A stretch of DNA of 63,703 bases, counting the filler, from Folioceros fuciformis (taxonomy: Eukaryota), in the NCBI GenBank assembly GCA_049999805.1. It is 5 parts of 5 records of this genome, joined end to end, with 100 filler letters (N's around TTAATTAATTAA, not from the genome) between each part and the next. Parts side by side here need not be neighbours in the genome. Positions count along the whole stretch, not along the records: positions 28,704 to 52,816 come from JBNGIO010006271.1; 4 more parts are not named here. One strand, 5' to 3'. The position numbers were made by a program, and so were the translations under genes. Positions 1-63,703 of this stretch are shown piece after piece. The first letter of the stretch is position 1, and each line of letters begins with the position of its first letter. Below the pieces are notes generated by a model that worked only from the letters and a program-made list of their open reading frames with translations, ran no database searches and was not told the DNA's origin.

Positions 1-8
1 CATGTACA

Positions 9-314
9 GTGTTAGCGTTATATTTCGGCTCCGTCTTGAACGTGCTACGCCGACGGCTTGGAGAAGAGGAAAGGAAGGAGGCAAAGTTGGCAAAAGCGAA
101 GGCAGCAAGAGAGGAAAGAAAGAAGCAAAGTGAGTGCATCCGGTCTCTTCGCAATTTTGCGTCTTTACTACCCTTCAGATTTCTTGAATGTACAATATCT
201 TCCTCTTTTTCAGGGCTCAACGTGAATGACGAGCTCCCCTCATGGAGATCTAAGCTCAAATTTCTTGTATTGTTACTCGTGATCTCAATTGCGATCAAAA
301 TGCAATTCTTCTAA
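9..314 (+). CDS. Probable 3' end of an unidentified gene (basic coiled-coil, then a hydrophobic C-terminal tail); starts upstream of the window
   Basis: Open frame with a Lys/Glu/Arg-rich helix, an in-frame 84-nt GT-AG candidate intron (130-213, pyrimidine tract before CAG), then ...RLNVNDELPSWRSKLKFLVLLLVISIAIKMQFF*. Confidence 0.35.
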   Translation: MLALYFGSVLNVLRRRLGEEERKEAKLAKAKAAREERKKQSECIRSLRNFASLLPFRFLECTISSSFSGLNVNDELPSWRSKLKFLVLLLVISIAIKMQFF

Positions 315-383
315 GCCAGTTTTGCTCCAGATGACAATTCCATATTTCATCCAGTTTTCTCCTGAAAACGATTCTGGCCTCTG

Positions 384-1311
384 CTACATACGAATCGGAT
401 ACAAGACTACCGCTACGACCTGACCAACATCGCAGTGGATCGGTTTACTCGAGATCCAAACAACCGATCCCGCCTGAAATCTTGAGCCGCTTGTGCTACT
501 CCTTTCCCGAAATGATCATCCAACACCACAACTCGCACCCTATACCAACGTAAACAGTCTCAATAGACCACCTCACAGAAAATTTCCAAGAAAGAACGTC
601 TGGATGTCTGCTCACCTGCTTTCCTTGTCGTCAAGCGTTTTCGATGCCTTTCTCCGCTTCTTCACAGATACAACTGGCACTTGTTCCTCCTCGCCTTCCG
701 GCTCCGGCTCAGCAACCTCTGCAGCTCTGTGTGCAAAACGAGTACGCAATTAAACAGCTCTCTCCCTATGATCGAGTACGAGAATCACTCCCGCATCCAC
801 ACAGCTGCAACATGAGTCATCCTTACTGTTCTCGTGCTGCCAGATAACGAACAATCTCTTCCGGAAGGAATCCGCTGCTGTCAACAGCAGGAGCTTCGAT
901 CTCCAGGACCGGGTCGGGCTTCTCCTTGCCCTTGGCTTTCTTTTCACTCCCTCTCTCAGACCATTTGCGTCGCCTTTCCTTGGCTTCAGCTGCAATTCTG
1001 GTGAGGCGACAAGCAACTGTCACGCAATCGGCTCCATCACAGCTCTTTTGCTATTAGAGCGTTCGAAAAAGTTTGTACTTGCGCACCTCTTCCTACTGGC
1101 ACGCTCCTCTTTGGTTTTGTCCTCGGCCGCAATCCGCGCCTGCCAAGCCCACGGTCAGCTGGAAGGCATACGACATGGCATCCACATCTACACAAGCCCT
1201 AGCTCCTCCCTTGCCACCACTCACCGACGCGAGAGTCACTTCCTCGGGTCGTTCATCCCCATCGTCATCGGTCTCTTGAGGCGTCGCTAGGCGGTCGTCA
1301 CCACCCGCCAT
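384..1311 (-). CDS. Nucleolar protein 7 / Utp16(Bud21)-like small subunit processome factor, multi-exon; 3' end approximate
   Basis: Spliced translation has an acidic start (DDDGDERPEEVTL), a basic coiled coil (RIAAEAKERRRKW), an FLPEEIV motif and C-terminal AAQDFRRDRLFGSRVNRS, matching the recalled NOL7 layout. GT-AG introns are visible. Confidence 0.55.
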
Positions 1312-1523
1312 TTTCACCAAGGCTTTGCCCTACCGGATCTTTTTTTTCATATTCGTGCCGGAAGCATGTCATACAGGTAGTGTAGGTCGCTGTCCGGGCT
1401 AGTAGGAATTTTTCATATCGGACTCCGGGCTTACATATACAAGCAAGCGACAGATCTACGGATTAGGTCTGAACGAGAAAAGATCACATAATCGGCCCCT
1501 TCAGGGCCTTCTCCTTGCGCAGC

Positions 1524-3106
1524 ATGAGGATGATGAGAATCCTGTTGTTGCTACTTGTCCTGTCCGCTGCTACAGATTGGGCAACTGGGTTTCAGTCGGA
1601 TGAGCTTGCAGAGGAGGAGGAAGAATTGATACAGCCGCAAGTTTCCACGGAAACACCTTCTCCAGTACTGAGACAAAGCGTGGGATCTCCCTCGGAGGTA
1701 TCCAGGTCCTCCGGAGCCTCGCCTGCCGATGCCGCAGCATCCGACAGGAAGATTGAGTTCCCGCTCGAGCATGCCTTCGGGGATTCACGCTTCGCTCCGG
1801 CCGGAGTATTTTCAGCCTGGCTTCGATCAACTTCTCAGGGTGGGCTGGTACTGGGGACACAACCTTTGTCTGTCTGTTTGTCTTTAAGCAATCAATGCAA
1901 CCAGCAGTCTCGGGCGGGCGGCTGTGGCTGAACAACTTGTTTTCTCCGTGCAGAAACTGTCCAAGTTTCGCATGGTTAGGAACCCCTTCTCGGAGAAAGA
2001 GCAGAAGCGGTTTGAGGTGAGCCCGCAGGGTTGTGTTCCTGAATTTCTGATGGCGGGATTTCATGTGTTCTTTAGTAAAAAAGGCTGACATTTGCGCCGC
2101 AGAGTCTGATCAAAGCAGATGGGTACTACAGTGTCCGTGTTCCGGCGAATGTGATCAAATTGGGGAATGTCTATGTACAGACATCTGTGAAAGCGGTAGG
2201 TCGCTGCAGCCTTTTGTGACTTTCTGCCTTACCCTCTCCGTCCATCTGCCATTGCAGGCATCGATTCTGTTGCACTAAACCTCCTGTTTCATGCTCAGAG
2301 ATGCTTGTCTATCGGTGATTTTCAAGAACGCTTTGAGCTGCACATGGTCAGTTTTGTAGTAAGCCTGTTAGGCACGTTGTGGTGCGTCCACGCTGTTTCA
2401 GTTTCTGCTGCTCCAAAGTTCTGCCTAACAGTGGACCGGTGGGGCCTTCAGGATCAAGGTTCTGTACTAGGAGTTTCTTATGGTCCTAAAGGCGATTGCC
2501 CGTTCCCTCGTCCTGAAGTCTACGTAAATGCCTCTCCCGCCACTTGTCACTGTCGGGTTGTTCGATCTGCTTTTGTGTGTGTCCTGGTGTGATGTATGGT
2601 TATTTCATACTGGCTGGCCTTGTCTGTGCAGCCGAAGAAGTGGCCATCGTCCAGCCAGGCGCATGTTGCAGTGAAGAGCAGTGAGCAAGCCACAAGGTAC
2701 GTCCTGTCCGATGGGTGAGTTTGCTGTTGGATACCCGTTTCAAAGAAACTTAAGCAATCTGTAACCTTCAGATTGACGTCACTGGTCCAAGATCTCACCC
2801 CCATTGAGCCAGGCCCAGACGGCGAAGTCCAGGTGCCTGTCGAGAAAACTTTCTGGCAAAAATATGTAAGTGTTGCTCTCACCTCATCCACGTCCCTTAA
2901 AATTGTGGTAGACTGTACTTCTCACCATAAACGCATATGCTGTCAAACCTAACATGTGTATCCTTGCTTTTCAGTGGATGTACGTGTTCCCTGCTGCCAT
3001 GATCCTTGTTAACCTTTTGACTGCGATGGCCAACGTTCCGGAAGAAGGTGCTGCTGCGGGTCAGGGTCAAGGAGGGCAGCCACGCGTTCCTGCACGTAGG
3101 AGATGA
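1524..3106 (+). CDS. EMC10: ER membrane protein complex subunit 10, multi-exon
   Basis: Signal peptide followed by FQSDEL, KIEFPLEHAFGDSRFAPAGVF, VSYGPKGDCPFPR and KTFWQKY|WMYVFP, then a TM segment and a basic tail ending at TGA 3104-3106. This is the plant EMC10 pattern. Confidence 0.85.
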
Positions 3107-3192
3107 CAACTTCTCCGGGCGCATTTCCATGAACTCGACCACAGGGTTTTGAGCGCATAACACAAGACTAGACCCGCTCGCTTCAGACAGCA

Positions 3193-3303
3193 CAAGGGGC
3201 GTGGTCCGGAGACAACTTTTGCACTCCCAAGTTGTGAGGAGGAGCCAGTAATTTAGTTAACTCAAGACAAGGGTCATAGTCCGGAGACAGCGTTTGTACT
3301 CCC
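3193..3303 (+). repeat. Imperfect ~36-bp direct repeat pair
   Basis: caaggggcgtggtccggagacaacttttgcactccc (3193) versus caagggtcatagtccggagacagcgtttgtactccc (3268). Confidence 0.6.
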
Positions 3304-3788
3304 GGGCAAGTCGCCCGTTTGCTGTTCCTGCTCATTTGAGAAACGAGCCTCGGCATTCAAAGGGGCCAGATTCATTGTACTACCTACCATGAGCGCGATG
3401 ACGAAAATTATATCGTCATGGTCTTCCACGTACTCACTTCATCACCTCCGAGTGTTGGTACCAAGAGATTCGAGCAGCGTGAATTCACTGGTTGCTATGG
3501 GTCAGGGTACGTGGCAGAAGCACATGGCGATGGAGTGATGGTTTCCCCTCTCAGAAAGTCATACTTGGTGGTGCCGAGACCTCAGACCTCACATAACAAA
3601 ATTCGAGCAGGTTGGAATGGATTGGTTCATGCCAACTGTCAAGTCAAACAAATCGAAAAGAAGGGTCACGCAGACAAAGGCGAAGATAGAAAAGAATATC
3701 CCCGCGTTGACCACGGTGATGGGGATAAAAAGATCTGTAACAGGGGAGTAGGAGGCTGTGGACAAACGGCTACAGCTCGGGCTCCCCT

Positions 3789-5003
3789 ATGGATCCTCAG
3801 AGTGAGAGGTGCGAGCTGAATATTGGAAGAGTGGATGCAAGTTAATTGTTTGAGGCCTTGTGCTTATGCTGCAGATTGTTTCCTTCTGATGGGAGCAGAT
3901 GGTGGTCGAAAGATACTGTGGCTATTGTGACCGGGGCAAACAAGGGGATAGGCTTTGAGATCGTGAGACAGCTCGCCCAGAAAGGGATAACCACTGTTCT
4001 GACTTCAAGGGACGTGAAGCGAGGAGAGGATGCTGTGAAGACTCTTGTGGCTGAGGGCCTTCCTGTTGTGTATCATCAGCTGGATGTTGTAAGTGCTGAG
4101 TCCGTGCAGAACCTGGCGGACTGGTTGAAGGCGCAGTACGGGGGTGTGGATATTCTGGTGGGTGTACATACCTGGACTGGGCCATCTTCATCACACGTGC
4201 AGTGCTAACGTTGGTTCCGTCGGATGGTATTAGTGTACCCAGCAGAGGGGTACATGTTTCCTTGATGCTGCTGTTCTCGTCTTCTCTACAGGTCAACAAT
4301 GCAGGTGTCTTTGACCCTGAGAATTCCGCTGTGTTGTCCTTCAACACAAACTACGTCGCTGTGAAACATATAACGAGCACATTCTTGCCTCTACTGAAGG
4401 CGTCTGAAGCTGGCGCACGAGTGCTTACTGTCAGCTCAAGACTAGGCTCGCTGCAGGTGAGCCTTGTAGCTTCTCCCTCGTTGCTTCTATGCTTGCAGAT
4501 TCTGAACGCAGGAGGGAGAACTCCGGCTCAGAAGCTCATCCTTGTACTGTCCATTGGCTTGCTGCTCCTTGTAGAGAGTCTCCAATGAATCTGCAAGGCA
4601 GACGCTATTCAATGCAGACAAGCTTTCGGAGGAGGCCCTGGATGAACTGCTGCAGGAATGTTACGCAGGACTCAAGAGCGACAACGAGAGTCCGTGGTCG
4701 AAAACCAATTACGGCACATCAAAGGCGTTTGTTAACGCTTATACACGGGTTTTGGCCAGGAAGCTGGCCGCAAGGCCAGCAGGACAGAAGATCTACGTGA
4801 ACACCTTTTGCCCTGGGTGGACCGTCACGGATTTGGCCAAAGACTACACGCATAGCGAGATTGGAGCCTCGTTTCTCCCTGAAGAACAGGACTGGCGCAG
4901 CCCTGAAGTGGCATCAGGAGATGCTGTGTGGCTCTTATTGTTACCAGCCAAGGACACGCCATCAGGCATTTTCTCTGCTGAGAGAACCGAGATTGCCTTC
5001 TGA
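3789..5003 (+). CDS. Short-chain dehydrogenase/reductase, carbonyl reductase / (+)-neomenthol dehydrogenase-like, multi-exon
   Basis: RWWSKDTVAIVTGANKGIG (TGxxxGxG), VDIL|VNNAG, VSSRLG, catalytic YGTSK (YxxxK), VNTFCPGW. Likely ATG at 3789 in a short first exon. Confidence 0.88.
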
Positions 5004-5917
5004 TTCAGGGATTGCTGCTGCTACTTATCGACCTAGAAGCATCACACATCCGGGGACGCGGATTTGTGATGTGACAGAAGTTACTGCAGCCAGCTGCCTG
5101 CACGAGGATCCGCTGGCCGAGATCGTTGTGTCTGTTGACTAACTGTGCTTTAACTTGTAGTACAAAGCACCTGGTTGGTTGTTTTTGGTGCTAGGAGTTG
5201 GGTTCGCGTGAGAAGAGGACATCTTGGTGTAGGAGGAGGAGTAATAAAGAACAAGGGATGATCCGAGATCTCGATATCAACGAAAAGAGTCTCACTTATC
5301 TTGACAATCAGAAGACTCGTACTGTGTTTGTGTTACAACACTTTTTCACCTACCTTTCTGTCCTACGTCTGTCGGGCATGGAGGACATAAGGCACATTCA
5401 AAGGCCCAAGCCACTTTCCCTGTTTGCAACGAGAGGGTAACTTGAAACCTCGATAGATCACATGAAGTTTACAAACGGACGGACAAATTTCTCAAGAGTC
5501 CTCAAACATCTTACAAGAGTGTACACATGCCCCATCTACCATGTCTAACTGAGTGATGGGCACCATCTCTCAGCTAGGCAACATCACGAGGCTCCACTCC
5601 TGAGCAGATCGACGAGATAACGGCACATACATGACATGAAAAATGGTCGATGGATCAAAGGCATGCCTCCTCCCAAGCATATTGTCAAAAAGCCAACCCA
5701 TCGCTTGCAGCTCTGCAGCTGGGGCGGAACAAAGCCCAATACGTTGATTGCCATGATCAAACGCTTTTTGTACACACCCACGAGGACAACTCCCAAGAAG
5801 CGGTGGGGTAAAGATGGAACCATGGAGGAGCCCGATTTGAGTCGCAAGATGTACAGTCTTCTGGGGCACCATGAGCGAGGCCATCGTCGTTGCCCATGCC
5901 CTGGGCCATCTCACATC

Positions 5918-7447
5918 TCAAACAGCTTTGGCAAAGCCGACCCTTTCCTTGCCGTAGTCAAAAACAGTGTGGTAGACACCCATGAACACATCTCCAAGTA
6001 TCCACAAAGGACCTGCAGGGGGTGCAACATCGAGGCCGATAAACCCACTGATGCACTGCGCATCCGGCCCCTGGCCCACTTGCAGGATATAGTCTCTGGG
6101 TGAGAGTATGTACTCCTTCTCTGCAATGGTGAAGCTAACGTCGGGCAAGGTATCCACATCCGCACATCTCACCACTGACTCAGCCATAGGACTAGGCAGC
6201 CTGTCACAAATCTCATCCAAATACCTCTCGATCTGAGCCTTGGTCCTGTTGTCCCTTAGCTGGTTTTGAGCCCATTCCACAGCCATCTCGCACGCAGCAC
6301 ATGCAGGATCACTGCCCACGCCCTCCTTGCCCAACCCAATGCTCACATTCTCCTCCTCCACCACGGTCCTGATCGCAGCAGCATCATCCCCAGCCACACG
6401 ACGACACAACCCAAGACGCTTGCATATCTTCCCTGCCTCTATCTGCTCCAGCAGCATCCCGATGATCACATCACTGTACTCCTCCACCACCAGCTTACAA
6501 GCCTGGCTCACCACGCCGGTTGCCCCGATAGCATGGTTGATCTCAGCCACAATGACCGTGGGCCCAGCCAGCAAGGCGGTCCCGGAATCCACAATGGCCT
6601 GGCACCCTGAAGCACAAAACCCAGTACTCTTCCCCGCGATCCTCACATCCCCCATCTCGATCTGCCAGTACCCCCTCTTCGTCACAGGAGCATACGCATG
6701 GCTCCCAGTGTAATGAGCCTCGTCAATCCCGCCCAGCACCAGCTCTCCCCCATCCTTCCCATCAGCATCCCTGTTCAGCCAGAAGGATATCACATTCTCC
6801 GGCACCAGCCCCTGAGCCCAGATGTTGTCCCACACAGGCACCACCCCGCCCACAGAGATCTCCGGAAAACCCAGCCCCAGGATCCCATCAAACTTGGCAG
6901 CCAGGAAGGTGAACCCGGGCTCCTTCGTGGCCTCTGCAAACACCTGCTTCTTCACAACCAAATCCCCGATCGTCAAATCATCCTCGCTCAGGAACCCGGA
7001 CATAGATCCGCTCCCGTACTTGATGGCGAATGCCTTGCCGTTTGCCTGGTACGTGCTGGACTTTCGCGAGCTGTACCTGTGATGAAAGTAGCAGGTCAGC
7101 GACAGATAGCACTTGGACGACGGCACCCACAGGTTGGCACTCCCCGTGTCGAAGATGACAGTAAACTTCTGGGGCGGCGTGCCCAGCCCGATCTCACCAT
7201 AGTACTGCGCATCCAAGAAATTGTTGAGCGCAACGTAGTCAGGGGATGAAGCCACCGCCCCTTGCTCGCCCAGCACCTTGTTCAGCCCCCTTTCCCTGGC
7301 CTTGATGGCCTTTGCCGCATTCCGTACTCCCCTCGCATCCAGAGGCTTCTTGTGCAAGGCCACTTTCGTGGCAGCTTCCGCCCCCTGATGTTGCTGTAGA
7401 AGGCAGCACAGGAGTAGCGCCGCCCAGAAAAGGCTCTGGACACCCAT
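5918..7447 (-). CDS. Typical plant aspartic proteinase (phytepsin, pepsin A1 family) with saposin-like plant-specific insert; single exon
   Basis: Uninterrupted 509-aa ORF: signal peptide, prosegment, LDAQYYGEIG, catalytic DTG and DSG, a Cys-rich PSI, and WILGDVFMG...GFAKA. Confidence 0.97.
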   Translation of the reverse strand: MGVQSLFWAALLLCCLLQQHQGAEAATKVALHKKPLDARGVRNAAKAIKARERGLNKVLGEQGAVASSPDYVALNNFLDAQYYGEIGLGTPPQKFTVIFDTGSANLWVPSSKCYLSLTCYFHHRYSSRKSSTYQANGKAFAIKYGSGSMSGFLSEDDLTIGDLVVKKQVFAEATKEPGFTFLAAKFDGILGLGFPEISVGGVVPVWDNIWAQGLVPENVISFWLNRDADGKDGGELVLGGIDEAHYTGSHAYAPVTKRGYWQIEMGDVRIAGKSTGFCASGCQAIVDSGTALLAGPTVIVAEINHAIGATGVVSQACKLVVEEYSDVIIGMLLEQIEAGKICKRLGLCRRVAGDDAAAIRTVVEEENVSIGLGKEGVGSDPACAACEMAVEWAQNQLRDNRTKAQIERYLDEICDRLPSPMAESVVRCADVDTLPDVSFTIAEKEYILSPRDYILQVGQGPDAQCISGFIGLDVAPPAGPLWILGDVFMGVYHTVFDYGKERVGFAKAV

Positions 7448-9282
7448 CGTCTATGCAAGAGAACGAGCTACTTCTTCCTTCAAACAACCAGGATGCACTG
7501 CAACTCGCCGGGCAGAGCCCTCGCAGAACATTCGATCCACTCCTGCTGCTGCTGAATGGTCAGTTATATCTGCTCGGCGGGGATTTCCTCCCTGGTGGGT
7601 GGCGGGTTTCGTTCCGGAGAGGGACAAGACGTGATACGGGTTTGGGCGACGTCTCAGAACCCGATTTGGAATGCTCCAGCGTGGGAGGAGCTCGCACTGT
7701 ACAGGCAGAATTTGGTACCAGCATACGACTACAGGGCACGCCATTATCACAGCCTACCCGACGTGTCGATGGGGAAGCGCGTGCCAGGTGGGAGTCTCCG
7801 GTTTAGTTACCTTCGATTCACAGGGAGCTGGGTTGTGTAGCCCCGGCCGAGGGTGCTCCATCCAGGGATGTCACTGCGCGAGCTAACCTTGGATTTACCC
7901 GATGATGGTTCACAATCCAGCTGATGATTTTCCTGCCTGTTTTTACCCCGCATAAGCAACTCATCGTCCCACACTGGACTAGGTAGAGTGCTTCTGAGGA
8001 ACATGTTGTCTGAGAGGAAAGCTTTCTTCCTTTCCAAGGAAATGCTTGTGATTTGGTCATACAGTGTGAAGAGAACTGCACAGTTCTTTGTCCTCTCATG
8101 TTTCTAAGGAGAACAGTGTCTGATTCACCCATCCCTGTGCAAATGGATGGGTGATGGGATGATCTGAAAGGATTCTGCACTGACCTACGCAAAGGATTCC
8201 ACACTTGTTTATCCAGTGGATTCGAACGCTCCTGCATCCCAACGAGAACCTGGAGTTGTGAACGATAAATGCCTACGACAACCGTTGCACCTATACCCCA
8301 CTCCCGTTACGCCACTTAGCCCCTGCAAGACCCTGGAACCAGAATGATGAGGGAGGCATGCTTCTTGCTGCACGGGCCAGCCCGGCAGACAGTGGCATCT
8401 GCGATTAGCTCTGACACCCTGCAAGACTGACGTGCCTAGGATCTTACCTACGTGAGCTGTACTATCTTCGAAATCCGAGCTTCTGCTTCGATGTAATAGC
8501 CACAGCAACTAGCGCCAGGGTGCAGTCCTGTTTGGGTAGAAGATGTTCCGGTTGATGGAACTCCTCCAACTCCTGCGAAGGAAAATGACCACAATCCAAA
8601 CTGGGAGGACGACCGCAATGCAGATGCAGTCTCTTCCTCTGTAGGTAGACACTCCATGGTGCCCGTACGCAAGTTCAGGGTACTATGAACAGCTGGAGAA
8701 ATCTAAGCAACATCGTCAAAAGTCCATGAGATGCCAGCCGGCACAGTTGATCGGAAAACTGGCTCTACAAATAGTCCTTAGCACGACTACGACAAAACAT
8801 ATATAGCCCTGCTTGAAGTCCTGCCCGGGAAAGAGAGTTGGAGCTTGGAGAGAACTGAGACAAGAGAAGCTACCAGAGATGCTCAGACTTTGAGACGTAC
8901 ATAATAGTATGTATGTGGTGCATTTCAAATGATGCACCAATAGGGGATTCAGGTTCTGCGGACGATCGGCGGTCATTTTGAAGCTCACTGCAGCAGAAAG
9001 AAATAGTTCGGATGCTTCGGCCCAACAGGACCCTTCGATTTGCAGACCCCAAGCGATTCTGGCCAGTGTTTTGTTCCACTGGCCTGCCGGTGCGCCGCAC
9101 GACTCCCAGCAGTCTCTTGCCAGTCTGGTGCATTCGTCTTCTGGCCGCAGCTGGGCAGCAAGGAGCAGGGAGCCGGTTTCCATGGTGGGTTGTTTGGCAA
9201 GGACTTCTCTCACTGCAGGAAGGAGGTGACTGGACAGAAGGTGATCAGAAGTATCTCAGTTCTGTTGCAGTGGTAGGGATGC

Positions 9283-11623
9283 ATGGGGAAAGGCAGGGAG
9301 GTGCACCCGCGAAGAGCGAAATCTTCCAGACCGAAGGTGGGTTCCCACTCTCGCTTTCGTGAGGCGGGTTTGCGAGTTTCTTGTTGTTGAAAGGGATGCA
9401 AGTGTTTTGCTCATCCCGGAAATTTGCTGCGAGTGATCTACCAAATGTTCCTGAGATGCATCGTAAAGTCTGACAAGCTCGGGCATCAGTTTACAGATAG
9501 GGTTTGACTCATCTTGTTGCAGCCTAACATCGCCTTGTGTGCTGTGCAGGAAAGGGGCCGGGCAGGAGATGCTCTAAAATTTCGTGAGCAGCTAGGTCTG
9601 CTGCATCTTAGGATTGTTGAAGTCACAGCGGATGGGAATTGCTGCTTCAGGTACCTCCGAACCCCTGCTGATCCATGTCCTTCCTGTTCTTTCTCTCCTT
9701 CGTTGCACTGAGAGCATGGCCACATTCTTTGCCGAAAGTAGTCTAATGGCTTTTATGTTGTCACACTAGGGCTGTCTCTGATCAACTGGAGGGCAATGAG
9801 TACAAGCATCACGAATACCGCCAGCAAGTTGTCGACTACTTGGAGGTAAGCTGCTCACGTTATGTTTGTTGTGTGTGTGATTTCTGCTTCCCGTTCAGCG
9901 ACAAGACATGTCTCCTCACAGGCCCACCGGGAAGAATTCGAACCATTTGTAGAAGATGAAGTTCCTTTCGATGAGTACTGTCAGACGATGCGTGAGGATG
10001 GCACATGGGCTGGGAACATGGAGCTACAAGCGATCTCGCTTGTGACTCAATGCAACATTTGCATTCATCGTGTACGTTCCATCAGATCACGTGTACTGTG
10101 CGACGTCTTTTGGCCAAGCTTAAGGTCAGCCTCAGAGCCCAGGAGGAAGCTCAAAGAAATGACCCTTGTTGATACCTGTTTCTGTTGCAGCTCATGTTTC
10201 CAAGGTGGCATATCAAGAACTTCGACGATCCAGGAAAGCAGACGCTTCATTTGTTAGTGTTCTTGTCCCTCCCCTTGACCAGACGCAAATTCGTTTGAGA
10301 GAACCTGCATGAGCTATTTTGTCTTGAATCCTATTTAGCATTTCGAATTGCCAGCTTTTGACTGGACGTTACTTCAGATTGATGGGGGGTTGGTTGGCAG
10401 ATCTTATCACGACGGTGAGCACTATAACAGTGTGAGGCACAAGGATGACAGTGGTATTGGGCCAGCCACCCCAATCATCATCGAGGTCTGTCAGAGCTTT
10501 TTGCTTATGTCCTTGATGAGGTGCTGATCGGATTACGGGGAGAACTATTTGATTCCAGAAATGCTGGTAGCAAACTAAATTAGCCTCTGCTATAAAGACT
10601 GATGCAGCCTCTACAACAAAGCCTTCGGCCAATAACTGCAGAGTGGGTGTTAGAAGGATACAATCTGGATCCGCCCATGTGGATGAGTCTGCCGTCAAGA
10701 TGGTTGTTGCCAGCACTGGATGCCAAGACAGGTCCCATGTGCACAAGGTGTGGAGTCCAGTGCAACTGCGCTTTGCTTTGCAGCTTATCAGCAGCCGTCA
10801 GCCATGGTGTGACATGAAGGTGTTTGCCCTGGTGATGCAGGTTCTGCAAGAGGTTCATGGAGACACAGATGCTGCAATAGAGTTTCTAATAGCTGAAATG
10901 AATAACTCACCTCAACCTGTTCTTGATCCAATGGTTTCAGACACAGAAGAGGATGGTACGAGCGTGGCAATTCTTGCTTGGCTTGGCCTCTCCAGGATCC
11001 TGGCATTGAGCCCTTCCTATTTCTGCAGGAGGTATGGAACCTGAAGTGGACCCCAGAGGAAATCAAGACGCAGTAGCAGCATCAAGAGCGACTGATGATA
11101 ACGACCCAATGGAAACTAGCTGTGGTGGGGGGCCTGATCTGGAATTTTCAGAGTTGCCGTTCGCACAAGAAGAACTACCATCTTCTCCCGAAAATGGGGC
11201 AATGTTGACGAGGTCCAAGGTAGTTCCCTCGTTCGTCCTACAAGACATATGATGGAAAAGGTGTGCATGATTGATGTTCAGCACCTTGGCTTGTCCAGGC
11301 TGCAAGAAATAAGCCATGTCCTTGTGGGTCCAAGAAGAAGTACAAAGCCTGTTGTGGAGCAGTTCGGCCCCGGTCAACACCAACAGTGCAACCACCCAGG
11401 TATGTGCGGCCATGGCAATGCCTGTGGTTCAAGTGGTCCATTATTCCTGGATTACGTAGTCCTCTTGTCACTGACATCCTGCTGTTGCAGTTATCCGGAT
11501 TTGACAAACAAAGCTCGGAAAGAGAGACTCAGATCTGCAAAATCAGCTCCTCAGCTGCCGACCAATGGTTCCCGAAGGCGCGGCCCTTCAAGCGTGGTAG
11601 ACATGGGGTCGCTGCAGATATAG
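9283..11623 (+). CDS. OTU-domain deubiquitinase (OTUD3/plant OTU7-like) with CUE/UBA-like domain and SEC-C motif, multi-exon
   Basis: Catalytic ADGNCCFR, FEPFVEDEVPFDEYC, DGTWAGNMELQA, SYHDGEHYNSV, GDTDAAIEFLIAE, SEC-C RNKPCPCGSKKKYKACC, and C-terminal DMGSLQI*. Confidence 0.9.
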
Positions 11624-12101
11624 TCTCTTGTCCTCCTCCCTCATCCTTTCGAGACGTAGGGCGCAATTGAAATGAATGGAGGGGCTTGAGCCCCACGTCA
11701 TGCGTGTTTTCCATAAACGTAGCAGGCAAAGCACGAGGACGCAGACGAGAAGAAGACTGTGAGGAGTGGTGGCTTTGGACATCGCTGCATTGTTGTTCAT
11801 GTGGCTTTTGAGTTCCCCCCGGGTGGTTTGACAGAGGCCTCCATTTAATGGACCTCAAGAACGAGAGGATTCAGAACCTTTACATTTCTACTCAGCTCGC
11901 ATAGCAAGAGAAATTTCTTTACGTTGTCTGTCATAACAGCTGACGGATACTGTATGCCAGACGGCATAGATCTGTTGCATCACCAAGTATTCACAGTTTA
12001 ATTCCTCCAATCCATCTACGGGTCACTTAAGACAATTCTGCGGCTGCTGTATCCTCCTCGGACTCCCATTCCACTGCTCCCCACGCTCGCATCCATCCGC
12101 A

Positions 12102-13214
12102 CTATCTCCGGGTCTCGTGCAGGCGATTTAGCTGTTCCCTGGTCTCCTTCGACACTGAAGGAAATGACTGGAGGTGGAGGCTATGCATTCCGTTCCATCT
12201 CGCCAGTCCCGTCACATAACTGTTAAAAAGGGCCGGGACATTGTGAGACAATGATCTGTGACTATTAAGGGGAAATACCGAACCGTGACTGTTGACTCCT
12301 CATCACTTACCCGTTCAACCTGCACGCAAGCGTGGACTCGATGAGCTGCTTGAGCGTCCGGATCTCAAGGGACTGGAACAAGGAGTTTTGCCGTGACTGC
12401 AGCCCGAACTTTTGGTAGTAGGCCCCGGCGTAGAGGAACCTTCCAGCAGGTATCAGTTTGGTAACGATACGCTTCTTGAGCGTCATCTGGTGCCGCACGC
12501 GCGACTGATGAGCCGTTCGCCTTTGGCTCGCAGTGTAGCAAAAAATAACAGACCTACACGGCTCCACAGCTTCGTCATCTCCCTGCAAGAGAAGTCCGAG
12601 ATGGCACATCAGATGGCATCGCGAAAGAAGTTCGAGAGCAACAGGAAGGATCGTTACGGCCTGAATAACACAGGAAAGGAGCAGACCTGGAAGGAAGTGT
12701 CACTAGCATCGTGACAGTGCCAGAATGTTTGCAAGAGTGTGTGATAAGTCACCTCCTGAGGATCATAGGTCAGCTGAACAGCCGGAATCCTGCCTTCGTC
12801 CTGCAATGACTCAAAGCAGAACGGATTGAGATCCAAACTGCCGACTTACAAGCAACTGTATCCAACAAGGCACATGACTATGGATGTTTACAGAATCTGG
12901 ATCGAACTGGTCGTCGTTCCCGAGGCAGAAGCCAACGGCAGTGGTGACAACGCCATTCATGGAGCCAAAAGCAGCTTCCGTAAGCCAATACGATCCTGCA
13001 CCACATCAACAAGCCTTCAGATGCTCCCAAACCTATCCTTCCACACAAGAACATCACACCTCCAGCACCAACTCTTACCTCCGGCAAAACAGGCCTTCAT
13101 CAACGCCGGCCCTGCCGGGAGCTCCTCCAGCAGCAAATTTTCCTCCTTCTCCTCCTCCTCCTCCTCCTCATAGCGGGAACCGGGACGCCGTCCCGCTGAG
13201 TGCGCAGACGCCAT
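12102..13214 (-). CDS. Peptide methionine sulfoxide reductase A-like (MSRA5-type) lacking the canonical catalytic Cys, multi-exon
   Basis: Spliced: KACFAG|GSYWLTEAAFG..GVVTTAVG, AVQLTYDPQEVTYHTLLQTFW, RSVIF, YYQKF, STLACRLNG|Y. Stop TAG at 12104-12102. Confidence 0.8.
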
Positions 13215-14249
13215 CGCTCGTCCCGGATCTAGGCTCCTTCTCTGTCGGCAACTCTTTGAGAATCAAGCGCGTCAAGCAAACCATTGCAATTCAGGGCCCC
13301 GCACTTCTTAGTGCTCTATCATCGAGCCCGATCTCCCATCCTAGGCCCGCACAGCTGCGGCGGGGAGACCGAATGCCACATCCAGCAGCTGCGACACTGA
13401 CGAATGTATGATGATGTGGTCGGCGAGTGCAGGCTTACGGAAGTGCGTGCGTCAAAGGTCGACAATTAGGAGACCCGTTTCTGACACTGACGAGCTCAGA
13501 CTACGCGACATCGACTCCGGTCACTCAAATCCGTTAATCGGCACTCTCCTTCTTGTTGGCAGGTGGATTGGTCAAGGGTAACTGTTTTCCTCGTGGACAT
13601 GTCCAATGCCTTGTCTCAGAAGCATCCAACGGTACAGAATGTAGCACAGATTTCTTAACAAGCTGGAAAAGATGAACGGATGTATCCCAATAAACTACTG
13701 CTGTTTCTATTTAATTTTCACCAACTAAGTTAAATTAGGCACTAAATTTACCACAAGGTAAGGTTGTGAGGGTATTCACATGTACCTTTGTTACCTCTGG
13801 TACGTAGGTGCTCCTTTTTCCGTCGCTGTATTATCTCATGAGGTTAAACAATAGATTCGTCTTTCTCCTTATTTTTATTATTTTTATTATAATTTTCAAA
13901 TTATCTATTTTAGGTGCTTTAATAATTCTGTGTATATCATAAATTAATATTAACATGGTGTGTGATTAATAATAATATTAATATGTATGTCTTTATTTTA
14001 GTATTTACAAGGCTATAAATATGTAAAATATCTATATAAATAATAACCTGGGTCAAAAGATGAAGACGTAGCAGTGAACTCGGGGATAGTTCTATTAGCT
14101 GGAATGACAACTTTCGATGATAAAAAGGACAAGGGTAGGACATGTGGGTGTGTAGATTTGTCTTATTTTCTCTAAATTTTAAATATTTTATTGGAAGGCT
14201 TGTGGAATGACGTTCGATTTCATACGTTTGAACGGGGCAGGAACAGTGT

Positions 14250-14900
14250 GTGAACCAGGTCTACAGCTCCGGGACAGGGATCTGGACGGAAGAACATTTG
14301 CTGACGGGATTGCTCGAATTCCGTGTCTTGGACAATCGAACTGTCTGTTTCTTGGATACTTTCCTCGAAGCTCCTCTGACACTGGATCTGTCCGCTGAGG
14401 AAGCCGCTTTGTTCCTCTCCACGCAAGGCTGGGAAACACATCTGTGGACGCTTACATGTCACAATCTTATGGCTGAAGAATTCGTCCGCTTGCATCTTGT
14501 CACGTACGAGTTGATGTACCGTCCTGTACTTCAGTCTCCTGGCACGACATTCCATGGATCTCCACATGCTTCAGAGTCAGTGGATCGGGTTAAGGTGAGA
14601 GATGCTTAGGGTATCCCCAAGTCTGTGGCACTTGTGCACTTTCTGTCTGATATCGGTGCTGCTTCACTGTGTAAGATTACACGGTCCTCTACTTTTGCAA
14701 GGTCGAGAAATGCTCGGCCAAAGCGAGATGAGAAGTCCTTGGAGTTTCTTTCCCCCCTCCATTGTGATGCAAGAGTGCAAGGTGAGGCAGCAATGCCGAT
14801 TTCTGCACAGTATTCCATACAGCCAGTATAGGAGCACGGTAGCGTCATGGAGTATGACGCGGGGATGAAAGGTCCGACGAGCTTGGGACGGAGATGGACA
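14250..14900 (+). mobile_element. Possible degenerate transposon-associated ORF within an AT-rich flanked block
   Basis: GWETHLWTLTCHNLMAEEFV and VKVRDA(LG.P) loosely resemble plant retroelement extra-ORF motifs (GW..L....EF). The reading frame is broken and both flanks are AT-rich. Confidence 0.25.
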
Positions 14901-15825
14901 CACAAGGAATTGAAGCATAGTAGCACACGCCTTGAACTTGCTTGCAGCTGTGGAATTCTACATCGCGGGCTCTTGCATTTTCCGTGACGTCACTCCACGC
15001 TAGAGTGACCAGTAACTGCAACAGTTTCCTTTCAGTCCTGCGAAAGTGAGAAGGCTTTGGCGGCCTGAACATCTCTGACAGTACCAGCGATCTTCATGTG
15101 GATCCAAAGCCCCGTGAAGAGAAGGGAAGAAATGGAGACAGCAGATACCGTGGACCAGAAATCGAACAAAAACACGCCATGTGGAGCACAAAGACAGGAG
15201 TACCAACACAACGGGAGCTCTAGAGATGCAAAGCGTATGAAGATGCAAAACCTTAACCTGAAACAGATTTCTCTAAAATGTACTTACAATTGGAATGTAG
15301 CACTTGCTCAGCCTCACCAATTGGAAACGAAAATGAAAAGTTTAGCATTCCAATTTCAATTTCCGTTTCCCTCGTCCGTCGACATAGACATAAACTGGGT
15401 GAGCTTATTTCAGGGTAATTCTGGTTCAATTCTATACTCCAAATTTCAAAAGCTGTAGTTTTCTAGCTGGACTTTTTGAACTAAACTGGGTACTTCAAAA
15501 TTGAACTACTAAACATGATGAAATGATCTTCCCTATAGCTCCATGAGTGTGTTGGCAAAGCGGATCAAGATGTGTCTTGCCTACATAGTCAAGCTGAAGC
15601 TCAAGTGTAAGTAGACTATCAAAAGGAAGACGTTGGGCAAGCCATTTCTAGTCTCGTTTCCTAGCATTCCAATTTGACTCAAGCATCAGTAGAGTGTTGC
15701 ATTTTGTAGTCTAAAACCTAGTTCTTCTTTCGTTCCAACGCATCTTCAACTTGCGGCTGTGATCTAGTTCCTACTTCCTCCTTTGGTCTCTTCCATTCCT
15801 CTAATACATCTTCAACCTGCAGACA

Positions 15826-16038
15826 CCAACCATACAATACAACACAACACAACACCACACCACACCACACCATTCCTTCTTCTTCACGTTCTTATTCAAA
15901 TTGCACCATTAGCTTAATGTTTATCTCATAATTACAAAAGTTTCCTTTAAGTTCCTTAGTGCTACAATCACTTTAAATTATTATACATTATTATGATCTT
16001 TGTATTTTATTGACTATTATATATATATATATATATAT
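15826..16038. repeat. Microsatellites: degenerate pentanucleotide (ACACC/ACAAC-type) run at ~15826-15872 and (TA)n at ~16018-16038
   Basis: Directly visible simple repeats. Confidence 0.85.
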
Positions 16039-16158
16039 GACTTTTATTTTTATTTAGATTCTTTTTTTCTTTCTTTCTTTATATAACTTAATTATTATCA
16101 TATATATTTAGGTATTAAAAATCTATTAAAATATACTATTTAGATTATTATTCATTGA

Positions 16159-16258
16159 NNNNNNNNNNNNNNNNNNNNNNNNNNNNNNNNNNNNNNNNNN
16201 NNNNNNNNNNNNNNNNNNNNNNNNNNNNNNNNNNNNNNNNNNNNNNNNNNNNNNNNNN
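16159..16258. other. Assembly gap (100 N, no linker)
   Basis: N run. Confidence 0.99.
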
Positions 16259-16769
16259 GGTTAGTAGTTCATTGGTTAAAAGTATTAAAAAATAAAAATA
16301 AAACTTATTCCTTAATTATGTTAGATTAAAATACTTTTACAAAAATAAACTAAATTTACTTGTCCTTAAGGTTAACATTTAGTTAGTGAGAAACATATAA
16401 TAAAAAAAATTGAAAGGAAAGACAATGAATTCCCCTTAGCATGTAGACTCACCTCACTGTAGCTTAATTGCCTATTAAGAGTGATGTCTACATATTTGCA
16501 AGGTCCATGATGTCGCCAACAAGAGTAACAAACTTGTGCCCTACAAAAATTAAAAAAAACAAGCTACTTCATATGAAAGCCCATACCACCATGTAGACAT
16601 GGTAGTGATTGAAGAAAGTATTGCAAGAACAAAAGAGAAGAAAAGAGTTGCCAAGGTTGGACAAGTTAACTCACAAGTGTGATACAAAGCTTGAACACCA
16701 AGAACTCAAATAAGAGCTATGAACACACACACAAGGATGTATACTCTTCCTGTGAGCACCTGCAATTAA

Positions 16770-16990
16770 ACATAACAGAAGTTGTGAGCAGGTTCTAACA
16801 TAACAGAAGTTATGAGCAGGTTCTGGGATGCGGATTCGTCCCCCTTGCCACCAGCCCTCGTCACCCTCGACTCCTCCTAAGAGCTTCTTGTGTTGGCTAC
16901 CCTCACATGCAATAAAACATTATAAATGCTCTCAACTTCTCCTAGGAGCTTCTCGCACATGTTACCCTCACATGTAATAAAACATAATAG
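16770..16990 (+). repeat. Two pairs of short direct repeats: 28-bp tandem unit x2 and ~52-bp unit x2
   Basis: acataacagaagttRtgagcaggttct twice (16770-16825); ctcctaRgagcttct...ccctcacatgYaataaaacat twice (~16872 and ~16937). Confidence 0.75.
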
Positions 16991-17399
16991 GAATATATAT
17001 ATAGGAATACCATACCCAACAAGGTCAGTTTGAGGATAAGCGAAAATGAAATGTCCAAGATCTCTGAGTATGTAAACTTTCTAGACAAAATTCAACCAGC
17101 GAAATGAGACTTCATCTTCCACCGGAGCTCACTTTGCTCTTTCGTGCATACATAAAGGCTTTCGGCGTACTCCATATTCTGGAATAATAATATACGAGAT
17201 TCATGAAAGTCAACTAATTGGGGAGGTGGTTGAACGGCCTGGAGTGCATGTGGAACCCCTGTTAGGTTTGTTTGCCTAACGGACGCTTGTCAGAAGTGCC
17301 GGCATCTCTCGGCTCTGGTTTGTTTCGGTGGGCAGTAAACGGGTACCGCGTTCCCGATGTCCCGATTCCAGCGAGGTTTGAATGCGAGTCGAGGTTCGA

Positions 17400-18414
17400 G
17401 GTCCATGCGATCCATGCCTCTGGTCTGGGAAATGGAGCCGTGTTTTGCGATCGCGGCAAGGCAAGGCAAGATGTTCAGTGCGGAAAGAACGAACCATTTT
17501 CACCTGACGTGTGTGAATGCGGCAATGTGAATTGAGGCTTGCGAGCTCGTTCAGCGATGCCTCGCCTAGCTGCTGTGCGGGAGTGGCAATGGTGGCTTGC
17601 CGTAGATCTGGAAGGCTGAAGGCATGGTGAAGAAGCACTGGACGCACAACGCCTTCAGAAGGTAGAGGTTAGTGGCGAAGAGATGGGAAGAATGAGCTCT
17701 GCCAAGCCTTGTCCTTGTAGGGGAAAGGTTTTGGTGAGTGCTTCCACCGCGGCCACTCTTGTCATCGCGTCTGCAGACAGGGTGCGATGACGCCGTCCAC
17801 ACCCTTACTGATCAAGTGGTGATAATTCACAGGGCCTGTTCATCCTGGCCAACAGCAGAATTGGCAAACAACCGACGGCAGTGTTGAGACTAGGAGTTAC
17901 ACCAACACCATGTGTGAAGTTTGATTTGATTGCGATTGCGGAGATGTGGAAACGAACGCTACGGATAGCACCACGTGAAGATGCACCGGGCCCTTTCTAA
18001 CAGCAGCGGGGCACCAACAAAGAACTCGAAGCTTACATGCACTGCTTGTCCAGACCGTGCAGTACGTGTTACATGCTATGTACCGTTTTTTATATTTGAT
18101 TTAATTAAAGTGGACTCCATATAAAATGTTATCTTCATCCTGGCAGCTCTGGAGATCACCGACGCGGCTGATATGCGCCAGACTGTGCGAGGCCGTCGTG
18201 ACGGCTACGGGACTCCTCCACATGTTAATGACACATGCTGCGAGACAACATCCGGTGCTCATCAACTGTGGAAGAGGAAGCTTTGCAAGGGGATGCTTCA
18301 TCGGGATGAGGTGTAATGGACCCCCATCATTTTGGAGTATGCCCAGAGGAGGAGGGGTGACGAGGCCCTGCAGTTGTTTGGAAGGATACAAGAGGAGGGT
18401 GCATACGGGACGAT
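17400..18414 (+). pseudogene. Degenerate PLS-type pentatricopeptide repeat fragments
   Basis: Frameshifted PPR-like motifs: ECGNV..., HGEEAL (~17510-17645), VVTATGLLHM...CG...ARGCFIGM and [28 protein letters not shown] (~18190-18400). Confidence 0.55.
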
Positions 18415-18433
18415 CGCCTTGGAGCGGGAGAGG

Positions 18434-18875
18434 ATGTTCAACAAGAAAGAGATTTTGAAGTTGGCCAAGGGCTTCAGAGACAGGTCCAAAAATTGTATCC
18501 GGGAGGCGAGGGATCGTGTGGAGAGGGCCCTGCAGTATGCCTACAGAGATCGGCGCAACAAGAAGAGGGGCATGAGAGGTTTGTGGATTCAGCGGATCAA
18601 TGCCGGGAGTCGGCAGTACGGGGTAAGGGTGCTGGCTTGTAGAGCTGGGGAATCGTGTTGCTCTAAATCCCTTGGCCGTAAATCGGCGAGTGCCTTTCAA
18701 TTTGCTCCAGGTGAACTACGGGCAGCTCATGTGCGGCTTGAACAAGGAGAACATTCAGCTTATCAGGAAGGTTCTTTCTGAGCTTGCTATGCACGAGCCT
18801 TACAGCTTCAGGACACTGGTTCAGGTTGCCAAGGGTGCCGATCCCCGGCCAGGGTTGAAGCAACTGCTGCCCTAA
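18434..18875 (+). CDS. rpl20: Ribosomal protein bL20, nuclear-encoded mitochondrial type; one intron (18623-18710)
   Basis: [15 protein letters not shown]...[56 protein letters not shown]. Confidence 0.9.
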
Positions 18876-20216
18876 GTGATTTAGGTTACGTCTGCCAACT
18901 CATCCCCATATTGCACACTCGTGGAGCACACAGCACGTTTGCCATGGTTCTTCGTCGGCCACCAGCTCAACAAGGAAGCTGCGGCATTTATGTTGACAAT
19001 GTAAGGATTTCGTCTCACGTCCTCCCGTGGTGTGCTCAATGGATGGGAGTGTGGAGCTGCTCGGCGAGGGAGTCCATCCCTGCTTTACTGATTGTACCAG
19101 TGAAGGAAGAGGAGTGTGATGTTAAGAACAACTATGAAGAGCAGCAAAAATAGCATGTTGCTCCTATTGTTTTGAATCGTTTCATTGAGCTCCTTGTTGC
19201 CTGCCTCAACGTTGTGTGTAGCATTCACCGCCTGCATGACAAGCTAGAAACAAAATAACTGACCTGTGTTGTCTACTGCACAGCGGGAAATGCTGTTCAG
19301 ACGTCGTACCTGCTGGTAAAAGTTGCTGAATCTGCTGAGCTTGCCGATGCACATGGGTGGAGAACAATTAGTTCAAAGCAGACATTTGCAGCATACTTCT
19401 CTGTGTTTGTCGCACTGAAGCCATTGTTTCAGTCAACTCAATCTGCACAAATCGAACAGAGCTCAAGTTGATAAAACTGTGTGATTTCACAACTACCATA
19501 GCGAGCAGTCGGGGCTTTACCTGTAGCCTGCGGGTTTGTTCATCTAACGCTGTTTGACGCTAAGCCTGCTTTGATGCAGCTGTCGCTGCTTCTGTGGAAC
19601 TTGTATCCTCTGTGGACCCTCTGCCAGACAGATACGAAGCCATGCGTGCAATCACAGCAGGTAAGCTTTTTTCTGTTTATTTAAGCTGACCCCCGATGTG
19701 CCTGTGTTATTGCACATGTGCAGCTCTGAAAACTTTTGCTTACCAACGCTAATGGTTTTGGCTGAAGAGTGCAGCAATTCTAGCAAACAGAGGCCCTTAC
19801 ATAGCAAATGCGGGTTCACCAACTGCAACAGATTCGCCACTCAGAAAGCGATCGTTGGGCCTCTGCACTTTGTTTGGAGCTGGATGTGTTGCTGAGGCAG
19901 CCCTTGTTGCAAAAGGAGAGTATGACGCGACCGAATTGCTTAAGTGGCTGGTCGATGCCTCTGGAGGAGGAGGGGGTCTGGGAATAGAAGGTGCTATGAG
20001 GGCTGCAGGGACTGCCACAAGTCGTGGCCAGGCATCGACACTAAGAAGCTCAAGCGTTCACAGCCCAACCAGCCACCCGAAGTTAAACGTAAACCCTGAC
20101 CACGTCCTTGAATCCAAGTTTCCTTCACTCAGCCTATCCACCCCACACCAGCTTGCCTGTAGCTTCGTATTCGCCGGCAACATTTCTCTACTAGATCAAG
20201 GAGACTGGACATGCTT

Positions 20217-20800
20217 TCAGGAAACCCTAAACCATTTGGAGACAGAAAAGGGCGACGGGAAGCTGGAATCATGGTACCCTATAATCTTATCCATGGTACC
20301 CTTCAAAGCCTGCAGTGCTTCTTGTTTGGACCTCACAACCTCTGCTTGCACTGACCTGATCCCGTCCCAAATGTCCTGGAGGCGGTCCATCACCCCCTTG
20401 CCTTGACGGACCTCTGTGTCTGCCAGCTGTGATATCTGGCCCTGTGTGTCTGTTGCCAGTTCTGATATCTGACACTTAATGCCTGTCAGCCGCCGTGATA
20501 TCAGGTACCCTAGAGTGTTCCCTTTGTCCACTGAGAGATCAGAGACAGATCGTGAAGGAATGGTTGAGCTGGAATAGAGCTGACGGGCTTCGCTTGGGTG
20601 ACAGCTCCTGACACAAACTCAGCTGAAGCTTCATCAATGCGACTTTTTTGCCTTCCATAGGAGTCTGCATTCCTCTGCACCAACTCCCTTATGTAATCTA
20701 CATCCACAAATTCTTCCAGGAAAGAAAATGTGGTCTTATGTCCATCACCTATGGGAGGCCAAGTATGCACATAGTCCATGGAAGTAGCGCCATGAACTGC
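20217..20800 (-). pseudogene. Fragment resembling the C-terminal (post-COR) region of TORNADO1-like ROCO proteins, frameshifted
   Basis: SMDYVHTWP...LEEFVDVDYIRELVQR resembles recalled TRN1 DYQHTW...DDFREVL. It is followed, after a frameshift, by a coiled-coil-like segment ending KIIGY. Confidence 0.4.
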
Positions 20801-20853
20801 TTGCCTTCACATTGCTGACTGCTACAATTACTAACTAAGGATACATACCATCC

Positions 20854-21385
20854 TTAACGAACAGGGCCCCAAGGGAATACTGGACCGCTATTCCCAACAG
20901 ATTTGAGTCCAAATCTGTTGGGAATCGCGTCCAAATAAGCGGCCCAATCTGCATATCGTCCAAGTGCAGTGACAGCCGTCTCAACCATTCGCCCATGTGA
21001 CAAACTCTTTTTATCTGGCCAGAACAACATATTCAAGAGTTAACAAGCATCGCCATCTTCACTCTCTTTCCCAGAAATTACTGGGAAGCATCTGAAGTAG
21101 GGTCAGAAGAACATTGCCTTTGGGAGGTGGCATACCCTTGGTGGTGACAGCTCCCCTTCCTGACGTATGACTGTACAAACGAATTCACAGTACCTGTCTT
21201 GTCAGGGAGTTTCATGTCTGATCGAAGCTGATCTCTTAAAGCAGCAGCAGTGAAAACACACACTTCGGCACTTTGCCACGTGTCTGCCAGGTGAAGCTTC
21301 TCCAAGATAAACTGGAGGAAGACAGCTCCAATTTCTCCATACAATGAGGTCAGCACTTCTTCAGCAAAGCTGTCACGAAACCTGA
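20854..21385 (-). pseudogene. Importin-beta family (transportin-3/importin-13-like) HEAT-repeat fragment
   Basis: FRDSFAEEVLTSLYGEIG..FLQFILEKL..ADTWQSAEVCVF and TAVTALGRYADW, in broken frames. Confidence 0.45.
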
Positions 21386-21644
21386 TGTGTAGACACAGAC
21401 ACGGCAGTTGAGTAACAGCTTCATACTCCAGCTTGAGGCATGACGATAAACAAAGGCAGTAAAACCTTACCGATGGAAACCGTCTTCGTCAGTCTCATAA
21501 ACCTCCCAGCTTTCAAAATCTGCTGGATACTAATCGAAATTATTGAAGTACCTGCGACAGCAAAGCCTCACTTGCTCAGAATTCTTGTCAACCAAGCGCA
21601 TCATCTACACTACATCTCTGCCAGTGAGTCGGTCAGTACCTAAC

Positions 21645-22640
21645 CTGTCACCGTCGGCAAGGAAGACTTTCTCTGTTTTCACTGCGCGCAGATGTCGCCA
21701 CTCTATGTGACCCTCCAGCCGTGCCATTCCTTCCCAGCCTTTTCGATGCAAAGTCCGCAGCACATCACCCCCATCACGTCAGGATCACTCTCCAGCAAAC
21801 TGTGCCAGGAGATGACAGGAGTAGGGCCACCGGCATCGCCAAACAGATTCACACCTCCAGCACAAGTCACAATCTCCGGAACCCAGAACCCTGCTCCCAT
21901 CAATGGGTCCAACCACTGCAGACAGGCCACCGATACAGGAGGAACCCATTTCAAAGTCCTCAGCTGCACAGTTCTCCATCGTGCCTTCAGCTCCTGTACA
22001 AACACCTCACCCGGAGTTGTGCAGAACAGGAAGCGGCAATCTTCTGAATGTTGTCAAACACATCCGCTATCTGCACCACCCACGATCATCAGTCTTCGTT
22101 GCTCGAGGAAACCCAGTCTGCATTCACACCCACAAACACACGAGCTACATAGTACTTCACTTACTCGACGCGGCTTCAGGGACACCACCTTGCACGCCCT
22201 ACTACCGCCCAACAAATACAGCCCACAAGCTTTCTCCAAGTCATCCACACTGACTGCACACACCGCCTTCATCTTGGGTGATGATGACATCAGGCTGCAA
22301 CTTCCTGAGCAGCTCGGCATCCACAGTATACCGTGATAGGCCACGCACCACCAGGTGCCGAACCTGCCAGTCACCCACATACATCATTGCAGCGCCACAC
22401 CATCCAATATCAGCAAAACCTGCTTCTCAAAGTACCCTGTGCATCAGTCTCGCCGCTGGCCAACTGCTCTGGGTCCTCCTCTAGCGCGTGCGCCGATACG
22501 GAGGGGAGATTCCACACGGAAGGGGGTCGCTTGCATTCATGCGAACGTCGCACCAACAGATGCTGCAATCCCAGCGCATATACAACCTCTGTGGCACCCA
22601 AGCAAGGACACGACTCTTGGCCGTGGCCCTTCAATGGTTA
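21645..22640 (-). pseudogene. BtuF-like Fe/B12 periplasmic-binding (TroA superfamily) protein, frameshifted
   Basis: RVVSLLG/ATEVVYALGLQHLLVRRSHEC, YTVDAELLRKLQPDVIITQD/AVCAVS, VVSLKP, VACLQWLDPLMGAGFWVPEIVTCAGGVNL, ISWHSLLESDPDVMGVMCCG, AVKTEKVFLADG. At least three frameshifts. Confidence 0.75.
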
Positions 22641-23206
22641 TCTCTCCTACCTCCTGCACTTCATGCACAGCTAGCTTCCTCGGCGGCTGCTAACGCTAAC
22701 ACATTTGGGTGTCATCCACTCTCCCTGGTGACAGTTCAGACCTATCCAACAAGTAGAGTATTACATCGTACTACCTAGTAAAATTGGAATAGGAGAAAGG
22801 CTCAGGAATGACTCGCGCAGCGGTCACTGTACATGCCCACCTTTCCCGCGGCAAGGTGGACTACATGCATAGGCACATGGATACATAACCAGGTTACCAG
22901 CCAGCAGGCCCTGTGTGGAATATCTGGATTGCACAGCTCGAGCTGCCGCTATTGGAGGTCAGGTGACTCAGGAGGAACAAGAGTCAGCAAAACGAAACTC
23001 TAGGAGGTGCCAACTCTGGTAAACCCGAGTCGGTGCTGGAAGCCAGTACGTAGGTGCCTTGCGCGGACGTTCTGATGATCAAGGTACTAGTGGCTTTCGG
23101 GTTGTTCAGCAGTCTGGATGGTCTTATTTTGCTTCCTTGTGCCACCATTGCCAATCCTACAAAGGGGCACTGCAGTTGCCTGTAATGTCGTTTACACAGC
23201 AATGAT

Positions 23207-23288
23207 CCTGAAAGCATGTCCAGTCTCCTTCATCTAGGAGACAAATGTTGCCGGCGAATACGAAGTGAACGCTTGAGCTTCTTAGTGG
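23207..23288 (+). repeat. Inverted partial copy of 20038-20223 with an internal deletion
   Basis: cctgaaagcatgtccagtctcctt.atctag.aga.aaatgttgccggcgaatacgaag followed by tgaacgcttgagcttcttagtg matches the reverse complement of 20164-20222 and of 20038-20060. Confidence 0.85.
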
Positions 23289-24764
23289 TGGGGACATAGG
23301 GTTTGTGAGTCGTGAGCAGCTTAGCTTGCTTCATCCAGGTTCTAAGTTGTGCTGTGGGGAGATAGGGTTTGTGAGGGAACTTGATTTGACCTTGTCTTTC
23401 ATCTGGAACTGGGATTCTTCAAGTGAACTTTGCACGTCTGTCACAAAGGAGTGGCAGGCGTTGCTGGAACAGTTGTTGATTGATGATGACCACTAGTACG
23501 AAGGCCCAAATACTAGACTAAGCTCACGCCAAGAGTAGTTTAGGAGCTCCTGGCTTGTTGCTCTATTGCAATTCATGTGCAAACGTAGACTGCGGTGCAT
23601 GTGCGACGCATGAGATGCTTTGTCGGCTCACGAGCTCTGAGAGCACCTCCGTAACCCAGGGCAACACGGAGCCGTAAGGGCACCTCCATCTCCCACCGGT
23701 GCGGTGCGAACTACAGGTTGTCGATTACAATATTCGTCATGCATTGTTTTTCGTTTCTTGCCTTGCCTTCACTTAGAAGCTTGCCATGACAGTTGAGTGG
23801 ACTTGACTTAATTGGCTGGTTGGAGGTGGTGGTGAGGATGGGGTGGGTCCGGTCCGCAGGCAATGCCACATGGGCTGAATTGCTATATTTATCTGGGTTC
23901 CTCATGAGGAAGGTGGCTGAGAAGCTTCTCAAACGAGTGGCTGGCCTGCCTACAAAGCTGCTCGCGATGGGCTGATGGTCAGGGGTAGGAGATGATTGGT
24001 TTGCTGGTGGTGGGCTGCCGGGGACGGGATGCTGATATAGAGCTGAGGCGATGAGTTGCTGGCAATGTGGTTGCGACTATGAGGTGTAGCGATGGGCTGC
24101 TTGCGGAGTGCTGTTGACGATGGGGTGCTGAGGATGAGCTTGGTACGCGCGGACTTCTCGACAGAGTGGCCTGAAGCGGGCGAGGTATGAACTCGACACG
24201 TGCAGCGTTTTTGCTGATTTCAATTGCATTTGCCGTTCTAGGTGGTTGTTTGCCCTTAGTCTCACAAGCTAGTCGAATGTTGCATTTTAGAAGTTGTGGC
24301 TGTGGTAGTGGCAGCTTGCATTTGCCGGCTTTGATTTGTGTGTGGAGGTCGTTGATGTCGAAGTGTGTGAACGATATGGACGTATGTCACGGAGAGCAGT
24401 AGCGACCAGCGACAGCGACGAGATGTGTGACGCCACAGATGATGAAGCGAGCAGGCGTGTAGATCAGGAGATGTGGAGTGGAGGCTGGTGGTTCTCTTCC
24501 ATACCGGATACGTTGTGCGGTGGAAGTGGGCAGCCCCGGGGCCTACTGACTGACCCTGCAACTTCGGGTGAGCTGTGGACCGGAGTGGTCGCACAACAGT
24601 GGGTGGCAGGATCCGCAGGCGTTGAATGAGTTGTGGGAATCGTAGCTCTGGAGATGGTCGGTGTTTTTGGGCGTGCGGTGGGGGTCGCATTCTTGGGCCA
24701 TTTGGGAGGATAGCATTTGATGCGCTGTGAGTCGAAGAACGTCGTGCTGGTTGTGGATGTTGTG

Positions 24765-25303
24765 CCGATGCGGATGGATGCTTGGCATGGTTGAGTGTGA
24801 AGAACAGGGATGGATGTTGATGGAGGTTAGATTGTCTTGAGCCAGGAGTGTGGGGCGTGGGCTACCTGAGGCTATTATGGTATAACGCTGATGACAGGGT
24901 GATTGTGGGTGTGGGTGCAGGATACGGTCAGTGTGCGATTTGTTTTGCTGGCGGGGCAGTCGTGAGCTATCTGTGAGGAGGGCGTTGGATGCGCTGTGAG
25001 GTTAACGTTGTTATGATTACGTCAGCGGGCGTGGTGACAACGTGACCAGGTGCAGTGCAAGTGCTGGAACGTGTGGCCTGCAGCATCTTGCTCAATTGCG
25101 CGTGTGGTGAAGGGGATTGAGCTTGGGGGTTGCTGGGATTTGTGAAGGTTTTGCTGTTGGGGATCCTGTGACCGATGCGGGTGGATGCTTTGCATGGTTG
25201 AGTGTGGTGACGGCTGACGTATGTTGTTGGCGGTTTGGTTGTCTTGAGCCAGGAGTGTGGTGCGTGGCTGAGTGAGGCTATGACGATATAAGGGTGATGA
25301 TAG
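24765..25303 (+). repeat. Diverged ~130-bp direct repeat pair in a G/T-skewed region upstream of the ROCO gene
   Basis: ccgatgcggRtggatgcttKgcatggttgagtgtg...ttgtcttgagccaggagtgtgg at ~24765 and ~25172. Confidence 0.8.
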
Positions 25304-25421
25304 CGGCGACGGTGGGTTCAGGGGTATTGGATATCTGCTGGCAGTGGTGTACGGTAGATCGTGGGACGTGGTAGCTGGGCGGTGTGGGGGCGTCCGTGGA
25401 AGTGCCAGGACGGAGTGTGGC

Positions 25422-28400
25422 ATGGCAAGTTCAAGTTCCAGCAGAGTGGGGTCGCAGGATGTGGATGGGGATCAGAAGCCAATTCCTTTTGAGTTGCAGC
25501 AGCTTCTGGCCGAGCTGGGTGCCGGTCCCTGGCCAGCAGCTGCAGATGCCGCATCTGCTTCTTCAGCCGGCACTCCGTATCGGCCAGTGCGCACGAAATT
25601 TCCTACTGATGTGGACAGAGAAGTTTTAATGCGACTGCGCGATGAGGCGAAGGGGGCAGAGGACGAGTGGGCGCTGGGAATGTGGAAGGAGATGTTCAGG
25701 GCCCTCGGTCTGTGCACTACTCTCAAGACCGTAAACGTAGATAGAAGATTTTTCGAGGAAATGAAATTGTATGCGGCGGGGTTGGAATTGGTGAAGGATT
25801 TCGTTGGGGGCTTACAACTCATATCCGAGGAGTCCAACCTGGAGACGTTGCGCCTCTATACTGGCTCTATAGAGCTTGGTCCATCCTGGCTAGATATTGA
25901 GAGTTCCATGTCAATTTGGAAGGGTTTGGGAGATTTTGCGCGTCGTAGTCGCAACCTGCGGGACTTGACACTGTTTACGAGTGAACTGCTTGATGAGGAA
26001 GTTCTCGAATTGTTGACTGGACTTGAGGCCAACCACAACTGCGTACTCCGAATCCTACGGTTGAAATGCGATATCGGCAGTTCTATTGCGGATAGGGTTA
26101 TGGTGCGACTGTTGGATCATACTGTCTATCCATCCTTGCAGCACATTCAGATTCCTTTAATGATGGATATATTTATGGGGGAAAAGATAATGTTACCTTT
26201 TATCGAAAATACACTTCTGCAACATTTGCACGTGAGTGGCAACGGCTTGAAAGTGCAGGAAGCCGCAATGGAGGTGCAGGTAGTCGCAATGGAGGCAGCC
26301 TTGCAGAGGATTGTAGACATACGGCATGGGAGAAAAACTGACATGGACAGGAGGAAAACAGGAAGTGACTATCGCCAACCGATGTTAGAGAAATTGGTAG
26401 AAGCGCTTGGAAATTATGGTGGGAAGGAAAAAATGTCAGGCAATAGATCTGTCACCAATTTCAAACTGAGTCACTTTTCCCACAGAATTGTGCCGTATGT
26501 AAACGAAATGTTCAGGGTGAACACGAAGCTGGAAAAATGTTATCTCAAACACGGTGAATGCGAATTTGCCGGCAACGGATTAACATTAGATAGGATGAAA
26601 AAGGTGAAAAGCGTGAGAATACAGGGAAGATATAGTGACAAATTCATGCACACAGTTTTCACATCTTTGGGGGAAAATGGCACACTTGTGCACCTCGACA
26701 TTGACAACTCATGCGATATGGCTGACGAGCTACTTTCAGATCTTATGCAGAGCCTGAACAGTAACAGCGTGCTCGAAACGCTAAAAATAGAAAATGAAGG
26801 CTGGAGACGGAGCGGAAAAATCGCACTCATACAAGAGCGTATGTTTGTGAGAAGGTTGATAAGACAGTATCTACCCATTTTCCCGTCTTTGGACTTCAAA
26901 CAGCCCGCTGCTGGTAAACTCTTACTTTGCGGTCCGGAAAGAGGAGGTAAAGTGTAGTGATTCCACTCTCACCAATCAACTCTTGGCTTGTTTAATACCA
27001 TTCAGTTTTTCTTCATGAGGTTGCTTTTATTATCGGATGAATAGGTTGTGATCCAGTTTGTTTTAAATTGCATGTAGGTAAAACGACGATAAGGCGAAAC
27101 ATGGTTCGCTATCTTCGATATCCTCGACTGTGGAAATGCTTGCGCTCAATAAGAGTGCCTTGGATCATGACAAAAGGTATAGCCATCGAACATGTCTTCA
27201 ATCACCAGAAAAATCTTCAAGTAAGCATTTGGGATCTTGCTGGCCAAGATGAATTCCGTTTTCTCCAGGATCATCTCTTTCCTAATATTCACCAAGCCTG
27301 CCTTTTTTGTTTCGTATTTAGTCCTTTTGATTATAAGAAAAAAAAAATTATGCTTGATAACCAAATTAGGGAATTATTTGAACAAGACTTAAAGTATTGG
27401 TTAACATTTATTGTATCTAATGTTAAACAAGGAGATGTAATAAAACCCAAGATATTAGTTATAATTACACATGAAGACAAGTTCAAAACGAGGAGAAAAG
27501 AGATTAAAAATCTTTTAGAAGAAAAGGTATCTAGGCTAACACAAACTTTCTCCGATCGAGTAGATATAATTTCAAAATTGAAAATCATTGAGGCTCCGTC
27601 CTTGAAATGTATGAAGGAATTAACAAATGAGGTAATATCACAATTGAAACATTTGTGCTTAGTCTCTCCTGAAATTCCGAGCGTGTGTGAGAAGTTGGGT
27701 AATGTCTTGATTGAGTGGGTATCTAAAAATCCTTTTGAACCTGTCATGAGTCAACAAGATTTTAACTGCTTTTGTATTGAAAACCTCAAGGATTTGAAGA
27801 ACTTCCAAGTGAATGGTCAAGAGCATATAGCCATTGCCATTGCCATTACCGCCTACCTCCATGATATCGGTAAAATCATTCATTTCAAAGACTGTGAACT
27901 GGTAGCAGTTAATCCCCACTGGATTACTCATGATTTTTTAGGTCATTTGATGCAATTACGTAGATTTGACTCACCCCCGACTAACCAAGTACAAATACCA
28001 TGCTTGCCTACTACTGCCCAAGGATTTGTACAACGAAAAACACTTGTGGATACCCTCAAAATCTTTACAGAGAAGCATACTAGACTTGAGCCCAAAGACT
28101 TGGTGAATATTATGGAAGAGTTGAAGTTATGCTATGAAGCATCCCTAGAAGATGTAGACAAGCCAGGGTGTTTCATGGAGGAGAAAGGGTATTTCATTCC
28201 ATTAACACTCAAGAAACAAGAAGGCTCGAGAAACAAGACGTCTCTTCAATGGGGGACTAAAGATGAGAACACATCGGAATTTATAGGAAGAAGATTACAA
28301 TGTGAAGATCCTCGTACTATCCTAACTGAGGGCTTCTTCCCAAGGGTCCAGGTACATATTCACATATCGTTTCTTCTATTGCAATTCATATGTGATGAAA

Positions 28401-28603
28401 AGAATAGGATTATGTACTAAACCATTTGACCATCTTTAGGTGGCATTGCGCAAGAGTCTCTGTGAAAAGAAGCATTTGGGAATGCAATCTCCCCAGCAGT
28501 ACAGCTTTGGTTACAACAATATATCTATTCTTTGCAATGGACTGGATATTCTTATTGAATACAGCGGTGGCGGGCACATTGGCTGTTATGTTGACATCCT
28601 CGT
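25422..28603 (+). CDS. TORNADO1-like ROCO protein (RI-like LRRs, Roc GTPase, COR); 3' end truncated by a gap. Introns 26947-27077 and 28352-28439
   Basis: LRR-like segments (LGENGTLVHLDI, LNSNSVLETLKI). P-loop LLLCGPERGG|KTT is split by an intron. Also TKGI, IWDLAGQDEF, ITHED, COR YLHDIGKIIHF..LVAVNPHW, and TRN1-like FIGRRLQCED..LTEGFFPRVQV. Confidence 0.85.
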
Positions 28604-28703
28604 NNNNNNNNNNNNNNNNNNNNNNNNNNNNNNNNNNNNNNNNNNNNTTAATTAATTAANNNNNNNNNNNNNNNNNNNNNNNNNNNNNNNNNNNNNNNNN
28701 NNN
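28604..28703. other. Assembly gap with artificial TTAATTAATTAA linker (same design at 52817-52916, 58803-58902, 61808-61907)
   Basis: N-flanked 12-mer that places stop codons in all six frames. Confidence 0.97.
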
Positions 28704-29931
<1,228 letters not shown>

Positions 29932-30318
29932 AACCTCCTCCTTCTCCTCCACCACTAAGATATCCTACTAAGGAATTGGCCGCCTCGAATCCTACAACCC
30001 TTTCGGAGTACAAGTGTGAGTCCTGCCACTCCGAAGTCGAAACCGATACTTTGGCGACAACGCACGCAGCTTGGACAGGTGAGGAAACGAGGATCTCAAA
30101 GGAAAATCCACTCGAATGAGATCAGTACAACTTAAACATGAGTACGAGTGGTACAAGTGACAAAACCAAGTGTAGCCTACACGAGATGCCCGAATGCCAG
30201 TACTAATGTTGGCCACGCGACCCTTTCCTGTTTCAATACAGGCCCCCTTTCAATCATTCCTCCTGGGTGGGACGGATCAAATCTGCCATCCATCGTTCAC
30301 AAGTGCATGACAAATTGC

Positions 30319-30693
30319 AAGGACAGGACTGAAGTTGAGGACAGGACTGAAGTTGCTTGCAGCACAAGCTTCGTTACGTAAACTGGAGCAATTGACGCAA
30401 ACACCGGGCCCACCCACCACCCCAGAAGGCCAGGCCCTCCTGACTTGCCCGCCATACAGGTTTACGTTGCAGTCTGCACACCATTTCTGTACATTGCAGT
30501 TCATTCCTCCAGAGACAGCCTCATGCAGCTCTGCATCGAAGAGTACTCCTCTTGCCCCCTCAGGCTACCTCCCTTGGGCTAGAGGCTGCCTCCTGTGCCA
30601 TAGCATGACCAGGTACAACAGTCTGCCCCCCCACCATCCCCTATGCTAGTAGAGGCTGCCTCTCGTGCCATAGCATGATCAGGTACGACAGTA
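30319..30693 (+). repeat. Short direct repeats upstream of ALDH3 (18-bp x2; ~42-bp x2)
   Basis: aggacaggactgaagttg twice (30320-30355); agaggctgcct..gtgccatagcatga.caggtac.acagt at ~30581 and ~30652. Confidence 0.75.
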
Positions 30694-32677
30694 GTCCGCC
30701 CACCTATGGTAGTAGGGTGATGGAATCATGCATGCACGGAAACGGATGGGGTGATGGAAAGGGGCCTGTTGCATGTACATGCCCTCACTTGGCCCAGGAG
30801 GCGGACAGGATTGTGCCGGACTTGATATTCCATACTCGTGTGAGAGAGAGGACGGATGATGCGTCCATTCATCCTCAGGTGGACACGAGTGCTCCTGAAA
30901 GCCTTCATTCCACCGCCTCTGTTGGGCACCAGGCCGGTAGGTGAGCCTGCCCTTTCCAGGGGGGCTGTTTCAGTAAGTATCATTCAGTTTGTGGGAGTCT
31001 GCAGCGCAGCACCCATATTTGTTGTCGTTGTAGTTGTTGTTGTGGTGGTGGTGGTGTTCTGGTGGGTGTGGGCGTGGATCCAGTTTTGTTCTCGTGTTCC
31101 GGTAGGCGAGGAAAGATCCGAGCTGCCAGAATATCAGCGTGATATCTCAAAGCTTGCGGTTACGGGCATGAGAAGCCGTCCATTAGATAATTCTTCCCCC
31201 CAGCTCACAGGCAACATGGAATGTGGGCAAAGATGACGATTCCTGTACGCGTCACACATGATGTGCGAATGCTTCGATGGTGACTGCCGGCTTGTTTTGG
31301 AGCATTCACGTGTTGAAAGATGGCTCTTTGGTGATGGAAGGTCTCACCTCTGACACGCTTGAGGCTGGTACACATTACATCATATATTCATAGGGACAGT
31401 GCACAGCTCTTCCAGCCGGAGGAATAACCACAAGTCCATAGTTGACGGATTTCGAAAGTCTTCGGTTGTGGTACGACATGCCAGACGTAACAGGCTGATC
31501 CTTCCGGGCATCATCTCAAGCGTCGTCTGCAGAGTGTGATAGCATCTCTCATGGATGGACGCCTCGCGTGTCCCTTATCTCTTCCCCAAGATTGATTGCC
31601 TTCAAACCTGAAAGCGACGTGGATAAGGAATGAGTGCGATAAGGATGGCGGGAATCGTGACCTGTCGCTGTTGCGTTACAGTCAGCTCGTTTCCGGGAAA
31701 CAGCTGGACTTCACCTTGCGCAAGGACCCACCAAGGCTTTCTTCTGCAAACGGAGGGTCTTCAACTTCTTCGCGTGTGAAGAAGACCTTTTGAAAGCTTG
31801 GGCAGGAGAGGTTGGTGATAGAAGACGGTCGTTTTCATCATGAACCGCAAGCACACCTTATGCTTTTTATTCTCTTGGAGAAGATGCGAGATGAGCTGAC
31901 GGGCTGACGGGCTGACGGGAGGAGATGTCTTGGGCCATCGCAAGAGATATGAGGTTCCTTGCCTTGGGCCCTGTGTAGGTTCTTCTCTTTTGTTCGTAGG
32001 AAGCTACCAGCTATCACAAGACCGTCATTGTCAAAAATGCACGTGAGATTGTATTCGTTTCCATTATGCATCTGAAGTGTTAGAATATTACTAACAACAA
32101 AACACATACAACCGGTCTTACAACTAAGAGATTACAGTGGAGCCTACCGGACAGGTAAATCCACATCCCACCTAGACAGTGGCAAACCCTAAGCTTTTCC
32201 AAGAGCGACATAGCGACCAAATTTTTCTTTGAAAAGATGAAACTGGAGCCAGATTTGAGAAATCTGTTCGAGTCGCAACCATTTGAAGCACAGAACCTCA
32301 CTCTAAGTGGCACCTAGGGCAAGGCAAACTTTGAACCTCCAGTCTATGATGTATCTGGGAACGCTAGGGAAGAAGGCCGGCCGACACCAGCTCCTGGTCG
32401 CTAGAGGAATTGCTGAGGATAAAAACCACGGATGATGCGACCCATGTGCATCCCGTTGCCAAATCATTTTGCCACCTTCCCTCAAGGTGGCTGTAGCCCA
32501 TGCTGCAGGGCAGGTCAGATACCATTGCCAGCTACGGAAAAACAGGGAATATTTTCTACGGTTACGCTGATGGTAGCCAGCCCAGGCAGTGCCAGAGCAC
32601 AATCTCCGCCCCAAAACCTGGTATGTTGTTCTCGTGTAGCAATACAACAGCAGGCATCAAGGACCAGATATTTCCCC

Positions 32678-35600
32678 TCATGCCAGGTATCTAAACAAGT
32701 TGGCGTTGTCTTTGTCGCGCTCCAGATACTCCCTGGCAATTAAGTCCTCGATGCGCTTTTTGATAATCTTGAAATCAGGCTGTCCAAGAACGACATGGAC
32801 AGGAACGTCACAATAGAGCCCTACCTTCAAGTGATTAACCAAACAATACACAGCTCTTCCTGAACTGAACTTGCCAAACGGAGACCCAAGAAACAGACTT
32901 CCCCACACACAAATGGCTTACCTTGAACATCCTACCAAGCTGGTCTACACATTCCAACACAAGCTGTTGGTGCTGCAGCACCTTCCGGCTCTTCATTATC
33001 CGGACAATTGAAGCATCAATCGCATATCGCCTGTCTTTATCCACATCCTCAATAACCTTCTTCTTCTCATCAACTGGTGGCAAGGGAATCTGCCAACCAC
33101 AAAGACATTATCACAATTGAAGTGCATAAAATAAATGAAACGACCCATCACATTGACTCAGGTTTGAACAGTACCTTGATTCTCCTCATCTTGTCTGTGA
33201 ACTTGGAGTTCCACTCAAACACATCGTTTGTGCCAACCGTCTTCGTATTTGGCTCCTTGTTAAGGAGCTTGTATTTTGCACATGACAGAGAGTGCAATAA
33301 CCTAACTACATCCTCGTCTGTCAAATTGAGCTGGGACTTGATGTCTGAGTAGCTAAGCCTCTCAGCTGCATTAAACAGCAGGAGGACTGCCGCCTACACA
33401 AACGAAACTGGTTGAGAAGACAAAATTTGCACAGCATGCCTTGAACTTATTTGCTGATCCAGACTCTAAGAAAGTTCCAACAAGGCAACCATCATACCTG
33501 ATAGGTGGTCACAATCAACTCAATTGATTTAGCATCAAATCGGCCTGAGATGTTGCAAGTCCCCAGTGAGTATATCCAGGTCAACTTCCGGTGTTTTGTC
33601 TTTGTCTGGTAAAAGTCCTTGAAGACCTCAACACATTTAACCTGCAATCACAGCTCAAAATGATTCACGCTTCGAGCCTCAATCCTGCACACAGGATAAA
33701 GACACATCACGCATGGCGAACACCTACCATTTCTTCGGGGAGTGCTAGATCCGAGGACTTGTAACTTGGCCAGAAACCGGTTGTTAGAACTGTTACGGTC
33801 AAGTCAATGCCAGGATGTTGGGAGGCATCCGCTGCCTCCAAATAATCTTCGAAGTTTGTCTGATTCTCCCGAGCAAGAGTCAAGTCCGTTACCTGGTAGC
33901 AACAGGAACATGAGATAAGAATTTTTCCATTCCACAATAATATCCAAGGAGGCTCTGCAAAACATGCTAGCAAGAGAGGCCTTACCATTCCCTCCATTTT
34001 GGACGTGAACTGGCCTCCACACTGTTGCTTCAACTTGGTCAAAATGCTACGCTCATGGTCGTCATTTGCACTTTTATCAAACAACAACCTCCGCGCCAGC
34101 TTCTTTCTGGGGTCCCAGGGAAGAGAAAAATAAGGAATTAGGCATTCCTCAAGACGCCAAAGTAGAAAAATGTAAACAAAACACACATCACATACCTGTA
34201 AAACTCAGCAAATAGATCTTTGTCGCTGATGTAGGCAAGGAGCTTCACAACCTGATTGTGAACAAATTGCTTGTTAGCCTCACAAAATATTTCTCCATTT
34301 TGATGTTGCAGCTCAAAAGAAAAGTAAGCCCAAACTACAATCTGAAACCAGAAGTAGAACCTTTTCCAGAGTATCCTCGATGGCTTCATCGCTCAGCTTT
34401 TCACTGCCACCCTTCTTCAAAAGATTGTCACAGAAAGTGGCCAGCAGTTCTGCACTGGTGCTTCCAGCAACACCCTTGTTGCAAAACACTTCAAATGCTT
34501 CTTTCAAGGCCTGTCCGTGTACAGGCAGGTGAACAAAGATGAAGAGCCATCTTGGAGTGAGGACTAAAGCATAGAGGCAAGTTGCAGTGTTCACAAAAAC
34601 GCCAGAAAACTTGAAGCTGCCCTTACCTTATGAAATAAGGAATGGTTTTGAAAGCAGTCATTGACGTACTGCAGATACTTGTCATGTAACTCAATGACCT
34701 TGCGAACGAAAGCCTGAAAAAGGTCAATTGACAAGTTAGGCGCATTCAAGGATACCACTCAAAGCCAGAACAGGAGATGTGGACGAAACTTCAAACCCAT
34801 AAGCACATCCAAAGAACGCAAGCACACCTGCTCCTGCACGCCTACAGTATCTTTCTTCTCATTCTGTCAAGTACAACCATAGTATAAGCCGTGGTAAGTG
34901 AAAAAAACCTAAATCCCAGCCACAGGAGCAAACAATAAGGGCAGTTTTGTTGCGTCCGCAAGAAACTCACCTTTTTGTTACTGGCGGCATCCTCTGCATG
35001 CTTCACCAGAGCTGTACCTTCACCAGTCACATGCTGCGCAAGTAACACAAATACCTCATCAGTATTTGGGCTACGTCAATGTCAAATACAGCCATGAAAA
35101 AACAGTGGGAGACAAACTCACCTGTCTAAATATCAAAGCAACAGGCTCCAATCCTCTCGGGATCCTGTGAAACAGTCTGTACATCCTTGAGAGGTCCTCA
35201 ACCTGCAACAAAAACAGAATTGCCCACCTGAAAGTCAAGAAGGAGGGGATGACCAAAAGTAGCACATACGACCATGATCAACCTGCTTTGAGGTGAAACT
35301 CACAGGAGAACAGACAACTACCAAACGGAACCAAGTATAGACAAGAATATCGGGCAAACCTTATCATCCCTCAACAGTGCGTGACATCCTGAGTGTTCTT
35401 TCTCGAGTAGCTGGTTCTCATACTGAGTTAGCAATTCATGTTGTACTTTCTGCAGACGAATGGAATTGTTAACCTCAAGGAACGACAGCCATCACTGCTG
35501 TTCAGACATATCTCAGCGAACATGAAGGCTGGGCTAAAGGGCAAGAACAAACCTCCAGCAATTTCACTTCACTCGAAGTGTGTAGATAGTGACCAACCCT

Positions 35601-36903
35601 TTCCTTCTCCCTTTTCAAACACTCCTCCGCCTGCTAGACAAAAGGAACCTTAGGGCACGCCACTGCAATATCATACCCATCTCAAATACAGCAACAGTGG
35701 ACTACACTGCCACGTACAGAACGGTGAGAAACTAAGTAACAGGAGCAAGACCTTGAGCATGTAGTCTGGACAAGAGTCCTCCTCGATCCAGGAGGCTGCC
35801 TTGCGAGAGTAGAAAGCAGCAGTATCCTGAAGCATGTAAGCTTCGAAATCTGTTTCATAAGCATCCATGTTTCCCATTCCAATTTCGACGAAGATTCCCA
35901 AAACATTCTTAAGCAGAGCACGATCAATCTGCTCCCCTTCCCGTTCCCGGTCGATCTGCATAAAGCAGACAAAATGTCAATACACGAGACCACAAGCAAG
36001 AGAATGGGCCACGAGAATCAGTGCAACTTACCAATGCAATCACGGCATCTTTGACGTTATGCCTCATCTCTTGATACACCTGCAATAACCAGTGGAATGT
36101 GAATGTTAGAGACGAACAGTCTTCGGCAAAAATGTAATATGAATGTCAGAGATGAACAGTCTCCGGCGAAAATCTCGAGGCTAAACGTGAAGCCCCCAAA
36201 CAGCAGAGGAAACGCAGCCAGGACGTACCAGATCCCGGAAACACACCAAACCAACTTCACTCAATGGTGCAAGTGATCGCCTATTGATGAAGTAGCGATC
36301 CAGGTAGTTGAAGAACCGAGACAACCACCGCACCATGACCTTGTGATTGTCCCATCGCTTCACAAGCTCTCTCAACATATACTCATCATACTTCTCCCGC
36401 AGGGCAGGAAGAACCTGTCACACATACATGGTAGGGAAGTACACGCTTCAGAGCGCCGAACCCCAGCATAGTGCAAGGGCAGCCCGCAACCAACAAATAT
36501 GCCTACCTTGGAGTTGATGTAATCCTCGAAAGATTCCCTGTATCTGTCGTATAATTGTTGCGAGTAGTCCTGAGGTGGCTTTTGCGTACACATGTTGTAG
36601 ATGGTTCTGCAAGTGTCATGCCAAGGAATCACAGCCCCGAAGACAGACGAAAACTGAACAAAACAAGCTCCAAAGTATCTCATTCTACACTTCCACCGCC
36701 ACAGACATTCCTCCCTCCCTACCAACAGAAAATGCAAAGCAAAGCACGTGAAGAGCATACGTGTACAGCATGATGTACTCCTCCGAATTGAATTGCTGCT
36801 CCGGCACACCCTCGAGAAGATTTTTCAATTTGGTGATGCCTTTCTGCATAAAGTCCCATCCTGACTCTAGTTCTATCACTCTCCTCTCCGGATTCACCGC
36901 CAT
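32678..36903 (-). CDS. CUL1: Cullin-1 (SCF scaffold), about 19 coding exons
   Basis: [73 protein letters not shown], neddylation motif [13 protein letters not shown], and [20 protein letters not shown]. Confidence 0.97.
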
Positions 36904-37839
36904 GGCTCCTACTTGGATTTCAATGCGGCACGTGCGTGCGCAGCCGACCAGTCACCGAGCGGACTCCTCAAAATCAACCGTCCCCGTGCACACTACCGCG
37001 CCTCAAATTACACCCTCCGATTCCCAACAACCCGTGGAGCATTGAGTCCCTGCTACCTGTTGCCTGAGCCTACACCTAACCAAGCCAATCCCGATCACAC
37101 CATGCCCGAGGCCAGTCCAGCGGCAGGCAATTCAGGCCCCGGATAGTGCACCAGCCTGCGGATCCTGGCAGCCTGCCCTAGCACTCCAATCCTACCCTGC
37201 GCGAGCTCCCGCCGGGTCAATTCCTATGGTGCACCAGCAAACCTACCACCGCAGCAGCAGGCGGGGGACCTCTTCCAGATCTTCCCTGCAAGGAGGACGC
37301 GTCAGACCAAGAGGAGCGGGAGAAGGGAGGTGCGGACACCGCTAGGGCAAGAGACCGGACTGTTAGGTGCAAGCGGGGAGGACTGCACTAGCCACACCGC
37401 CCGCATCCTCATCGCGGGATGTTGCAAAGCAGAGATAAGAGCAGAGAGGTAGAGGCAGGGTTTGCGGTAAAAGGCAACTATTTAAGCCTGCCTGGAAGAA
37501 GACGAAGGCTCTTCAAAAGGTTTCGCGACCCTCAAATATAGGCGCCTGCAACAAATATAGACCGCCTAATGCTAAATCTCGCCATTGTGCTTTTCCAAGC
37601 TCGGTTTCACTGCCCATATTGTAATCTTCTTTTCAACAACATGTATGTACTTATTCATAATTCTGTCCAAGCCCCCTATCGAACAGCCCTTGGGTTTATC
37701 TCGATATCAGTATTAATATATTAATATAAACCAAACCCCCCTCCTTTCCCATATTATATTTAAAAGAAATGAAGATCTCATCCACCTCATATATTTTTTA
37801 ATTTCCTCTATTTCAAGTATAAAAAAAGACAAGATAGTG

Positions 37840-38420
37840 GATGTGGTACCATGAGGAGGCTACAAAGAAGCTACCCAGTAACAGTGAATATTGTTGTTCT
37901 TCCAAGAACACCAACATTCACTATTGTTGCTCGTCTCTCTATTCTTTGCTTACATCCCACTTACTCAACTTTGGTCAATCTTCATGCTTAAATTGGCATG
38001 AAGCATGCAGTTGAGGTAGGCTGGTTGAAAGAATACAAGCTACACAAGCTTGGAAGTTACAATTGTTGTAAGCTTGTTGAAAGATACAAGTTGACAGAAA
38101 GTGCTCAAGTTGTGAGGTCAAGCAAGCTTGTTGAAAGAATACAAACTACTCAAAGGCTAGATTGATGCTTGGAAGTTGGAGCTGCTGCAGGTTTGTTGCA
38201 AGTGTGAGCTTGTTGGAAAATAGAGTTGCTAGAAGATAGTTGAAGTGTAGCTGAAGGTGTGAGTTCAGATGAGCTTGTTGGAGGATAGACAACACAAGTG
38301 AGGAGCTTATGGAGGAGCTTGAAATAGAGAATGTAGACCTCTTGTGCTAATCCCCTTTCGCCTCCTGTCGATCCTTTATGGATAAGGGAGTGGTATTAGT
38401 GGGGGCTAATCCTAGGCCTT
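37840..38420. mobile_element. Possible repeat/TE remnant with internal sub-repeats
   Basis: AT-rich, ORF-less, with three copies of gttgaaaga(a)tacaa (~38024, ~38077, ~38130). Confidence 0.35.
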
Positions 38421-39565
38421 AGGGTTGTACCCCCTCTTAGAATCAATAAAACATTCTTTGTTCCTTGCTAGAAATGAAAAGTTCATGTTTGGACAGCGGA
38501 ACGGAGGACTGAATTTGGTGGCAAGAAAGGAGGATGGATAGGCCCTGTCACTTCGTCTCATCGCGCTCCTTCGAATCAGGCACAACGATTGCTCCTGAAG
38601 ATTTAATAGGGATCCGAACATCCGTTGTTGAACAAGCACTAAGCCATGTGAAGCACTAGCTCGGGAGCATTTGATTCTTGCAAGGGTGCATGCTCCCCAC
38701 GTGCCTTTGCTAGGAATACAGGAGTGTAAGTTTCATACTCAAACCGGGTACAGTCGAAATCTTCCCAAGAAACAGTTGAGGCACGACAGAACTGTTCCAT
38801 GGACAGGCTCCAGTTACCCCACAAGCTTCACAGGACCTCATGCTGCAAGTGGCTGTGAACCAGAAACTGCCACATCCAAAACGGTCCCACTTTCCAGCTC
38901 TTGCTCACGTCCTCGTTTGAAATGCATCATGCCAGCCATCCCCGTTTACAGCCCTATTCCTGCAGATCAAACAAGCGACCGGGACGAGACGGAGCGCTTC
39001 CTGTTGCAGAAGAGCTCGAGAAATTGAAACACACAATTCTGCAGTATTGCCAGAATCACTTGGGAGTACACGCTCTCCACGAAATTGTGCTTCAGAAGTT
39101 ATTCGCCTGAGAAAAGCTTACAACGGTTGTCATCGCCTGACTGGACGCAGGACGCGTCTCAACATCACGGCACTACGAATTCGAGTTTCAAACACAACAG
39201 CACCAAAGAGAGCATCCAGACAGTGCAGTGAATATGTTGCCCTCAGCGCAGATTTTAGGGTTTACAGTTAGGTGAAAGGAGACGGACAAGGCAGAACAAA
39301 GTAGCCGAGTTCATCACAACCCACAGTGGGTACTCCGATAATTAGGGACAAGATGATTAGTTAAGTGTGGAGCCGACCGGCCACCCGCCTAGCCAATCAA
39401 CTCACGGGACGTGAGTTTGGCGTTTACCTGCTGACAGAAGTAACCGTGGAGGACGAACATGCTAGCAGAAGACATGATGTTTGGACTGTTGTAGTTGTGG
39501 GACCTGCTGAATTGGAAACCAGACAATCAGAAGCATTACAAAGCAAACATCCTGGGGCACGAAAC

Positions 39566-42500
39566 TCATTCCCCCCACTCGTCGTCATCGCTTAGCTCTG
39601 CATTCTTCCGTGCAATGTACGCATGTAGCTTTGTAATCTGGATCCACACAGGGAAGAATTTCAACAGTTTGAGACAACAAACGTCGACACTAGAGATCTG
39701 AGTTTGATGACGTTGCTCACCGGAAGAGTGAAAGTTCCACTGTGGGTCGATGTGTCCCCCATCAATGCCAAGGTACAGGTTGTGTTATTCAAAGGATGTT
39801 GAATGCAATCTACAGTCATCCAAGAGCAGTCCAGTTCCAAAGGTAGTGACGATCAAACCTGCCGGCTTCACTTGACGTCCTGGGTTCCACTGAGCTGTCT
39901 TCTTGGAGTGCCTTGATAAGAGGCTACACAGAGAGGGCATTAGAAGTTATACCTGGCTTGCACACGACGTCTTCAGTTGTTCAGCTATTTCTACAGGCAA
40001 TCCAGTTGAAGATCTATGTCATGATTAGATACCTTCTCATGGCTGGCACCTTTCATTGCCAGCCTTCGCATTGTCAAGCTGGAAGCCATCTCTGCGAGGA
40101 CATCGATTTGCTGCGAAGGACATGTGAACAGCATTAGTTGGCCAGACTGGTTGATCATCAACACGAGCTGCCATAGAATGGTGTCCAGAATGATAACCTG
40201 AGTCTTAGATGATGAAGGGCCTTCCTTGTCTGAAGCTCGGGACCCTGAGCTTTGGATGGTTGATGTCACAAGCTTCTCTAAAGAGGCTGATAAATCCTTT
40301 GTGGGTGCAGTCTGTAAAGCTCAGCGACAAATTAGACCAACAAGGAACTCAACAGATTCTGTCTTTCATTCACGTAGTAATGAGATGTACCTTACGCAGC
40401 TTGATGCCAGGTGAGCGGATTGAAGCCATGAGCGCTGCACGCTGAGTATCTGCAAGTCCATGCAGCCTTGATTTACCTGGAGTTGGCTGCAAGTTGTGCA
40501 TCCTAGACAGCAAATGCCAGAGAAGCTCCAACTCTTACCAAGTGCAGGTAGCACAGGAGCTGAAGCCAAAGCGCTCTCAGATTGTCTGGACTTCCCTGGC
40601 GTGAGCACCCGTCTGCTAGGATGGCCAGTTTCTGGCAGAGTATCAGAGCTACCGGCTTTGTCAGCTGGTTTTAAAGGGGATGACTGGACCGATAAGGGAG
40701 GCAAGGGAGGAGGCAAGGGAGGTGGAGGAGGTGGAGCTAGCTGAACTTTCTCCTGCTGCCCATTCTCTTGCTGGTGTGATACTTTGTCCTCTGACTGTCG
40801 TGCAAATAAATCCTCAGCTGCTTAGACACAAGCAGATCAGTGCTGAGGACATGCATTGCCGCAACACACGCAGAAGCTTATTATGAATTCAGAATTTATC
40901 GATTGCTGCTCACATCTAGGAGCACTGGTTCCTCGTTGTGGATCCAGGGGTTTGACAGGCCCGGCTGGACCCCTTGACGCAGTCCTGAATGATCTGGATG
41001 ATGTTGTAACAAAGCTTTTCATTGAACCTGCAACACCCTTGTTATTCTCAGGGCTGCCAGAAACACCAATGACCAATAGCAAGGGCCCAGAAACCAAAAC
41101 CCATCAGGTACCAGCTTTTTTGGGTGAGGAACCACTGTGTGCTGCCGATGGCGCTATCGAGGGAACGTCATCCATCCCACTTTGAGAACCTGGTTGAAGC
41201 ACTCATTGATGTCAAGAATCGCATTGCGTGTCTATCGTTTGCATTCATCTGCATCTGCAGAGACCAGGGACGCATCGTACCAGTCCAACTTATGTCTGCG
41301 ACCATCGGCAGGTCAGGCAGAATGGGAGGAAGGGTGAAAGACGGAACCTGCCGAACAGTGGGCTTGAAGCCATACTGATCCATCCCAGCTGCATGCTGCA
41401 AAAGCGTTGTCCTGAATGATTCTCTGACCATTACCACTGCCGCCACTGCGGTTGCTGACCAAGGCCGAAAAACAAAACACAAACTGATTGCATGCACCAG
41501 CAGAGCTAGCATACTTACCATGGAGCCTCCATGAAGAACACTTTGAGGAGGAGCTGGTAAGGCTGGTTGGCTTTGAGTCTCCTCATGAAGCGGCTGGTCT
41601 GCACCAGCGAGGTTGTCCACCACCCTGTACCTGAATCATTCGACACGCAGAATGAGAACCATCTATGAATCCAACGCTAACCACAAATTTCCAGTAGTTC
41701 TACGCACTTGTGATAAGGCAGCTCGGTGGAGTTGAACAGCATGATATCTGCCACCGACTTAACATGGGGCGGTACTCCACCAATTCCTTCCTGATGAGGT
41801 AAAGCAGCCATTGAGCACAAAAATTTTAGGTCCTGAAAAGCTACAGTCCACGCCCTTCGACTGTTACCTTCGGTTTCCGGTAGGTCGGCCAACACTCATG
41901 ACTAGTCTCCAAGAAAAACCGAAAGAGCTCTAGAGCACCCTGATCTCCGTTTTCCTGGAACATCCACAGCATCGTCCGTTGTCATGTTGCCCAACATAAA
42001 ATACAAGCAAAACAGACATCCAACATGAATGGCTATGTGCAAAGGTACCTGCCCTGATCCCGGCGTCAAATTCATGCTGACAGCAGGCAGCATTTTGTGA
42101 TCACCTGCTTTGTTTCCACCAAACAAGGGAGCAAAATCTGCCTGCTCCGGAGCAACAGCAGGGTACTTGGCACTTGAAAACATGGTTATAGCCCGCTTGC
42201 TCCCAGCAATCGTGTCCAACTTGCTCTGCCACCACCAAAGGCACCTTCAACGCACGTTCCTGAAACCAATGAAGATGCCATGAACCCAGAATTTCGTTTC
42301 CCTGCAAGAATTACCCGGGCTGCTTTAATTCTTCTCGACACTTTCTTCACAGCATGTTGCTCTGCGACAACCTGCACCACATCCCCTCATTCCATCAGCA
42401 TGCCACAAACAAGACACAGCTCTTCTCCAATATGGGCACCCCTCCTCCACCGCCACACAATCTCAACTACCCGCTCCTACATCTCCTGCGACAATGCATC

Positions 42501-42620
42501 TCCCGCCCTACAACACACCCCCGATCTTACCCTGTCAGTGATAACATCGAAGATAGTATCTGCAGCATTCTGCAGCTCCAGCAGACTCTGGCAGAGCTGT
42601 TTATACGAATCCGACTGCAT
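39566..42620 (-). CDS. WASH1: WASH complex subunit 1 (WASH1/WASHC1) homologue, Arp2/3 nucleation-promoting factor; multi-exon, start approximate
   Basis: WAHD motifs LQNAADTIFDVITDR, IAGSKRAITMFSSAKYPA, EGIGGVPPHVKSVADIMLFNSTELPY|YRVVDNL and VPSFTLPPILPDLPMVA. Then a polyproline tract, WH2-like RAALMASIRSPGIKLRK, C region DVLAEMASSLTMRRLAMKG and acidic end LSDDDEWGE*. Confidence 0.85.
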
Positions 42621-42928
42621 CTTGCTCCCAGAATTCCAGACCTTGCCCCAGTTTCTTCAGCAAATCTTGCGCAGATGAGCCCTAGACAACATCCCTTTCG
42701 CTTTCCCCATCCAGGAAGTCTTCGAATCGGGTACAGATATATACATATCTCGACCGCACATCTGCCATGCCCCACGTTGCCCGTTTCCAAAGTAGGTGCC
42801 TGGATACATACTCGGCCAGTCACAGCAGCGTGAAGTGCAAATACGACAAGGCAGTTTTGCCGTGCGGCGAAAGGTCGTCTCGTATACCACTCGCCTACGG
42901 ATAACAAGAGGCAGAAGATCTTGTGGCC

Positions 42929-45009
42929 ATGGCGTCCGGCGCTGCTCGAGCAGCGTCTTCTTCCCTGTTCGTCTGGCATTCTTACCTCGGACGAGTTGCC
43001 AGCACCTCCGTCGCCACTTCCACCCGTTACGCTTCCGTTCGCGGCTTCGCCAGCCGCAATTCCGTGACTCTGGTGTTCAGAGAAGGCTTGAGCCATGGCA
43101 GGAGCTCCACTCGGGTGCAATCAGGTTCCACCTGGTAGCCTCTCTCCTGAAGTCACAGGTGTATGGTGGGATTTGTGAGCTTCTGGTTTTTCTTCTGTCG
43201 ATCCTCATTTTTTTTGTGTGTGAACTTTGGTGAGCAGGGGTGAGATTTGAGTGCATGCATGTGGGGGTGTCGCTCTGTGCTTGTGTGATGAGAACTGTGT
43301 GGAGGAATCAAAGATCCTTGCTTCTTTGTTTCCCGTGTGTATTGGTGGCGCGGCGTTGAGTTTTATTTAGGTTTCAGATTCCAGTTCAAGCTTTGTGAAT
43401 CCTGCCGCCTGGTGGCAAGCAATGTGGATGTTCCTTCTGAATTCTTCTTGAATTCCAAAAATTAATGTAGGAACTCGAGCGTGTACGACACGAGAATGGT
43501 ATGGAAGTTTGCAGGTTCGAGACTGAGCGACTGGCTTGGTTGTGTAGGAGGACAGCAAGCTGTTCCTACTCATCAGGAGCTGAACCAGTTTCCGTCGCTG
43601 CTCCAATTGATGTGGAGGCAGAAGTGAAGACACAAAAGGTGCGTTTTGCATCATCTCGTGTTTCCACGGCAAATGATTTGGCTTCCAGTAGGTTTGATGT
43701 CACTATGAAAGAGGACGAAGAAGAAAATCTCTGAAGTTCATCGTCTTTGGCTACCTCTAGAGATATAGCGGCAACTTTAGGAAATTTGCTGCACTCGATG
43801 TAAAGTACAGGACAGATGAAGAAGCGAAGCTTCATTGTGTTTTAATCTGCTTGCCATTGCAGATTTTGGTGTTGGGAGGTAATGGTTTCGTCGGCTCCCG
43901 GGTGAGCAGGGTCGGAATTGAGCAGGGCTTTGACGTAGTGAGCCTGAACAGGTACACTACGTTTGAGCGCAATGATATACATTTATTGCCTGCGCCTGCC
44001 CACACGGCCCCACAAGACGTGGTTTTGGAACGTGCAGATCTGGGCGGCCCGGGTATACTGAACCATGGGTGGAGCAAGTGTCGTGGGTGTCAGGCAAGTC
44101 GTCACCTCCTTTTAGTGTCTTGAATCACTCATCGCTGCATGTCGCACCTCCCGGTCGGCATGTCAAGGCTTGCCACACCATCTGTTGTGAAATATAGATC
44201 GAAGGAGTTTGGTAGGGTTTGTTTTCCATCACACTGACGGCACTGAAATATGTCTGGACTGTTGGTTACCGTGCAGGGGATGCCTTCAATGTTAAGTGGG
44301 ATGAGCTTCTCCAAGGCGTGACTGGAGTGATCTCATGTATTGGCGGTTTCGGTTCCAATGAGCAAATGGAGAGAATCAATGGTGATGCAAACATTGCTGC
44401 AGTTGAGGCTGCAAGCAAGGCAGGTGAGGACCTTACTCCTCAGTGATGCAAGAATTCCAGGTCGGTGAAAAGCGTAGATTGATTCTCGGTATGAACCTGT
44501 CAACAGGTGTGGCAAAATTTGTCTATGTCTCTGTCCACCGCTATAATCTGCCGGAGTTTGCTCTCAATAACGGTTACTTCAAGGGGAAAAGAAGAACCGA
44601 GGAAGCCATCCTTTCCAAGTTCCCCGGAAACGGTGAGTTTGCCCGGCTGAATTGACATCCACGTGTGCGTGGACAGAACGTGCGCATCTCGGGTTCTGAG
44701 GTCACCCCTGATGTTGTCTGTTGTCCTGGGCCAGGAGTCATCCTTCAACCAGGTTTCATCTACGGCAAGAGGCGGGTAAACGGTGTGGACATCCCCCTCA
44801 ACCTCATTGGTGGGCCGCTTGAAAGGTTGCTGGATAGCACCGAGAAGTTTCTGAAGCCTCTCTCTTCCATACCTGGCTCGGACCTGTTGCTAGCCCCTCC
44901 CATCAGTGTGGATGAGGTAGCGAAGGCAGCTATCAAATCCATCCTGGACGACACCCTCTTCGGCCTCATCGACATCGCCCAAATCAAGGTGGTTGCCGCC
45001 AGTCTGTAG
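42929..45009 (+). CDS. NAD(P)-binding Rossmann-fold protein, At1g32220-like, with a likely transit peptide; multi-exon
   Basis: Ser/Ala-rich N-terminus, ILVLGGNGFVGS, GDAFNVKWDELL, IGGFGSNEQMERINGDAN, GYFKGKRRTE, PGFIYGKRRVNGVDIPL, LAPPISVDEVA. Confidence 0.88.
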
Positions 45010-47106
45010 TGTTCTTTGTGCTTCTTCCTGGCAGAGAAGCCGTGTCTCCTCCTCAAGCTGTCTGTGAACGCCGTCCTCCCGGCCACCTTGCCAACTTTCC
45101 AGCAGTTCCTCGGTTTTCAAATACTGCGCTCGGCAGTAGCAGAGAAGCTCCTGCTGGAGCCGGTGGTGTCTGGAGGATGCCCGGGAAGCTTTCTTCGGTC
45201 AGATTGTGGCGTGCTAGCAGATGCTTTGGGGGCTGCTCAGGAATGGTATGATGGCACGAATGGACATGCACACCCCGCAATTATGAGTGGCATGGTTGGA
45301 TGGCATAGTGCCAGATATTTTGCGGTCGTCCGTGCGCGCATTGTGTTGTATGTCGTGATGAGAGTCTCGTAATCGTAGCGACACTTCAGTAGTACTCCGG
45401 GTGTCGTTGTCCCTTGTCCCTTGTTCTGGGCCATGAGTCACGTCGAAGGAGGGTAAACAGTGTGAAAAGCCCTGAATTGCTGAGGGACGTCGCCGTGAAG
45501 GTGAAATCTGTCTCTTCCGGATCGTTGCCATTCCCTCGCCTCGCTCAGTCCTGGCGAATAAGCTGGCCCTTGTCTCTCAATTTGTTGCGTGCATCGTTCG
45601 ACAACAACCTCGCCAGGTCTCTGTTCCCCGCCTGGTTCTCAACAATTTGAGCACGCAATGGTGTACTAGTGGACTAAGTATGTCATTGAAGGCGTAAAAG
45701 TGTGGTAAAAGTTGGACGAATATAGCATACCGAAACCAGGCTAGAATTTCGAGCCACATGACCCACGATCCCAGTTTAATTATATACATAGGTACCTGCA
45801 TGCAAGGCAAGGCAAGGCGGAAGGCAAGGATGTGCAACTGAGCATCATAGGCCGCGTGGACGGATGAAAACTTGTAAGCGTTTTTACCAACAGCGATGGC
45901 GTGCGGCCAACATTCCCTCAAAACATTCTTCAACAAACATGAAATTACCTGCCCCAGTGGCACCGCCACCTCCCTTCCATGCATCTCGTGTATGAAATCT
46001 TGCAACAGTCCCAGTAAATGAACATAGCTGTTGATCGGCTCGCGATAAAATAATGGGCTCACATTTTAAGGGAATCTGGACCGAGTAAGGGTCGGGGGTG
46101 GGACTGCTTGACACAGGAAACTGGAGCCCAGTAGAATTGAGGTTGAAAGGCCAAGCGTCCATGTTGCCGGAGGACGCAGGCCTCCAATATCCAACTTTTC
46201 CAAGATAAGCCTTTCCCTTGCCTGCACTCCACCGCCATCCTAGTTGCTTGCATCACATTGTTTCAATTTCCGCCGCCCATGCAAATATGCCGTCATAGTA
46301 TAAGATCGCATGGCATCCGATTCCCAAAGCAACGGAATGAAACGTGGCACGGGTCATGAAACCTGAGGATGCACCTGGTCCGGAGAGACGTCCACTGATT
46401 TCACCACGGCAAACCGGATTATTCGGGACTTCTCGTCCCACTCAAAATCACCGTCCTGGTCTTTCTTTGGCCTCCCTAAGTTCCCGCAGGACCTGCATGT
46501 GCCGGGGTCCAGAATGGTGGAATCCGGAAGCGTAAAGTTCTGTGCCACAGAATTGAATCCGATTTTCCGGTCAGGTAAGAGATGCATCCCGGGCAGGGCA
46601 GGGCAGGGCAGCGCGGCTTCCCAAGTGCAGTACTGCTACCCTCGGGCGATGATTCCAGACGCTAGAGAGGGGCAAACGCTCTCTGGCTCGGTCTTCACTG
46701 GCCAGGATGCCAGTTTGCCAGCCCAGACTGTACTCTCGGCACATCATTTGTGCGGGAAGCATATGGCTCGGCTGCCTGCCATATGGCACGGACTCTCAGG
46801 GTAAAAGCAATACGTTACCAGGTAGCACCTAGGCAGAAAAAATTCTGTTCGCGTCAGGAAGAAGCGCCTGCAAGTGCCATATCCACATTCGTGTCCACAC
46901 ACGATGAAAGCCAAAATACAACGAGCTCCACGAGCAACGAATCCATCAGCTTGGAAACGCGTAGACTATCCTCTTCCCTTGCGGAGCGAGTGGGATAGAG
47001 AGAAAACCCTAGGTCTGGAGTACGAAACCAAACAGGCCGCGGGGCAAGCATGTCACGGAAATTGACAGCAAACGGCAACAGGATTTGCCCGGGGGAGGTA
47101 GATCCA

Positions 47107-47200
47107 TCCTGACCCGACCTGACCTGACTGACTGACCTACTCTACCCTGCCCCGGGCTGCCCCGTGCTGCCCCGCGCTGCCCTGTCCTGCCCTGCCCTCG
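47107..47200. repeat. Low-complexity (CCTGA/CTGA)n and (CCCTG)n-like runs
   Basis: Directly visible. Confidence 0.7.
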
Positions 47201-47654
47201 CCTACTGGCCTGCTGCCGAGTTACTGCTGATGAGCCGTAGCCAGTACACACCTAACTGCATTCATCCATCTCGCATTTCGCTGGAAAGCTCGAAAACGCA
47301 GCAATGAACGGCATGAACTCGCAAATCAATGTCTTGATCGCATCGGTACACCCGATGGCACAGCAGCGGACACAGCAGACACACAGAAGCATCAAGGTCC
47401 TGGAAGGCGCTCCCGAGTGCCTGCTTCCTGCAACTCCTCCCACCTACTCCGCTCAGAGACATCCCGCGTGAGACGTGACCAGAGACGAGGCGAGACAAGA
47501 CGCGGGAGACGCGATTCGCGTTTCGACCGGCCAACTGCGACGGGCGGGCGCACCTGTCAAGCATCCGGTCGTAGCGAGGCGGTCGCTGCCGTCCGAAGGC
47601 AATAGTACGGTCCGCGCACAGTGTTGCTAATTAAAGACTACGGCCAGGTCGGAC

Positions 47655-48020
47655 GACGCTGACGTGGTGGGATCCGGTGCAACGTGGCATCCACATGACG
47701 TGGAACGGAACTAAGGTTAAACTGAAGTAAGAGGCCCACTTGGGCGCCGATTGTCGCGGTTATTTTAAGCGGAGTCGTTTTACCCGGCGAGACAGTCGTA
47801 CGAGGCGGAGTGAAAACGCGGAGAAAGGCCCCGTCACCGCCAGCATAGGCTGCCCATTGCCCGAGCCGGGCTGGCCGGGCTGCCCGGTCAGCCCGAGCCT
47901 AGCTGCCCTGCCCGAGCCTCTGCCCGCGCTGCCCGAGCCTGCAAGGCGTTTCCCTTGCAGAGGACACTGCGAGCTCGGTGCTCGCACCAGCCACCAGCAG
48001 CGAGAAGGGCTATATAAGCG
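47655..48020 (+). promoter_or_regulatory. Putative PCK promoter: cluster of three ACGT-core G-box/ABRE-like sites and a TATA box
   Basis: TGACGTGG (~47660), CAACGTGGC (~47679), TGACGTGG (~47696), TATATAAG (48011). A probable 5'UTR intron follows, ending near 48648. Confidence 0.55.
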
Positions 48021-48675
48021 GGCCAAGGTGTTACATTCTTCTCTCGTCTTCGACCTCGGCGTGTTTGTGAGTTTGTGATCGCCTGCCTGCTAGGGGGCCT
48101 GGATCGTGTTCCGTTTCTGCCCGGAGTTCCAGTTCTGGGCGTCAGCCCGGCCTCCGACTTCGGTGTTAATTCCGCGTTCCAGTCGCTGATTTCACGGGGT
48201 CCCCAGTTTTTTTTTTTTTTTTTTTTTTTTTGCTGCAGATCCGGGGTTGGGCGGCGGCTTGGCTTTGGCTTCGGCTTCACCACCGTCTGGCCTTTTCCCG
48301 TCTGTCTCCCCACTCCGCTGTTGCGGGACTCGCCCCCGGCTCTGCTGATTCCCCGCACGCCTCTCGCTCTCCGTGTTGGTTCTGGATGAAGAAATAATTC
48401 CTGTGGGAGAGAGAGCCTCATTTCATGGTCTCTTGCGGGAGAGGGAGTAATTTTCAGGCCGGAGAAGTGAGTTGTCTGGCCAGTGAGCCGCCCGACACCA
48501 CCGTTTCTGCGTTTCCGTGCTTCAGGGCAGCTCCAGCGCTCGGTTAGTGTTGTGTTTTGCGCTTTTCTGCTTCTCGGTGATGGGTGGAATTGTGGGCTGC
48601 TTTCTGAAGCTTGAAGTTTTTGTGGGTTGGCAATGGGGTGTTTCACAGGTGCCAGTATTTCTCGGAGCAGCGAGA

Positions 48676-51600
48676 ATGGCTCAGAACGGTGTTTCTCAGA
48701 ACGGTGTGGCTCACGAGATGAGCGGGAATGGTATTCCCAATGGCTTATCCAAGATCAAGACCGTGAGCAACAAGGGCGATGTGTGCACCGATGACAGCAC
48801 CACCCCGGTCCGGGCCAAGACTCTGGACGAGCTGCATTCGCTCCAGAAGAAAAAATCGGCTCCCTCTACCCCTCGGGGAACACCCACCAAGAGCCCGTTT
48901 CTCTCCGACGAGGAGAGGAAGCGACAGCAGTTGCAGTCCATCAGGTGCTGCTGCCTTTCCGGTTTTTTCCTGTTTTTTCCGTCTGTCCTGTTTTCGGTTT
49001 CCTGTGTTCTCGCTCGTGGATTGGTTGCTGATGCTGTTGTTCTGCGTCTGTCCTTCAGTGCGTCGCTTGCCTCCCTGACTCGAGAGACCGGTCCACAGCT
49101 GGTGAAGGGGGATCCGGAGAAGAAGAGGAAGCCTGTTGAGAAGAGTGCTGTTCCTGTCAGGCCGAACATCAGTGACAGTGCCTTGAAGTTCACTCATGTT
49201 CTCTATAATTTGTCCCCCGCAGGTGAAGAGCTCGTTCGCACACTTCGCTTTTGATTCAAAGCTTCAGTCCTGTTCCTGCTTTTTTTTTTTTTTTGGTTCC
49301 AGTACGTCGTCTCATCTAATCCGCTGGGCTCGCCCATGTGCAGAGCTGTATGAGCAGGCCATCAAGTTTGAGAAGGGATCGTACATTACCTCGACTGGTG
49401 CATTGGCCACACTCTCCGGAGCGAAAACTGGACGTTCGCCTAAGGACAAGCGTGTTGTGATCGAAGAGACGTCCAAGAATGATCTGTGGTGGGGCAAGTG
49501 AGTGTTCATACCCCTCTTCACCGAGTCTGAGTTCATGGGTTGATTCGTTGGGAGACTTATGGCTCATAAGTCTGGTTTTCCGTAGGGGCTCTCCGAACAT
49601 TGAAATGGACGAGGAGACTTTCCTGGTGAACAGGGAGCGGGCTGTCGATTACCTCAACTCATTGGAGAAGGTTAGTGCCTGCAAGTCTGCCTGGTGCATG
49701 TGAGAAGTGGGCGTTTAGCACTTGGTGACATGGTGGCTGTTTGCAGGTGTTCGTGAACGACCAGTTTTTGAACTGGGATCCTCAGAACCGGATCAAAGTG
49801 AGGATCATATCAGCTCGGGCTTATCACTCCCTCTTCATGCACAACATGTAAGCAGCTCAGCGCCCTCTTCATCCCGTCCTGTTGTCAGTCGGTCTGACGA
49901 TGTGGAAGTAAAGAGAAGAAGTATCCCCCTTGTCTGTCCCCTCTTGTCTGTCCAGCCCTCTGGAGGCCGTGCCCAGAGGTTGCTACGGGTTGAGGTTGGC
50001 ATTAAGTGAGTATGGGTGGCAGGTGTATTCGTCCTACACCTGAAGAGCTCGAAGATTTTGGGACTCCCGACTTCACTATTTACAATGCTGGCCAATTCCC
50101 CTGCAACCGTTACACACACTATATGACGTCCTCAACTAGCATAGACATAAACCTGAAACGAAGAGAGATGGTGATCCTTGGAACTCAGTATGCTGGAGAA
50201 ATGAAGAAGGGTCTTTTCGGCCTCATGCACTACATGATGCCCAAAAGAGGGATTTTGTCATTGCATTCTGGCTGCAATGAGGGGAAGTCAGGGGATGTGG
50301 CGTTGTTTTTTGGATTATCAGGTATTCTATTGTGACATGCTTCTTGGCTGGTTGAAGTTCTCGTGCATTTTCGCTCATGTTTGTTTCATCTGGGTGGCAG
50401 GAACTGGGAAGACTACGCTGTCCACTGACCATAACAGGCTTCTGATTGGAGACGATGAACATTGCTGGTCGGACAATGGTGTTTCCAACATCGAGGGAGG
50501 ATGTTACGCCAAGACCATTGATCTCTCACAGGAGAAAGAGCCCGACATTTTCGACGCCATCAAGTTCGGGACAGGTATGAGATCCATTGCACACCTGAGT
50601 CTATTTGATGAACTTCGTACACGCACTCCTTGCTCAAAACTCCTGTTCTGCTCCAGTTGTGGAAAACGTTGTCTTCGATGAGCATACGCGCGAGGTGGAT
50701 TATAGTGACAAATCGGTTACAGGTATATATACTGCGTTAGTCTGGACCAGTCTCCTGGCTCCTGTCATCAGCTCGAGCCCTGCGTTGATCCTTGTGGTGC
50801 CCTCTCGCAGAAAATACACGGGCTGCATATCCTATCGAGTTCATTCCCAATGCCAAAATCCCATGTGTTGGTCCTCATCCGAAGAATGTGATTCTTCTGG
50901 CATGTGACGCGTTTGGTGTCCTCCCTCCCGTCAGCAAGCTCACCATGGCCCAGACTATGTACCACTTCATCAGTGGGTATACTGCACTGGTAAGCACACT
51001 TCAGTCTCCACCTTCCGTCCTATCTCTCATCGCACATCCTGACTAATCCCCTGTCTATCCTCCAGGTTGCCGGCACAGAAGAAGGTATCAAAGAGCCTCA
51101 AGCAACTTTCTCCGCATGCTTTGGTGCTGCTTTCATCATGCTGCACCCCACAAAGTATGCAGCCATGTTGGCTGACAAGATGAAGAAGCACGGTGCTACT
51201 GCCTGGCTGGTGAACACTGGTTGGTCTGGTGGCAGGTGATACACGTACTTGCCCCATGAATTTATGAAACAAACCCTTCCAAGACACGTCTAATCATGCT
51301 TGTTCCATTGCTCCAGCTATGGTGTTGGGTGTCGCATGAAGCTGGCCTACACCAGGAAGATCATTGATGCTATTCACGATGGGTCTCTGGAAAAAGCCTC
51401 CTACACCGACACTCCCATCTTCGGGCTCCATGTTCCTGACAAAGTTGAGGGGGTCCCATCAGAGATCCTGCACCCTGAGAACATGGTAAGTTCCTGTGCC
51501 TGTCAGTCTCTCACTCCTGATGGCATAACAGGACATGCTGAAATGTCTCGTGCTTCTTGCAGTGGGCTGACAAGAACGCGTACACCGAAACTCTCACCAA

Positions 51601-51703
51601 GTTGGCTGGTCTGTTCAAGAAAAACTTCGCCAACTTCAGCGACTACAAAGTCGGTGGAGACAGCAGACTGACGGAAGAGATTCTTGCTGCTGGCCCACAG
51701 TAG
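48676..51703 (+). CDS. PCK1: Phosphoenolpyruvate carboxykinase (ATP), multi-exon
   Basis: Plant N-terminal extension ([18 protein letters not shown]), [84 protein letters not shown]; stop TAG 51701-51703. Confidence 0.98.
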
Positions 51704-52916
51704 AATATTCTACTGGGAATGTTGCACATCTGGACGGTATTCGAAATGACGCTTATTATTGTGTGAAAAGAAATAACAAGATGTCTTACGTGTTATATTT
51801 CCTGAAACCCAGGTTTACAGATGTGTCAAAATACTCCTAAGTTTCCTAGGGTTCATTGCAGAAATATATATGAATTGTAATGCTGCATGATATAAAATAA
51901 TTTGTTTACTTATTATTGTAATGCATACTTAACTTAAAAGTGAAATTATAACTCGTGAAGTTAAGTTATGACAAATTAATGTCAAAATGATTTCTTTAAT
52001 TGTTATTGTGGTATACTGAATATACTTCATGTACTCAGCTTTGGTTAAATTATGACGCGTTGGTGTCGATGAGTGCAAACGAAGTATTTTTTATAATAAT
52101 GATAATATATGTGTATATTTCCGTGTGAAACTGTGCAAGAGCCAGTTGTTACAGACTGCGACGCGAATTCTCCCGTACGACGATGTCTTATCATACGACT
52201 TCAAGCTTGAGACCTGGCTCTGATGTCCAATCGGTCTTTCATCGAAACGTTTCGACACGCCGTTTTTGAGAAACGATACCACAGGCGGTGAGGAAGGCGT
52301 GCGCGGAGTATGGCGGACGCCAGATCCATGGATGCGCGATGAGGTGCAATGCGTGCTGGCGGGAGCTGGAGGCTCGCGCCGTAGCCACCACATGCGGCCA
52401 CCTCTTCTGTGCGCTCTAAGAATCATGCTTGCAGTTTCGGAATTTGATGCATCAATACTGCACGTTCGTCGTGGTCACGTTGAGGCCGCTGCTGTCCTGA
52501 GCGCTGCCACAGTCGTTCTGATGCGGATCTAGGTTTTCAAGTGAAGCTGTTGAAGCATGCCGATATGTGATTTTGTGGCTGTGATTTTCTGTGAATTCTC
52601 TTCCCGGGCCCGATCCTCAGAATTGGTTCAGCTCCAGATAATTCGTTGTGTCCGCTTCTTGCTGATTCCTCGAGGAAGGAGAGAGGTTTTTCTGTGGTGT
52701 AAAGATTGCAACACATGGTCTTTAATTGGTCGAATCAGGGCTTGTTGCTAAATGTACGAAACTGGACGCAGTGTGCGCACGGGTCGTCTCAAGCCACTCT
52801 TCGGCTTGAGTGAATGNNNNNNNNNNNNNNNNNNNNNNNNNNNNNNNNNNNNNNNNNNNNTTAATTAATTAANNNNNNNNNNNNNNNNNNNNNNNNNNNN
52901 NNNNNNNNNNNNNNNN

Positions 52917-53953
52917 GTATGTACCCGCAGTGGGAAGAGAAGAGGAAGGTAGCAGGCTGCTAAGAAGAAAGGGAAGGAAGTGGAATCAGCTACAGGATCA
53001 AAGGAGGAGGAGAAGAGTACTCCGGATGGCGAGGTATCAGGTCAAGAGGAGGGAGACCAAGAAGGGCAAACCCCTAAAGAGGAAAAATCAGGGGCTGGAG
53101 AGGGAGCAGCTCCAGCAAGGGGGGAAAACCTGGAATTTCCTCCAAATGTGAGGGGAGAAGTGCTGGACATGATCCAGGAGGAGCTGGATAGGGCAGCAAA
53201 GGAGTCAGCACCCGTGGCTGCAAGTCGGCCACCTAGGGAGGTGGCAGTTGTGATCAAAGGGACCGGTGGGGCTATTCGGAAGCCGTTTGATTTGGCTGGA
53301 GCCATCATGGACCAGCAATGTGCTGTCACCTTTGGCCAACTCCTAAAGGATAACCCTAAATATCGACAACAGGTCCGGAAGGCGTTGCAGGAGACCCAGC
53401 CCAAAAGGGGGAAGAGGCTACCTAAATCAGGACCAAGGGTGTCGGCGCCCATGGTCAGCATGGTGTCCAAGGCGGACCAAGGACCGGCTGAACTGCAAGT
53501 GGAGATTGCAGGCTGCGTGATTAAGAGGGTGCCGCTGGATACAGGTTTAGGGGTGAATATTATGACGGAGGATACCACCAAGAAACTCGGATTGGAGATC
53601 GAGCACACAACCAAGGTCTTGAGGTTGGCCGATATTTTCAAAATGCAGCCGGTGGGGGAGCTGAGAGGGGTAACCACAATCATATGGACCATTCCCTACC
53701 TTCTCGATTTTGTGGTCATTCAGCACAAGGCACCGGGCTACGACATCTTGCTAGGCAGGACTTGGCTGTATGGATCGAGGTGCAAGCTACCATGGGGAAG
53801 GAAGGAGGTGGCTTTCAAACCATCTTAATAGGACCCCAAGACAAAGGACGGTAGGATTTGTTTGAGCTGGAGCCGGGATGTCTACCTTGGTGAGACCCCA
53901 ACGGACACGGAGGGGTACACGTCCGTGGGGGACACAACTGATTTGGAGGGGGG
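52917..53953 (+). mobile_element. Ty3/gypsy-type LTR retrotransposon fragment (gag C-terminus and aspartic protease)
   Basis: VTFGQLLKDNPKY, retropepsin-like PLDTGLGVNIM and YDILLGRTWL. Confidence 0.75.
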
Positions 53954-56900
53954 TGTTCACGGGGTAACCTCACTCGCTTAGGGTTTACCCCCAATTATTT
54001 GTGGTTAGTTAAGTTTAGTTTAATTAATGAAAGGTCACTTTAGCAAAGAGGTGCCTAGCATAGATAATATGCACTCTTTCCATTACTTTGCATTATTGTT
54101 AATTATTGCCTCCTGATTTATCATCTCTCCTGCTCTCCATTTATGTCATGGTATCAGAGCAAAGGCTCTTTATGATTATGTGTGAATGATAACCAGACTC
54201 ATTCATGTACTAGCATCATCACATTTGATGGCAACTCTGACTATGTTGCCATTAAATCTTTACAAAGGTTGGACCTCAGATTCTGGACAAGATTGTTTTT
54301 CAACCTTTGATCCTTCTAAATTCCGCTGCGTAGGAGCATGAGAGATTCTCTACCAAATCATATTTGGAATCTCAGTAATTCCAATTATTAATTTTACTAA
54401 GAGAACAAAAGCTGACACTGTTGCAGAGGAAGAACAATAGGGACTTCAGCAAAGTCACACAATTATTTCTAAATAATTTTGGAACTATGCTCAAGCCCAC
54501 ATTGCTCCTCCTACACACAATTGTCAGTTACAATGTCTGAATAACTTCAGATATGATTGCTGCACTTTTTCTACAGCATGCCTCATCGTAGGCATAGTCG
54601 CCGTAACCCTGCAGATATATCTGCACAAAAACGGCACTCATATCAGCCCAATTTACCTAAATTACATCAGGGATCTGTTATATCAGGAATTCACAAATTG
54701 GGTGATGGTGTAGAAAAAGACTACCTGCTCTGGCGCATTAACAGTTTGCACGATCAGTTGACTAATGTGCTTCTTATGCAGGATGCACAAATCGTGCAAC
54801 AAAATTCAACTGTAATTGCAAAAATTGATCAGATCAGTAAACAACTGAGTCAGATTTGTGCGCGCCAGGAGTTTCTTCTCAGGGAATTCCAGCAATTGGA
54901 TTATCCTGAACCCTTGTCCATGGTGCAGCCAGCCATGGGATTGTATCTTCCAACCCTGTAGCCAACTCCTAGAAAGTCGGATGCACAAATGAGTTAGGGT
55001 TTTCACATGAATGTTGAACTCATGTGAATCGGTGCACCCCTTGGCAGTTAGGGTTTTTCACATGGATTTCCGAATCCTGTGAACCGGTACACCCCTTGGA
55101 AGTTAGTGTACCATTTCGGTGCTTCCATGTCTCTTGGTGTCTTGTTGATGCCTCTCTCTCTTAGTCAATGTCTGTTCATTTCTCCTGCATAGGCAAATAT
55201 CCTGATTAGTCAATCTCTTCGGTGCTGACTAGTTAGCCCTTAACACAGGCCCAAGTTATCCTACTACGATGACTAGCATTAACCCACCTCCTCCATCACC
55301 TCCTACACCCCTAACTGGCTACCACCCTGTCTTCACTTCCGAATTAAAAGAAAATGACGGGTTTAATGGCCAGAAATACGAGGTGTGGAGAGTTCGCATG
55401 AAATCTACTCTGTTAGCTAGAGGAGTTTGGGGAGTAGTAGATGGATCTATTCCAGAGCCTCCTATTACAGCCCTCACATGAGAAAGAGATAAGTGGGCTC
55501 ATGCGAATAGCATTGGAATTGCTCTCCTTGTCTCTGGCCTAACTGAGGATCTTATTCCACAGATCGAATTTCTCACTAAGGCCAGTGAAATATGGGCACA
55601 GTTGGAAGGTCAGTATCGGATAAACAATGTCCTTACACTCTGTACTTTGCATATGGAGTTCTATGGACTTAAAATGCGAGAAGGGGACAAAGTACTTGCT
55701 CACACCAGCAAGCTTAGACACCTTAGAGCACAACTTACCTCTCTTGGTACAGTGATGGACGAGGTGGACGTGATTGCACAATTGCTCACCAGCCTTCCGC
55801 CCAATTACCAGAACTTTGTATCTACACACAATGTCCCCATCCGATAGGCTAGGGCTGCCGGAGTTGTAGGACGCCAAATTACTCTCACCTTAGACGAGGT
55901 GATAGGGGCTCTCTTCCAGGAAGAGCAAAGTAGGCTCTTGTTAGGGTCTGGGAAAACCAAAGTTGACAAAGTCCTTACTGCTTCCCGTGGATGAGGGGCA
56001 CAAAGAGGAAGAATGCGGATACCACAATAGCAGGGCTTCTACCAGGGTCCCCGCCATAAAGGACAACGCAGTGATGTTGGTCCATCCTCCAAACGCCTTG
56101 GTAACTGTAACTGGTGCGGTAAACCTGGCCATTGAGCCAAGGAGTGTAGGAAGAAAAAGGCTGGAGAGCCTCGTAAACCATCTTGACCTACTACTAATGT
56201 TGTAGTTAGAGACAAGCCTGCAGAATCCCACAAGCCAGTTGTTAAAATATTAACAATCTGTCTTTCATCCTTAGCAGGTGACAAGGCAGCTTGGTACCTG
56301 GATTCTTTTCCCACTGCCCATATTTGTCGGGATGAATCTCTATTTACATCCCTTACCCCTACTTTTGACGTTGATAGGGTGTATCTTGGGGATGAGCAAA
56401 ATTCCACCAGTCTACAAATTCTAGGCCAAGGTTCCTGCAATTTTAGACTTACTGATGGCTCCACCTTAACCCTAGCAGATGTTCTGTACGTCCCCAGAAT
56501 GGCAAAGAACCTGCTATCCTTGAGTCGGTTACTCAAGCAACATGATTTCTAGTTGACAGCTCATGATGGATCCTGCTACTTTGTTAGGCCAGACTCTCCT
56601 TCTACTTGTGTTTTTCAAGCACTACCAGAGGATGACCTGTATCGTTTAGAATTTACTTGTCTTCCTGGCAGTCGGACTCATGCCTATTCAATAAGTGTAG
56701 GCAACTTGACAGCTGTCCAACAGTCTATTCTCTGGCATGCTCGGTTGGGTCATGTTAATAAACAGACCCTGGCATCCCTCAGCAAAGAAGGTAGCTATCG
56801 TGAGCCCTTACCTAAAAGTTTGAAGGAGTTGCCACTTTGTGAGACTTGTGCCCTAGCCAAGCAGAAGGAACTCCCGTTTCCCACAACTCCAGCTCATCGA

Positions 56901-58802
56901 TCTTCACAGCTCCTTGACCTGGTAAATGCTGATATTTCTGGCCGCCTTCAGGTTTCTTCACTTGGGGGGGCAAATTACTACCTTACCATCACAAATGATT
57001 ACAGCAGGTTTACTTGGACCTTTCCTATGAAAAGAAAGAATGAAACCTTTGCTTTGTTTCAAGACTGGCTTATTACTGCACAGCACCAAACAGGCTATTT
57101 GCTCAAAATTTTCCGATTTGATTATGGCACAGAATTTGTCAATCAGTCATTCTCTAACTGATTCTTTGAACAGGGCATCATTCACCAACTAATTGTGCCC
57201 TATACGCAGCAGCAAAATGGTGTTGCCGAACGCAAAAACCAAACCTTGATGGGAATGACGCGTGCCATGTTGTTGTGGTCTGGCCTTCCTTCGCCGTACT
57301 GGGCAGAAGCTGTAGTCACTGCCACTTATATTATCAACAAACTACCAACAAGTTCTCTTGCTGCTAGAACTCCTTTTGAGATTTTCTGGAAGAGGAAGCC
57401 CAGCCTTCTTCATCTCAGAATCTTAGGCTCAAAAGCCTATGCCTATGTTCCTGTAGAAAAACGCAGGAAATTAGACAACCGATCAAGAGCATTAGTCTTT
57501 GTTGGCTATAGTGAAACCGTAAAAGCCTACAAGCTTATTGATCCTATAACTCTACAACTAGTTCTGGCACGGAGCGTTACTTTCATGGAGTCTCTGCAAT
57601 CTGCACATGTTGCCATTCAGCATGACTCTTTTGAACGACCATCCACTGTAGAAGAAGCCAATGCTTTAGAAGGGTCCACAGGCCTTCTGTCCTTATATCC
57701 TGAGGATGCTGACGGGCCTGCTATCCCTGATCTCCTAGCGGGGAACCAGGACCAACCTAACTATGAACTTGCTGGTGTCCACCCTGCTCAGCATCTACCT
57801 GTTTCTGACGAGGACCAGGACCCTGCACACCCCGTTGCAGTAGAAGAACGAGTTATAGGTCCTGATCCATTAGGATTCAATGGCCTATTTGCAGAGGCAG
57901 ATATAGACATTGAAAATGCCCCAGACAATTTACCAGCTGTGGATGACGTGACTATACCTACCCCTGCTATTGCCTGTGACTCTTCTCGAAATGAAGATGC
58001 TGGACTTCATCGCTCTTCTCGTCACAGACCTCTGCCTTCCGACTGGAGGGAACTCCCATATACCAGTGTAGACTTCCGACAACCCACAACTTCAACTGTC
58101 TCCTCTCCTCCTGCAGTTCCTCTGGAGCCAGCTACTCTTACAGAGGCCTTGACAGGCCCAGATAAAACAAAATGGCAATTTGCTGTTGATGATGAGTATA
58201 ATAGCCTCATCAAAAATGGCACTTGGCGTCTGGTTCCTCGACCTGCAAACAAAAAGGCTATCACCTGTAAATGGGTGTTTAAACACAAGTTGAATGCTGA
58301 CGGGCACATAGCCCGTTACAAAGCAAGGTTGTGTGCTAGGGGGTTTACCCAAGTCGCTGGTTTAGATTACCAGGAGACTTTTTCTCCAGTAGTGCGTGCT
58401 CATTCCATCCGCATTATCTTGGCCCTAGTTGCTGAGTATGACCTGGAATTGCAGCAGATGGATGTCTGCACGGCTTTCCTCCATGGGATTCTTGAGGAGG
58501 AGTTGTACATGGAGCAGCCAAAAGTTTACATTGATCCTGCACACCCAGATCATGTTTGCTTACTCATCAAGTGCCTACATGGCTTAAAACAGAGTGCAGA
58601 ACGTTGGTATAAGAGGTGTGACACAGCCCTAAAAACCTTGGGTTTTGAACAGTGCAAGGCTGACTCCAATGTGTACATCTTCCGAGAGGGCACCACCTAT
58701 GTCATCCTAGCTCTCTACGTGGATGACGTGATCCTTGCTGCTAGTAACCCTCTTATCCTGTCACACGTAAAGGATATGTTGAGAAAAACATTTGAAATGA
58801 CA
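53954..58802 (+). mobile_element. Ty1/copia LTR retrotransposon 1: candidate 5' LTR (~53954-54148), PBS, long leader, and gag-PR-IN-RT with several in-frame stops; truncated by a gap
   Basis: tRNA-iMet PBS TGGTATCAGAGC at 54149-54160 after CA. Gag FNGQKYEVW, CCHC CNWCGKPGH*AKEC, PR WYLDS, LWHARLGH, integrase QQNGVAERKN, RT DVCTAFL and LYVDD. Confidence 0.93.
54992..55106 (+). repeat. ~55-bp tandem repeat x2 in the copia leader
   Basis: gttagggtttt(t)cacatg...tgtgaaYcggtRcaccccttggMagttag twice. Confidence 0.8.
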
Positions 58803-58902
58803 NNNNNNNNNNNNNNNNNNNNNNNNNNNNNNNNNNNNNNNNNNNNTTAATTAATTAANNNNNNNNNNNNNNNNNNNNNNNNNNNNNNNNNNNNNNNNNN
58901 NN

Positions 58903-61807
58903 CTGCATCTACTTTCTATCGGCTAGGTACCAAGTATTCGACAGATTCAAAGAGTATTTGAGCTACTCACAAAGGTTTACATCTAGTCAATTGAAGACAT
59001 TGCGTTCTGACAACGGAGGTGAGTATACATCTAGAGAGTTTGACATTTTCTGCAAGCAACATGGCATCCAGCGTCATTTTTCTGTAGCCTACACCCCAGA
59101 GCAGAATGGTGTTGCGGAAAAACGTAATAAAGACCTCAATAATTCAGCAAGATGTATGTTGCAAGCAGCAGGAGTTGAGAAGAGTTTCTGGGCTGAAGCT
59201 GTGGCAGTAGCTGCTCACGTCCAGAACTGACTACCTACAAAATGCCTTGAGAGAAAAACTCCATTTGAAGTCTGGACTGCCAGAAAACCAGACCTTAAAC
59301 ATCTCAAAGTGTTTGGGTGTCTGGCCTATGCGCATGTGCCCTCACAAAAACGACAAAAGTGGGATGCAAAGGGGCAAAGATTGATGTTTATCGGCTATTC
59401 TGACGAAGTGAAAGGTTTTAAATTGATTGATCCTGCAACAAGGAAGGTGATTTTTGCAAGGAACGTGATATTTAGAGAGAACCTTATGTGGAAAGATTCG
59501 AGAAACACTGAAGGTGTTGGAACTGATACCTTTGATGAGCCTGAAGTTACGGAATACCCACAAGGAGTTCAATTTCAGATTCCACGATTCCTTGAGCCTT
59601 CACCGACAGGTACTCCTGTTCCTATGTTGCAGCCTCAGTCACCTCCCACGGCAGCCGATCCCATTGATCCAGGTGGAGGACGTCCTCTACCTAGCTCTGC
59701 ATCTTTTTCGGATAATCCACAAAGTGGGGAGCCACAGCCACAAGATGGTCTTGATAATCAACCAGTATTACCTCATCCACAAAATCAACAACCACGACGT
59801 TCTCAAAGGACAAGACCACCAAGAGAACTATGGAGGGAGCCTCCTCTCACATATGATCACCAAGTAAGTATTAATAGTGAGCTAGCTGCTGCTGCAGAGG
59901 ACGCTGAAAGAGGAAGTGATCCTCAGACCTTCGATGAAGCTTTATCAAGTGAGAACGCAAGAGGATGGTCAGAGGCAATTAAGAAGGAGTTAGATGCACT
60001 TCATCGAAATAAAACATGGGAGCTTGTGCCACTCCCTAGAGGAAGAAAACCAATTAAGACCAAATGGGTCTTTAAGACAAAATACAAGGCTGATGGTTCG
60101 CACGACAAGCTTAAGGCACGGCTTGTCGTTAAGGGCTACTCTCAGAAGGCCGGGGGGGACTACCTAGAGACCTTTTCTCCAGTAGTACGACAAAGCTCAG
60201 TAAGACACTTAGTGGCTCTTGCAGCATATACAGATCTGGACATCCATCAAATGGATGTCCAGAGTGCGTTCTTATATGGGAAAATTAATGAAGACATCTT
60301 CATGGAGATACCCCAAGGGGTAGAGGTACCTGTAGGACAAGAGAATTTTGTTTGCAAATTAAAGAAGGCATTATATGGGCTCAAGCAGAGTCCACACAAG
60401 TGGTTTGGGTGTTTTCGAGAGTATCTACTGACCTGTGGCTTTGAGCAGAATCCGTCCGACATGAATGTGTTTTTGCTTAGGAACACGCAAGGTTTTGTGA
60501 TATTAGCTGTTTACGTAGATGATACTGTTTTAATATCAAACAGTTCAGGACCTGGCGGAACTTTAGAATATGCTAAGAAGATTCTATCAAGCAGGTTTGC
60601 CATGACAGACATGGGTGAGCTTCATTCCTTTCTAGGCATCAAGGTAACTCGAAATCGTGCTGAAGGGGTTCTCACCTTGTCTCAAGAGGTGTATGTTCAA
60701 CAAGTTCTTAAGAAATTTGGCATGGATACTGCAAAACCCTGTGCAACACCAATGTCTACCTCAGTACAACTATCAGCTATGCCAACACCGTTGTCAGCTA
60801 GAGATATTGAAAGAATGCAAGAGATTCCTTACCGCGCAGCCTGCGGTTCACTCCAATATCTGCAAGTATCGACTCGACCTGATATAAGCAAAGCCGTGTC
60901 ACAGATTTGTCAATATTTCGAGGGTTATGGTGAAATGCATTGGACTGCAACCAAGCGCGTTTTTCGTTATCTCAAGGGCACGGCAGCTTATGGACTTGTT
61001 TACAGATTGAGAGGAAGTACGGAGCCAGCAGAGATGTTACTTACAGCTTTCAGCGACAGCGATTGGGCAGGGGATCTTGACAAGAGACGGTCCACGGCAG
61101 CCTATGCAGTTATGGCCGCATCTGCTGCTATATCATGGAGTAGCAAGCGGCTACACACAATCTGTTTGTCATCCGCAGAAGCGGAGTACTCTGCATGTAC
61201 TGAAGCAGCGAAGGAGGTGTTGTGCCATCGTAGATTCTCGGAGGGTCTGCGTCGACCGTTTGATAATCCAACTGTTCTCTTTTCAGACTCACAATCGGCC
61301 ATTGCTATGACTCAGAATCCCATGTATCACTCACGGACCAAACATGTAGAACTGAGGTTTCACTACATTCGACAACTCGTGGAGGAGAAGCAAATCCAGT
61401 TACAATATGTTGCAACAGAGGAAAATCAAGCTGATGTACTAACGAAGGCGCTGGCTCGTTTCAAACATGAGCAGCACCGGGCAGCGTTGGGAGTGAAGGA
61501 CTTAGCTTTGGTTAAAAGTTAGAAGGTCAAAGAAAATAAAATAAATTAAATAAATAAATAAAAGGATATTTATTCTAAGTAAAACTTCAACTAGAGGGAG
61601 TGTAAAAACCCCTAGTTCCTAATCCTAGTTCCTAGTTTGGTTTTGGATAGTTTCAGTTTACTTAGGATTATTAAAGTTACAAGCGGTTATTTAACCGTCA
61701 ACTGAATATATATAAATGTTGTTCACGAGAAATAAAAAGAAAGAGTTCTGTTTCCGCTCTATGGTAACTGCCAGGTGGCCCGAAGAATGACCACCCTCAG
61801 CTGCAAG
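58903..61807 (+). mobile_element. Ty1/copia LTR retrotransposon 2: integrase-RT-RNaseH, PPT and start of the 3' LTR (TG at 61601)
   Basis: LRSDNGGEY, EQNGVAE, DVQSAFL, VYVDD, SDSDWAGD, SRTKHVELRFH; AGAGGGAG PPT directly before TGTAAA. Confidence 0.95.
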
Positions 61808-61907
61808 NNNNNNNNNNNNNNNNNNNNNNNNNNNNNNNNNNNNNNNNNNNNTTAATTAATTAANNNNNNNNNNNNNNNNNNNNNNNNNNNNNNNNNNNNN
61901 NNNNNNN

Positions 61908-63703
61908 AAGGGTATGTAGATAAAAATCACCCAAACAAAGTTTGTAAGTTGTTAAAAACCATCTATGGTCTTAAACAATCACCCAGAGCATGGTTTAAAA
62001 GAATAGATGCTTACCTTAAGCAGTCAGCCTTCGTCCAGAGTAGTGCTGACTCTAATGTTTACAAACTGCAAGACAGTAATGGAATCTGCTTTCTAGCCTT
62101 GTATGTCGATGATGCTGTGATCATCGCAAGCAGCCCAGAACTAATGTCAAAAGTAAAGGCTATCTTGACCTCTGAATTTGCTATGACAGATCTAGGTCAA
62201 CTTAAATTCTTCCTAGGTGTTCAGATTCAGCAGAACCTGTCCAAACATACTGTCTTTATTCATCAAGCCCATTTCGTGCATCAAGTCTTAGCTCGGTTTA
62301 GACTTCAGAATGCATCCCCTGCAGCTACACCCATGGCAGTGGGAGAAAAATTATCAAGTGAGCAATCACCTAAAACTGAAGAAGAAAGAATACAAATGGA
62401 AAAGACTCATACAGCCCTGCAGTGGGAGTGCTGATATATTTCCGGAACTGGACAAGGCCGGAGCTCTCTCACGCAGTTGGGGTCACTTCACAATTTCTCA
62501 CTAGCTATGGTTCAGCTCATTGGGCAGCAGTACAAAGATGCATGAGATATCTGAGTGGTACACCAAGGAAAGGACTGCTCTACAGACAACATCCAAAGCC
62601 ACTCGGCCTAACATGCTTCTGTGACGCAGACTGGGCGTCAGATATTGACAGCAGACGCTCCATCTCTGCTAACTGTCTAATGCTAGGGGAGGATGAGAGA
62701 CAAGCCACCATTGTCTCATGGCACAGCAAAAAGCAATTAGTTGTGGCCCTCTCATCCACCGAGGCCGAGTACATAGCTGCAACAACAGCAGCTCAAGACA
62801 TACTGCATGGAAGAGAACTGCTGGATTCACTAGGAGAAGCACAGTCAACACCTACCTTACTGCTGAGCGACAATCAGTCGGCTATTGCACTAGCCCAGAA
62901 TCCGGTTCTTCATTCCAGGACCAAGCACATTGAAATTAAGCACCACTTTATCAGGCAGGTGGTGGCTGAAGGTCAGGCTTCATTGCAGTATGTGTCCACG
63001 CACGATAATATAGCAGACTTACTCACAAAATCACTTCCCCGGGACAAGCACGATAGATTTGCTGAAGCCATGGGGTTAGTGGAAGACCCGGACACCTAAA
63101 TGCAGCATCACCCACCTAGCTAGTACACAACCTGCAGCTACAGCAGCATCACAAGACTTGGTCTTCTTGGTAGGTTTCTTTGTGGCGCATCTCCACCAAG
63201 GTCCTGCGCCAGCAACAGCAGCCAGTCAGGACGGGCCTAAACTCATGGACAGCCAGCGGACAGTAAGATCAACCAGCAAACTCACATTTCTAATCACCTG
63301 CCTGCCGTCTTCTGTAAAATCGCAGCCACAATACAGCGCGCGACGCCATCACCAGATGTGCTGTCACCATCAGCAGGCGCGCGGCCGCCACCAAATTCCT
63401 GGTCGCCGCCATCTCTCAAAATTGCAAGCAAGGTTTTGTGAAGGCGGCGAAGCGCCGAGAAGCGTGACCTAACAAAATACTGGCTAAGTGGGAGTATAGA
63501 ATTAGGGTATCCAGCATTTTAGGTTATTTAAGTTATTTAATTAATTAGGCCAAACTCAAATAGCGGCTGATACGAATCGCTAGATTCGTATCGGTGCCCC
63601 TAATAGTTGCGACCTAAAAATCTAACCGACACCGTCCACGGGACACCACTCCAACAGTCGTCTCCACGCTTTTTTAAGGCCCACGGCCTAATGCAAATTA
63701 TCT
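61908..63703 (+). mobile_element. Ty1/copia LTR retrotransposon 3: RT-RNaseH with a frameshift near 62410, 3' UTR, PPT (~63486-63494) and probable 3' LTR
   Basis: IYGLKQSPRAW, LYVDD, CDADWASD, SRTKHIEIKHHF; AAGTGGGAG PPT followed by AT-rich LTR-like sequence. Confidence 0.92.

Follow-up and report, generated by a model that had tools for sequence, protein, structure and literature searches.

An intact 16-exon gene on the minus strand of the window (the whole stretch of DNA that was analysed, 63,703 nt) is, at a probability that we put at roughly 80%, a single-copy WASH1 (WASHC1) orthologue of a non-seed land plant, probably from a bryophyte lineage, and by analogy its product would be an activator of Arp2/3.

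Gene structure

Joined and translated by their coordinates, the exons lying between 42620 and 39566 encode 532 codons plus a stop, with the ATG at 42620, the TGA ending at 39566 and the frame open throughout. These limits are exactly those given in the first-pass annotation of this DNA, which had described a WASH1 gene here from six protein motifs, all of which were recovered in the minus-strand translation at the places indicated. All 15 introns are of the GT-AG type, and the in-frame joining of 16 exons through 15 such introns is far beyond chance. Intron lengths range from 77 to 159 nt if exon 10 starts at acceptor 40820 and from 80 to 159 nt if it starts at 40817, the two acceptors forming a NAGNAG site at which the X1 contig (see below) takes 40817, three bases downstream, yielding 532 codons. 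The GC content is 52.3% in the WASH1 exons, 46.9% in the introns and 48.6% in the window. The features of the gene are as follows.

39566-42620, minus strand: whole WASH1 coding span, 16 exons; coordinates from the gene model and the X1 contig, identical over 1945 nt
42531-42620, minus strand: exon 1; ATG and initial portion of the N-terminal helix; join 42531/42371 present in X1, X2 and X4
42315-42371, minus strand: exon 2; from the gene model and the intron-free contigs
42049-42225, minus strand: exon 3, the core WAHD exon; PF11945, 24.6 bits, profile 62-104
41868-41954, minus strand: exon 4; from the gene model, the contigs and the alignment with homologues
41708-41790, minus strand: exon 5; WAHD; PF11945, 21.7 bits, profile 143-178
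41519-41630, minus strand: exon 6; from the gene model and the contigs
41281-41395, minus strand: exon 7; part of WAHD with VP.F.LP..LPDLPMVA; PF11945, 11.6 bits, profile 216-248
41112-41189, minus strand: exon 8; from the gene model and the contigs
40914-41027, minus strand: exon 9; variable linker; from the gene model and the contigs
40539-40817 (or 40820), minus strand: exon 10; linker with the proline tract at 40696-40734
40391-40449, minus strand: exon 11; WH2-like actin-monomer motif (V)
40198-40311, minus strand: exon 12; variable linker; from the gene model and the contigs
40033-40110, minus strand: exon 13; conserved amphipathic basic helix, C-like, LAEMA..MRRL.M.G
39859-39923, minus strand: exon 14; join 39923/40033 present in X1, X2 and X4
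39721-39739, minus strand: exon 15; 19-nt micro-exon, required by the frame
39566-39637, minus strand: exon 16; LHAYIA-type helix (the second conserved one, short), acidic-Trp tail at 39569-39592, and stop

Two positions shift slightly relative to the first-pass annotation: the proline tract was measured at 40696-40734 (previously about 40697-40740) and the WH2 exon at 40391-40449 (previously about 40392-40442).

Splicing in intron-free contigs

Positions 39400-42800 were compared with four sequencing runs (X1 to X4), whose RNA nature is a guess. A single 4408-nt contig of X1 carries all WASH1 exons without introns and shows 0 differences over 1945 nt, a span made up of all exons of the model and the covered flanks, which extend 166 nt past the stop and 180 nt ahead of the start. 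This contig skips 13 of the 15 introns at the exact borders of the model, and the skipped stretches end in CT..AC, that is, GT..AG on the minus strand. The two 3'-most introns, absent from the joints listed for X1, are supported by contig arithmetic: positions 1238-1399 of the X1 record amount to 162 nt, which equals 19 + 65 + 78, the summed lengths of the three exons predicted for this stretch, and depth is zero in the bin 39742-39855. The residues encoded by the 19-nt micro-exon align with those of the homologues. Contigs of X2 and X4, which come from relatives with sequences 90-95% alike, are spliced at the same places as X1, whereas the contig of X3, also from a relative, reads through the introns and looks like DNA.

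The X1, X2 and X4 contigs join the WAHD exons to the VCA exons in frame, and the failure of these two parts to be joined, which the first-pass annotation had named as grounds for abandoning the WASH1 assignment, was thus not observed. The only other source of intron-free contigs would be a processed DNA copy, which we judge unlikely because the intron-free form occurs in three organisms and the identity of X1 is exact, including both flanks. The WASH1 locus is thus a genuine, intact gene that is expressed as a spliced transcript, the runs being presumed to be RNA.

Assignment to the WASH1 family

The Pfam scan covered ten stop-to-stop frame pieces of the gene, and WASH_WAHD (PF11945) matched three of the ten pieces, ordered along the gene as in the profile. 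Exon 3 alone exceeds the cut-off (24.6 bits against 24.2, E 2.1e-5, profile 62-104); exon 5 follows with 21.7 bits (E 1.5e-4, profile 143-178) and the exon 6/7 piece with 11.6 bits (E 0.18, profile 216-248). Matches to MORF_dom, DUF6822 and GSPE_N1E on pieces of the gene (E 0.2-0.3) are at noise level and were set aside. The nearest full-length relative, P0017, is a 562-residue transcript-derived protein from a 2.2-kb contig; it has 59% identity to the model over 567 columns (578 bits, blastp; 59-66% over the comparisons made) and matches WASH_WAHD at 111.7 bits over profile positions 19-265. The WAHD that the first-pass annotation had proposed is thus borne out on three exons and in P0017. 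Pfam returned no SCAR/WAVE domain at E <= 1 on the ten pieces and none at E <= 0.1 on P0017.

With P0017 as the query, the nearest named clusters of the ESM Atlas were animal WASH complex subunit 1 (0.93), then WAVE (0.87) and plant SCAR3 (0.82), and the ten best matches all belong to one family, WASH complex subunit 1, a ranking that serves as a lead rather than a test. The presence of WAHD, the absence of a SCAR/WAVE homology domain and the first rank of WASH in the Atlas agree with the WASH1 type, rather than SCAR/WAVE, that had been assigned from the motifs. A profile search of the Protein Data Bank with the plant WASH alignment returned no WAHD chain, only WH2-type and low-complexity matches. 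Separately, the exon-3 frame gave 141 matches in the Protein Data Bank with a likeness to ankyrin/DARPin, which fall in intron read-through (residues 53-100) and are an artefact, since they sum weak repeats with no single stretch being significant.

Plant relatives

Searching 1.84 billion representatives with exon 3 by phmmer, without an index, retrieved 16 proteins at E <= 1e-3, which cluster names assign to Ceratodon, Psilotum, Selaginella, Riccia and Calypogeia. Ten of the 16 were scanned with Pfam: eight have WAHD above the cut-off (54.8-125.6 bits), one lies just under it (23.4) and one (P0013) has no WAHD. Seven of the 16 are full-length, and WAHD is present in each of these seven, at 70-126 bits. 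When 8000 candidates were scored with a profile of nine plant WASH proteins with P0017 as the first row (alignment A1), 22 proteins reached E <= 1e-5; matches include Marchantia paleacea, Sphagnum, Ginkgo, Taxus and Diphasiastrum, as well as a protein named 'WASH complex subunit 1 isoform X1 [Selaginella moellendorffii]', and no flowering plant is found among the named matches of this search. Members of a Physcomitrium patens cluster, including XP_024402992, bear the NCBI name 'WASH complex subunit 1-like'.

Over its whole length, the spliced model can be aligned with WASH proteins from liverworts, mosses, a fern, lycophytes and gymnosperms; it is 39-56% identical to the named plant WASH proteins. 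In a maximum-likelihood tree of ten WASH rows, the model and P0017 pair with a support of 100/100 and are separate from the liverwort, moss, fern and lycophyte rows, the deeper forks of this tree lacking resolution.

Constraint on the coding sequence

Substitutions in the relatives point to a coding sequence under constraint. In a sample of 40 listed substitutions, with 146 further differences beyond the listing, 20 are synonymous when taken singly, compared with 24% expected from random single-base changes, and the non-synonymous half falls mostly in the linker. The 12 listed indels comprise seven in X3 introns, three in the 5' flank of X2/X4 and two in exon 10; the latter, of +18 and -15 nt, are both in frame and are the only exon indels listed, while the nine listed indels that break the frame are all confined to introns or UTR.

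Domain architecture

Several columns are invariant in the VP.F.LP..LPDLPMVA stretch of exon 7 in alignment A1. The proline tract (codons 333-345) is present in all aligned homologues. Exon 11 matches Pfam WH2 at 19.7 bits, under the cut-off of 23.1, as do the seven relatives that show the motif (15.3-19.9 bits, all under the cut-off). The A1 profile aligns at exon 11 to the WH2 of the WAVE1 chains 3p8c_D and 7usc_C (E 0.0018), and the WH2 columns R, A, A, L, I, L and K are invariant in A1.

In the 19 plant sequences whose last 150 residues were aligned, the C-terminal elements share one order, namely WH2 (..RAAL.ASIR....LRK.), a variable stretch, the LAEMA..MRRL.M.G helix, about 35-40 variable residues, the LHAYIA helix and the acidic-Trp tail. 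The basic amphipathic LAEMA..MRRL.M.G helix, conserved in all 19 aligned C-termini, is a candidate C motif by its consensus. The acidic tail occupies the last eight codons (39569-39592), and an acidic run with Trp is present in 16 of the 19 C-termini, the exceptions being Sphagnum, a partial Taxus protein and Selaginella, which has the Trp without the acidic run. The V, C-like and acidic-Trp elements are conserved from bryophytes to Ginkgo. Of the WASH1 layout set out in the first-pass annotation, the WAHD, the proline tract and the acidic-Trp tail are supported, the WH2 stays under the Pfam cut-off at 19.7 bits and the C-like helix is a candidate by its consensus.

An AlphaFold prediction for P0017 made on A1 has a mean pLDDT of 47.5 and a pTM of 0.20 and is usable for helix positions only, a poor model being expected because the subunit folds within a complex. 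It predicts a single N-terminal helix at 4-63, with 10-residue block means of pLDDT of 81-94 over 11-60, and further helices at the WH2 (433-441), at the C-like motif (486-502) and at the second short helix (540-551).

Proposed function

By extension from animal and Dictyostelium WASH, the long N-terminal WAHD helix would serve as the anchor to a WASH regulatory complex, with profilin-actin recruited by the proline tract and an actin monomer supplied by the WH2 motif. One or both amphipathic helices, together with the acidic tryptophan tail, may then bind and activate Arp2/3, which would build branched actin patches on endosomal membranes and so help cargo sorting. The intact WASH endosomal pathway that the first-pass annotation proposed for this lineage would be a putative one. 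In a more speculative and rather improbable reading, plant WASH would carry a two-helix Arp2/3-contact module, with the FTLP..LHAYIA helix being the true C motif and LAEMA..MRRL an extra regulatory contact, or a second contact to Arp2/3 or actin, specific to the green lineage. Should this be so, and should the gene have been kept in every non-flowering land-plant group, WASH-dependent endosomal actin in bryophytes would have mechanics of its own, later lost in flowering plants.

Genomic setting

The window contains nine runs of N, and the block 28704-52816 is free of them. Within this block, cullin (95.8 bits) and PEPCK_ATP (105.9 bits) genes flank the WASH1 gene on either side, in agreement with the plant-gene neighbourhood reported in the first-pass annotation, and contamination is unlikely because the WASH1 gene shares the N-free block with them. 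Anthoceros angustus (PMC7027989) has GC values of 49.6% (against 48.6% in the window) and 53% (against 52% in the exons) and compact genes. With these values, its short introns and its clade separate from the named groups, the gene could come from a hornwort, a guess that we give about even odds. Elsewhere, the window holds an intronless phytepsin gene with saposin-type insert domains, 62-64% identical to moss and 55-60% identical to flowering-plant phytepsins, and copia-type retroelement frames at 56-63 kb. In the large frames of the window, no strumpellin, SWIP, FAM21 or CCDC53 was noticed.

Alternative explanations

A member of the SCAR/WAVE family, or a contaminant from an amoeba, animal or oomycete, could in principle have been taken for a plant WASH: the best WH2 alignment among solved structures is to WAVE1, and the Protein Data Bank offers no WAHD chain to compete with it. 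We nevertheless regard this as exceedingly improbable. For SCAR/WAVE, the obstacles are the WAHD matches, the lack of a SCAR/WHD family match on any piece and the placement of WASH clusters over WAVE and SCAR in the Atlas; for a contaminant, they are the named relatives, all of which are land plants, the N-free block common to WASH1, cullin and PEPCK, and the GC content of exons (52%) and introns (47%) beside that of the window (48.6%). Alternatively, the gene could be degenerating: its transcription would continue although its product had ceased to activate Arp2/3, a state comparable to that of the WASH fragments of Sorghum and Oryza. WASH was lost repeatedly in plants, the N-terminal fragments of grasses being read as pseudogenes (PMC3298513), and half of the listed substitutions (20 of 40) are non-synonymous. 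Decay is very unlikely, however, given that the frame of 532 codons is uninterrupted, that the splice sites of all 15 introns are canonical, that frame-breaking indels of the relatives occur only in introns and UTR, that the V, C and acidic-Trp tail are conserved over about 19 plant sequences and that the synonymous share among the 40 listed substitutions is twice the chance level.

A different question is whether a working WASH1 would act without the five-subunit complex, or away from endosomes (at the plasma membrane, the cell plate or in the nucleus), its partners having been lost or replaced in plants. All five subunits are reported, among plants, only for Ostreococcus in a review (PMC3689024), and the Commander/COMMD genes are partly lost in Physcomitrium and wholly in Arabidopsis according to a preprint (bioRxiv 10.1101/2023.01.25.525455). 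Against this, the N-terminal helix, which is seated in the complex in animals, is the best-predicted part of P0017 and contains invariant columns; a strumpellin homologue is annotated even in Amborella (PMC4824794); and the 2013 statement on Ostreococcus is older than most bryophyte genomes. On balance, action outside the complex or away from endosomes seems unlikely, and we retain the reading of the locus as a WASH1 orthologue.

Relation to published plant WASH

Kollmar et al. (2012, PMC3298513) describe WASH proteins whose acidic domain is regular in Ostreococcus, Physcomitrella and Selaginella, and a full-length WASH in cDNA of Picea. Only fragments are given for Pinus and Cycas, the N-terminal pieces of Sorghum and Oryza resemble pseudogenes, and eudicots have lost WASH. 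A 2013 review (PMC3689024), which cites Veltman and Insall (2010), repeats this distribution and, among plants, credits only Ostreococcus with all five subunits. Parts of retriever/CCC persist in seed plants without WASH (PMC11397296). Going by these sources, plant WASH1 genes of mosses, lycophytes and conifers have been catalogued since 2010-2012 and the present gene is an ordinary one; its novelty is low because the full WASH of Physcomitrella, Selaginella and Picea already appears in Kollmar et al. The novelty suggested in the first-pass annotation was therefore overstated, plant WASH having been in print since 2012 (PMC3298513) and NCBI already using the name 'WASH complex subunit 1(-like)' for members from mosses and lycophytes. 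Its description of the system as poorly characterised in plants still holds, in that we found no functional study of plant WASH in the main text of the openly accessible papers searched.

The gene adds one more intact WASH1 to the published picture, in which WASH was present in the land-plant ancestor and was lost towards flowering plants. It leaves current understanding unchanged, and its use is a practical one: were this organism or one of its close relatives transformable, one could ask there what WASH-made actin does in cells with walls and what took its place in seed plants.

Comparison with known systems

With the plant WASH1 of Physcomitrium, Selaginella and Picea glauca, the model shares the order of WAHD, proline-tract linker, WH2, basic helix, short helix and acidic-Trp tail, yet it is only 39-56% identical to the named plant WASH1 proteins and forms a separate clade with P0017. 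Common to the plant gene and to animal and Dictyostelium WASH1 are the WAHD and a VCA-type C-terminus. In the plant proteins, a stretch of about 35-40 residues with a second conserved short helix lies between the C-like helix and the acidic tail, a possible peculiarity of theirs. Function has been demonstrated only in animals and amoebae. SCAR/WAVE, the established Arp2/3 activator of plants, shares with plant WASH an output module with an acidic-Trp tail, to which the WH2-like and C-like elements of plant WASH would correspond, as well as a long N-terminal helix, predicted for plant WASH in P0017, but bears the SCAR/WAVE homology domain at its N terminus, where plant WASH instead carries the WAHD.

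Splicing of exon 10 and extent of the X1 contig

The exon 10 acceptor of the WASH1 orthologue is a tandem site, the use of which can be read from the 4,408-nt intron-free contig assembled from run X1.
40817-40820 (minus strand): NAGNAG acceptor of exon 10, from the X1 contig

Alignment of this contig to the window places the acceptor used in X1 at 40817, whose alternative, 40820, would add one alanine, and the exon 10 join in the intron-free contigs of two relatives (runs X2 and X4) lies within one base of the X1 site. The X1 contig overhangs the compared interval by 1,464 nt past 42800 and by 999 nt past 39400, and may therefore represent a merger of the WASH transcript with its neighbours.

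Read-through of intron 3 (41955-42048) in the frame of exon 3 matched designed ankyrin repeat proteins in PDB, with whole-sequence E values down to 1.4e-7. No single stretch was significant. This likeness was rejected as a summed-repeat artefact, and it calls for caution in searches with unspliced frames.

Other features of the window

43470-45010 (plus strand): frames resembling an NAD(P)-binding Rossmann fold, judged by eye only
5918-7450 (minus strand): phytepsin, intronless, 508 residues, with saposin-like insert domains, from sequence comparison
25284-28420 (plus strand): two long open frames, from open-frame scan and Pfam
52950-63100 (plus strand): several long frames, gag-, aspartic-protease-, integrase- and reverse-transcriptase-like, judged by eye
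16159-16258: single plain 100-N gap
28604-28703, 52817-52916, 58803-58902 and 61808-61907: paired N runs of exactly 44 bases each, with 12 real bases between

The neighbour oriented divergently from WASH1 looks, by eye, like a gene for an NAD(P)-binding Rossmann-fold protein. The phytepsin is closest to two unnamed proteins (67-68% identical), followed by mosses (62-64%); a few insect records, covering only about half of the query, also score highly. The second of the two open frames gave Roc, COR-A and Ras-type Pfam matches near or just below the cut-offs, suggestive of a ROCO-type GTPase gene, reminiscent of plant TORNADO1. The frames at 52950-63100, broken up by N runs, appear typical of Ty1/copia elements. 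The 44+12+44 pattern is regular and looks like masking or an artefact of scaffolding, not like ordinary gaps.

WASH complex components in seed plants

In Amborella, a basal flowering plant, XP_006844422.1 is annotated as 'WASH complex subunit strumpellin homolog' in a table of PMC4824794; parts of the WASH complex may thus outlast WASH1 in seed plants.
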